Shown here piece by piece: positions 1 to 64,000 of a stretch of 64,000 nucleotides of DNA. The first letter of the stretch is position 1, and each line of letters begins with the position of its first letter. The position numbers and the translations under genes are program-made. Origin of the DNA: Camelus ferus (lineage: Eukaryota); contig NC_045714.1 in NCBI RefSeq assembly GCF_009834535.1, positions 16,430,001-16,494,000 of the forward strand. Direction: 5' to 3'. Below the pieces are notes generated by a model. It worked only from the letters and a program-made list of their open reading frames with translations. It did not search any database and had not been told where the DNA came from.

Positions 1-1305
1 GCAGACATTCCAAATATCCTCCCTGCGGGGCCTCACTGCTCCCCAGAGGGGCAGTGACAGACGAGTTATCAGCTGACAGACGAGTCTGTGAGCTGGCACG
101 TGGTGTCTCTGCACCCTGAAGCAGGGGCACTGGTATATAAATCCAAAGGCTCCTGGACAGTAGATTCCGCCCACAGGTCACATCCATGGCAGCAGTCCCC
201 AGGTTGTGACATCCCACCCCCACCCTGAGATGGGCATGCCTTTACCGACAGCGTGACCCTTGCCTCTGCCAGCCTGCCTGGGGTTCTGGCCAGATGAGGA
301 GCTCCTCCTTGGAGTGGAGAAGGGGACGAGAGAGAGGGTCAGAAAGGGCTGGTCCTTGAAGGAAGGCTAGAATTTAGACCACCACTCAAGAGCAGGATGC
401 AGCCACATAGCACCAAAAGCGTGGTCCTGCGTGTGTCAGCAGATGGCTCAGGACTGGGCGCATTTCTCCCCCGGCAGCAGTGGGCTGGCACTGTCCCCTT
501 TGGGTGGGACGTGCACTGCCCATTCACCAGGTCCCCGCCAGCCTGCACTTCTCCACTGTGACACTAGCTCATCCGCCACGTGGGGGAACCGACAGCAGAG
601 GGACCCCAGGACTCACTGTGGTTCCACCGCGCAGGGTCTGGAGCCTGGTGCCAGCCCTTCACCCCTGCTTCTCCAAGCTCTAACGAGGCGCGTCTGGAAT
701 GCCTGTGTGAGGACAGGGTTCACTTCTAGTCTGTAATCTCGGGTGTCAAAGACGTGGGGTATGTGGCACACTTCAGAAGTATTCTCATCAGAAATAGCAG
801 TGAAGAGGCGGTCTCTTATTGGCCCAAACACGCATGCGTTCTCTCCTTACGGGAGGGAGTAAGTCAGCCCTGGATGCGTGCAGGGAGCGAGGTGCTCTGG
901 GCTCCACACTGGTGAGTGGAGTTTTGCTGAAGTGTAATCACCAGGCGACTGTCTTCCTGCAGAGGCAGTTTGGGCCCTGGTGTGGGGCCGCCACCTTGTG
1001 CTTGGTCCCTGCCCTGGCTCCGGGCGCTGGCCGGCTGCTCGCCCACACTGGACTGGCTCCCCAGAGCTGCGCCTTCTGTTCCTGGACCGGGTCCCTGGCT
1101 TCCACCTTCGGGGTTCCTGAGGGAGATGCCTGTTGGAGCAGCTGGTTAACAAGTCCAGCAAGGGCCTGGGGCGCAGAGCCGTCGGGGGGAGTTCTGAGCG
1201 TGGCTCTGTGAATGGGGGTCGCTGGCGTGGAGGCGCGGCGGGAGGAGGGTAACTGCGTGTGCAGTTGACGGGTGTTGTAAACAAATCTGCCCTCCGCATG
1301 TCCAG

Positions 1306-2267
1306 GTCGTGGCCGGGATGAAGTACTTCTTGGAAGTGGAGATTGGCAGAACCACATGCACCAAGTCCCAGCCCAACTTGGCCAGCTGTCCCTTCCACGA
1401 TGAGCCGCACTTGCAGAGGGTATGTGCTGATGGGGGCAGAGGGGTGGGTGTGGCTGTGCCCGTGGGGGTGGGCCAAGGGTGAGTGCTGGGGATGTGCACG
1501 TGTGTGTGCACATGTGACTAGACTGAATTTATGAGAGGGCTTTTGCTGGGGAACTGGGGCACTGTGAGCTTTGGGGATTGTTGCCTGTAGGACCGAGGAA
1601 GCAGCCGGGGAGGAGAAAGGGCTCCCTAATCTGGCCACCCCGGCAGATTACAGAGAATTAGAGGCCATAAATGGCTGAAATCCAGCTCCGCTCACCAGTT
1701 ACCGAACTCTCCCGGGGGCTGGGCCAGTTCTCGGGGGTCTTGGTCTCTGGGAGGGCTGCACTGCTTTGTCACCTGTCTCAGGTTGTGCCTTTGTCTGGGG
1801 TTTTCCTGGACCTGGTCCCAGCCCCTGGGTCCTCACCCTGGACCTGCCTTAGTGCCAGCCACTCGGGGTGGCAGACGGGATGTGCCCCGCTCCCTCGGGG
1901 GCTCTGTGGCCTTGCCGGGGTTCTCCCTTCCAGGGCTGTGCCGGGGGCACCACTGTGGAGCCCTGCACGGGTAGGGGACACGATGCCAGTGCCTGGACTT
2001 GGAACCGTGGGCGGGTGACTGAGAGGTCACTGCCGGATCGGGCTTGGGGCTCAGGGCTTGGGCGGCGGCGGCTGAAAGTCCCACCGCCGCCCCGCCTCCC
2101 GCACTCTGAAGTCCTGGGCCGGGCGCTGCGCGTTCTCCTCTTTACCTGTAGCCCTGACTGACGGTCCCTCTCTCCCTCCGCAGAAGATGCTCTGCTCCTT
2201 CCAGGTGCACACCGTCCCCTGGCTGGGCGTCGTCTCCATGGGGAAGTCCAGCTGTCAGGCTGAGTAG
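1306..2267 (+). CDS. CST3: Cystatin C-like, coding exons 2 (1306-1419) and 3 (2184-2267); exon 1 is upstream of the window
   Basis: Exon 2 has a tccag acceptor and a gtatgt donor, is 114 nt, and reads VVAGMKYFLEVEIGRTTCTKSQPNLASCPFHDEPHLQR. Exon 3 has a ccgcag acceptor and reads KMLCSFQVHTVPWLGVVSMGKSSCQAE*. It keeps (Q)VVAG, PW and four Cys. Cluster position fits CST3. Confidence 0.88.
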
Positions 2268-2486
2268 GGGCCAGGCGGCAGGCGGGCTCGCTGACCGCCT
2301 CTCACGCACGTCCCCCCACGGAGCACCCGCGCTTCAGATGGGCGGTCTGCCTGGGGGACGTCCCCTCCGTGCGTCGGCCCCAGCGACACAGAGGGTTTCT
2401 CAGCACTCTTTGAGCTGCTCAGCGGCTCTAAGGCACCTCTTCTGCTTTCCCAGTGCGCCGGGTGTGCGTGTTCTGTATTCTGCTCG

Positions 2487-2492
2487 ATTAAA
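2487..2492 (+). terminator. ATTAAA polyadenylation signal of the CST3-like gene
   Basis: Hexamer about 220 nt after the stop, followed by GT/T-rich sequence. Confidence 0.55.
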
Positions 2493-3998
2493 CGGTCACA
2501 GCAGCTGCCCCTTGAGTTGTTCACTGTCTCGGGCTGACACGGAAGGGCGGGTGGGGGCGGTCATCTGAGGGACAGCCCCTTGTCTCACGGGCTCTGAGGG
2601 CGGGCAGACGGGGAGCTGAGAGCCGGCACAGCCACACGGGCACTGCAGGGGACTTGGGCGCTGGCTCTCGATGCCCGGAGAAGGGTGAGGAGGGGCTACT
2701 GCACTTGGAAAGAAGCCAGTCGGTGCGGGGGGTGGGGGGGGGACCGCCAGGAGGCGGAATATGAGACGGAGCCTGAGCCAGGCCCAGGGCTGCCCCGGCA
2801 GGTGGATTCCAGCCACGTGCATGAGCTGGTCATACTCCTGGGAGGCACTGTCATGGTCACAAATGTTCCCTAGAAACAAAGTGAGTCATGATTTACATCT
2901 CTGTTTCTGCAGAGAACTTTGGGCCCCTACAAAGAGACAAAAACTAAAATTAAAGTATGTGTAACTGATGGGGGTGGGGCGATCGGAATCAAGGTCAGTC
3001 AAGGGCGGAATTGGGGGTGAAGTTGAAGTGACACCCCTCCTGCCCCTTCCTGGGCTCCCGGTTAAAACAAGTCTCAGTGCAGAGCTCCACGTGCGGGGTG
3101 GGCTGCTGCTTTTCCTAAGGACTGCTTAATTAGCACAGAATGTCACCTCTCAGTGTCGCCATCATTCGCAGAAGAGTGGGTATTGGTGCCCCGAGCCGGG
3201 AGCAAGCCAGTCCTGGCTCCGTTCCCTGCAGAGTCCTCATGTGGACCTTTAGCTCCTGAGGGAGACCCCTCCTCACCGCTGACCACCCAGGCAGTGTTCC
3301 CAGATACCTGCCACACTCAGGGTGGCGCTGACCAGCCTCCTGCAGTGAACCCGGCTCTGAGGCCGGCACCCCACGGCATCAGCAGAGCCAGAACCAGGAC
3401 GCCGGGAGGAGAGGTCCTGGGAGGAGGGTGGGGACTGCTGCCCCCAAGGAGTTTGCCGTCCCTGTCTCTCACCTTCCTGAGGTCCCAGCAGAACCTTCTC
3501 ACCCCAGACGCGACTTCACAGAGGGCTTAGGGACTTGAGGAGTGTGCACTGGCCAGGTTTGGGCCTGGGGCTGGGCCCTGCAGGGGGCCCCGGGACTTGC
3601 AGACATGTTGGCTGGGCAGACAGGACACAGAGGTGGTGGCCTGGTGCAAAGGCCTCCGCAGAGACTTTCCTTCATGGGGGAGTAATGACAGCCTCCAGGA
3701 TGGTTTCCCGTAAAATCCTCTGCGGACAGTTCCAGTGCCCTGTTCCGTGCGGAGGTCGGGGTGCTCTGCTCGGCCCACCGCCCAGCCTCCTGCTCCACAG
3801 CCCACACTGCAGGGTTCTAATTGGCGCCACCCCAGGGCCCCCAGGGCCCCTGGGCAGCGGGCAGGGCTGGAGAGGGGGCGGGTAGCCTGGAGGGCTCGCC
3901 ATGCCGGACGCCACCCAGACAGCGTGTGTAGGGAAGAGCCACAGCCCTTGCAACTTTCATCTGCGCGGCTGGACTTTTATGTTTGTTTATTTTAAGCT

Positions 3999-4450
3999 TG
4001 TGTTGTTAAAAAACAGAATTCGGCCAAGTGCAGCCAAAGATCTTGGCTTTATTCAACGGTTCGGGACTCCAGCAGCTTTCCATGCAGGGGCTAGAAGGGG
4101 GTCACAGGAGCCCTGGAAGGTGGAAGCCTCCTCTAGGAAGGGAGGGCGGGGAAGTCAGCGAATGAAAAGGGAGGGTTGCTTGGGGCCCAGACGCCTTCTC
4201 TGGGGGGAAAGGGAACAGAGAAGGCGTGGGTTTTACCAGGCAGTTGCCTCTTCTTCCTCTGGGGATGGGGAGGCCCCACGTGACAGACGCCTCGCGGTGC
4301 TGCCCGGAAGGTTCCTTGCTGTGGACGAAGACGACACTTCTGGGCAGGTGGGGACTGCGGTCAGGCGAGGCCTTAGGTCTGGGTTTCCTATCCCGGGCTT
4401 TAGTGCAAGTGACACCGTTTGGGGGCTGTGGTTTCCCTCTTTGTGTATAA
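3999..4450. mobile_element. Possible degenerate ERV LTR
   Basis: Starts tgttgtt and contains ggctttattc (AATAAA on the minus strand). Resembles remembered LTR layouts only; boundaries are approximate. Confidence 0.35.
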
Positions 4451-5261
4451 TTTAAGTGAAATTGTTCATATAAATAGATTTAGCCCAGTGCCTGGCTCTG
4501 GATAGACGGTCAATAAGTTTTAGGTATTTTTTCATTGTTCTATTTTGCAGTGGCTTAAAACGGTGACACTCCTTGTATGGAGAGGTGGGGTCTGTAAGCC
4601 ACCTCTTGACTCTGGGTGGGCTTGTGACCCCTTCAACCGAAAACTGCAGAAGCAGTGGTCCCGTGACCTCCAGGGTGCACAGGCGGCCTGTGGCGTCCTT
4701 CCCGAGCTCCCTGGGACGTGTGCTGTGGGAGAAGCCTGGCTGGAGAAGGCTCCCGGGGGGTGCCCCGGAGACGGCCCCAGCAGAGCTCCGGGCGAAAGCC
4801 AGCGTCACCTGCCGCCAGGTCGGGGGACCACCGTGGACACGTGTGTGTGTGGGGGGGGTACACACACTGAAGGGGTGAAGCCCAGGGCTGCTGGGTGAGA
4901 ATCCCCCTGGCTGTGTGGTCCCCAGCTCCCTGCGTGTCATCAGGGAGGGGACAGCAGAGCCCCTTCCTCGTGGGGTCTCGGGGATCCGTGTGTTCCTGTC
5001 TGTGAACACCGAGGTCAGCACACAACACACGAAGCCACTGGAGTCTGTCACATAAATGCGCCGTAGGGCTCCAGTCAGAATGTTACTGACTATTTTTGGG
5101 GGTCTTGTAAGAGTCTGCCTCCGTTTTTCCAAATGAGGTGATTAGCCTCGCTTCTCCGAGGGCTCCGAGAACTGCTTCAAACAGCGTCAGGGGTCACTTT
5201 CTGCATCTCAGTGCGAAACCTAGAGGGCTTTATGCTTCTGTGCCAGCTGCTCCATTTTTCC

Positions 5262-5343
5262 TTTTTTTTCTTTTTTTTAATGGAGGTACCAGGACCTCCT
5301 GCACGCTTAGCACGTGCTCTGCCACTGAGCTGTGCCCTCCCCT
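5262..5343 (-). mobile_element. tRNA-derived SINE (camelid-type), truncated
   Basis: Poly-T followed by aatggaggtacc...gcacgcttagcacgtgctctgccactgagct, the reverse complement of the SINE at 42267. Confidence 0.75.
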
Positions 5344-5621
5344 CCATTTCAAATTTAATGTTTTAATATACGTTAGGTGAGAACCATTTTCTTTATCCTT
5401 TAATAAAAGTTTATTTCTAAATTTGTTGTATTTATTCTTCCAGACGAAAAAATTTGTTTTCACGTTCAAAAAGTAGAATTACTGTGTTTTGATCTAGAAC
5501 AACATTGAACTTATATCCTGATTGGGGAAAAAAAATGGACAATGTCTAATATATAAGTTTTCATTTTTGAATAAAATACGTCTTGCCGTGTGTTTACACT
5601 TTTATTGTGTCTATTCAGCTG

Positions 5622-6165
5622 TGTGGCCAAAAAAAGTCAGTTACTCTAAGAAAGGAATGGAAAATTTTATTCGAGCCAAACTGAAGATACAACCCGGGAA
5701 CAGCCTCTCAGAAAGTTCCGAGAACTGCTCCGCCCGTGAGAGGTCAAAGTGCATTTGTGTCCTCTTTTTCCTTTCCTTTTTCTTTTTTTAGAGTCCACCT
5801 GTGAGTGATATCTTATGGTATTCCGTATTTTGTAGGAGCCTTTAATGAAAAAAACTATGAAAATGAAGGTATGTATGTAGACACATGACCGGGACATGGT
5901 GCTGGACACCAGAAGCTGACACATTGTAACTGACTGTGCTTCAATTAAAAAAAAAACAATGCAGTTATGTGAGTTCTTGAGACAGAGGGCTGGACGTTGA
6001 CGAATTACTGACAGTTTATACAGCCCAGACCTGTGTATTTAAAGTGAGGAGTAGTGGGGTCACGAGTCATCGTGGCCCCTTCCAGCCCAGGAAGGAACGT
6101 CCCCTCTAAGAGAGCTGTGACCCTTTATGAGACTAAGGGCTGGGGTGGCAGAGGGCAGAGGGGTA
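5622..6165. mobile_element. Probable LTR relic interrupted by an L1 3' end
   Basis: LTR-like ttttattcgagccaaactg...ctctcagaaagttccgagaactgctcc, split by the L1 tail at 5793-5958. Recognised from memory only. Confidence 0.35.
5793..5958 (+). mobile_element. L1 3' end with poly-A
   Basis: ...acaccagaagctgacacattgtaactgactgtgcttcaattaaaaaaaaa; homologous to 55238-55530. Confidence 0.75.
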
Positions 6166-6184
6166 GGAAGTGGCTGCTATGGGT

Positions 6185-6340
6185 GGGGGGGTTCTTTAGG
6201 GGTTACTGAAAACATTCTAAAATTAGATTACGGACGTATTTGCACAATTCTGTGACTATACTAGAACCACTGAACTGCACCCATTGAATGGTTGGATTGT
6301 GTGGCGTGCGAATTATATCTGAATAAAGCTGCGTTTTAAA
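6185..6340 (+). mobile_element. Old L1M 3' end
   Basis: aaaacattctaaaattagatt...accactgaactgcac...aattatatctgaataaagctg, a typical L1MB/MC tail. Confidence 0.7.
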
Positions 6341-6792
6341 ACCCTCATCCCAAAGCTACAATTTACCCAAACCAAATGTTTGCTGAGTGTTCTCTTTCCT
6401 ATCCCAAATAATTTCCGGCCACATTTCCAAGCGTCAACAGAATGAAGCAAGGACAATCACACAATTGTCCTCTAATGACAAGCCAACACAGACATCTCCA
6501 CCCACCCTGACCCCTGTTTTCTCATTCCCAGGGAAAATTAAGTTCAAGATTAACTCCTGTTGCAAGATGGAGTCCTGGGAACTGACATCCCCAAATAGCC
6601 TCTTGTCCTTGTGTGAGCTAGACAGCCTAAGTCTTAAGCTCACAAAGGATCCTCCCTGAGTTCTTACTCAGCTCAGGCTCAGCCAGAATCTCAGCCACGG
6701 AGGCTCGGGGCTGGGCCCGTGGGTGAAGGCCAAGTTCCTGCCAGGGCTGGGGCCTGTTTCCCTTGGTGACTGCGCACCGGGGTTTTAAATCA

Positions 6793-6935
6793 GCAATTTC
6801 CAAAGTGTAGTCCTGGGACCAGCAGCAGCAGCGGAAATGCCAGCTGAGAACTTTGTTGGGAATGACAATTCTTGGGCCCTGAGCAGCCCTGCTGAATGAG
6901 AAGGTCTGGGATGGTTCCAATAACCTGCATTAAAC
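6793..6935 (+). mobile_element. MER5A-like hAT DNA transposon relic
   Basis: cagcaatttccaaagtgtagtcctgggaccagcagca...ctgctgaatgagaa matches the remembered MER5A consensus. Confidence 0.65.
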
Positions 6936-8312
6936 CGCGGCGGGCGGCCCCGGCTGGTGCCCCTGAGCTCCGCCTGCTGGGAGTCACACCCCTGTGTAAT
7001 CCCTTCCCCTGCTGGAGCCGAGACGTGCCAGCAGCCGCCTGGGGGGAGGGGGAGTGGAGGGGGTAGGCCTGGAAGCAACCCCCAGCCAGCCGGCGCAGCC
7101 AAGCCTCCGTCTGAGAGTGCATCTCTGCCGACAGCCTGACTGCAGACTGGCGGTGCACTGGGCTGGAGGCACCCAGTTCATCTGAACCTGGATTCCTCAC
7201 ACAGAGAAACTGTGAGATAACTGATGCTCACTGCTTGAAGTCACTAACTTGCTGCACAGTGATGGGGGTGGGGGGGCTTGCGGAGCAGAGTGAGGTCTGA
7301 GAGCCACTGCTGTCACTGCAGGAATGCTCAGCCACCAGCTGAATCAGAATTGCTCCTCCCCTGGCCGCGCAGGGAGGGTCAGGTAAGTTTGTGATGGTTC
7401 CACCTGTCTGTAGGTTGGTCCCTGGCCTTTCCTAACTGACTTGTGTCACCTGCCGAACTGAGTGCCCCCCCTGCAATGTCTTGTGCCTGGCCTCCCAGCC
7501 CCTCACTCCCTGCTCCCTCAAAGTCCGTACGCAGGATGTACGTCAGTGGCGTCTGGCTGCCCAGATCATCTGCTGCTGGAACAAGTCTTGTCCCTCCTCT
7601 CTTCCTGAGACGCATGACTTGCATCTAAGGAGACACTTCCCACCAGAAGCTCCCTCTTGCAAGTCCCACCTCTGCTGCCCTCCCTTAGTGTCCTTGGGTT
7701 CATCAGGGATATTCCTTGGTGCTGAAGCCAATTGGTATCCCCACCTGTAGGGTCTGTGTCCCCCAGGAACCCCTGGAAGTAGAGCTTTGGTGAGTTGGGG
7801 CTGGTGGCATTGACTTGGCAAGCTGACCCAGTTGCAAGCTGGGCTCCTCACCCCAGAGGACCACCTGAGAGCTTTGAGTCAGTGTGGACCCCAGGCCCCA
7901 CCCAAGCTGCTGAAGTCCCGCTCCTCGGGTGACCGACAGGCTTAGGGGCAAGCCCCCAACTGTTCCAACTAGGGGTAACCTTTGCCCAGTACCCCCCACA
8001 GCAGTTTCACGGGTCTTACACCTCCACCAAAGGTGCCTTCCAGCCTCTCCTGAGACCTCTCTTCTCTTCATCTGAGATGCCCAGTCACTGTTTCCGATTC
8101 AGTAACGGCTTCCACCCTCATGCCTCTCACCTTCCCAGCGCCCCCTCCAAGGGCAGCTGGACAGCACCAGTCCCTCCAGCCTCCCCGCCGCCACCCCCCC
8201 ATCTCCCTGGTATCACTTTGCTTCGCTTTGTACTTCACGTCGGTCTCATCGGCCCAGGTCCTCAGAGACCTGAAGTCCTAAGGACACGTCCCTCATCCTT
8301 CAGCTGAAGGAG

Positions 8313-8640
8313 TGTATCGGTCAGGGTTCGCCACAGAAGTAGAGTCGATAATGTGCATATATATACAAAATAACGTAGGTGTGAAATAATGTATGTGTGG
8401 AATATATATGTGAAGTAACACATATATGAAAAGATACATGTGAACTAAGGTGTGCGTACATTATGTTAAGGAGTTGTCTTGTGTGACTGTCGAGCCTGGC
8501 AAGTCTGGAGGCCGCCAGGAGGGCCAGCAGGGCGCACCCCAGCGGGACCTACGTCACCACGTTGAGGCAGAACCCTCTTCCTCCCGGGGACCTGCTTTCC
8601 TCTGCAGGCCCGGCCCAGCTGGACGCGGCCCACCCCGTGT
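8313..8640. mobile_element. MLT2-like (ERVL) LTR relic
   Basis: tgtatcggtcagggttcgccacaga...(AT-rich)...gcctggcaagtctggagg; end approximate. Confidence 0.5.
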
Positions 8641-10219
8641 TCTCGAGGGTCAGCTCCTTACTTAAGGTTGACTGGGTGCAGCTGTGACTCACGTCTGCAC
8701 AGCACCTTTGCAGCGACGTCCAGACCAGTGTCTGGCCAGCAGCTGGACCCCACGGCCTAGTCAAGGGGACACACAGGCTCGAACTTTCATAGTTGACTTT
8801 CTTCTTTTGTGGTTTTTTCCTTCCTCTGTTTCTGTTTTGAAAGCTAACCTGAAGGACGTTTTCCAGAATTCTCCTCTTTCTACTTGGTTTCCCCAAGAAA
8901 CCTGACTGTAGGCACAGAAGGTCCTGAGCACAGGCCCTCGCGGTGCCTTCCTGGCCTCCAGCTTCGCGGCGATAAAGCGGAGAAGACAACGAATTACATT
9001 CAGAATCAGAGCAAGGAGCAGGCGACATCAGCAAGACCGCTGCTCTGAGCCGCACCGCCGACTGGCCGTGCTGGGGGCACCCACCTGGGCCGCAGGTTCC
9101 CCTTTTGGAACAAGAGCTGTGGCTGGGCTGGCCCTTGTGGTTCTTCCTGTGACTGCAAGACGTCCTGAGCCGTAACCATCAGGAAACATTGGAAGAGACA
9201 AGGTTTATTGCTCACAGATCCTGGATGGTGCAGGGCGCAGCTTGGCAGGTAGAGAGAGAACGCTAGGCTGGGGTTCTGCTTTTATTGAGATGGAGGCTGG
9301 GGGCCTAGGGTTTCACAGGGTCACCCTTTACTGATGAATTTAAAACACAAGAGTGCGAATTAAAGCTCAGGAAGAAAAATGGGGCGAGGGTGGAGTGGCC
9401 AAATGGCCAGTTATCTAAATCAGCTGAAGACCCCTAAGACGAAGGAGCCCGGCGCTGGCGGGGGCAGGGAGGACCGGCTCCTGGTCTAGCCACGTGGCCG
9501 GCAACGCGTTTATCCAAGAAAGCCACCTTTGAAACAGACGCCTCTCCAAGCAAAGCTTAGGCCAGGCACGTGCATCATGAAAGGAAAAGCCAGCTATGAA
9601 GGGTTACGGTACAACTCCCCGGAGTTCAGGGGAAGGACTTCAACGGCCTGGGTGCTGGTACATTGTAATGAAGAAATTACGCATCTAAATGGGGCTAGAG
9701 TGGCAGATCCTGTAATAATTACGCAGGCAAAGATCTGAAATCCAGTTCACAGCCACTGCCCCAAACCTGAAGCGTCCAGCCCTAAAATGGCTCGCTGATC
9801 TCGGCGGCCGTGGGAATCTGGTCAGAAGTTTGGGTGACGCTGTGAGACGTTGTAACGCCCTGGGCCACCCGGTCCAACCCGTCCTGAGTTGACAGGTTGC
9901 TCCACATCTCACTGAACCAGTGATGCAAGTTTGAGAACACAGGAGTTCAGTGAAGGGTTGTGTCTCATCTTGGGAGGCAGTGATGCAACACCCGAAGTTA
10001 GGCCTGAAAGGTGTAAGTTTTTGCATCAGGTGTTTAATAAGAAGCATTTCTATGGAAACAAAAGAAAAACAAGAGTTGATGGTTGGAGCGGACGATAAAC
10101 ACAGTCTGAGCCCTGAGCTGGCCAGTCCAGGGGATTTCCAGATGTCCACGCATCTTCCCGTGGAGTGAGGGCAGAACCGCCAGACAGACAGAGCACAGCG
10201 AGTGAAGTGGCACCAGTTA

Positions 10220-11035
10220 GTCCTTATCCGCCAGTGATCACTTTACAAAAGCGGATTAAACTCACCCATCAAAACACTAGAATGACTGAATGGATAAAAA
10301 AGCAAGACCCAACCGCACGCTGTCTACAGGAGACTCCCCGTGGACTCAAGGACACACACAGGCTGAACGTGAGGAGCTGGAAAAACGTATTCTGCACAAA
10401 TAGGAACCAAAGGCAGCAGGGGAAGCTGTCTTTACCTCAGACAAAATAGACTTCAAGTCAAAACTGTCACAGGAAACAAAGCGTCATTACATAACGATGA
10501 AAGTGACATTGCAACAGGGAGAAACAACAATTATAAACATATAGACATCCAACCTCAAAGCACCTCAACACGTGCAGCGGACGGAGAAACAGACAGCAAC
10601 GCGATGACAGGTGGAGACTTCAATATCCTGCCTCCAAGGCATCCAGGAAGAGCGTTTGTAAGGAAAGAGCAGGTGTGAACACTGTAGACCCAATAGACTT
10701 CGCGAGCGTATACAGAACATCCCGCCCAACCGCGGCAGGGCTCGCATTCTTCTGAGCACACAGGGAGCTTTCTGAGGACAGATCACAGGCCAGGGCACAA
10801 AATAAGTCTTGACAAGTGTAAGATAATTAAAATCATTCCAGGTATTATTTCTGACCACAAAGGAATAAAACAAGCAATCAATTTCTTAGGAAATCATGGA
10901 AACGCACAAATGCATGGAAATTAAACAACACATTCTTCAACAATCCTTGGGTCAAAGAAGAAATCAAAACAGAAATTAGAAAATCTCTTTTAAGACAAAT
11001 GAAAACAAAAACAGATACCAAAACCTAAGTTCTTG
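10220..11035 (+). mobile_element. L1 ORF2 endonuclease-region relic (degenerate)
   Basis: Translates to ...RMTEWIKKQDPTARCLQET...LNVRSWKNVF, typical of the ORF2p endonuclease; multiple frameshifts. Confidence 0.85.
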
Positions 11036-11173
11036 TCTTTAGAAAATACGCTGAAGTAGTTAGGGGTGTAGACACAGTAATACAACGAATGTAAAAAGGG
11101 GAAATGGTATTGGAAATGCGTCCAAATGGTAATGATTGTGAGTCTGGGTACACGGGACTTCCTGTGCTAGGTT

Positions 11174-11837
11174 TGATACAGGAAAAACAGATGTGGGGCA
11201 AGAGGAGGGCCGTGTCCCATGTCTCGGTGGAGCCCCTGAGACGTGCCCCACCAAGTGTGGGTCCTTGGCTTCGTGCAGGAAAGAATTCAGGAGCGAGCCA
11301 CAGTTGAGTGAAGGTAGATTTATTTAGAGAGATAACATAGTGTATGGAGTGCAGGCTGTTCCAGAAGGCGAGAGAAAGGCCACGAGGTGCAGGGTTGGGT
11401 GCTCAGGTTAAAGTAAAAGTAGGTGCACACGCCATAGACAGAGCGCGGGCTGTCTCCAAAGAGGAGGGAGGGAGAGAGGCGGCCACGAGGTGTGGTGTTG
11501 CCAGTTCCTATGGGCTCCAGAGCTTCACATGCTAACGAGTGGGAGGACCATTCCCACTGCCCTGGGGAAGGGGCTGGGATTCCCAGGAATTGGGCCACAG
11601 CCCACTCTTTGACCTTTTATGATTAGCTTTGCCACCGTCATGGCGCCTGTGGGCATGCTACTCACCATGCTAGTATGTTGCAATGAGCGTAAAGTGAAGC
11701 TCGAGGTGTCCTGGAAGTCAATCTCCTGCCATCTTGATCCTCAAGGCCGACTGGGAGTTGACCCTTCCACCACTTCGGTGTTAATGGCTGCGTCATTCCT
11801 TGAATGGCTGTGCCCTGCCCCCTTCCCTCCTGTCTCA
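11174..11837 (-). mobile_element. Solo LTR (ERV1-like) with a 4-bp target-site duplication, inserted into an L1 3' end
   Basis: TG...CA termini; GGTT at 11170-11173 and 11838-11841; AATAAA on the minus strand at 11319-11324. The flanks rejoin into an L1 tail (gggacttcctgtgctaggtt|tacaacttctctgtaagttctaaattgtagcaaataaaa). Confidence 0.8.
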
Positions 11838-14800
11838 GGTTTACAACTTCTCTGTAAGTTCTAAATTGTAGCAAATAAAAGTTTAAGGGAAAAACAAGAT
11901 CAGAGAAAGAACCAAAGACCTCATGACCCACGCGACCATGCCCAGCTGCCAGGGGACTGGGAGCCAGTGTCCAAGCAGGTGGTCACGTCACGTGCCAAAC
12001 CGCAGCTCCAGAGGTGTGTCATTCAAGAAAAGAGAACAGATACACAGCAAGAGAGAGCACTGGCTCCAACTGTTATCCACACAAGTAAAAAACTGAGTTT
12101 CTCCGCTTGTTATGTTCTGTAAGTTATACTTCTCTGGCCGTGAAATTAACAGAACTGACCTTACTCAGATGAGAAGTACACCCCCCCCCTCACGTGGCCG
12201 CAGAACCAGGGAGGAGACCGCCGCCTGCAGGAGACAGCTTCCTGCTCTCGTCAGTCCTGGGCCCACCTCCTGGGAGAGTCACAGCCTCCTGAGAAGGCCG
12301 TCTTCGCAGGGCCCCCCTCCCACCTCCTCCGCCTGGCAGTACCGTCCCCCCAAAACCTTGGCGGAGCCCAGCAGGGAGCAGCTGGCAGAACGGAAGAGAA
12401 GGCCGTCACTGGCGACCTGGAAATGTGGTCGCTGCACCTTGTTCTAAATACATCTCCCCATTTAAGCTTCCACCTGGCGTGTGTGCAAATGGTTTCCACC
12501 TTTTAATAGCTCTGTTCTCTCTTTACATCTGTGTGTAAGAGAGAGGAAGAGGGACACCCTGGTGGGCTAGACCCTTCACTTGCCTTGGAGAGGCGAGAGA
12601 CATAACGTCTCACAGAAATGCGGGCGCAGGAATTTGGGGAGGTGTGAGCAGTGCCCAGAGGGTGGCTGAGTGGAGTCAGGTGGAGACTGACTGGCAGGGC
12701 AGACCAGGTGCGGAGCCACAGCCCGTCTTCCCAGGTGCACGTCTAAGCCCACGGCGGGACGGGGCGGCTCCGGGCCGAGCGCACTCTCCCTGGGGCTAAA
12801 TTTGGCGCCCTGAGCTCTCAGTTGAGGGGTCCGCTGGTTGCTGAGAGGTTTCTGTTTGGTTGGTTGGGATGTTTCAGCGCCGGGAAAAGTGAACGCTACT
12901 GTGATTTCAGCTTTTTTCCCGAAGCGATCTTGCAATCTCATGAGACGGGGCAACGTGCAAGCTCTAAGGGAGGATGTCCGGGGAGAGGGAGGGGCGCAGA
13001 GGCCAGGGTGGCGGGAGCCTGAGGGCAGGGCCTGCCACCCCAGGGTCTGCCTGCGAAGCCCAGGCCTTGCGCTCTTGGACACACGCTGGTGAACGAAGCT
13101 CTCCCAGGGTTAGCCGAGACTGTTTCGTTGGAAAATCTAAAGATAAATGCCACAAACCTCTCTCTGAGTGACTCCTGGGTGTCCCTGGGCACCGTCCTTT
13201 CCTTCCGCACTGCTCCTCGCTGGATGCCCTGTGGAGGACACCCCACGGAGGAGGGCCTCCCCTCAGCCCGGCCCCCCCTGCCCCACCCCATCACTCTGAG
13301 GTCCCACAGCTTCTCCCTGCGTTCACGGGGATGCAAAAAGCTGAGAAGCACTGTTTTACTTTTTTCTAAAGGACTTCAGTACTGACAGAAAGTGCAGATG
13401 CTCTTGAGATTAAGTCCCTATCTGCTCCAAGCGCCGTCCGGGCTCTGGGAGCCGGTCCTCATGTTCCAGCTCTCCCAGGGTCTCCCTGTGGCTGGTCTGG
13501 TCACAGGCTTGCCCTGCTGACCCGAAGTGGGCAACTACCAGACGGACAACGTCGGCTCTCCGCTGTGCCAGGGCCAGGGGCCCACGCACCCCCGCCTCCG
13601 ACGGTACACACACATCTCAGTACCGCCGAGGGCCACCTTTGACCTCGACCCCCTGTATGTGGACAGCAGAGAAGATCCCGAGGCTAGTTCCTTAGCCTGA
13701 AGTCACAGGGCGGGTGGGGAGGCTGGAGAAGGACGTCGGCTTGGTCCTAGAACAGCTGACATGCCTGGAAAAGTTAAATAGATGGAAAATGGACTGAGTC
13801 AGATGTTATTCCCCCAAAGGGAGGGTCATCTCTGCACTGAGTTTCCTGTGCGATGTTTTCAGAGGAAGCGCCCGTGTTGGGCATCTGTGGCTGATCTCCA
13901 AACACCACCAGCTGAGGAAGTGGAAATTTGGCTGAGTTGATGGAAACTTGCTCAGGAGACCCGAAATGGACTCTGAACGGAGTCGTCCCAAGGAGAAAGC
14001 GGGCACCGTCCATGCCGGGGAAGCAGTGAAGGCAAAAAGGACAGGCCTGTCACTGGCTGCGTCTAGAGAGACCAGTCTGAAAAGAGCAGCGGCAAGCCTG
14101 ACCAGAGCATCAGAATGACCGTCGGGGGCTCCGTGCGCAGTGAGAGAGCACCTGGAGGGGGGCAGATCCAGACACCTGTGCAGAAGGGCTCCCGCGACAT
14201 GGGCCGCAGAGGTGGAGGGAGGTGCCTGGCCCGGAAGTTCCCAGGCCCGGGGATAGTGGGCAGCTCCCTCTGATTTCATCCCAGAGGAGAACAGGGGCCC
14301 AGGAATGGGGGGAGGTGCCGGGAGCCAACGGCTGCCCACGACCCACGTGGGAACTTGACCTGAGATCACATGCAGGAGGAGGGGAGGGGCTGGGAAAGCT
14401 GGGGATGGTGCTGGGTTCCCAGCTGCGAGGGCAGGACACAGGGACTTGACCCCAAGCTTCCCAACACTTGGAATTTGAAACTGGGGGGGCAAGTTTGGTT
14501 ATCAGAGCCTTTCAAAGAGGCAGCCATCCTCCAGGATTCTCCAGGATGAGTTTTCCTGAGCTCCTCCCGCCCTCTCCTGGGCCACGCTGTGAGGATCCAT
14601 GCTGTTCACAGGCCTCCAAACCTTCCCTCAGGGGTGAATGTACGGACATCACTTCGAATGTGCAGGGGCCTGGCCTCGGGATGGGGAGGCCACAGACACT
14701 GGCAGGAGAGACCCGTTTTTCAGGCTCCTCCAGTGACAAAGCGAGGGGCCTCTGTGGGCTCTGCTGGCCTGGCGGGACACTTGCCATCCATCCAGGGGTC

Positions 14801-17222
14801 TCAGGACTTATGAATGCCTCCGCTGCCTGGTCCCCCTGGAAATCCACCAAGACGTGCCTACAATTGCTGACAACCCCAACCTGCCTCCAGACTTGCATGT
14901 TGATTCTCCAGCTAAAAGTCATGCTGCTTGCGCTTCCGTTTCAGTTTTAAGAGCTTAAATCCGGCTGAGAAGAGACAGGCTATTGTGCGGTTTTTGTCTG
15001 GTTAAACCACTTTATGGAAACACGCTTGGCATACAACCGATGTCTACACTTAAGTGTCGGGAGACTAGGGCGCATCAGACCAACCTACGCAATCTAGGCC
15101 GTCGACTGCTCGCCGCCCCCACGGGGCGCCTGCCCGCTCGGGGTTTAGCAGTTGCTTCTCTTTCCTGGCAACAGCACACACCACGGACCCCCCAGCTCGG
15201 GTTCAAGTGCACGGAAGGCCTGCTGTCGCACAGTCTGTGCCCAGAAAGTGCTTGTCTTGTAGCTAAAGCTTTGTCCCTTCTGACCAACATCACCCACTCC
15301 CCTCCCTCAAGCCCTGGGAGACCCCCCCCCCCCCCCGCTTTCTGCTTCTGTGACTTTGACGACTTTGATTTCCTCCTTAAAATGGAGCCACGCAGAGTTC
15401 TGTCCCACGTCTGGCCTCTAGCGCCGCCACGTGGGGGCGACCTCCTTCTGCTCTGAGGTGGCTCACTCGTCCACAGATGCAGCTCTCGGCAGTCTCCCTG
15501 CACAGCTTCCTCCTTCTCACACGTGACTCCCGTCTCCCTTGTTCCCTGCAAACGGCAACTTGCAACATGACAGCCTTGGGCCAGGACTGAGTCCTGTACT
15601 TGGAGACCGGGGAACAGTGACCATGGCACTTGACCAAAAAGTCTCCCTTTCTTTAAAGATAAGAGGCTGGGGGCTCATTTCCCTGGGAACAGGCAGCCAA
15701 GATCTCAGGGGAGGAGGAGCTGTGAGCACACAGTGGGCATCGTGAATGTAGGGACCCCGCGAGCGGGAAGGTGAGGCAGTGTCAGAGCTTCCCCCCAACC
15801 CCAGGAAGCCCCCGGCTGTGAGCGAGTCTGTGCAGGGACAGGCTGGCAGGTTCACAGCAACCCCTCTCCCCACACAGGCCCCACCTGCTCACGGACACCT
15901 GGCTTCTGGACACCCACCTTTTTCTCTCTCACCAGCATGGTGTTCTGACCCCTCCCCTGAGCCGGTGCAGCCCCCAGACCATCCTCCAGCCCCAAGTCCC
16001 CAGCCCACGTGGGGTGGATTTCTCACTGTGGCTCCACTGCATCCAGGCCCGGGGGCCCTGAACCGAGCTGCTCAAAGTGTGGTCCAGAGGCAGGAGCGGC
16101 AATGGCCCCGGGAACGGGCTAGGGTGCGGATGCCCAGGGCCTGCCCAGACTGGGGTCAGAATCCCACAGGGCCGGGGAGGCCCAGGAGCAGGGCACCCAC
16201 AGGCCTTTGGGGGACTCCGGTCCCCTCTGAAGGTCTCAAGGAGCTGGGAACAGAGGCTAAAGGCCTATGTCAGGGCACAGAGCTGAGGCCTGGATTGGAA
16301 AGAGTGTGTTGTGGGGTCATCCCAGAGCTGCCTGAGCCGCCCTAGTGGGAGGCTGGGAAGGTCTCTTCTGCAGAAACAGACTCTGCACAGGAAGCAGTGT
16401 CCTCTGTGCCGTGTCCTCTGTCTCCCGTGGACACAGCTCAGCCTCCCTGAGCACGCTGGGTCCACCCCCGACCCCCGCCTCTCTGCTCCTCCTACACTCA
16501 CGCTTCCTCCCCTAACGACACCTCAACAAAAGGGGCGTGGGAGGCCACCGTGGGTCGGTGGAGGGGGCGTGGCCATCACACAGCAAGGTTGACCACCCCG
16601 GAGCGGAGTGGGGGCGGGAAGGGAGACGCAGGGGCTGGCCGGCAGCTCCGGGGCCCAGGAGTGTCCAGGACCTGCACGTCCTCTGACCTGGCGCCAGCCC
16701 AGGGGCCACGAGCCTCACTGCTCCACAACTCGGGGGGTTGGGGGCCACGTGGGACGAGGCCACGCCCGCACCTGTCAGGACCCTGGCCCCTGCTGCCTTC
16801 TTAGCATGAATGCCCTCGACGTCTGGGCAGGCGCCTCTGCCGCCCTCAAAGCCGGCCCTCGGCAACCCTCTCCTCTGTGGCCCTGTCCCTCCTCGTCCCG
16901 CTGACCCTCACCCACTGCTGTGCCCACGGACCACCTTCCTCCGAAACCTCTCGCGACTGAGTCCTCGATTCGGAGTCTCGGTCTGGGGCCTCCAGGCAAG
17001 CCTCCCTCCCCCGGAGGGGTCCAGGGGTGCCTGCACTGGGCTTCCGCTGCAGCGGGCCCTCCTCCACGGCCGGCCCCTCCCGCCCCCGCCTGGCTCCTGT
17101 GTCTCTGCCCTGGGCCCGCGGGAGCTCTATCAGCTTCGGAAGGAGGAGGCAGGGTCACAGGAGGGAAGACACAGGGTGCAACGCCAGAGGGAGGCCCAGC
17201 GGAGGAGTGCGTCCTGGAGCAG

Positions 17223-19227
17223 ATGGACTGGACCGAGGCCCAGGCAGGCAGGGTGGGAGCCGGAGTGGGGAAGGCGGGAGGCACGGGAGCCCGGCCGCCC
17301 ACAGCCACGCAGCGCCGGCGGGGCAGGTGGAGGTGGGCTCGGCCCTGGGCCCTGCTCCTGCTTCTCCTGGGTCCCCAGCTCCTGGAGGCGCGCGGCTGGG
17401 GTCTCCAGAGGGAAGTGAGCGCGGAGGACCAGAGGGTGCTGGAAAGGTACTTACCTGCCACCGTGGAGTACGCCGTACACGAGTTCAACCTGAGGAGCCA
17501 GGACGAGAACGCCTACAAGGTGAAGCGTGTCCTGAGGTCCTGGAGGGAGCCGGTGGGTACCACGCGCCCGCCCCGCCGGCCGGCACCTGCTCTCGCGGGA
17601 GGCCGGGGGAGGGTCCCGTCGGGCCGTCCTCTTCCCCACCCGAAGCCCGTAAAGCAGAGGGGAAATGCAGTCTGTTCAGTCGCTCTCAGTTCCTATCAAA
17701 GGAGTAACTTGGAAACTTTTAGCGCCTCAGTCCATCAACTCACACGTAAGGTGTGTCTTCAGTTTTCGTCATCTCTGGACGTGGTTTAATGAAGAATGAC
17801 CAAAATATGGCCGATGAGGGGATGAAGGTATTTAGTTAAAAAAAAAAGAAAAACCTCAGGGAGTATTGGATTCGATAGATTCAGAAAATATTTCAAGGAA
17901 ATAACAGTAAAGTGGGTTAATTCAGAAAGAGAGAGACAGAGACGCCCAGACATGCACGGAGGGAGGGAGGAGGCCGGGGCCTGGAGGGGTGGGGGCAGGC
18001 CGCAGGGTCCCCTGGCCCTGAGGACCCCTGCGAGGTCACGGCCTCTCCTCTGACCCCACCTGCTCTGGGCGCCTTCCGGGTCTCCGCCCACGCAGGCTGA
18101 GTGTGACTTACACTCTTCCGGACCTTGGTTCTTAATCCTAAACTGTTCTCCTGGCCGTGGGGTCTCTGCAGAGTGCCAGCAGGGGTGTGATTTCCACGTG
18201 GGCTGCAGACGCCAACACTGAGACCCTCGGCTGGAGGAGCACGTCTGGCCTGTGTGCGCTTGTGAGTGTGTGTGTGCGTGTGTGTGTGCACGTGTGTGCG
18301 TGTGTGTAGCCGTAGCGCCGAGCGGCATTTTCCTGCCGTGGGGCAGGTGAAAGCGTGACATGGGGCGTGAGGGTGAGCCCCCCTTTCTCAGAACAGACTG
18401 ACCCAGCAAACTTGCGGAGCCGGCACCCCCGGCCCGGCCCGGCCCGGCCCGCCCTCCCGCTCTGCGGGGACCTGCTGTGCCTGCCACCCGCGGGCAGGAG
18501 GGACGCCCTCACCTCGGTGTCTCCCCGACCACAGGTGGACACCGCCATGGTGTTCTCCACGGAGCTGCAGCTCACCCGCACCAGGTGTGGGAAGTTTGAC
18601 GAAGACATTGACAACTGTCCGTTTCAAGGACGTCCGGACGTGAACAACGTAAGAGACGCACCAGCCGCCCTCGGGTGACACGGGGTGAATGCCAGCCCCG
18701 GGGGCGGGGCTGTGGCAGTGATGACAGCGCCGCTCCTAGAGACACAGGGGGGTGACCGGCACCCTGCCCCGCGGAACTCCCGCTCCTGCTCCAGCTGACA
18801 AGGGGCTGAACCCCGCCCCAGGACAAGCCCCGCAGGGTCGAGGCCCCCGGGAGACAGCAGGTGTGCAGGGAGACTCCCAATGGGGCGCTGGGGGCTTGGT
18901 CCCACTGGGACAGCCTCTGGGGACCACAGGCCTGGCGGGGAAAGAAGGACACAGGCGCCCTGGGGTCAGGAGCGAGTCCCAGGTCGGGGGCATCCACGAC
19001 CGAGGGCAGGAGCCTGCACCCCCTGCCGCCCCCGCCCCCAGGAGTGCAAAGTTGTGTGGGTGCTGGGCTTAGAGCCAGAGCCACCAGCTTCCCAAGGCCC
19101 CTCCACCCACGCTCCCTCCCCTGCGTTTCCCCCGCAGACCGTCACCTGCCTCTTCACCATCAGCACTGAACCCTGGAGAACAGTGTTTGAGCTCCTGAAC
19201 AACACGTGCTCAGAGGGGCTCCTCTGA
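17223..19227 (+). CDS. CST9L: CST9/CST9L-like (testatin-like) cystatin, copy 1. Exons 17223 (or ACG 17307)-17552, 18535-18648, 19138-19227
   Basis: Reads WALLLLLLG...RYLPATVEYAVHEFN...AYKV...SWRE | [31 protein letters not shown] | TVTCLFTISTEPWRTVFELLNNTCSEGLL*, with GT-AG introns. Closest remembered match is CST9L; the start codon is ambiguous. Confidence 0.8.
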
Positions 19228-19408
19228 GGGAGACCACGGCCCCGCCTGGCCTCTGCTGTCCTGCCCCTGGCCACCAGCGAGGCCTGTTGTGGCCCTCTGG
19301 TGGCGGAGCAGCTCCGGTTCTGTTCCTTCACGAGCAGGTGTCTGGGGGGGGTCGCATCCGGGCGAGGTGGAAATTGCTCCCTGTCCATTTCCCCCCGTAG
19401 AATCGGCC

Positions 19409-19414
19409 ATTAAA
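19409..19414 (+). terminator. ATTAAA polyadenylation signal, CST9-like copy 1 (mirror copy at 21931-21936 on -)
   Basis: Hexamer about 180 nt after the stop, present in both arms. Confidence 0.6.
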
Positions 19415-21823
19415 CACCAGCATTTCCGGCAGCCTGTGCCGCCTGGTCCGGAGGGCGGGGGCCGGGCAGGGAAGGCGTCCTCCTGCCAGGGCTGCCGCTG
19501 GCCTAGGGGCGGGTCTGCTCCGCCCTGGACACCTGAGACAGCTGCAGGTGACACCACTTAGCAAGCGCAGGTGGTCTGATCTCCATCTCTGGGCTCACGT
19601 GATGGCCTGGTCCTCAGGGCGGCATCGCCATGACCTGACGGGAGCCCAGGGCCGACGCGCCTCTGGCCCTCAGTGCCTGCCTTGGGGGGCCTGCTCACAT
19701 CTGCCCAGGTCCAGCAGGGCGCTCGGGGCAGCGGGAGGACATGGAGGGCCCAGCCTCCGGCATCAGCAGTGGCTCCTGGGGCCCCTTTAGAAGCATGCAG
19801 CTCGGGGACTCTGCACCTGCGACGAGGACCCGGGCCCTTGGGACAATTCGACTTGTGAGGCACTGCGGCTGCTGCTGCCCCAGAGGCCCCGCCCCTCCCC
19901 CAGAATGCCACCTGGCCAACTCGCCTGGCCCTGCGGCCTGGCTCTCAACACCCCCACCCCCGCCAGGCTGTGTCTGGAAACACCGCGGACAACGTGGACT
20001 GAAGCGGGAGTGGGCACGTTCCAGGAAGACCTCACTCCCACGCAGGGTCTCCCTGGTGGAGGGGTCAGGTCACATGGTGTGAGGACGCCTGGTCGCATCC
20101 TCCACAGGCACCGGATGGCTTCCCAGGCCTGTGACTGCAGCGGAGCTGAGGGGAGCCCGGTGCGGGGTCCTCGCTGCTGGCCGGGCACCACTGGGTGTGA
20201 GCACAGCCGTGCTCCTGTCCCTCTGCCACCTGTGCCCGGACTGGGCCGGCTGCTCTGGAAGACAGCCCACCCCTCCTTTGCTTCCTCTCTGGCCCTTCCT
20301 GACCTGTGGCTCTTCCAAGAGAAGGAAGCTTAGAGGTCCTTTACCCTCCGTGATTCCTGTCCAGTGTCCGGGGAGCCCTCTGCTGTCCTGTTCCTGGCCA
20401 CCCGGGTCCGCCGAGGGTTTTGTCAGTGTGGATGACGAGGGTGCCCGTGAGGGACGCTGAGTGGGGCCTAGGGCACTGTGTGTGCACGTGGTGCTCCCTT
20501 CCCCAGGGAAGGGGGAGAGCACGGCGGTGTCTGAGCCCTGAGGGGGTGGGGAGGAAGCGGGATGCCAGCTGACACCCGGGGCTTAGCGCCTCCCCTGCCC
20601 ACTGGCTGACCCTCTCTGCGCCGGGCGCTGGGCCAAACCTCAGGGTTAGCCCCGCTCCGCCACGGGCCAGTCCTGACCCTCCTCTGTGCCCCGAGCCTTC
20701 GGCACCTACAGGCCCACTCTCCACACAGGGAGAGCATGGGCCATGCCTTTCCTGAAAGCTGCTGTGAGGGACAAAATCCAGGGTCACGGAGGGGAGGTGC
20801 TGCAGCACGGCCACGTCCCCCTTTGGGTTGGAGCTTCTCGGTGCTCCTCCTCCGTCCTCATCTCTGCCGTGGGTCCCCTGGGACCTGGCACACACGCCAT
20901 CTCCCACCGTGTCTGGACCTCGGCCACAGCCTTGGGACAAGTTAAGGTGGGGCCCAGCGGTGCCACGGAGATGGAGGCCGTGTGGAGACCCCAGGAGTGC
21001 TTCCCCACCGTGACTGTCAAAGTGACCCTGAGCATTGGCCAGGGGAGGAACCCCAGAAGGAGAGTGCAAGGGAACAGGCCTCGAGCAGGTGGGTGCCTGG
21101 AGCCCTAGACACGGGCATAGCCCCCGGAACTGAAGGAGGCGGTCCCTCCTCCTCCAGGCTGTCCACTTGGGTCACCCTGAAGTATCTCCCCATCATGGGG
21201 ACTCGTGGGACCCATCCGCCCCATGCAGTGTGGGCCCCCCTGAGGCTGGGTCAGCACCTTGTGTCCCTTTGGAGCCCCCCCACACACGGGGTGTCCAAGT
21301 CAGATTCCCTTGCTCGTTAGCACCCGGCAGGCATACGTGTCCCCAGTAACCAGACGTCACCACCAAGTGTTGAAATCTACGGCTCCATAGACATGCCTTC
21401 TCGTGACGATTCCCTCACTCACGTCACTAGTCAAATGGCACCCGGAAGCGTGTGTGTAGCCGTGGCGGCGGAGCACTGGTCCGGCCATGAACAGCGCATC
21501 CCGGTGACGGCGTGAGAGGCTCCATCCGTCGCAGATTCCAACCCTCAACCCCCATCAGAACATCACCAAGGAGCTGGAATATTTGGGAGAACAGCTGGTG
21601 CAGTTACAGGGACACCCGCGCTCCCCAGGCCCCTCGGGCAGAGCCGACGTCAAGAAGACCGAACATGATACAGGACAAAGGAGGGGGAGGCCGAGAACTA
21701 GACAGCGTCACAGTTTCCGGTCAACACCTGCACCCAACATTCAGTGACTGTTTCCTAATGATGATGATAATCAGGAAATCAAGCGTTAAACTGTAAAAAT
21801 GCTTCTCTGGCCGAGAGGAAGGG

Positions 21824-24800
21824 GGAGCGGACCCGCCCCTAGGCCAGCGGCAGCCCTGGCGGGAGGACGCCTTCCCTGCCCGGCCCCCGCCCTCCGGACC
21901 AGGCGGCACAGGCTGCCGGAAATGCTGGTGTTTAATGGCCGATTCTACGGGGGGAAATGGACAGGGAGCAATTTCCACCTCGCCCGGATGCGACCCCCCC
22001 CAGACACCTGCTCGTGAAGGAACAGAACCGGAGCTGCTCCGCCACCAGAGGGCCACAACAGGCCTCGCTGGTGGCCAGGGGCAGGACAGCAGAGGCCAGG
22101 CGGGGCCGTGGTCTCCCTCAGAGGAGCCCCTCTGAGCACGTGTTGTTCAGGAGCTCAAACACTGTTCTCCAGGGTTCAGTGCTGATGGTGAAGAGGCAGG
22201 TGACGGTCTGCGGGGGAAACGCAGGGGAGGGAGCGTGGGTGGAGGGGCCTTGGGAAGCTGGTGGCTCTGGCTCTAAGCCCAGCACCCACACAACTTTGCA
22301 CTCCTGGGGGCGGGGGCGGCAGGGGGTGCAGGCTCCTGCCCTCGGTCGTGGATGCCCCCGACCTGGGACTCGCTCCTGACCCCAGGGCGCCTGTGTCCTT
22401 CTTTCCCCGCCAGGCCTGTGGTCCCCAGAGGCTGTCCCAGTGGGACCAAGCCCCCAGCGCCCCATTGGGAGTCTCCCTGCACACCTGCTGTCTCCCGGGG
22501 GCCTCGACCCTGCGGGGCTTGTCCTGGGGCGGGGTTCAGCCCCTTGTCAGCTGGAGCAGGAGCGGGAGTTCCGCGGGGCAGGGTGCCGGTCACCCCCCTG
22601 TGTCTCTAGGAGCGGCGCTGTCATCACTGCCACAGCCCCGCCCCCGGGGCGGCATTCACCCCGTGTCACCCGAGGGCGGCTGGTGCGTCTCTTACGTTGT
22701 TCACGTCCGGACGTCCTTGAAACGGACAGTTGTCAATGTCTTCGTCAAACTTCCCACACCTGGTGCGGGTGAGCTGCAGCTCCGTGGAGAACACCATGGC
22801 GGTGTCCACCTGTGGTCGGGGAGACACCGAGGTGAGGGCGTCCCTCCTGCCCGCGGGTGGCAGGCACAGCAGGTCCCCGCAGAGCGGGAGGGCGGGCCGG
22901 GCCGGGGGTGCCGGCTCCGCAAGTTTGCTGGGTCAGTCCGTTCTGAGAAAGGGGGGCTCACCCTCACGCCCCATGTCACGCTTTCAGCTGCCCCACGGCA
23001 GGAAAATGCCGCTCGGCGCTACGGCTACACACACGCACACACGTGCACACACACACACACACTCACGCACACACTCACACACGCACACACACACTCACAA
23101 GCGCACACAGGCCAGACGTGCTCCTCCAGCCGAGGGTCTCAGTGTTGGCGTCTGCAGCCCACGTGGAAATCGCACCCCTGCTGGCACTCTGCAGAGACCC
23201 CACGGCCAGGAGAACAGTTTAGGATTAAGAACCAAGGTCCGGAAGAGTGTAAGTCACACTCAGCCTGCGTGGGCGGAGACCCGGAAGGCGCCCAGAGCAG
23301 GTGGGGTCAGAGGAGAGGCCGTGACCTCGCAGGGGTCCTCAGGGCCAGGGGACCCTGCGGCCTGCCCCCACCCCTCCAGGCCCCGGCCTCCTCCCTCCCT
23401 CCGTGCATGTCTGGGCGTCTCTGTCTCTCTCTTTCTGAATTAACCCACTTTACTGTTATTTCCTTGAAATATTTTCTGAATCTATCGAATCCAATACTCC
23501 CTGAGGTTTTTCTTTTTTTTTTAACTAAATACCTTCATCCCCTCATCGGCCATATTTTGGTCATTCTTCATTAAACCACGTCCAGAGATGACGAAAACTG
23601 AAGACACACCTTACGTGTGAGTTGATGGACTGAGGCGCTAAAAGTTTCCAAGTTACTCCTTTGATAGGAACTGAGAGCGACTGAACAGACTGCATTTCCC
23701 CTCTGCTTCACGGGCTTCGGGTGGGGAAGAGGACGGCCCGACGGGACCCTCCCCCGGCCTCCCGCGAGAGCAGGTGCAGGCCGGCGGGGCGGGCGCGTGG
23801 TACCCACCGGCTCCCTCCAGGACCTCAGGACACGCTTCACCTTGTAGGCGTTCTCGTCCTGGCTCCTCAGGTTGAACTCGTGTACGGCGTACTCCACGGT
23901 GGCAGGTAAGTACCTTTCCAGCACCCTCTGGTCCTCCGCGCTCACTTCCCTCTGGAGACCCCAGCCGCGCGCCTCCAGGAGCTGGGGACCCAGGAGAAGC
24001 AGGAGCAGGGCCCAGGGCCGAGCCCACCTCCACCTGCCCCGCCGGCGCTGCGTGGCTGTGGGCGGCCGGGCTCCCGTGCCTCCCGCCTTCCCCACTCCGG
24101 CTCCCACCCTGCCTGCCTGGGCCTCGGTCCAGTCCATCTGCTCCAGGACGCACTCCTCCGCTGGGCCTCCCTCTGGCGTTGCACCCTGTGTCTTCCCTCC
24201 TGTGACCCTGCCTCCTCCTTCCGAAGCTGATAGAGCTCCCGCGGGCCCAGGGCAGAGACACAGGAGCCAGGCGGGGGCGGGAGGGGCCGGCCGTGGAGGA
24301 GGGCCCGCTGCAGCGGAAGCCCAGCGCAGGCGCCCCTGGACCCCTCCGGGGGAGGGAGGCTTGCCTGGAGGCCCCAGACCGAGACTCCGAATCGAGGACT
24401 CAGTCGCGAGAGGTTTCGGAGGAAGGTGGTCCGTGGGCACAGCAGTGGGTGAGGGTCAGCGGGACGAGGAGGGACAGGGCCGCAGAGGAGGGGTTGCCGA
24501 GGGCCGGCTTTGAGGGCGGCAGAGGCGCCTGCCCAGACGTCGAGGGCATTCATGCTAAGAAGGCAGCAGGGGCCGGGGTCCTGACAGGTGCGGGCGTGGC
24601 CTCGTCCCACTTGGCCCCCAACCCCCCGAGTTGTGGAGCAGTGAGGCTCGTGGCCCCTGGGCTGGCGCCAGGTCAGAGGACGTGCAGGTCCTGGACACTC
24701 CTGGGCCCCGGAGCTGCCGGCCAGCCCCTGCGTCTCCCTTCCCGCCCCCACTCCGCTCCGGGGTGGTCAACCTTGCTGTGTGATGGCCACGCCCCCTCCA

Positions 24801-25557
24801 CCGACCCACGGTGGCCTCCCACGCCCCTTTTGTTGGGGTGTCGTTAGGGGAGGAAGCGTGAGTGTAGGAGGAGCAGAGAGGCGGGGGTCGGGGGTGGACC
24901 CAGCGTGCTCAGGGAGGCTGAGCTGTGTCCACGGGAGACAGAGGACACGGCACAGAGGACACTGCTTCCTGTGCAGAGTCTGTTTCTGCAGAAGACACCT
25001 TCCCAGCCTCCCACTGGGGCGGCTCAGGCAGCTCTGGGATGACCCCACAACACACTCTTTCCAATCCAGGCCTCAGCTCTGTGCCCTGACATAGGCCTTT
25101 AGCCTCTGTTCCCGGCTCCTTGAGACCTTCAGAGGGGACCGGAGTCCCCCAGAGGCCTGTGGGTGCCCTGCTCCTGGGCCTCCCCGGCCCTGCGGGATTC
25201 TGACCCCAGTCTGGGCAGGCCCTGGGCATCCGCACCCTAGCCCGTTCCCGGGGCCATTGCCGCTCCTGCCTCTGGACCACACTTTGAGCAGCTCGGTTCA
25301 GGGCCCCCGGGCCTGGATGCAGTGGAGCCACAGTGAGAAATCCACCCCACGTGGGCTGGGGACTTGGGGCTGGAGGATGGTCTGGGGGCTGCACCGGCTC
25401 AGGGGAGGGGTCAGAACACCATGCTGGTGAGAGAGAAAAAGGTGGGTGTCCAGAAGCCAGGTGTCCGCGAGCAGGTGGGGCCTGTGTGGGGAGAGGGGTT
25501 GCTGTGAACCTGCCAGCCTGTCCCTGCACAGACTCGCTCACAGCCGGGGGCTTCCTG
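21824..25557 (-). repeat. Right arm of the 3.7 kb inverted segmental duplication
   Basis: Reverse complement of 15802-19521; paired coordinates sum to about 41345-41360. Confidence 0.97.
22118..24137 (-). CDS. CST9L: CST9/CST9L-like cystatin, copy 2 (inverted). Exons 24137-23808, 22809-22696, 22207-22118
   Basis: Same predicted protein and splice sites as copy 1. Confidence 0.8.
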
Positions 25558-25570
25558 CCCTGAAAAGTCA

Positions 25571-25765
25571 TTCTTTTTTTTAAATTGACGTATAGTTGCT
25601 TTACAATGCTGTGTTAGTTTCCGGTGTGCAGCACAGTGATTCAGTTACCCATGTACATATACGTTCTTTTGCAGATTCTTTTCCATTATAGGTCATCATA
25701 AAACACCGGGTACAGCTCCCTGTGCCGCACAGTAGGTCCTTGTGTGTACTTTATGTATAGAAGTG
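25571..25765 (-). mobile_element. L1 3' end (artiodactyl-type), minus strand
   Basis: ttttttttaaattgacgtatagttgctttacaatgctgtgttagtttcc...cagtaggtccttg. Confidence 0.8.
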
Positions 25766-26194
25766 TGTTGAGGGCAAAAGTCGTCTTTTTAGTTAGTCAA
25801 TGCCCAGGAACTGCTGTTGGAACCTGTCTAATTGCAGCGACTCCAAGGAGCAGCCACACTCCTGGGTGTCATACCTTGCTGTGTCCCCGACCCCACCCAC
25901 CCAGAACTAAGCCAGGTGACCGGTAACACAAAGAGGAGCTGGTGGGGCACCTAAAGCCGGGGCACAAAGGGCGCTGTGTCTTCCAGCTGGTCTCTCAGGC
26001 CTGTGTCTGGAGGAACCAGGCAACACACGCAGCCCCCGGCCGCCCCCGGAGGGGCCACACGGAGGAGAACAGAGACCGCCTGCCAGCAGCCACACCGCCC
26101 TGCAGCCGTGAGAGCGAGCCAGCCTGCAAGTGGGCTCCCCGGAGCCAAACTCACCTTCTGATGGGTCGGTGCCCTCAGAGTCTGAGTCTGCCAC

Positions 26195-27067
26195 CTCGGG
26201 AGAGGTGACCCCAGCCAAGCCGCCGCAGGGCCCTGGCCCGCAGACCCCGCAGAGACACAAGAAATGGCTTAAGCAGCAAGGGCAAGGCGACCAGTCACGC
26301 AGCACTGGATTATACCTCCCACTGTGTGCGCACAGGTACACGCAGACACACGCAGACACACGCACACACACACACGCAGCCTACTTGCCAGGTACCATCG
26401 CTCTGGCAAATTTCTGCCTCATTTCAAAACCAAAAGTACAACACAAGTCTGCAAATGACCCAGCTGTCTCCCAGCTTGGATTTGGGGTTTAAACCTCTGT
26501 CTGCAGCCGCGTGAGCTCCTGTGTCCCGGGCAGGGAGCTGTCTGGAAACCCACGGATGGACATTCCCACACGACCGCACCCTCGGAGCCTCGCAGAAATT
26601 ACCCACCACGTAAAGGCAGCACGGCTCCGCCTCCTCGCGCGGAGAACGCACAAAAAGGCAAAAGGCTACAGGAGGGAAGCCAGCATGTCAGCCGTGTTAT
26701 TTCAACGTTCTCAGGCGTCTGTGCTTCTCCGGAGGGACGTCAGGGCGCAGGACGCGCCGGAGGGCTAGACGGGTCGGCATTCCTTCTTCAGCAGCTTGAG
26801 TTCAAAGTTCCAGGGTTTGGACGCAACAATAAAGGTGCAATAAAACATCTAAAAGAGACAAAAAGGATAATAAGCTTGTAAGAAAAAGTGAAACAAAACC
26901 CACAGTCAAAAAAGCCCCAGAAATGTGTATTTCCAGGAGCGGGGATCTGGCTTCAGGCGGCTAAGAGGCTTCCTGAGCCGGCCGCGCCCTGCAGAGCCCT
27001 GAGCCGTCTCCGCGGGGTCTGTGGGCCAGGGCCCTGCGGGGGCTTGGCTGAGGTCACCTCTCCTGAG
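26195..27067. repeat. 62-bp imperfect inverted repeat pair (26195-26256 and 27006-27067)
   Basis: ctcgggagaggtgacc...ccccgcagagac versus gtctccgcggggtc...ggtcacctctcctgag, with about 5 mismatches. Confidence 0.85.
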
Positions 27068-30000
27068 GAGCCCGCCTTGCCACCAGGAGGAGCCCTCGGC
27101 AGTTCACGTCCCCATGATCTGAAGCCATCGCTGATGTGGGAAGAACAAGATTTGGAGCCCAGGGACTAATCATTCTCAAGAAATCCTCATGCCCAGCTGC
27201 AGCCCTCCTCCGGCCACACGGAGACCCCGTGCTGAGCGGAGGGCCCAGCTGTCCTCCCCGGGGGAGGCGGCACCACAGAAGAGTCAGGGTCCTGCATGCC
27301 TGGGAAAGGGGCCACGTCTGGCTGGGGACCACCATGAAAAGCTTGCCCTGGAGAGCTGGGGGGTTACACAGGGAGCCCTTTCCAGGGCCTGTGGAATGAA
27401 GGGGTTCAGGTTTCCGGCGTGGATGACTCGCCGTGTCCCTCCTCTCTCCCGATATCTTTATTCAGTTAGAATAAAAATACAAAGAATTCTTTCTTTTGAA
27501 CTCCATTGCATCAGCGGAAGCACGAGTGACAGCATCAAGCAGATACGAAGTTGTGTGAGGTTCAGTTTGAGTGGGAAACAGGACCAAGCTACCACAACCC
27601 AGAGCTGCCGCGGAGGAACTGAGGCCGGCCTGGGGGGCGTCCGGGCAGAGGGGGCATCCAGGATGGGTTGAGATGGTTCCTGGCAGCGGTGGGAGGGGTG
27701 GGGAGGGGAGAGAGTGGGCTTATCAGAGGGTCAACTTTTTCCTTAACTTCTGGATCAACCAACATAGAAAGCAACCCAGGCACCAGGGAGGGAGGAGCCC
27801 AGCGGTAGAGCACGTGCTTAGCACCATGCACTAGGTCCCGGGCTCCATCCCTGGGACCTCCATTTAAAACCAAATTTAAATAAGTAAGCCTAATTACCTA
27901 CCCCCCACCAGAAAAAAAAAAAAAAAAAAAAAAAAGAAAGCAAGCCCAGCTATTGAGAGCAATCCTAGGGGACATTTTAGTGAATATATAAAAATCTTCA
28001 AGAAGTTAAAAGAAATATTGGATGAGTAATTCAGCGTCTGGGAATTTGCCCACAAGGCAACAACAACCAGATACACACACAGACAGAAATAAGGAAGAAT
28101 ATTCATTAGGACACGCTCGCAACGGCTAAAAATGAGAAAAATGTGAATAATTCGCCGGGATCGACTGAATACTACGTGTAAACGTTAAATGAAGTCAACT
28201 AGTTCCGCTACAGAGTGCCCTCAGATAATTTTACAGTTTGGGAAATCCTTAGATTTTATTATCAAATAAGCATCTAAATTGTGGAACGGTGCACAGTGTG
28301 ATCCCAACTACACAATAACCCAAATACAAAATACAGGAAAACTTGGCTACGTGACAAGCCGACAGGGGTAACCTTTACACAAGCGTCTTTCTAGTTGATT
28401 TTAAGCCACTTAAGTCTTCTGAAAATGCCCAGCTTTTCTACCTGAAGTGAATCAGGCCTGTAACTGTCTAAAACAATATCAAGTTTTAAGATTTGTTTTC
28501 CAAGGAGCTCAGATATTCACCCTTTCTTCCTTTCTAGGTCTCAGTAAAAAACTAGAGAAAGCAAATATGCTCGAATGCACAGGAGCTCTGGCACGGGGAC
28601 ACGGGGACCCGCAGGCGTCCTGAGACCCACCCACGGCAGAGGCAGGGAGGCGTCTCCGCAGGACAGGAAGGCATGTCGAGCTGGGCAAGCGAGGTCTGCT
28701 GGGTGCCATCTGAGCACCTACCTTCTGCATCTGGGGGTCCTGCTGCTCTGAGCAGTTCTCATGTTCTCCTGAAACTTTCTTGCATGTTGTCCTGACAATC
28801 TTGGCTTCAATAAGGTAATCCAAGCTATCCGTGATCTGCCCGAGAGTAATTTAAGGTTAGACCTCATAAAAGCGCACGTGGTGTCCGTGATCAAGTGGAT
28901 AAACAAACATGCCATCCCTGCTCAGCGCAGAGGCTGTTTCTCCCTCCCTCCCTCCTACGGCTGTTTTTTTTTTTGTCAGAGTTTTGGGCTGGTCGTACCT
29001 CGATCTCTCTGTTTCTCAGTCTCTCTTGTATTTAAAGTCTCTGCTGAGAGTGTATCGCTTCTCCCTGAAGCTTTGGCAGTTTTGATAATCCACCATAATT
29101 CCACGTGGAACACCCCCCAAATCCCTGACTTTCCGCATCTTCCCACACCCGCAGCCCTAGGGGCCCACCTCCATTCAGGGAGGGCCCCTGTTCTGGCCTC
29201 TTTGAACCTGTTTCTCCTTGATTCTTTCGCATCCTTATCTGCATTCAAGGCTGGCAGAGCAGACAAATAAAATGTACGTTCATGAAAAGAACAAGCAAAC
29301 AGTATGAAATGAGACCTAAGTTTTGGGACATGTGGGTCTCTGGTTTGTTTTATTACTGAATCCCTGTCTATGAGGCAGAACCCACCATTTCTGTTTGATA
29401 AATGGGGAGCACAGGGAAGGAGAAGTCCCGGGAAGCGGGCCGGTCCTGGGAGGGGGGAGCCTCACGAGGAACGGGTGCCACGCTGACACCCATGACGTCC
29501 GAACTCGGCAGGTGACCACTGCCTGCGGACACGAACGACAGAGCCGGGGCTGCACGGAGGACCGGGGGAGCCCGGGACCCACCGCGTAGAGGGGGTGAGG
29601 CTGCCGGTGTCCGGCCTCTTGTGGGGTGGAGGCATCGCCTGCACCTTCCGACCACACAAAAAGGCAGGAAACGGGCAGGTTGGCGGTGACGGGAGGGCAG
29701 AGATGCAGGTCGGGCCAGGGTCACCTACAACGCGGGCTCCCCCCACACCTCGGGCTCCAGCAGACCGGCCCGCCCCCCAGCTCCGGCCCCTGCGAAAACC
29801 ACAGGACAGCTCTTCCTCAGGAAACACAGCGTTGGTTCAACGTGCTCTTCTAAGACACAGTCCATGTTCAGACCCCTCCCGCTGTCCTCACATCAGCCTT
29901 TCCAGCATTATTTTAAATCCAAGAGGCAATACAGAACCACCCCCGGCAGTTATCCCCCCTTGTTTCCTAAGCCCCCCTGAATGGAGAAATGTCCCCTGCT

Positions 30001-30971
30001 CCCCTGTCTCACGACACTAATACTTTCGTCGGGCTCGGAGACGCTAACTGCCCTCGTGATTACCGTCGGGGGTGCGTCTGGGGTGCCCTTCCAGTGACGC
30101 CACATCGGAGGCGCGTGACGTTCAGTTTGCCCCGGTGTTGGTACGGGCCTTCGGGGAGCGAGGCCCCCGGGCATCCTGGCTGTAATTACTCAACAGGGAC
30201 TCCCTGCGGGGGTTCTCCCTCCCACGCTGTCCTCGCGGGGGGAGGGTCACTGCTGGCCTCTGCCTGAGCCCCTCGTGACCTTGGTGGTTGCCAAAGGTGA
30301 TGTTCGAGTTTCATGCTCGTTCACAGCTGTAAGCAGGCACTTTGCTATAAAGAAGAGCTTGCCCTTCAGCCCCAGTTCCTTTTTCAGTGAAAGCTGGATG
30401 TGGAGTTTGTTTGCTGGTTTACTGTGTCACAAGGCACCCCCGCCCACACCACCCCTGTGAATGAGGTCCGTTCAAACTCTCCCAAAAATGACCCCCCCAA
30501 GAGCCCTTCTAGGCCCTCACCTGCGCCTTCTGATGTGACGGTGGCCAATTCTAAGTTATCTTAATGGATGTGCTGTATTTTACCCCAGAATTGTACGGGA
30601 GGAGATTTAATTGATTTTCTTCCCCAGTCCCCTAGAATAAAGTTCACATACTTTGGCTCAGGGCCTCTCTCAGCTGCTCCCCACGGCAGCGGGCCTGCCT
30701 CTACCGCAGGCCCGGAGACAGAGGGGGAGCCAAAGCCACCAACCTGCTCCTGGGACTTCAGGATCTCCACCACCTTGAAGGCGAACTTGTCTGAGCTGGC
30801 TTTGTTGTACTCCTTCATGGCGAACCACACAGCCTGCTGCACGTACACGTAGGACTTCGGGATGTCTTGGAACTTCCTCACCACCTTCGGCGTGCCCCAG
30901 GCGTGGACAGCACTGGACGCCAGGGCCACAGTGGCCACCAGGAGCAGCAGGCTGGGGCAGAGCCTGGCCAT
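26765..30971 (-). CDS. CST13: Cystatin 13 (cystatin T-like), 141 aa. Exons 30971-30744, 28835-28722, 26848-26765
   Basis: Reads MARLCPSLLLL...AWGTPKVVRKFQDIPKSYVYVQQAVWFAMKEYNKAS...LKSQEQ | ITDSLDYLIEAKIVRTTCKK...QQDPQMQK | MFYCTFIVASKPWNFELKLLKKECRPV*. Canonical GT-AG sites, intact frame, strong resemblance to mouse Cst13. Confidence 0.93.
27784..27935 (+). mobile_element. tRNA-derived SINE with poly-A tail
   Basis: gggagggaggagcccagcggtagagcacgtgcttagc...taagtaagcctaattacc...A(n). Confidence 0.8.
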
Positions 30972-31197
30972 GACAGGCCAGCCAAGGGGCTCTGGGCCGA
31001 GTTCCTTCTGTCCTCCCACGCCTGGGGGGCCCTGCCCTGCTCTGCTGCGAGTGAAAAGGAAAAAACTGCTGTTAACATCGTCTTCCCCACCAAAGCAGCC
31101 GCCTGCAAAGTGTGCAATTCAGTCCAGTTTCCCATCTTGGCTGCTTCCTTTCTTGGAGGACGCACATCTCCGTGCACCCACGTGGTGGAGGTGGGCG

Positions 31198-31198
<1 letters not shown>

Positions 31199-31230
<32 letters not shown>

Positions 31231-31272
31231 ACGCATACACACACACACTCATGCACACACGCACACACTCAC
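31199..31272. repeat. (CA)n microsatellite
   Basis: Direct reading. Confidence 0.9.
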
Positions 31273-32122
31273 AGCTATTCTTCCTGCTGCTCGGCCCCCA
31301 GCCCTTGTTTGCAAGGCCCGCGTGTGCCCAGCGCGCACAGTTCTGCGTGCAGACAGCACAGGACCTGTGGCACACGCTGCCCGGGGAGAGCGTGGCCTCT
31401 ACACCCTCCTTCCCCTCGTCTCCTTCCCAGCACGAGCATGGAGACCTTGCACCGGCTCAGACGGCTCTCGCTGGTCGGGCTGGTGAGCAACACGCTGGCA
31501 TCCGTCCCCGAGCACCAGGGAGTCTCGCTGGGCCCTCACCTCTCATCCCCCCGGGGCTGGGAAACCCTTCCCACAGGAGGAGTGTCTCTGGGACCGCCCT
31601 GTCGCAGTCTGACCCACGCGCACAAGGGACCACAGCCGACCCAGTGTCTGCTTTCAAGGCGGTTCCTTCTGCAGGAGAAACTCATCAAGGGCGGCTAGTG
31701 ATGCCGAGGCCCAGGGGCCGATGTGTTAGGTGCAAATCAGGAGCAGGCAAGCAGCTCGAGGCAGGCCGGGTCCGGGGGTGCGCTCACTGCAGAGAAGTAA
31801 GGACAATGTGTCCAAGCCAAACAGAGGGCATGATGGCGAGACCAGGAGATGCCTGGTAGCTGGCAGACACACACGGCACCGAACACTCACAAGGTCTCAG
31901 CTCAGATGCCCGCCGGGGACGCACTCTGGCCCGCGCCCTCTGCCCAGGAGTCGCCAGCCAGACCCTCACCGCTGGAGGCCGACCGGGCTGCGCACCTGCT
32001 CAGAGCGCACATCACTGCCCTGCAGGGAGGCTGGTGCACAGGGGATGCCACGCCCGGGGCCCAGCTCGTCCCGTGGTCACCTGCCCTCTCGCTGCCCTAC
32101 CCCCCTGCTGGATGGCAAGCGC

Positions 32123-32130
32123 TGACGTCA
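32123..32130. promoter_or_regulatory. Full palindromic CRE (TGACGTCA) upstream of CST13
   Basis: Exact motif about 1.15 kb upstream of the CST13 ATG; function is inferred. Confidence 0.35.
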
Positions 32131-35100
32131 TACCCGTGGGGCTCGAGCTGCTGACACCCGCCCCGCGACCTCTGCAGTAATTGCCCGCGTCGTTCCTGCC
32201 CAGCACAGCTGCACCCAGACCCACCTAAGCACCCAGCCCCTCTCCACTCCCCGGCTGGCAGAACTCCAAGCGGCCGCCAGCCACAGCGGGTCCTCCTCCT
32301 TCCTGAGGACCCGAGCTCGCCGGCTCCTGTCCCGTGGCCCGCGTGCTGTCTCCAGCGCGCTCAGTTCATGGCCCAGGGGCTGAAGTCGGGGTGCATCTGC
32401 TCTCCCACCAGTGGTCACCTCTGTGGCCCCTTTGTGACATCAGCCCTGCCCCTCTGATGCTGCGTGAGTGACTGGCTCCCCGACAGGGGCCCCTCTGGCT
32501 CAGAAGTCCACAGGCTCACGGGAGCCACCTGCCCCAGCACAGAGTTCCACGCCTGCCGACTGCCCACATTTCTTCAGAAGTGCTTCAGGTGGACCAGTGG
32601 GAAGCGAACCCCTCCAGGGCCATCCTTTCGTGTGACCCTGCGGCTTAGAGGCCGGAGGAGGCTCCGTCAGCCAGGCGCAGGGGGCCTGGGCTGCGACGGC
32701 CCTGGAGGGGAGGCTGCGGGTGGTGCCCAGGCCAGAAATGTGGAGTGGAAGGCGGGCAGCAGCGGTGCAGGCGTGACTGTCCTCTGAGGGTGAGCGGGGG
32801 ACCGATCCCTGCTGGCCTGTCAGCCGTCCCTGCCCGGCCTCCAGCCTTGTCCCGGGCAGGAAGACCTTCCCTTGTCGGATTTCCTTTCCCGTTTGTGATT
32901 CTCGGGGCCCAAGCCAGGCTCCCTGAGGGTCGGAGCTCCAGCCCGCTCTGCACGGAGGGCCTGGCTCGGCCGCAGTCGGGAGCTCCCGAGAGCTCGGAAG
33001 CTGGGAGTCTCCCCAGGACGGGGTACAGGTGAGCATGGGCAGGAGCCTACCTGACCCACCAGAAAATTCCACATGGAAAGCCGGGCTCTCGGGCCGACGA
33101 GGCCCCTGCTAAAGGGCCGGTGTCAGAGACAAGTCCTGTGCTTGGCCTCAGCAGCCCTGTCTGAGCTCGTCGGAAACACAGGAGCCAGAGCGGAGAGTGA
33201 CAGACCTGGGCCTGCAGTTTGGACGCACACACCCCTCTCCCCGACTGCCAAGGGAGGACTGGGAACACAGAACAAGTTATTTGAAAGATGTTTGGCAATG
33301 GGCTAAATTCCCTTTTATGGAAAAAGCTCTTTAAAACCCCAAAGAAAAGACAATTTCCTCAGAGAACCCACATCCTTCTGTGAATTCCACAGGCCCACAC
33401 GGGAACCATCCCTGGTAAACCCTGAAAAGCTGCATAGTTGTCAACACGATGCACCACATCCAGATTTTTATCCCACAGAAATATTTGCCGACGTGCACAA
33501 AAGCGGGTGGGGGCACGGTTTTCTGGGCTGGAGTAGAGTAGTCATTGCCTAAACGTTTCGGTCTGGATAGACCCTGTCCTGGACCTGTGGCTGGAGAGAG
33601 CAGGCTTTGGCTGGAATGAGGGAGGACAGAACCGTTCCCAAGAAGGCGTCCTCCCCAGCTGTGTCCACACTGGCCCATCTCGCCAGCCCCAGCGGCCCCA
33701 GTGGCCCCGGCAGCCCAGGTAGGGTTTAGGTGAAGGGGAGGGGCTGTCCGCGGGTCCTTGGGGTGCAGGGAGCCTCACAAGCTGCCTCAGAGGCGGCGCC
33801 TACGGAGCGAGCATCACACTGGAACTGGTCCCGGGAGGCAGAAGTGTGGTGGGCCCGGGGCTGAACTGGGGGTCTTGGCTCCATGGTTATGGCCATCGGC
33901 ACCTTCACCACTTCCTGATGTGGACAAGCGGGGCTCATTCTGACATAAGCCGGGGAAAGCAGCTCAAGACAGGTCCTGGCCTCCCCTTCCACCCTTACTG
34001 CTATGGGGGAGCCCCCTGCAGAAACTCTGGAGCCGCCCGGGCGGTGGGGCCAGATAACGTCACTGAAATAAGTTCCTTGGAGATTTATTTGTCCCTTTGT
34101 CTCTCCACTCTGACCGCCACCCCACAAAGCTCCCCACCGTCCACCCTCCCTGGAGGCAGGGCAGCCGATCTCTCTCCCAGAGAGGCCCCCATGAGACGCT
34201 GCACCTGAGGCTCAGACCCCGCCCCAAGGGGGCCTGGAAGGAAGTGGTGCCACCACCTTCCTCGCGTCCGCACTCACCAACCACCAGCCAAGGCAGAGGC
34301 TGAGCGAGGGCAGCAGAAGCCAGGACGGGGCCCAGCGCAGCGGGATTCCCTGGAGGCGCCATCCGGGGCCTGACCCCTGGCTCCGGTCCTAGTTTGGGAA
34401 AGGTGCCTGTCCTCACCGGCACTCAGCCAGGCTGGGAGACTCGGAATTCCAGCAAAGCTAGTCTGACTGCGGCCATGCCCTGAAGGCCTGCTCCAGGGGT
34501 GGCTGAATTGGGAAACCCTGCAGAAACCTGCATTTTGGCAGGAAGCATGGGGGCCTGTTCCCAGGACTTTGGAGCAGTTCTCTGATCTGCAGCCTGGCTC
34601 TGGCTTCTCCTGTGGGTGAAGTTTGCCGTGACACTGAGCAAGTGGAAGTTAGTCCCACGACAGGGCAGATTCCTCATCTTGGAGCCACATTCTGGCTTTT
34701 CCCACCGGCAAGGGCGGGTGGGATGGTGAGTGATTGCAGAAGGGGCTTCCTTCGTGCACATGGAGTTTCTGCACAGGGAGGGGCAGGCAGGGTTCTGGGC
34801 ACTGCACACGTGCAGACCTCGGGGTGAGCCCACCGCGTCGGGAAGCTTGGGAGCCTGTCGCTGCAGTGCCTGTGGTGGGGGCGGCGTGGGGCAGGGGACG
34901 AGCTCTTTTCCTCAGAAGGGCCCACAGATTCACGTGCTATCTGCCCGGGGTGCACGCTGCAGCCGCGCCTGGTGTCCTGATAAAAGCCGGAGACTCCCAG
35001 ACCCACGCCCTCCCCGTTGTCCGGTCCAAGGACACTGCGCTTCGGACAAGAGCGCTGCAGATTGTTTCGTCCCTGGCCCACTTTGAAGCTGCAACAGTTA

Positions 35101-37559
35101 CACTCTGTGTCAGCTCAAGAACGACAGTGACCACAGAACTAGCACTTTTCTATCTTAACTGGGACGAGGTTGGCAAGTGAGAAGTGGGAGGAGGCAGCAG
35201 AGGCCAGGGCTCAGGTCTCTGCTGCCAAGGGTCCCCCAGGCCACTGCCCGGCCTGACCCCAGCAGGGACCCGCAGGTGTAAGCGTCCAAGCATTGATTGA
35301 CAGCTGGGCCAAAGCATCACCCCTCCCCCGTGAGAAGTGCTGGCCCCTCGTCCCCTCCCCCGCCCTGGTCCCAGCACCGCTCAGAGAGGCAGGTGTGCTG
35401 TTGTCCAAGGTAAAGGTGAGCAGACGAGGCCCTGGAGGTAGAAGGTGGCAGAGCTGGGACGAGAACCCCACTTCCTGCGCCGGCCTGAGGCCGTGGCCCT
35501 GCCCTTGCAGGGGCCAGCGCCTGCAGGCGCAGACCCGCCGGTGTCTGGGAGGTGGCTGCACGCTGCCCCCGCTCCTGGCCTCGCCCCCCGGCCAGGGGGC
35601 TCCTGCGGCCCCACCAGGGCCCGAGCCTCACTTCCCTGTGCACAAACACGCTGACGCCTGGGAAGGGAGGCTGTCACCCGGGACTGGTCCCGGGTGGCCA
35701 GGCTCTGTGCAAAGACTGTCAGACACTGCGGCTTCCGGGCTCCACCTGCCAAGCCTGGCCCACAGCTCCTCCGCGCGTGCCCATGCCCCTCGCACTCTGG
35801 CCTCCGCTCCCCCCGCTTCCTGGGGAAGCCTTCCTTAGGCCACAGAGGCCAGGCCAGCGGCTGCAGGGAGGAGTTGGGTGGCTGCCCAGCACCAGGGTGG
35901 GGAGCACTGAGGGAGGGGCAGGGCGTGTGAGTGCCCGTGTGGAGCATCTCTGCTGACAGGCATGGGGCCGCAGTAGACCTGCCGCCGGGTAACTGGGCGG
36001 TGCGCGGGGTAGAGCTGGGGCATAAAATGTTATGGGCCGCATGGGCGCACGAAGGCACATTTGGTCCCCACTGGCGTCGTCAGTGGCCTGCACAAGGGTC
36101 GTCCAGGCCCTGCAAGTCGCCTCTCCTCCTGGACGATCCACCAGGCAGTCTGCAGGAGAGGACGGTTCCTCGGGGAGGAGTGAGGCTCTCGCTGACCCTG
36201 GGTGAGGCTGGCGGCAGCGAGCTGACCCGCACATCCAGCAGAAGCTGGTGAGCTGGCCTCCCCACTGGTTAGGCTCACGTCCCCTTGATGCACCTTTGGC
36301 CGTGTCCGCTTGGTTTCAGTTTTGTGACAGCAGCACCCACAGATGGCCCTGGTGGAGGGGCGGAGCTGGGAGGATGGGCAGGAGCCGTTTTGGCCAGGCC
36401 AGTGCAGGACCCGTCTCAGTCCTGGGCCTCCAGGGCAGAAGTGCCATTCACCACCGAGGCCAGCACGTGGGCACAGGACCCACCATTAGCAGAAGGGCCC
36501 CATCTCTCCCCGACCCAGGCTGGTCATGCAGGTTGGGCCTCCTGGGCCTCTGCTCTGGCCACAGCCTGGCCACTCCTCCCCTCCCTCCTCCCTGGCCGAG
36601 TTCCTCTGTTTCTCAGGAGTGAACCTGAATCTTTATCCCATGATCCTCGGAAACAGAATGGTCTCCTCATTTCATTCACGAGGTCAAGGGGGAGCAGCCC
36701 CCTTCGCTGGCCTGGGTCCATTCCCAGGGCTGGTCCAAGGGGCCACACCCCCAACCCCACACAGGGTGGACGCTGGGGGCCACTGCACACACTGCCATCT
36801 CCGGGTCTTGACCCTTTGCCCCAGGCTCCTTTGGAGACGCTAGAAATGCACCTACTGGGTCTCTGTGTACCGAGCACGTAGGAAGGGGACCCCCTCCAAG
36901 GCGCACACAGGCCATGAGCCTGCCCCCCTCCCGCCCTGTTGCCTCCCAGTCCAGCACACACTCCTGCACACACTCCTGCACACACACCTGCACACACAGA
37001 CACATGTGAACACTGGGCTTCCTCTTTAGGCTTTACTGCCCTCACCCCTCCCTCTCTGTGACCACCGTTGACATTTACAGCAAAAGATACACCAATTCCC
37101 CCAGTTCACAGAGACCCCCGGGGGTGGGGAGCGCTGCTTCTGCCAGGGCGGCCCCCAGCCCACCCAGGTGATCCGGCCCTCAAGCTGAAGGACGCCTCCC
37201 AGGGGCACCTGGGAGTTGGTACCCACTGGGCTCAGGCCCCTGTGAGGGGCGGTACCCATCACAAAGGGATTCCCCCGAGACGTCAGTGGGAGAGAGAGTC
37301 AGACCTTACCCCCCACCACTTTATGCTCAGTGACAAACGGTCCTTGTTCCTGGTGGCGGTGCACCGCGGGCTGCACGGCGAGCAGCCTCCCCCAGGCCAG
37401 GAAGGAGGACTGGGACACGCCCATCTTTTGCCACCAGCTGATGCGAGACTAGGAAGCAAAACAGCAAGCCACGGGCAGCGGTGAGGAAAGCGTGTTGGTG
37501 AGAGCGCGCACGCCGGGCTCCCGGCGTGGAGGAGGGGGCTGCAGCGGGGCCCGGGGCCC

Positions 37560-40500
37560 CTAGACGTCCACGCACTCTTTCCTCATCACGGTGAAGTCGC
37601 CGTGCCAGGGGAGCGCGCCCACCAGGAAGGTGCACCTCCGAATCTGAAAGAGACCAGCACCACGCAGAGCTCATCAGCGGCCACGAGAGAAGGCAAGGTG
37701 CCGGGCGTCAGCTTAGGAAGACGGTCGTCAGCCCAAGGGCGGTCCCCGGGAGCCTGCTGGCTGGAGGCGGCAGGCCGTACACGCAGGGACCTGCAGGGGC
37801 CTCGGTCCCCACCGCCCCGCCCACCGAGGGACAGCAAGTACCAATAATCATCATATTTTGGGGGGAGACCGGATGCAAAGCTGATTTTGTTTTTAATGCT
37901 CACGAGTATTTTCTACAGCCTAAGTGCCGCGGTTCTGTGCCAGGCACAGTGTGATGTGGGTGATCGTAAAGCCCCGGTAACGCCCTGGGCCCTGAGAACG
38001 CGGACACCAGGGAAAGAGCAACGTGGCGGGTTCTGGGGCCGAACGGACCTTTTCCTCCAAAGGCCGCTTCTCTCCTCGAAATGCCACTGAAATGACAAGT
38101 GAAATGTTCCATGTGTGGGTCACAGACGGGTGCACGGGGGCAGGGACGGAGGACGGGGCCAGGCAGGTAGCGGTCCTGGAAGACAGCGAAGGGCGTCTTC
38201 CGTCGCTGCCTGGAAGGCACTCAGCACCCCAGGGTGGCAGGGAGAAGGGCTTAGGTCCCTGTGGGTCCTGGCCACGTGCAGAAGGGGATTACGCGCCTCC
38301 TCCTCCCACGAACCCGCAGAAAACACCAAGTCATCGAGCCCTGGGACCCCAAACCTCCTTTGGTCTTTAACGGAACCAGATCACAGAAACGATGGAAAGC
38401 CTCATTCTCATGACACCAGACCAGAGAAACCCTGGAACCAAACAGAACTGAGAAACCAATTATAACCCTCACTCCCCGACTAAATGGAGCACCCTAAAAC
38501 ACCAGCAAATGAAGGGCGGCCGCGTATCAAACAGTCATTGTCCCTAACGCAGGGTGCTCCAGCGACACGACGGGGGTGGGGGTTGTCTGGACCTGACTTT
38601 CTGGTTCAGTAGTTTGGGACGAGGCCATGATCCTTGTGTGTGTGTGTTCGCGTGCGTGCCCTTGTGTCTGCGTGCATGTGGGGACGCATTCTCCACACTA
38701 GGGGATTGTGAGCACTTCGTACACATAAAAGCAAAGTTCCTACATGGACAGTGGTTCATGGACCCCCTGCACCCTAAGCCGCAAGAAGAGACACCCCCCC
38801 CGACCAGCCGTCCCTCCCAGCCTGGCCCCGCGGAACGGCGCCCACAAAGGGAGGGGACCCGAGGAGGGGGCCGACCTGCTGTCACCCAGCTAACACTAAC
38901 TCCAGTTAGTGGAGTTACGTAAAATGTAAAAATACAAAATATGAACTGAAGCCAACCATACCTCAACGTGCACGAGCGTATTCCCGGGTGGCCCTCCGGA
39001 ACTGCGCCCCCGCACCCAGAGAGACCTGGACATTTGCCATCAAAGACACGGGAATGCCAGGCGTGCACGTGGGCAGCAGGCTCCACAGAGCCGAGCGGGT
39101 CCGAGGAGCAAGGAGGCGCCCCGCCGCGCCCACGCGCAGCCGCCCAGGACCTTGAAGAGGTGCAGACTCACCAACGAAACCCGCACCCAGGCTCCCTGTG
39201 CACCTGTCGCCACCGTCAGTCAATGGGGGTGAGAACTAACCCTGACGTTCGAGTCAGGCCGGAGAACTGCCAAGAAGGGACAGGTGCTCCGTGTCCCGGA
39301 CGGGGAAGAAGGGCTCGCCGTTGAGGAACCTGCTGTTTCAGTCTATTGCACGAGTGGGTCAGAGGAGAAGGGCCACTTAGTGTGCGTGCAGCTGCTGAAA
39401 GGAGAACTCCTAGAAGGAAACACTCTCGATTGATTAATTTTTTAAATGTTATTCTTATTATTTTTAATGGAGGTGCTGGCTTGAGCCCAGGACCTCGTGC
39501 AGGCTAAGCTTGCGCTTGACCTCTGAGCTAGTCCCACCCTCTGAAACATTCTTAATTTAAAAAATAGTGAAATGAGTGTTGAAGGAATTTCAGAAACCAA
39601 CACGACAGAATATTTAGTGATGACGTAAATACTGCAAAGAACCCCATTGAATCCAGGAGCACGAGCAGTGGCCAGCGTCGCTCCCTTTCCGCGCGGCTCG
39701 AAACACTTGGAGAGGAGGAGGCGAGGTTTTCCTCACTGATAAACGTGTTGCGTGAAGACCTGGTCTCATGCCCGAGGTGGGCCATGGGAACGGCAGAACA
39801 AACGAGCCCCTTGGAGACAATTCTCCTCCCTTCTCTTTGGCATTTGCTACAAACAGCTAAAAAGCAACAACTTTCCTGCAACCACAACCAGCCCAGCAGA
39901 AAACAGAAATTGAAACCACCACACTCTGCTTCCGGGAAAAGACAAAACCGACATAAAAGATGGGATGGCCCAGACATACCGCTGCTGGAAGTGTCTGTCG
40001 TGCCGGGCGTCTGCGGCTGCAGTCGGCAGACCTGCTCACGGGAGTTCACAGGCGCCGTTCTGGGCACAGGTAACCACGGGCACCTGTCAGCGGGCCCTGT
40101 CTCCCACGCCGAGATGCGTGGAGCAGATGCGTTCTCCAGGTGAGGCACCGAGGCCCAAGCAGCTCCCCTCACCCTGCCGGGGCTTGTTAGCTATGCCAGT
40201 TCCTGGGTCCCACCCCAGACCCACTGAATCAGACTCCGCAGGTGGGACCCTGCTGTCTAAACACCAGGAGTGATGCTGACCTCAAGGAGAAGGTCTCGGT
40301 ACCCCGAGTTCTGCGGGGGGCTCAGAGCAGCCAAGGCCACCGCAGACAGTTGGTTTGCACCTACCTTCTCCAGTCTGGGGTTTTCCTTCGGGACACAGCT
40401 CTCGTTGCTGTTGGGGAGCTTCCTGCAATTGGTGCGGGCAATTTCAGCCTCGATGAGGTATTCCAAACAATCTGTGACCTGTCGATGAGCAATCGTGCGA

Positions 40501-41063
40501 CTTTGCTCAAAAAAGCTTTATTTTACTTTTTGAGAGTTTCAGCAAGCCCTAAACAACTTCTGCCCCCCCCCCCGTTTCCTCTCTCCCCAAACACACCTTC
40601 AGCGGGGGGTCTATGGCACCCACCACATCCCAATGCCCTGACCTGGCCCCACCGGGTGTCTGGGGCGGCTCCATCCGGTGTGGGACCTCCTCGAAGGTGA
40701 GACCTCCTACCTCCAGGGTGTGGGGCGCACGTTTGCTACCGCTGGTACCGGGGACCCCCACGCCCGCCCTCCTAGCCTGGCCTCGGTCTGGGCCACCAGG
40801 TGCAAATGCACCAACCGGGGGAGGCGCCTTACCTGCAGGTGGACTTGCAGCACCTTGACCACCTGGAAGAGGTGCTTCTCAGCGCTCTCCCTGTTGAACT
40901 CCTGCATGGCAAACCACAGGCACTGCCTCACGTTGGCGCTGGAGGGGCTGACTTTCTTCAGTTCTCTCAGCACCTTGACTTTCGTCTTGTCGAGGTCCGC
41001 GCTGTCCACCAGGGCCAGCGGAATGGTGAGCAGGAGCAGGCGGGTCCCCCAGGGTCTGGTCAT
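37560..41063 (-). CDS. CST8: Cystatin 8 (CRES), 142 aa. Exons 41063-40833, 40478-40365, 37643-37560
   Basis: Reads LLTIPLALV...[20 protein letters not shown]...LQ | [20 protein letters not shown]...ENPRLEK | [27 protein letters not shown], with canonical splice sites; matches human/mouse CST8 motifs. Confidence 0.95.
39440..39542 (-). mobile_element. tRNA-derived SINE in CST8 intron 2
   Basis: ttttaatggaggtgctgg...cccaggacctcgtgcaggctaagc...ctgagcta. Confidence 0.7.
40175..40285 (+). mobile_element. MER5A-like relic
   Basis: cttgttag...ctgggtcccaccccagacccactgaatcagactc. Confidence 0.6.
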
Positions 41064-42266
41064 GGTCCCTCCGTCCAGGGGCCAGAGGTGGGCTTCCTTG
41101 GCGTCTCAGGGCTGGAGCCGCAGGCGGGGTAGGGTGGCCGCTGCTCCCGCGCAGGTTCACAGATCTTGCTGTGAGAGCGTCAGCCCAGCTGGATTGAGAC
41201 AGAGCTGTCAGGGCTACCCGGGGGGCACCCTCTGTCCTCCAAGGAGCCCCCCCACGGGAGCCAGTGAAGGGCGCCCCACCGGCCTCCCGCCCCACTCATC
41301 CTGGGTGGGTCTGCGGCTCCAGCGACAGCACTTGGACTCGGGGTCCACACCTACCCTGAGTGCCTCACCGCCTACTCCTGCTTCTGCGTCTGTGCAGCCG
41401 TGAAGGCTGTGGCTGCCCTGAGTCTTCCCGCTCTGGCCCCCTTTCCAAACTGCTGCCCCTCCTGTGGAGTTGGGTGCTGACCCAGCCCTTGCCCGGGGTT
41501 CTCCTGTGAACCAGCACTTCCAGCTGCCCCCAAGCTCTGGTCTGGGGCCTCCTGCTCCTGATCCCTGGTCTGTCTTCACCTTCTGAGTCCACGCCCTGCA
41601 GGGAGGTCACACTTTGTGATGTAATCCTGCACCTGCAACCCTGCCTCCGGGAGGGCACCTCTGCCCTGCCGGTCGCTGGCCCTCGGTCCAGGCAGCTCAC
41701 GCAGTGGACGAGCACCTCCTGCCCTCGGGGTGGAGGGTGCCCCAGCGGTCTCCTGCCCACCGGTGCCGTGACTCTGGACTCCCTCTGCTGTCCTGCCGAG
41801 GGCCGTGGGTCACAGCCCATCCTGGCGCCCAGGCCTTAGGACAAGGGGGCGCACTCTCCCCAGGGCTCTCCGACGCTCTGCTTCCCTGTGAAAGTCCAGC
41901 ACATTCTGGGGGGTGCAGAGAGGTGGGCACTGGTCCCAGGATATGAAGGCTGCCCGGCTCCCGACCTTGGGCAGCGTGTGGGAAGTGACAGCCCCCACCT
42001 CGCGGGTGGGTGGCCCTAACCACTGCTGGTGGGAACCCGCCGCGTTGCCCTTCGACTATTGATGGAGGCTGGTGTTTCTCATGGTCAGTCGCTACAAACA
42101 CCTTTCCAGAATCTCCGCAGAGTTACACAGGTGTTTCCGTATTTGGCGAATTCTCAATAATGTTGGAAAATGCTTATAAAGAAAAAATCATGCACAAGAT
42201 GCAAAACACTGAATAGGATCCAATTCTTCATAAATACAAATGTTATGAAAAAACGTAGGAGAATCG

Positions 42267-42418
42267 GGGGGGAGGGGAGAGCTCAGTGGTAGAGCACACG
42301 CTTAGCATGCACGAGGTCCTGGGTTCAGTCCCCAGTCCCTCCATTAAGGTAAGTAAACCTAATTACCCCCCCCCCCCGCCCCGCAAAAATCCCAAAGAAC
42401 AAAACAAAACAAAACGCA
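42267..42418 (+). mobile_element. tRNA-derived SINE (camelid-type), near full length
   Basis: ggggaggggagagctcagtggtagagcacacgcttagcatgcacgaggtcctgggttcagtccccag (A/B boxes), with taagtaaacctaattacc and an A-rich tail. Confidence 0.85.
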
Positions 42419-44170
42419 GGAGAATCCATCACACTGTGTCATGTGGGCGGCCTCTTCATCCTCATCCCTCGCAGCCTCTCCCACCTCCAAGCACCAGGCA
42501 CAGCTTCCTCTCGGGGGGCTTGGGGTTCCTCCCTCCCCTCCACGCAGCCACTCATCCTGGTTCATCTGCCTGCAAGTCTCAACACAGACCCCCCAAATCT
42601 AAAGTGCCTCTCCCCACTGCTCCCTGCTGCTCCCAGATGCTCCCAGATGCTCCCAGATGCTCCCCGCTGCTCCTGTCTTCATCACTGTTTCAACACATCA
42701 TCTCTTATAACCTGCAGTTACTTATTGGTGAACATCTGTATTGTCTGCCTACCCCCTCGAGAGAGAAAACAGGCTTTCTCAGGCAGGGACTCCTTCCTGT
42801 CACTCATTGTATCACCGCCAGAGCCAGGAGCCAGGCCAGGCATAGAGAACATGTCATTGTTTGTTGAGTGAAGCAATGCTCTTGCCTTGATGAAAAAAAC
42901 ATTCACTTTGGATTTTTCTTTACATTTGTATCTTTCACGTTTCCTGTATTTCATATGCATTGCTTTAATAGTTAGGAAAAAAGAAAGAGGGAAAGTAGCC
43001 CTGGCACGGGGACACGGGGACGTGAGCAGAAGTGGGGCAGACAGAAGGGCCGCTCCTGGTGGGGAGCTGCGGGTGTGCGGGTGCGTGTGGGCCGCGCAGG
43101 ACCTGACCGTCTGTCACCTCCAGGGGCTCAGCTACACGTGCCCCTCTGCCCTGCTCCCCTCCCCGTCCCTGGGTCAGGAGGCCTCGGGCACCGGGGTCTG
43201 ACGTTTCCAGTCCTGCAGACGCTTGTGCTCCTGCCGCTGTCCTTAGGTCACCCGACTCTTCTCTTTCTTACCGACCCCTCCTTCCCTGCTGCCTTCTGCA
43301 AGCACTCCCCAGGGGTGAGATCTGGGTGAAGGGGGACTCCCAGCAAGCACCCTCCAAGGCCTGCATCTCCAAGCCAGGCCCCCGTAAAACCTCTGGGTTT
43401 CATGGAAATCAGGGATTCACAAAATGCATGTCAGTTTTTATATTGTGTGCTTGTATCGTGAGCCCCAAGTATATTTTCACTCCCTAAGGATTTGGGACTA
43501 GTGACTGGGCTGAATCTGGGGGGTTTGTCCAGGGTACAATGACACGGGACAGGCCCCCAGCTGGTGACTGACCAGCAGGGAAAGGGACAGACTGCCAACC
43601 ACAGGCACGCAAACCAGATCCCCAACATTCAAGAGGCCGGAGGGAGGACGCCTCAGCCCCTCCCGCTGGGTACCCCACCAGACGGCACACCACCCCGTCT
43701 CTGATCCAGTCCTGCCCCTTCCCTAGGCCCCTCCAGGGTAGCTCCCGACAAGGACCTAGGAGGCGGGGGTCTGTCATCTCAGGGCCTGTCTCCAGGCTAC
43801 TGGTCAGTGCTGACGGCCACAGAGGCCAGGCTGGGCCCTGGTCAGGGAACATAGACATCGAGGGGCAGGACGGGAGGTGGGGACCAGACCTGCCATCTTC
43901 TGGGCCATCCCCAGAGGGGACATCACACAGGCAGCTCCCGGGACAAGTGTCCTGATGGGGTCCACAGAGGACAGAGCCTGCTGTCATCTCAGTCACCACC
44001 TCCTACCCCTGGGCCTGGGCATGGTGCCCCCACAAAGGGACACCCCACTGTGAGCCCAGCATCAAAGATGGACACAAAGAGGACACAGGTGGCTATCACT
44101 GGGAAAACCATCTGCATTGCATTTTAGTGGAATGAATGGAGAGATTGGAGGAAGAATGATCAAAGGAATG

Positions 44171-44466
44171 NNNNNNNNNNNNNNNNNNNNNNNNNNNNNN
44201 NNNNNNNNNNNNNNNNNNNNNNNNNNNNNNNNNNNNNNNNNNNNNNNNNNNNNNNNNNNNNNNNNNNNNNNNNNNNNNNNNNNNNNNNNNNNNNNNNNNN
44301 NNNNNNNNNNNNNNNNNNNNNNNNNNNNNNNNNNNNNNNNNNNNNNNNNNNNNNNNNNNNNNNNNNNNNNNNNNNNNNNNNNNNNNNNNNNNNNNNNNNN
44401 NNNNNNNNNNNNNNNNNNNNNNNNNNNNNNNNNNNNNNNNNNNNNNNNNNNNNNNNNNNNNNNNNN
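44171..44466. other. Assembly gap (N run)
   Basis: 296 N. Confidence 1.
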
Positions 44467-44542
44467 GGGACCCCTGCAAGAACCAGGGAGGGCACCCCCA
44501 CAGGAGCTGAGGGTTTGATTGGCTCAGCATGCTGCACCTGCT

Positions 44543-45404
44543 GCCCAGGTGGGAACAACAGTGACAACTTCTCCATCACTCGTCACTGGCGGCGACATCC
44601 ATGGAAACGGACCATTGGGGAGCACACAGAACTGACAGGGGCCCAGAGTGATCTGAGGTGCCTTTACTTCCCTTGGTGCTGCACAGACCTAGGACCCCGG
44701 AACGTCATCCAGAGGAAGAGGGTCTGCTGCGGGAGATGGGGGCCCCTTCCCCTGGTTCTGCTGGCAGGTGCTGTTCACAAGGGTGAACTGGGTGATCCAG
44801 GGTTGCGAGTCCACCACGAAAGTGCAGCTCACCTGGAAACAGGAACCGTAAGACATAAAATCAGACCAACGTAGCAGTGAGAGCACGTGGCGTGGAGGAC
44901 TTCACAGGTGCCCGGATGGGTTAAAAGCTAAAGAGGGAGGAAAAGCAGAATCCAGCGGCGGCCTGGGGCCGGGCTCGGGAGCTCAGGTCTCCACCTGGGT
45001 GATGGGCGGGGGTGCTGAATCCGCCCGTCGTGGATGGGGGCTCCCCAGAGGGTGCCTGGTGGGGCCATTGCCTGTCCCCCAGGTCCCCCCACCCACCATG
45101 ATGCTGTATGAAGGGCCTCTGCCTGTGGGCTCTGGGAGCCTGGCAGACTGCCTAGGAGAGGGTCCAGATGGCGCCCCCCCCCACCTGGGAGTGGCTGCAG
45201 ACCCACCCCAAGGGGAGGCTGCCCCCCAGGCTGGGATCTGGGGACACTAGCCCCAAGGAGGGCGTCCCCCTGACTGAGGCCCACGCCCACGGTCCCAGTC
45301 CAATGGATCAGACGTCAGCTCGTAGGATGACGACAGGAGGACTGGCTGAGCTGGGCTTGTCCTCGCAGCCCAGGGACCAGGGGGAGAGGTGGGGTGACCA
45401 GCGA
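44543..45404. repeat. Direct repeat copy 1 (about 860 bp) of 48860-49719, including the shared last exon
   Basis: Offset 4315-4317. No differences seen over the first ~590 bp; a few SNPs/indels in the remainder. Confidence 0.95.
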
Positions 45405-47808
45405 GCTGAACAGTCCTCCTGTCCGGAGGAATCGGAGCAAAGGAGAGAGGGGCGCACGGCAAGAGCAGCGTCTCCAGGACCTGAGCCTCAGGGAGCAGGA
45501 AGCTGGGACAGGGAGAGCTCCCCCAGGGAGGAGGAGCACGTCGGAGGGGGGTTTCTGGGGGTCTCTGGGGAGCCAGCCAGGCTGTGCTGGGCACAGCGGT
45601 GACCGTGCAGAGTGACCGCCTCTCCCATCTGCAGGAGCCCAGGGGCCCGGTGGAGAGGGTCATCCCTGCGACCTTCCCGAGCCCCCCATAGGCCGTCCTT
45701 GATGCAGCTTCGCTGTCAGAAGCCTCGTGAAGATTTGGGCTGATTTATTCTCACACCGTCTTCTCTCCCGGGCCTTCCTGCAGGGGACAGTTGTCAATGT
45801 CTTCGTCATGTTTTCTACAAATCGTGCGGCCCAGCTTCAGGTCCATTAAATATGTCCAGCTAAGCTTCTGTAAAGAAGAGATTGTAGAAACGCCTGTGAA
45901 ATTCTTTGCGATAGTGAGAAAAACACAGAGAAGCAAACAGGAAATGGGCGGTAGGCTCGAAGGTGCGCAGGCAGTGAGGGAGGCACAGCTGGTGCACTTC
46001 GCTTATTGTTCCTGTTTCTTATTTTCTTTATTATTTCACTTTTTCATTTTAATTCTCTACTTTTCTTACAAATAGATGTCCCTGAGGGCACCTCCAGCAG
46101 CCTGGCCTCTCCGCTGCACTCCCCCTGACGGCCGGCTCCAGGACCCCCAGCACCAGTGCCAGATGTGCGTGGAGGGGGGGACAGTCACGGGAAGCAGGGC
46201 GCGCGGCGCTGAGCGCACACGCACGCGCATGGCACACCTGACAGCAGACCCGCCCCTCAGTCACATCGGCCTGACACGCGGAGGCCCCAGGCCACTCCTT
46301 CCAGAGAAGGGGGCGGGGATCCTGGTCCCCGGCGCCACCGTCAGAGCCGCGCCATCCCTCGGGGGCTGCACCCAGATCGGGACGGGCCTGGGGGCCGGGG
46401 GGCCTCTTTCCCACGGTGGGGGTGGGGGGAGCTGCGGCACCAGGGACTCACTAGCCAACTCTCATCCGGGTCCGGGTGGGTGGGTGCTCAGGGGCCAGGC
46501 GCTGCTCCTCCAACAACTCACTGCGCGTTATGATTTCATCCCCTACTTAGAGGTGAGGAACACTCGGGAGGAACCCAAACACCGTGAGGAAGGCAGCCAG
46601 AAAGCTCCGCAGGCAGGAGCAGCCCTCCCTGCAGAAAGCTGGCTTCGTTCGGGGCCCAGGGATCCCTGCAGCGGAGGGCCCCCGGCCACACCCCGGCCCA
46701 CCCCGCACGCCCGCACGTCCTGGGTGAGGGCGGGCTGGGCGGGGGAGGCAGCCTCGGCTTCCCTGGTTCCAGGGCTGGGACGCAGCCCAGGGAAGAAGCA
46801 GCCAGTCAGGAGACGGGGCCACATGAGGGAAGCCGGGCCATCTGTGCAGGGTGGGGGCCTCCCTCCAGTCCCTTCGGGAGTGTGTGCAGAGGGGACCCTC
46901 CCCTCAGAGCCCCGCTGACGTGGACTGGCTCGGGGCTGGTCACCGGTACCAGGGTAGGGCCCGGGCTCCCGATGGCTGGACCAGAGTTACTCCAGTGGAA
47001 GGGCGAGGGGGAGCGGGGTGGGAGGAACCCCTGCACAACCAGGTCTAAGGACGCCCACTGCCATCCGGCTCCACCCTGACCCTCAGTGATGCTCTGTGAC
47101 CCACAGCCTTCCGGGCCTTCCTAGGCTGCTTCGGGAATTCCGAAGGTGATGGGTTCCCAGGCATCTTCTGGTCCCTGCCCTACTCCATGGTCTTGCAAGT
47201 TGGTGAGTACTGTTCACCCACGTGCTCAGGGCAAAACCTGGGGTCCGTGCCTGCCCCCACCCCCATCAGTGCCCCCACATCACCTCCAAGCAGACTTAGA
47301 AGCCAGCTTTTCTTCTACCTCCCAGGGACCAGGGACCAGGGACCAGCTCCCACACCCTGCTCTCCGCTGGCCCCAGGCTGCCGCCCCCGCACCCACAGCG
47401 TCCAGAGAGGTGCCGGCCGGAGCTCTGTGGGATCTCTCCCTTCTAACGCTACCTCGTATTTTTAGACATCACTCACCTTGCTTTTCCCTGCAGACCACGG
47501 GTGCGCCCTCCAGGCTTGGTTTCAGGGGGATGGTGGAGCCACAGGGGAGCCCCCCACCCCTCACCCACACACCCCTAACCCCGCACCCCCACCCACTCCC
47601 CTGCGCCCCTCACCTTGCGCTGGCTCCTCCCCACCCACATCAGCTTGTAAGCGTACTCATCAGGATGGTGCTCGTTGAAGTGAAACACAGCGAATTCCAC
47701 ACACATGCTGAAGAAATTCGTGCTCTTACTAACATCCTCGAAGTCCCAGCTGCCAACATGCAGCCCCAGCACCAGGAGCCCCAGCAGCACAGGCTCCCTC
47801 GGGAACAT
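44689..47808 (-). CDS. CST12/CST15-like CRES-family cystatin (gene A), 149 aa. Exons 47808-47614, 45867-45757, 44832-44689
   Basis: Reads [23 protein letters not shown]...[30 protein letters not shown] | [37 protein letters not shown] | [26 protein letters not shown]+21 aa. Resembles mouse Cst12 ([21 protein letters not shown]); exact orthology is uncertain. Confidence 0.8.
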
Positions 47809-48859
47809 GCTGTCCGTCTGGCGACAGCCTGGAGGCCCGCAGCGCCCGGCGGGGGTGGCAGTGACGGCTAGCCCTGCCCAGCTCCCCGCCCCTGCACTGC
47901 TGCCCGGCCCCTCCTCTGCGTCCCTGCCCGCCCTGCTGTCACCACCAGACTGAGGGCAGAGTGAGAGGCACGACTCCCACCACTTGTTTGGGAAGCCTGG
48001 GCCCAGGGACATGTGTGCAGTGGCTCTGTCCCCAGAGGGGCCTGGGTGAGGGTCTCCTTGCGCTGCCCCCTCGGCAGCGCATCCCAGGACTGGTGGAACC
48101 GCGGGGACACTTAGTACTGGTGGGCCCCGAGTCCTGGGGAGCAGAGGGCAGCCCTGGTCTCCCTCTGACCTTGGCCGTGGCCTGTGACCTCAGGGAGCAC
48201 CAGGAGGGTGCAGTGAGGGGGGCCACGGGCTGGGGGCCCACCGTCCCCACCACCCCTGGCCCTGCTGTCCGTCTTCCCAGGAGGCCTGGCCGTGCTTGGC
48301 AGCTGGAAGGGGGGCACAAGGGGGAAGTCACCCCAAGGCAGGGGCTCTGCGGGACTGGACGTGAGCCCCAGCCACAGGCAGGAGAGGGGTCGGGGCTGGG
48401 GAAGTCGGGCCCCGCCAGCCCGGCTGACGTGCGTTCATGCAGCTCTGCCATCTGAGGTCCTGTGGCCACTGCCATGTGGCTCCATCACTCTCTCCTCTCA
48501 GGACCCATGATGCTGAAGTGCCCAGCCTGGGACGCGTACACGGCCTGGGAGCCGGGAGGCCGGGAAGGTAGGGGTGCTGCCGGTGAACAATGCTTCCCCT
48601 GGGGCATGGGGTCAAGGGTCACCTGTCCAGCGAGATGATCCCAGGAAGAGGAGGTCTGGACCACAGTCGTGGGGACCCATTGTAGGACAGGACTGGGGCC
48701 GGCACAGAAAGAGAGGGAGTGTGGACACTGGGGGACACCCTTGTCACCAGACTCATGGCCACACCTCTGAGGGACATGGTACACTCTTGCCAGGGCAGGC
48801 ACAAGGAGGGCGCAGGGACCTGCTTCGGGGGTGTCCATGCCAGACTGTCCTGCCCCACA

Positions 48860-49719
48860 GCCCAGGTGGGAACAACAGTGACAACTTCTCCATCACTCGT
48901 CACTGGCGGCGACATCCATGGAAACGGACCATTGGGGAGCACACAGAACTGACAGGGGCCCAGAGTGATCTGAGGTGCCTTTACTTCCCTTGGTGCTGCA
49001 CAGACCTAGGACCCCGGAACGTCATCCAGAGGAAGAGGGTCTGCTGCGGGAGATGGGGGCCCCTTCCCCTGGTTCTGCTGGCAGGTGCTGTTCACAAGGG
49101 TGAACTGGGTGATCCAGGGTTGCGAGTCCACCACGAAAGTGCAGCTCACCTGGAAACAGGAACCGTAAGACATAAAATCAGACCAACGTAGCAGTGAGAG
49201 CACGTGGCGTGGAGGACTTCACAGGTGCCCGGATGGGTTAAAAGCTAAAGAGGGAGGAAAAGCAGAATCCAGCGGCGGCCTGGGGCCGGGCTCGGGAGCT
49301 CAGGTCTCCACCTGGGTGATGGGCGGGGGTGCTGAATCCGCCCGTCGTGGATGGGGGCTCCCCAGAGGGTGCCTGGTGGGGCCATTGCCTGTCCCCCAGG
49401 TCCCCCCACCCACCATGATGCTGTATGAAGGGCCTCTGCCTGTGGGCTCTGGGAGCTGGCAGACTGCCCAGGAGAGGGTCCAGATGGCGCCCCCCCCACC
49501 TGGGAGTGGCTGCAGACCCACCCCAAGGGGAGGCTGCCCCCCAGGCTGGGATCAGGGGACACCAGCCCCCCGGAGGGCGTCCCCCTGACTGAGGCCCACG
49601 CCCACGGTCCCAGTCCAATGGATCAGATGTCAGCTCGTAGGATGACGACAGGAGGACTGGCTGAGCTGGGCTTGTCCTCGCAGCCCAGGGACCCGGGGGA
49701 GAGGTGGGGTGACCAGCGA
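48860..49719. repeat. Direct repeat copy 2 of 44543-45404
   Basis: Identical ORFs at 44689..44886 and 49006..49203. Confidence 0.95.
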
Positions 49720-51435
49720 ACCTAGCCGTACTCTGGTCCTCTGGTCCTCCGGTCCTCCGTTCCTCCCCGGCATTCTGCCCCAGGGTCACCCCTGTGACTT
49801 TCCTAAGCCCCCTCGCATAGAAAATGCTTAAGTTGGTCTCTGCCCGGGTTCCTGGTGTAGAGCTCCCGAGCCTCTCGTGAACTCCTAACTGGTGAACCCA
49901 CCAGGAGCACCTCCTGTCCTGCTGAGGTGACCCTGCTGGGCTCCTGGGTGGGGGCTGCTCACCAGGAGGACCAAGGCATCTTTAGAAGCTTGGGATTCTC
50001 AGCCCCGCCCTCATCCTCCGGAGAGGGGCGGCGGCTGGAGACAGAGTTGATGCTTGATCATGCCCATGTGATGAAGCCTCCGCAAAATTCCCAAAGCAAA
50101 GGGTGTGGAGAGATTCCAGGCTGGTGGACACATCCACACTGGGCGACGCCGCCCCCCCCAGCTCCATGGGCCAGGAGCCCCTGTGCTCGGGACCCCCAGA
50201 CCTCACCCCGGGCACCTCTGCACCTGGCTGCGTCTCTGTGTCCGGGTCACACCCTGAGCCTCCTTCCCTGAGCTGTGAGCCGGACTAGCAAACTCATCAC
50301 ACCTGAAGAGCGGGGTGGCAATCTCCCAGGTGTAGCAAGTTGGCCAGAAGCTGTGGGCCCCTGGGGGCATGCTGCTCGCATCCGGCACCTGCAAGCGGGG
50401 AGCGGTGTCGGGGGCTGAGCCCCTAACCCGTGAGATCTGACATCACCTCCGGGTGGACACCCGGTGTCCCAGAGAATTATTTTCTGTGAAAAACCCCCAC
50501 ATACGTGGTGACCAGAAGGGCCAGGAGCAAGGCGTCCTGTGTGGGGAGAACAGGACGCACGCGGGGGCGGCAGGTTCTCTCACACACTCTCCCGCGTGTT
50601 ACGCTTCACTGTCCGAAGATTCAGGGAGCTTTGCGCTGATTTATTCTCAAACTTTCTTCTCTCCCGGGCCTTCTTGCAGGGGACAGTGGCCGAGGTCTTC
50701 AGCACGTTTTCTACAAATTGTCTGGCCCAGCTCCAGGTCCATTAAAAATATCACTGTCCAACTCTGTCGAGGAATCATGAAGCAGCTGCTACGTTTGCTT
50801 TCCAAGTAGAAAAGTGGGCAGAAGACGAGACGAGGTGTGTAAACAGGGCACACAAGCCTTGTGCAACTTCCCTACTAGCACAGAACCAAAAAGGGGACGG
50901 CCCCGAGGGCCCCTCCAGCAGCCTGGCCTCCTCCCCCCACCCCGACGGCCGGCTCAGGACCCCCAGCACCAGTGCCAGATGTGCGTGGCGGGGGACAGTC
51001 ACGGGAAGCAGGGCGCGCGGCGCTGAGCGCACGCGCACGCGCACGGCACACCTGACCGCAGACCCGCCCCTCAGTCACATCGGCCCGACACGCGGAGGCC
51101 CCAGGCCACTCCTTCCAGAGAGGGGGGCGGGGATCCTGGTCCCCCGGGCCGCCGTCAGAGCCGCGCTGACGTGGGCCGGCTCGGGGCTGGTCACCGGGAC
51201 CAGGGTTGGGCCTGGGCTCCCGACGGCCACTCGCCTCCTGCTGGGCTCGCCCGACCTCCAGCAGCCTGTGGGCCTGCATGTCCTTGCTGCCACTGCTGAA
51301 GGAAGCCACGGCCAACTCCACGGACATCGTGAAATAACCGTGGTTCTTACTAACGTCTGCAAAGGCCTTCTGAAAGGTCCAGAGGTGGCTGCCGGGGACA
51401 GTGAGCCCCAGCAGCAGAGACGCCTTCGGGAACAT
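49006..51435 (-). CDS. CST16-like CRES-family cystatin (gene B), 151 aa, possibly decaying. Exons 51435-51235, 50763-50653, 49149-49006
   Basis: Reads MFPKASLLLGLTVPGSHLWTFQKAFADVSK...SVELAVASF...AHRLLEVGRAQQE | [37 protein letters not shown] | VSCTF.... The frame is intact, but the intron 1 donor is GC. Confidence 0.7.
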
Positions 51436-52389
51436 GCTGTCCGGCGTCAGCGGGGAGGACGGGCGATGGGCGCCCCCCGCAGGCCAGCTCCTCGGCACCC
51501 TGCTGCCCATCTCTCCTGCCGGCACCGAACAGGAGGCAGCGCAGGGGGTCACGTTGTCCACCCCCGGTCACAGGAACCCTGGATGCTGGGCACGCATGCT
51601 GCAGGCTCTGTGCCCCGCGTTTCCAGGGCTTCAGCCTGGGCGGGTCCCTCCTGCCGGGCCCTGCGTCCACCCTGCCACCTTCAGAGCCATGCAGCCGGGA
51701 CCGCCGGGGTCACGGAGTCCCCTCCCGGGCAGCACGGCAGCGGCCAAGCCTGCTGCGACCTTGGCTGGAGCCCATGCGACCGGCCGGGCTGGGAGTATGG
51801 GGCGTGCAGCCGGCAGTGGGGGAGTCTGCGGGGAGCTGTGCTCACCGCCGCCCCGACTTCCTCCAGAAGCCCACCTGGCTCCGCGCTCCCCGCCGGCCAT
51901 GCCTGACCCTGGCTTTCTGCGCTCCAAACACGCCTGGTTCCCTGACGTGCCCTCCGCCCGGGGCCCCGCTGGCAGTGCCGTGTTCTCTCGCACGGCCGCC
52001 CATTTCCTAATGGCCTTTCTTCCTACTGACCTCCGGCCCAAGGCCTGCTCCGTTCAGAGAACAGCCTTTCTATTCCATCTCTCCTGTGAAATTGGCCGAG
52101 ACCTGTTTCATTCCCCAGAATATGGCCAGTGGTCCACGTTCTTGAAAAGACTGTGTCTTCTGCATTTTTCAGGTGCAAAGTTAGGGATGGACATATCCCA
52201 GGTGGCCCATGTGATCAAAACTTCCCTACAGGGACCATCCCTACTTCGTTTTATTTTACTGAGTTTGGTTTGGGTTTAGGGTTCGGTCTGCTTCTCCGTC
52301 TGTTCCTGGGTGACGTGTTAAAACCCCTCATGGGGATTGGATTGTGGATTTGTCTGTCCTCCTTTCCTCAGAATTCTGGCTGTGTGTAT

Positions 52390-52612
52390 TTGAGAGGCGC
52401 TGTGTGTCCGTGTGTGTGTCGTGTGTGTGTGTGTATCTGACTATTTGTGTGCATGTGTGTGTGATGTGTGTGTAGTGTGCACGTGTACATGTATGATATG
52501 TGTGCAGTGTGAGTGTGTGTGCTTGTGTACACGGTGTGTATGTGGTGTGTGTGTGGGTGATGTTTGTGTGTGGTGCGTGCACAGTGTGTGCGTGTGTGCA
52601 CGCGCGTGTGCA
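52390..52612. repeat. Degenerate (TG)n low-complexity tract
   Basis: Direct reading. Confidence 0.9.
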
Positions 52613-54818
52613 CACCGCCAGCCACTCATTGCGTTGCACGAGCCCTGCGGCAGGGTCGGGCGGCAGGAAGGACGACATGGTAACAGCTGACACCGTGAGC
52701 CCGCCCTAGGCTCTCTCCTGAGTTACCTCTTAACTGTCAGGACAGCAGAAGCATTTCACACCCGCTTTCCAGGTGCGGAGACCCAGGCATGTCAAACGGA
52801 GGTGACCCGCCCACCGTGACTGGGATGTGAACCCAGACGATCTGCCCCGAGGGCCTTGGAGTCAGTGCCAGAGGCAGAGGGGCAGCGGCAGGGAGGCTGG
52901 TCTTTGCAGGAGACACCCGAAGGTGCAGCCCGGGGTGGGGGGCGGCGCTCAGAAGGAGGTTCCAGAGCAGAGGACCCTGCAGGAGAGTCCGGGAGGTGAG
53001 TGAATTCTCACAAAGTGAAGCTGGGAAGCAGCCTCACCAGAGGGGAGCCGGGTCTGAGCGGAGGCTGGTGTGGGGGCACCTGGGCAGGGATCCCCTAGCT
53101 GACACCCAGACTCCCCTGGCCCGGCCATCCCAGGCTGGCCCCCGACCCACCAAATGAAGCCCAGCCAAAGTCCCGAGGCTGCCTCCAGGGCGGGAACTGT
53201 GGCTTCCAGAAAGATCCGTGATACTGTGACACCCTCCTCTCACCACCAGGCACGGATGTCCCCAGCTCAGGGGCAGCCACCTGACTGCTTCCCTGTGCTC
53301 TGAGCCCCAGGCGTGCGCTGTTCTGCTGGCTGGAGGGGCAGTGTCTACGGGCTTGAGGACATGCATTTGGACCACAGGAACCCATCAGCAGGGCAGCTGC
53401 CAGGGGGACCAGCCAGTGCCACCTCCTTGCATGCCGGTCCCCCAGAAAGGAGAGTCCGGCCGTCAGGGGACACCTTCCAGCAGGGCACGTCTGAGGTGCG
53501 GCTCCAGGCACCTGAGGCAAGTCTGTGCAGACGCGAGGCTCGGCACCAGGCCAGGGCCGAGCAGGAAGCCTTCCTGGCAGCTGACAATTCTGCTTTCGGT
53601 CTCAGCGTCTAAACCGCCTGTCCATGCGTTGTGGAAGGCTCGGCGCTGGGGACAACTGAGTGTTTGTAAGATAAACGTGAGCGAACCCAGGTCCCTGTCA
53701 CCACGAAGCGTCCAGGGCGGGAGGCAGAAGGGAAGAAGTGACTGGGGTCTGGGTGGACCTCGGGCTGATCTTGGGGCTCCCCAGACACAACCCGGGGCCT
53801 GCAGGGCAGCGAGGGGGGCGTGAGGCCCGTGAGCTGGCCCTGAGTCGGGGCGCTTCTGTTCACAGTGGGACTTTGTGAGGAATTTGCAGCAACCAGGCAG
53901 AACCGCGGGGTCAGACCTCAGAGCAGGACTGGAGTGAGGCGACACGCGGGCGCGTCTGCGGAGGCGTGAACATGCTTCGTGCTGTGAGTGTGGAGAAGGG
54001 GCCTTAATGCAGGCCCACGCCAGTGGGCGTGACTGGGGATCTATGCCCCCCGAGAGTTATAGGCCCGACTCTATGCAGATGTTACTGAACGCGAAATGCC
54101 ATTGTTGAGGCAGATTTTGAAATCCGGGGCAGAATGCTGAAGTCCTCGGAGCAGGTGAAGGCACTACGAGGTAGAAAACAGCTCGCCGCCTGTGGAGAAG
54201 TGAATCGATAGGGGCAGAGGGCAGGGGGCAGGCTAAAGGGAGGGGGTCTCGGGTCTGACTCTCCCTGCACTCCAGCCGGGTGACCAGACGAGGCTGGGCT
54301 GGGGCTGTTCTGGGTAGAGACAGAACCTGGGTGGGAGGGACGCCAGGGGGGTCCACATTCCTCAGCCGAAAGAAACCAGGGAATTCCCGGAAAGAAGAAA
54401 CCTTGTGCTATTACGACAGGCAGAAAAGCCCCCGTCCTCACCACCCCAGCCCCCCCCCGTGACCTGCGAATAGGCCGCTGCGAAGGGAAAGGGGGCTTTG
54501 CAGTTGGGACTAAGTTAACGGTCCCAAGGTGGGAGACCATCCTCTGTCATTGCAGGGAGGTGGGCCGGACGTCATCACCAGGGTCCTTATGAGAAGGAGG
54601 TGGAGGGTCAGAGAGGGGCTGGAAGGCCCCCTGCTGGCTGTGAGGATGGAGGAGAGGGCCATGGGCTGAGCAGAGGCCTCTGGAAGTGGGAAGACTGAGG
54701 TTCTCCTTGAGGGCCTGTGGAAGGAAGGCAGCGCTGCCCACACCTGGGTTTTAGGATTTCTGATCTCCAGGGCAGTGAGATTTTTTTTAAAAATGTGCTA
54801 TCAAGTGGTATTTTTTTT

Positions 54819-55237
54819 NNNNNNNNNNNNNNNNNNNNNNNNNNNNNNNNNNNNNNNNNNNNNNNNNNNNNNNNNNNNNNNNNNNNNNNNNNNNNNNNNN
54901 NNNNNNNNNNNNNNNNNNNNNNNNNNNNNNNNNNNNNNNNNNNNNNNNNNNNNNNNNNNNNNNNNNNNNNNNNNNNNNNNNNNNNNNNNNNNNNNNNNNN
55001 NNNNNNNNNNNNNNNNNNNNNNNNNNNNNNNNNNNNNNNNTTTTGAAGTAGGGTTCCTTCTGGATATATGCCCAGGAGTGNNNNNNNNNNNNNNNNNNNN
55101 NNNNNNNNNNNNNNNNNNNNNNNNNNNNNNNNNNNNNNNNNNNNNNNNNNNNNNNNNNNNNNNNNNNNNNNNNNNNNNNNNNNNNNNNNNNNNNNNNNNN
55201 NNNNNNNNNNNNNNNNNNNNNNNNNNNNNNNNNNNNN
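54819..55237. other. Two assembly gaps (54819-55040 and 55081-55237) around a 40-bp L1 island
   Basis: N runs. Confidence 1.
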
Positions 55238-55530
55238 CACAGACATAGAATACCGACTTGTGGCTGCCAGCGGGGAGGAGGTGGGTGGGAAGGGATAACC
55301 TGGGAGTCTGAGATTTGCAGATACTGACTGGTATGTATAAAACAGATACACAAGTTTATACTGTGCAGCACAGGGAACTATATTCAACATCTTGCAGTAG
55401 CTCACGGGGAAAACGAGTGTGAAGATGAATACATGTATGTGCGTGTGCGACCGAGGCACTGTGCTGCGCACCAGAAACTGACACAACGCTGAAAAGTGAC
55501 TGTAACTCAATTTTTAAACAAAAGAAAAAA
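55238..55530 (+). mobile_element. L1 3' end (lineage-specific type) with A-rich tail
   Basis: cagacatagaa...gggagtctgagatttgcagatac...cacagggaactatattcaa...cagaaactgacac. Confidence 0.85.
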
Positions 55531-56542
55531 ATCAAAACCAAACAAACAAAAAAACCCAAAACATGTTCTGTTTGAAGCCACCACGCGTGGTAACTTGTTC
55601 CCACAGCCGCAAGACGCCAACGAGCTGCCAGGAGAGGGCAGGCTCCCGCAGGGGCCGGGGGAGAGCTGGGGAGGGACCCGCACTGCAGTCGGCTCCAGAC
55701 TTCGCAGGGCCCAGGGCTCTGTGGCCAGAGCTCCCCGTCCCTCTCCTTCTTCCTCTTCTGGCTCCTCTTCTGGCTCCAGGGGGCCTAGGAGCCACGAGGT
55801 GAGATGGGGAGGCAGCAGACAGAGGATGGATGGGAGACAGAAGGAGAAGCTGTCTGCCCCGCTGCCCACCCGCAGCCCCAGGAGGGAGAAGAGCAGCTCG
55901 AGACACCGTCTAAGCTCCGAGCATCTGAAGAGACTGGACACCTGGATTCTGGACTGAGGCTGAGCGTTGTCCCAGTGCCACAGAGGGTCCACCCTCAGGG
56001 ACGGTGGGACGTGAACACAGAGCGTCATGACTACACCCGCAGGTTCCCATTCGGGGCCCACCCTCCGTTTTCTGGGGAGCACAGCTCTCCGGGGCGGGGC
56101 AGACACCTCCCACAGGGGCAGGCAGACGACGCCCAGGTCTGAGTAGTGGGTGAGCTTGTGTCCCGCCAGCCAGGGAGGTGGGGAGGGCACGATCGGAAGG
56201 ACAGCCCGGGAACATCAGGGGCACAGGAGGGGGTGGCGTCCAGCTCGTCCCGCTCTGCTGCCTGCGCCCCCGCGCCCCCGCGTCCCCGTCCCTTCCCGTG
56301 CGCCAGGCCTCCCACGGCCCCGGCTGAGCCGAGCTTTGTGGACAGAAGCCCCAGCCTGGCTCCCACCCAGAAATGCTGGGCAGGGGAGAGGGTGTGCAGC
56401 CGAGAGGGGTGGGGTGCATACGTGTGTGACAGCTGTGAGGGACGGAGCAGGTGGTGGGTGCGCTGAGCCTGCAGCTGCCGTCTGCCCGCCTTCCCTGCAG
56501 GTGTGAATGCAGATCTGGACCGGGGAGGGGAGCGTAGGTGTC

Positions 56543-56566
56543 CCCCCGCCCCGGGCTGGCTTAAAT
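56543..56566 (+). promoter_or_regulatory. Candidate CST11 core promoter (GC box plus TTAAAT)
   Basis: ccccgccc followed by ttaaat about 75 nt upstream of the ATG; position-based inference. Confidence 0.3.
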
Positions 56567-56638
56567 CCGGCCGAGCAGAGCGGCCAGCACACTGACCAGC
56601 TCTGGCAGCCCAAGGAAGAGGCCCCCCGCCCAGCGACA

Positions 56639-59069
56639 ATGGCCAGAGCCCCGCAGGGCCCCCGACTGCTGCTGGCCATTGTGGGGGCTCTGGTGGCCCT
56701 CACCTACCAAACAAGAAGGAAGACCTTCATCAGTGTCCGGGAGGTGCCTGCGTCGGCGTCCGTCGTGGTGACCACCCTGGACTACGTGACCAAGGAGTTC
56801 AACAAGAAGAGTGAGGACAAGTACAACTTCCGGGTCGTGCGGGTCCCCAAGGTTGTGCAGAAGGTCAGTGTCCCCTCCCCTCACCAGCCCTGCCAGGGCG
56901 CCGCGGGCTGGGGCTGCGCCGGTCAGCTTGGCCTCGTTTAGTCAGAAGCGGGTGTTTTAAGAGAAACAGAAATTCCCTGGAGCAGATGGACGCAGGGGAC
57001 GCGCAGGACCAGGGCCGGCCCAGCACAGCCGAGGGCCCCAGCTGCCCACCGCCACCCGGTGCCTGCTTTCCGGGCGCCCGGCCCCGCCGCGTGTGCCCGG
57101 CTCAGGCTGTTTCCACGCTGGCGGGGCTCCTGCTCCCTGCCGTGGGCCAGCAGTGGGCATCACGCAGGCCACCCCAGGGTGACTTTGCCCGAGCGGTGGC
57201 TTCTGGGGAGCTCTCCCCGGAGGACAGGGCAGCACGGGCAGCAGACAAGAGGAGGAGGGAGGAGCCCCAGTCTGTCCAGGGCGGCCCTGCAGGGAAGGGC
57301 TGGTGGCCCTTCATCTCCTTGCCCCTTGCTCCTGCAGCTGACCGACCACATGGAGTACCACATCGACGTGGAGATGCGCAGGACCGTCTGCTTCAAGTCG
57401 GAGGCCAACAACTGCAGCTTTCAGGACGGGGAGCTCTACAAGGTGCGGGCCACGCCCCTCTGCGTGGCTCCCCCTGTGGTTTGGGGTGAGGGGGGTGGGA
57501 GTACTGGGGAGGTACCCAGCTTGCTTGAGAAGAACGCACACCTCGCACCTCCTTTCTCGAGGCGGAGAAGTGACGGAGAGAGGGACCAGGACCCCGCCCG
57601 GCGGGCTCTGCGCCTTTATGGCTGGAAGGATTTCGGGGCAGTTGAGGGGTCTGGAGGGGGGAGCCCAGGTCACTGAGCTGCGGGGGGACACTCTGAGGTC
57701 GAAGGAAGTAATGATTGTCATACCATTTTAGCAGCCGGGGGACCTCGCCAGAGCTCCCACTGAAAATCTGGACGTCAGCCTGACAGTCTCACAGGGGCTG
57801 GGCTGCGGCCTCTGCCCCTTTCTTCCAGTGACGAGGAGGAGGGATGGGGAAGTGGGCTCAGAGACAGTTCAAGGGTGTTGGGGCGGGGGAGGGAGGGGGC
57901 AAATCCGCGGGCCCGTGACCGGCTCGGGGGCCACCGCCCCCACCCAGTGTGTCCACATCCGGGGCGGCCAGCTGGACCCCGGCCATCTGGGACAGCATGG
58001 TCCGGCGGGCCCTCGCTCTTGGGGCCTTGAAGGTCCCAAGTCCCAGCAGCCCTGCAAAGCCCTCTCTTTACCCAGATGAGCTAACAGAGGGGGGTCAGGG
58101 GCATGTCTGTCCTGAGCGTCCTGGTTTGTGTCCAACTTCTTAGCATCATTGTTAACAGTGTCCCCACCTGCTTACACCGTGTCCTGGTTTGTCTCATAAA
58201 TTCCACGGTCACCCTGGTTGTAAAGGTCTCCTGTGTTCTCAGCACAGACACACGTCCATCTGTGAGCTCCACCTACGTGGAGAATTCTCCAAAATCTAGC
58301 AAGTTAGACTTTCCTGGTCCTTCCCTGGAGATCATGATGGTAACAGTGGAGTATAATGAGAGAAGCTGATAGGTGTGAGAGATCAAGCCAAAGTTAGCAC
58401 TCGGACTTCTGTTTTAGGGGAACTGTAAGCATTTCATCCTCCCCGGCCCCCTCTTCACTGCAGCCCCGGGCTTTCCAACCAAGAGAAGGAAAGTGAAGTC
58501 GTGCTGAGAAATGACAACAATGTGCAAAATATGTTGCCTGACCCTCCCTTGTGGGAGGGGAGGGAGGCGGGGAGGAGGGGGCCTCGGAGGAAACAGGGCG
58601 GGGGAGGAAGGGGGCGTGAGGCTGGGAGGACGGGAGGGCGGGAGGAGGAGAGGGAAGATGGTGGACCGGGTGGAAGGGGGGCCAGGATGGGAGGAGGGGC
58701 CCCGCCCGGGAAGTGTGTGGGGACCACCTGGGGTGGAAAAGGGGAGAAGCGGCCGTGGCCCCCACGGTGGGTGTGGGCGGGGGACACTTTGCTTCCAGTC
58801 TCCACTTCCAACCACAGCAGGAGGACGTTTGGGGGATGAGTTGAGCAGCTATCGAGTCACTGAAATCAAAACAATGATGGCCCCACGGGGGGCTGCAGAC
58901 AGGGCACTGGTGTTTCTGGCTTCCTTCCCCTGTAAAGTTCTCAGCCTGCAGGTAGATCTTTTTCACATTTTGTTTTGTTTTTTAGAAAATCGATTGCTTC
59001 TTCTCAGTGTCTGTTTTGCCCTGGTTTGAAAAGTATAAACTTCTGACCAAAAACTGCACCGATGGCTAG
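56639..59069 (+). CDS. CST11: Cystatin 11, 137 aa. Exons 56639-56863, 57338-57442, 58986-59069
   Basis: Reads LLLAIVGALVALTYQTRRKTFISVREV...EFNKKSEDKYNFR | LTDHMEYHIDVEMRRTVCFK...GELYK | KIDCFFSVSVLPWFEKYKLLTKNCTDG*, with canonical splice sites; matches human CST11 motifs. Confidence 0.94.
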
Positions 59070-59141
59070 AGGTCCCAGCGCACATCCGGCGGTCACTGTG
59101 TGTGAAAGAACCCGACGTCGACTGCCGCGCTCCGTGTGGAA

Positions 59142-59147
59142 AATAAA
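59142..59147 (+). terminator. AATAAA polyadenylation signal of CST11
   Basis: Canonical hexamer 73 nt after the stop. Confidence 0.75.
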
Positions 59148-60629
59148 TGCTGGTCAACCTCTTCTCCTAGCGCTCTGAATGTCTGTGATTCCACTCCCCG
59201 CCCCCCAAATTCTTCAGCTCATAATGACACGGTCTGAGTTATTCCCGGCTAGCACAGCTTTGGGGTCCAAGTGGGGTGACAGGTGTAATTCTTGGTCTGA
59301 TGGCCCGTTCCTGAACGACAGCAGAATTTCAGCCTCGTTCTCATATCGAGTGGGATCCTCTAGATTTTAAAATAAGAAGGAGAAGATGAGAAAAAGCAGG
59401 AGGAGGGAAGACGCTCCGATTACCTGAGTGAGCAGCGGAGGGTGCTGGCACGGACGCCTGTGGCGGCACCTCCGAGGGGCCCAAAGGACCTCCTTTGCCT
59501 GAAGTGTGGAACGAGGGGACGTGATGTGAGTAACTGAGATGAGCAGGGCGTCGTCACTGACAAGGGCCAGGCTGGGAGCTGTGCCTCATTTTTGCCGTCA
59601 CGTGCACTTTCTGAGCCCAAACTCTACAGTTAGACCCACACCCCCAGCATCAGCCACGCTGGGCCAGGGCAGGTATCTTCCCAGAGGGACTCCTGGCCCA
59701 GAGGGCCCAGGGCAAGGTGGGCCCCTGCGGGAAGGAGGAGGACGTGGGCTGCAATCCCCGTTCATTCTCCCCAGCAGACCTGAGAGGGGACTCCCTCCGG
59801 AGGGAGGATGGAGGACAGGGACCAGGCACGCCGCGTCACAGGGGCCCCTGCCCACGGGTGTCACCTGGGCAGCGAGGAGTCAGCAACCCCCACCTGACAG
59901 CTCGAGTCAGGACTGAAGACAGCATCGCCGGGCTCGTGTCCCCACGCGACCCCCTCCTTGTTCTCCGGACGGCTGCCGGCAGTTTGCTGGGTCACAGCCG
60001 TCCTCACGCACCTCACGCGGGACCAGCAAGGTCCCGCCCAAGGGCTCAGGCTAAAGCCTTGGGGTTTAATATCATGGAGACGCTGTGGAAAACGCGCGCC
60101 CACATGCACGCAGCATCCATCGACCTGCAGGGAGAGGGAGCCGGCGTTTATCCCGCAGCCCTGGCCGGTCACTGGCTGCAGGACAGCTCTTAAGGGGCAC
60201 TAGTTCCCTGGAACCTCTGGCCTGGGGTGGCCCGAGCGCAGAGTGCGCAGCCAGAGGGGAGGGGCACAGGTGTCGGCATGCGGAGCCCGGGCTGGTGTGC
60301 ACAGAAAGGTGAGATGCGAGGGGGCCCGGCAGAACACCAACGGGCCGCCCTCCGCACAGGTGAACTGGGATGACGGTCTCCGCCCAGGTCTCCACCGGCT
60401 GGAGGAGGCTGGAGCTTTGAAAGAACCATTTTTTCCGACTTCGACTCTCCCTAGCAAACTTCTGGAGTCCTTGAGACCCTGTTTCAGGTGGGGCCCCGGT
60501 GAGAATCCCCTCTACCAACTATCTGGGAAGATGCTAACCTACAGTTTCCTCATCTTTTAAAAAATTTTAATTCTTTTTTTAAGGCTTTTTTTTAGGGGAG
60601 GTGGTAATTAAGTTTATTTATTTATTTAA

Positions 60630-61150
60630 TAGACTTTATTCTTTTAGAGCAGTTTCAGGTTTACAGCAGAACTGAGCAGAAAATACAGAGAGTTCGCACA
60701 CAGCCCTCCCCACCCACACATACATCCTCCCCTCCCCTCGACGTCCCTCGTCAGGGTGGCGTGTCTGGTTCAGTCGCTGAGCCAACACGGGCACATTATC
60801 ACCAGCCGAAGTCCATAGTTTGCTCGAGGGTTCACTCTTGCTGTTGTACATTCTGTGGGCTTTGACAAATGCATAATGACGTGTGGCCACCACTACGGTA
60901 CCATACAGAATACTTTCGTTGCCCTAAAAATCCCTTGCGCTCCATCTGTTCATCCCTCCCTCCCTCCCTCCCCTCCCCAAACCCCTGGAAACCACGATCT
61001 TTCTATTGTTTCTGAAGCTGTGCCTTTTCCAGAATGTCATTTGGTTGGAATCGTACAATTTGTATACTTTTCAGTCTGGCTTCTTTCATTTAGTAATGTG
61101 TCTTTTAAGTCTCTTCCAGGTCGTTCATGGCTTGATAGATCTCTTGTTTC
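60630..61150 (-). mobile_element. Old L1MA-like 3' end, preceded by a truncated SINE tail (about 60570-60630)
   Basis: ttttagagcagtttcaggtttacagcagaactgagcagaaaatacagagag...ccagaatgtcat. Confidence 0.8.
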
Positions 61151-61229
61151 ACCGCACATACATCTTTTAATTTACACATATGTACTGCTCATTGTTTCCA
61201 AGAACGTTTAGAGAGCTTTAGCTTTTTAA

Positions 61230-61800
61230 ACTTACATAGTTATCAAAGGAATAAAGCCAACCGCAAAATAAGAATTAATTAAAAAAGATACATACACCCC
61301 ACTATTAACAGCAACATTCTTTATAATTGCCAAGATATGGAAGCACCCCAAGTGCACATCAACAGATGAATAGACAACGGAGATGCAGTGTGTGTGTATA
61401 TATATACGGAATGGAATCCAGCTCACCCAGAAGAACGAAGGCTACTTTGCCATTTGTGGCCCTTCATTCACTTTTTTTTCACTTCAAAAACCAGAATTTT
61501 AAAACTGGCAGAGACATTTCCATTACATCAAAACCAACCAAATACCTAGAAATAAACCTAACCAAGGAGGTTACCTGTACTCTGAAAGCTGAAATGACAC
61601 AAAGAAATGGAAAGATTTCTTGTGCCCTTGGATTGGAAGAATCAACACTATCAAAACGGCCACACCACCCAAAGCAACCCACAGATCCAACACAACCCCC
61701 ATCAAAGTACTTGCAACATTCCTCACGGAACTAGAACAAACAATTCCAAAATTTATAAGGAACCACGTAAGACCCCAAACTGACAAAGCAATATTTGTAG
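61230..61800 (+). mobile_element. L1 ORF2 3'-half fragments
   Basis: aattgccaagatatggaagcacccc...; aaatacctagaaataaacctaaccaaggagg...ggattggaagaatcaac. Confidence 0.75.
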
Positions 61801-61849
61801 ATCTCTCTCTCTCTTTTTTCTCTTTCTTCTTTTCTCTTTTCTTATGGTT

Positions 61850-63655
61850 TGATGACTAGAGAAGGTCCTTGAACATTTGTTGTAAAGCTGGTTTGGTGGT
61901 GCTGGAATCTTTTAGCTTTTGTTTATCTGTGAAGCTTTTGATTTCTCCCTCAAGTCTGAAAGAGAGCCTTGCTGCACAGTGTTCTTGGTTTTAAGTTTCC
62001 CCCTCGCATCACTTTAAATATATCGTGCGCTCCCTTCTGGCCTGCAGAGTTTCCGCTGAGAAATCAACTGATAACCTTATGGGAGTTGCCTTGTATGTTA
62101 TTTGTTGCTTTTCTCTCGCTAATTTTAACATTTTCTCCTTATCCTTAACTGTCAGTTTGATGACCATGTGCCTTGGTGTGTCCCTCTCTGGGTTGATCCT
62201 GTGTGGAACTCTCTGCACTTCCTGGACCTGGGTGACTGTGTCCTTTCCCAAGTTGGGGAAGTTTTGAGTGATTATCTCCCCCCAAATTTTCTCAGGTCCT
62301 TTCTCTCTTCTCTTCTCTTCCAGGGACCCCCATAATGTGAATATTAGAGTGCTTCATGTTGTCCCAGGGTTCTCTTAAACTATCTTCATTCCTTTTTATT
62401 CTTTTCCCTTTTTTCTGTTCTGCAGTAGTGATTTCCACTAATCTGTCTGCTGGCTCACTGATCCGTTATTCTGCCTCATTTAGTCTCATCTTGGTTCCTT
62501 CTAGTGGGTTGTTCATTTCAGTGATTTTGTTCTTCACCTCTGTTTGGATGTTCTTTATATTTTCCAACTCTTTGCTAAAAGCTTCACTTTGTGTATCTAT
62601 ACTCCTCTTGAGTTCTCTGATCATCTTGGCCATCATTACTTTAAACTCTTTCTCAGATAAATTGCCTATCTCCTCATCACTTATTTCTTCTTCTGGGATT
62701 TTATCCTGTGCCTTGGCCTGGGAGATACTCCTTTGCCATCTCATATTGTCTGTCTCTTTATGTGTGTGTGGATTCCTTCCACAGGCTTTGGAATTGTTGT
62801 TTTCTTATTTCTGTTATCTGCCCCTGGTGGATGAGGCTGGACTAGAGGCTTATGCAGGGTTCCTGGCAGGAGAAGCTGGTGCCTGCCCACTGCTGGGTGA
62901 AGCTCGGTCCTGGACCTCTGGTGGGTGGGCTGTGTCTAGAGGCCTTTGTGGCTCAGGAGGTCTGCCGATGGGTGGGGCTGTGTTCCCAGCCTGTATGTCG
63001 TCTGGCCTGAGGCTTCCCTACAGGCTGTCAGGTGGGGCTAGTTCTTGGTGCTGGTGATCCAATCGAGATGTCAGCCTCCAGGAAAGCTCATGTAGAGGAA
63101 CACCCCTGGAATGTCCGCCACCAGCTTTTATGTCCCCTGAGTGAGCCACAGCCGTCCCCCACGTCCCCAGGAGAGACCCTCCAGATCCAGCAGGCAGGCC
63201 TGGCCCAGGTTCCTGTGAAGTCACTGCCTCTGCCCTTGGACCCGGTGCACGTGAGTTTCCGTGTGCGCTTCCCAAGCGAATGGAGTCTCCGTTTCCCCCA
63301 GTCCCGTAAGGCTCCCAGAGCCAAGCCCCCGGCCTTCAAAACCAGATGTCCTGGGGTCTCCTTCTCTTCCCAGTGTCAGGACCCGAGCTCGGGAGCCTGG
63401 CGGGGGGCTCAGAGCTCTCACTCCTGTTGGGGGGCCTCTGTGATTTAACAGATCTTCAGTTTGTGGGTCACCCACCCGAAGGGTATGGGGCCCAATTATA
63501 TCGTGAGCACGCCCTTTCTACCGTCCTGCTGCGGTTCCCTCTTTATGTTTCCAGTTGCAGATCTTCCTTGCAGGTTCCGGTCTTTTTTGATGGTTGTTTA
63601 GTAGTCGGTTGTGGTTCTGTTGTCGCCGTGAGGAGAGGCGAGCTCGTGGTCCTCT
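61850..63655 (-). mobile_element. L1 5' UTR and frameshifted ORF1
   Basis: Translates to EEIGNLSEKEFKVMMAKMIREL and QVQEVQRVPHRINPERDTPRHMVIKL...ITYKATPIRLSVDFSAETLQARRE (ORF1p). Confidence 0.9.
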
Positions 63656-64000
63656 ACTTATTTTAATAGAGGTACTGGGGATTGAGCCCAGGGCCCGGTG
63701 CAGGCCGAGCTACTGCCGCCCCCGACAATTCCCTCATCTTCAGCTGGATGACACCTGTTTCCAGCACAGCGATAACGGTGAATGAGGGTAATGCACGTAA
63801 GTTGCCCGACATGCGCCCAGCACCAAGCAAACATTCAAACCAGCGTCAGTGGCCAGCAGGAACACCGGCTGCACGTGGCAGTACGGTTTAATGCTCACCA
63901 GCCACGCGACTCTCTTCCGGCATCCTGGCCACTCCGTCTGGAGGTAAGGGTGGGGGCGGAGAGCAAAGGGAAGGCAGTCACTGATCTTGGATTTCTCAGC

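Follow-up and report, generated by a model that had tools for sequence, protein, structure and literature searches.

A small autosomal palindrome carrying predicted cystatin-9-type genes evolves in concert in camelids

To our knowledge, almost all well-documented palindromes that are maintained by conversion and persist between species are sex-chromosomal. On the eutherian X, the segment between the inverted repeats at FLNA-EMD has reportedly been inverted recurrently (Caceres et al. 2007, cited in PMC8327919). In the sex-chromosome palindromes of primates and mouse (human Y P1–P8 and the conserved X palindromes), inverted arms that are >99% identical enclose a unique spacer, arm-to-arm conversion drives concerted evolution, and orthologous palindromes are found between species (PMC8327919, PMC3723533). 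Spacers were inverted between species in about 50% of the primate X palindromes, and the authors of that study explicitly ask for autosomal examples (PMC8327919).

The locus described here is a clean autosomal case of a process for which sex chromosomes have provided most of the known examples. It was analysed in a window of 64,000 nt from Camelus ferus (NC_045714.1, positions 16,430,001 to 16,494,000), to which all positions below refer unless another locus is named. The preferred reading, to which we give a probability of roughly 0.9, is an autosomal palindrome that is older than the Camelus–Vicugna split, evolves in concert, has its spacer flipped by recombination between the arms and encodes a protein under purifying selection.

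Structure of the palindrome and its presence in camelid assemblies

A preliminary description had placed a 9.8 kb palindrome with a unique spacer of ~2.3 kb at 15802–25557, and BLAST recovered it there (Table 1). The arms, ~3.72 kb each, were aligned in a single alignment of 3751 columns with 19 mismatches and 5 gap openings, at an identity of 99.5% in C. ferus. The gaps comprised two of 1 bp, a 26-bp GT microsatellite, a 10-bp CCCGG repeat and edge effects. Identity of this level across 3.7 kb cannot have arisen by chance. The spacer occurs only once in the window, no run of N was found inside the palindrome in the C. ferus window, and no Rfam family matched within 14000–27500, spacer included. 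Each arm holds the three exons that had been claimed, 1.42 kb of upstream sequence where a promoter region had been claimed, and an ATTAAA as candidate poly(A) signal, and the two coding sequences are identical to the letter, so that the same protein is encoded twice, as had also been claimed.

Table 1. Features of the palindrome and its surroundings in the C. ferus window.
Feature	Position	Strand	Description	Basis
Palindrome arm A	15802..19521	+	1.42 kb upstream region, three-exon cystatin-9-type gene, 0.29 kb 3′ flank	self-alignment
Unique spacer	19522..21823	.	2302 bp; orientation relative to flanks varies among assemblies	
Palindrome arm B	21824..25557	-	inverted copy, adjoins cystatin-13-like gene	self-alignment; outer-junction homology with whale, cattle, bear
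Gene A exon 1	17223..17552	+	upstream ATG, 28-aa extension, signal-peptide-like core, start of cystatin domain	
Gene A exon 2	18535..18648	+		
Gene A exon 3, including stop codon	19138..19227	+		
Gene B exon 1	23808..24137	-	same letters as gene A exon 1	
Gene B exon 2	22696..22809	-		
Gene B exon 3, including stop codon	22118..22207	-		
ACG at ancestral start-codon position	17307..17309	+	arm B mirror 24051-24053	
ATTAAA poly(A)-signal candidate	19409..19414	+	182 nt past stop codon; arm B mirror 21931-21936	
LINE-tail-like insertion	25580..25775	.	~190 bp, poly(A) and target-site duplication, ~20 bp outside arm B	
Cystatin-13-like gene	26765..30971	-	neighbour outside the palindrome, served as synteny anchor	

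Five assemblies of four species, C. ferus included, were compared, and they were built with different technologies. A palindrome with the same boundaries was found in C. bactrianus, in C. dromedarius (both mCamDro1.pat, a haplotype-resolved HiFi and OmniC assembly, and CamDro3) and in Vicugna pacos; the pig and cattle loci, whose comparison had also been proposed, were included. The recurrence of one structure in five assemblies of four species argues that it is not an assembly artefact, and the palindrome is real and common to all camelids examined. That two haplotypes were mis-joined as an inverted duplication, a possibility the preliminary description had named, or that a fold-back chimera was formed, is scarcely credible. 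The arm divergence of 0.5% in the window is of the order of heterozygosity, and CamDro3 does hold a false extra arm copy beside a gap, but identical boundaries around a unique 2.3-kb spacer recur in all five assemblies, one of them haplotype-resolved HiFi, the C. ferus palindrome is free of gaps, and about 150 lineage-specific changes are present in both Vicugna copies. The false third copy of CamDro3 is 100% identical and adjoins a gap of 1000 N (CamDro3 locus 12308–13307). Annotators should be aware of this copy and should not presume a common spacer orientation across camel assemblies.

The cystatin gene in each arm

Genes A and B are convergent, each with three exons and AG/GT splice sites. 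The coding sequence of 534 nt specifies 177 aa and matches the annotated Camelus 'cystatin-9 isoform X1'. Residues 79–158 of the product matched the Pfam Cystatin domain (PF00031) with 29.1 bits, against a gathering cut-off of 22.2 bits. Four cysteines, the number expected for two disulfides, are at residues 128, 138, 152 and 172, and the PW motif is kept at residue 160. Classical cystatins carry a QxVxG loop that inhibits cysteine proteases, whereas the CST9/CRES subgroup is not known to have it. The 177-aa product gave no match to QxVxG, and this absence together with the retained PW is the pattern expected of the CST9/CST9L subgroup. The nearest proteins were 'cystatin-9-like' of cetaceans and suids (71–75% identity), and the neighbourhood with its cystatin-13-like gene is the same in warthog, whale, hippo and rhinoceros. 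Judged from these sequence features, the arm genes are type-2 cystatins of CST9/CST9L type. With the CST9/CST9L (testatin) subgroup they have in common the cystatin domain, three exons, four cysteines, PW, the lack of QxVxG and the position beside CST13; unlike it, the camelid copies have ACG in place of the ancestral ATG and are annotated from a camelid-specific ATG upstream. Published accounts describe CST9 (testatin) as testis- or Sertoli-expressed in other mammals, and by analogy the camel arm genes may be expressed in testis.

The start codon is altered in every camelid copy. All copies read ACG where the start ATG lies in whale, hippo, cattle and pig; an in-frame ATG that is new in camelids, 84 nt farther upstream, would add 28 residues. 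With ATG replaced by ACG in all copies, a camelid signal peptide would lack the conserved ATG as its start; the hydrophobic core WALLLLLLG is kept, 41 residues away from the upstream ATG of the annotation, and its sequence is signal-peptide-like. Between Camelus and Vicugna, 8 of 534 coding positions differ, compared with 142 of 3191 in the non-coding arm sequence (Fisher p = 5e-4). The mature domain shows 0 amino-acid changes between the two genera, which points to purifying selection on the protein.

Concerted evolution, spacer orientation and origin of the arms

The differences between the two arms of one species are few, namely 2 sites in dromedary (mCamDro1.pat), 7 in C. bactrianus, 16 in Vicugna and 19 in C. 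ferus, and identity within species is 99.0–99.9%. Between Vicugna and Camelus, on the other hand, the arms differ at 147–154 sites, nearly all of them in both arms (~96% alike). In the arm tree, arms A and B of Vicugna grouped with support of 100/100, the six Camelus arms with 100/100, and arms A and B of dromedary with 89/93. Derived states present in both arms of a single Camelus species were found at positions 18688, 18782, 19344, 19354, 15963, 16363, 16748 and 18347. The small differences within species, the 147–154 differences between genera and the grouping of arms by species point to arm-to-arm gene conversion. Two histories had been offered for the palindrome beforehand, and it is the older one kept uniform by conversion that agrees with these data; the recent lineage-specific inversion-duplication does not, given that Vicugna has the same boundaries and that arms are closer within species. 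Youth of the arms, without conversion, would account for their high identity and would fit the single copy at this position in warthog and rhinoceros. However, Camelus and Vicugna share both the palindrome boundaries and the LINE-tail-like insertion beside arm B, which whale and cattle are without, and in the absence of conversion the divergence between the arms of a species should reach or exceed that between the genera (about 4%), whereas it is 0.05–0.5%. It is implausible that the palindrome arose independently in four species with identical breakpoints, and recent duplication as a whole is very improbable.

In the mechanism we propose, the palindrome would have formed before the Camelus–Vicugna split. 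Intrachromosomal recombination between the arms, resolved as non-crossover gene conversion, would then have copied one arm onto the other repeatedly, so that substitutions would reach fixation in the two arms of a lineage alike. The same recombination resolved as crossover would flip the spacer, which could account for the opposite spacer orientations among assemblies. With mu taken as 1.1e-8, the relation c = 2*mu/d would put the conversion rate at roughly 4e-6 to 4e-5 per site and generation. The C. ferus arms are 0.5% apart, approximately the difference between Camelus species, suggesting that conversion is infrequent. With respect to a possible GC bias of conversion, the arms have a GC content of 66% and the regions homologous to the gene in pig, whale, cattle and bear have 50–58%, but the camel spacer has 64% and the region is GC-rich overall.

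When the assemblies are oriented by their flanks, the spacer of C. bactrianus and of both dromedary assemblies runs opposite to that of the C. ferus window, and Vicugna is co-oriented with C. ferus. Collinearity with pig, rhinoceros and bear indicates that the C. ferus/Vicugna orientation is ancestral. Site 19516 moves together with the end of the spacer. The proneness to spacer inversion that had been predicted is thus borne out at the level of assemblies, at which the orientations were called, with one assembly per haplotype. For the C. ferus assembly, BCGSAC_Cfer_1.0, differing orientations of duplicated blocks have been reported at other places (PMC8069558). It is quite conceivable, though we lean somewhat against it, that the orientation difference goes back to one old inversion that segregated while the Camelus species formed, by incomplete lineage sorting, or to a wrongly oriented spacer in the C. 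ferus assembly, rather than to recurrent inversion. Besides the discrepancies of that assembly in other duplicated regions, shared derived alleles speak for this. Across the left flank, arm A and spacer, the patterns BD : WB : WD (B, C. bactrianus; D, dromedary; W, C. ferus) were 9 : 4 : 1, with C. ferus on a long branch, whereas in arm B and the right flank they were 1 : 13 : 1, as in the species tree (Fisher p = 0.0013); the grouping of C. bactrianus with dromedary agrees with the flipped orientation that they share. But the difference between Vicugna and the HiFi dromedary assembly still needs at least one real inversion, the C. ferus orientation is the ancestral one indicated by Vicugna, pig, rhinoceros and bear, an unlikely coincidence if the spacer had been mis-oriented at random, and the patterns within the spacer alone are mixed (BD 3, WB 2, WD 1). 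Introgression from dromedary into domestic Bactrian camel was considered as the source of the flipped haplotype and rejected, because on either side C. bactrianus and dromedary are separated by a species-level distance (0.37% and 0.36%).

The C. ferus arms have diverged one-sidedly. At sites where the arms differ, derived states unique to C. ferus numbered 13 in arm A and 1 in arm B (binomial p = 0.002), and 10 of the 13 in arm A are CpG transitions, with A/T where arm B keeps G/C. The excess specific to C. ferus extends over the left flank and spacer as well, which is the pattern of a haplotype block and not of an arm, and a deep haplotype block is the best explanation for the one-sided divergence. 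Germline methylation specific to arm A with subsequent CpG decay is an unlikely cause. It would fit the 13 to 1 imbalance and its CpG transitions, and C. bactrianus too has 4 unique CpG transitions in arm A and 0 in arm B. However, C. ferus-specific changes were also counted in the left flank (10) and spacer (9), dropping at arm B (2) and the right flank (5), the arm differences of Vicugna are symmetric (6 versus 7), and the C. bactrianus lineage is likewise dominated by G/C-to-A/T changes.

The history before camelids was partly reconstructed from the whale, hippo, cattle, warthog, rhinoceros, bear and manatee loci. A short whale segment that behaves as a dispersed repeat (whale locus about 7858–8043) and a manatee spacer match that was too weak were left out. 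Warthog and rhinoceros have a single-copy gene with which arm A is collinear, and the left part of the spacer (about 19522–20358) is the 3′ flank that the arm-A gene had ancestrally. The outer junction of arm B is common to whale, cattle, hippo and bear genes, and its presence in whale, cattle and bear suggests that the gene pair predates camelids. The minus-strand copy had been taken for the derived one; this agrees with warthog and rhinoceros, which hold only the copy collinear with arm A, but the arm-B copy is not recent, given its outer junction in whale, cattle, hippo and bear. In the CST9 versus CST9L protein tree all artiodactyl copies formed one clade, which is uninformative on orthology because conversion can yield the same pattern. 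More speculatively, and in our view rather doubtfully, the arms could be positional descendants of two ancient paralogues, one CST9L-type with the warthog/rhinoceros flanks and one CST9-type with the 5′ flank of bear CST9 and whale G1, brought tail-to-tail and wholly homogenised in camelids, the two spacer orientations perhaps being a haplotype-linked polymorphism through Camelus speciation. If this were true, the divergence that the paralogues had built up over tens of millions of years would have been wiped out by conversion in promoter, introns and exons, and the start-codon replacement (ATG to ACG plus the new upstream ATG) would have spread to both paralogues.

Comparison with known palindromes

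Under the preferred reading of an old, conversion-maintained palindrome, the locus illustrates a route by which conversion can bring an altered start codon to both members of a reproductive-tract gene pair. It is small enough for single long reads, and at least four camelid species are available, with graded homogenisation (2, 7, 16 and 19 differences) and both spacer orientations. These properties make it a tractable natural system for the autosomal conversion rate, tract length and inversion frequency.

The Y conversion rate has been estimated at 2.2e-4, and the lower arm identity in camelids suggests a rate roughly 5–50 times below that estimate. For FLNA-EMD, kilobase-scale inverted repeats long kept by concerted evolution are reported, with a segment between them that flips repeatedly across mammalian lineages, and in this it resembles the camelid locus; the repeats there are said to flank functional single-copy genes, whereas the camelid genes are inside the repeats. 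With the sex-chromosome palindromes the camelid locus shares, besides the architecture and concerted evolution set out at the beginning, a cargo from a reproductive-tract gene family with genes preserved by selection, and spacer inversion, which there is frequent between species. Unlike them, it is autosomal, lying in the cystatin cluster with one small gene per arm, its arms measure 3.7 kb compared with >8–10 kb and up to megabases, and its arm identity is lower and more variable (99.5–99.95%).

Palindrome structure, gene content and replication

The window matched the Camelus ferus assembly BCGSAC_Cfer_1.0 (GCA_009834535.1) at 100% identity. The palindrome that the preliminary description placed here was borne out, at the same coordinates, by an inverted-repeat search, self-BLAST and global alignment. 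Between arms A (left) and B (right), the global alignment showed 19 substitutions and 5 indels, among them a 26-bp GT microsatellite and a 10-bp CCCGG repeat. The spacer occurred once in the window, and no N runs were found within the palindrome at the self-BLAST stage. About 20 bp outside arm B, at ~25580-25775, lies a LINE-3′-end-like fragment that has a poly(A) and is accompanied by a ~15-bp target-site duplication; the insertion is common to Camelus and Vicugna and missing in whale and cattle.

Coordinates of the palindrome, its genes and related loci (window positions unless a locus is named)
Feature	Position	Strand or remark
Arm A	15802-19521	
Spacer	19522-21823	
Arm B	21824-25557	
Gene A exons	17223-17552, 18535-18648, 19138-19227	
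Gene B exons	24137-23808, 22809-22696, 22207-22118	
Cystatin-13-like gene, right-hand neighbour	26765-30971	minus
Further cystatin genes	~44.7-47.7 kb, 49.1-51 kb, 56.6-59.1 kb	
CamDro3 arm copies (dromedary locus L004)	8581-12307 and 13308-17034	gap 12308-13307
Hippo palindrome arms (locus L008)	1006-5265 and 15775-12194	
Right whale copies (Eubalaena, locus L007)	3786-6836, 9513-12762, 13160-14775	
Polar bear pair (locus L011)	9586-14218 and 22522-17671	

The three-exon gene in each arm is directed at the spacer, giving a convergent pair. Every exon has AG/GT boundaries, and an ATTAAA lies within the arm, 182 nt beyond the stop codon. The two coding sequences are identical. Their 177-aa product is the annotated Camelus "cystatin-9 isoform X1"; it contains a Pfam Cystatin domain above threshold, four cysteines and the PW motif, and no QxVxG loop was found in it. 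Elsewhere in the window, an 862-bp direct repeat (44543-45404 and 48860-49719, 99% identical) covers the last exon of two adjacent minus-strand cystatin genes and directly adjoins a masked or gap stretch (N run 44171-44466). Candidate explanations for it are recent tandem duplication, a conversion tract and an assembly effect.

Orthologous camelid loci, proposed earlier as a check, showed this palindrome, with identical boundaries on the outer and inner sides, in other Camelus and Vicugna assemblies. The arms differed at 7 sites in C. bactrianus (GCA_048773025.1), at 2 sites and 1 indel in C. dromedarius mCamDro1.pat (HiFi and OmniC, haplotype-resolved), and at 16 sites and 3 indels in Vicugna pacos (GCA_048564905.1); CamDro3, also C. 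dromedarius, had the same boundaries. Because the structure recurs in the C. bactrianus, dromedary and Vicugna assemblies, mis-joined haplotypes were excluded as its origin. CamDro3 contained an extra direct arm copy, 100% identical and abutting a 1000-N gap. This copy is an assembly artefact and a false third gene copy; it is annotated there as extra 166-aa products.

Arm homogenisation, coding constraint and spacer orientation

Published estimates place the Camelini-Lamini split at 16-25 My. If the arms had been independent since before this split, the difference within a species would be expected to equal or exceed that between genera. Only 2-19 sites differed between the two arms within C. 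ferus, C. bactrianus, dromedary or Vicugna, whereas 147-154 aligned sites differed for any arm pair between Vicugna and Camelus, lineages that have evolved independently for more than 11 My (PMC13751797). In the maximum-likelihood tree, the Vicugna arms were paired (100/100), the six Camelus arms were united (100/100) and the dromedary arms were paired (89/93). Site patterns within Camelus also point to concerted evolution. At 15963, 18688, 18782, 19344 and 19354 the derived state was present in both arms of one Camelus species or species group, and at 16363, 16748 and 18347 Bactrian-lineage alleles were present in both C. bactrianus arms and in just one C. ferus arm. An arm-B-specific variant at 17582 was common to C. 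ferus and C. bactrianus, indicating that conversion was episodic, not continuous. The steady-state relation c = 2*mu/d, with an assumed mu of 1.1e-8, would give a rough conversion rate of 4e-6 to 4e-5 per site per generation across the four species.

Between Camelus and Vicugna, 8 of 534 coding sites differed versus 142 of 3191 non-coding arm sites (p = 5e-4). Residues 21-59 contained all four amino-acid changes, leaving the mature domain unchanged. Non-coding arm divergence (4.45%) was lower than that of spacer and flanks pooled (5.85%, p = 0.003). In the comparison of C. ferus with Vicugna, divergence was fastest in the spacer (6.4%) and slowest in the arms (3.9% overall). The initiator ATG of whale, hippo, cattle and pig corresponds to ACG in every camelid copy (17307-17309 and 24051-24053 in the window). 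Every camelid copy also carries, 84 nt upstream of the ACG, an in-frame ATG specific to camelids (17223-17225; 24135-24137 in the window), at a site that reads ATA in cattle and AGG in whales. As a candidate start, this ATG would add 28 residues before the signal-peptide-like core. Both changes occur in both arms of Camelus and Vicugna alike, which places their origin in the camelid stem, with conversion spreading or preserving them.

The spacer inversion predicted in the preliminary description was seen between assemblies. With both flanks fixed in the window's orientation, the spacer was reversed in C. bactrianus and both dromedary assemblies; in Vicugna the whole 22 kb, spacer included, aligned with the window as a single co-oriented piece. 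A substitution at 19516, 5 bp from the spacer, moved with the spacer end between assemblies, as expected if the crossover took place within the arms. Downstream of the single gene in warthog and rhinoceros, the DNA runs into the left camel spacer in the C. ferus orientation, and in bear a piece of the right spacer lies between two gene copies in the corresponding place and orientation. By this collinearity, the orientation seen in C. ferus and Vicugna is the ancestral one, and that of C. bactrianus and dromedary is derived. The C. ferus call rests on BCGSAC_Cfer_1.0, which has known orientation discrepancies at other duplicated loci (PMC8069558). Setting Vicugna against the HiFi dromedary is enough by itself to establish at least one real inversion. 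Mapped onto the species tree, the orientations call for either two events or a single one combined with lineage sorting.

One-sided divergence in C. ferus

Thirteen of the differences between the C. ferus arms were unique derived states of arm A, all G/C to A/T and 10 at CpG; arm B had one such state. An arm-specific mutational process could produce this asymmetry, but the excess of C. ferus-specific changes also spans the left flank and spacer (Vicugna-polarised counts: left flank 10, arm A 10, spacer 9, arm B 2, right flank 5), and the arm differences in Vicugna were symmetric (6 versus 7). This explanation was not adopted. The left-flank changes showed an odd bias toward G. In the left block (left flank, arm A and spacer), derived alleles were shared by C. 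bactrianus and dromedary, C. ferus and C. bactrianus, and C. ferus and dromedary in the ratio 9 : 4 : 1. The right block (arm B and right flank) fitted the species tree at 1 : 13 : 1 (left versus right, Fisher p = 0.0013). The stretches compared were ~12130-21823 and 21824-29224, and the switch falls at the spacer/arm-B junction. We therefore read C. ferus arm A as part of a deep haplotype block of at least 9.7 kb, from before 12130 to 21823, which escaped overwriting by arm B for a long time. The left-block genealogy agrees with the orientation grouping, and a single old inversion with lineage sorting is therefore in play for the shared flipped spacer.

Deeper history and comparison with known palindromes

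A single gene is present in warthog and rhinoceros, where the locus runs A-flank, gene, spacer-left, "middle" segment, B-flank, CST13; the camel arm-A gene is the positional equivalent of this gene. The camel is without the "middle" and has there spacer-right, inverted arm B and Bflank2, a short flank outside arm B. With the camelid LINE-tail insertion and its target-site duplication skipped, the Bflank2-arm junction is homologous, give or take a few bases, to the boundary upstream of bear CST9 and of G1, a CST9-like copy in whale, hippo and cattle; the second gene and its junction thus predate Camelidae. The A-flank-arm junction is homologous to the junction of a truncated third whale copy.

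Whale, hippo and cattle have an extra head-to-head CST9-like copy. In hippo this forms a palindrome with ~4.2-kb arms (96.8% identity) and a spacer of ~7 kb; right whale has two head-to-head copies and the truncated, inverted third copy, and cattle is similar. In polar bear (Ursus maritimus), CST9 and a CST9L-like copy form a convergent inverted pair with 72-88% identity. Identity in this pair is lowest at the outer ends (72%) and reaches 88% beside the centre, which holds the piece homologous to the camel spacer. Judged from these arrangements, inverted duplication has remodelled the locus again and again in Fereuungulata, and the CST9 region is a recurrent inverted-duplication site in artiodactyls; the lineage with almost perfect homogenisation of the gene pair is that of the camelids. 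Arm B may derive either from an older inverted duplication or from the CST9-type paralogue. All artiodactyl copies fell into one clade of the protein tree, a pattern that conversion could yield under either origin.

That the camelid CST9/CST9L palindrome is real is well supported, and no description of a CST9/CST9L palindrome was found in the literature searched. The camelid palindrome is chiefly of value as a compact system on an autosome that is conserved across genera and sampled in both spacer orientations. In arm conversion, spacer flipping and selection on the cargo gene, it matches the sex-chromosome palindromes of primates and mouse (PMC8327919; PMC3723533).
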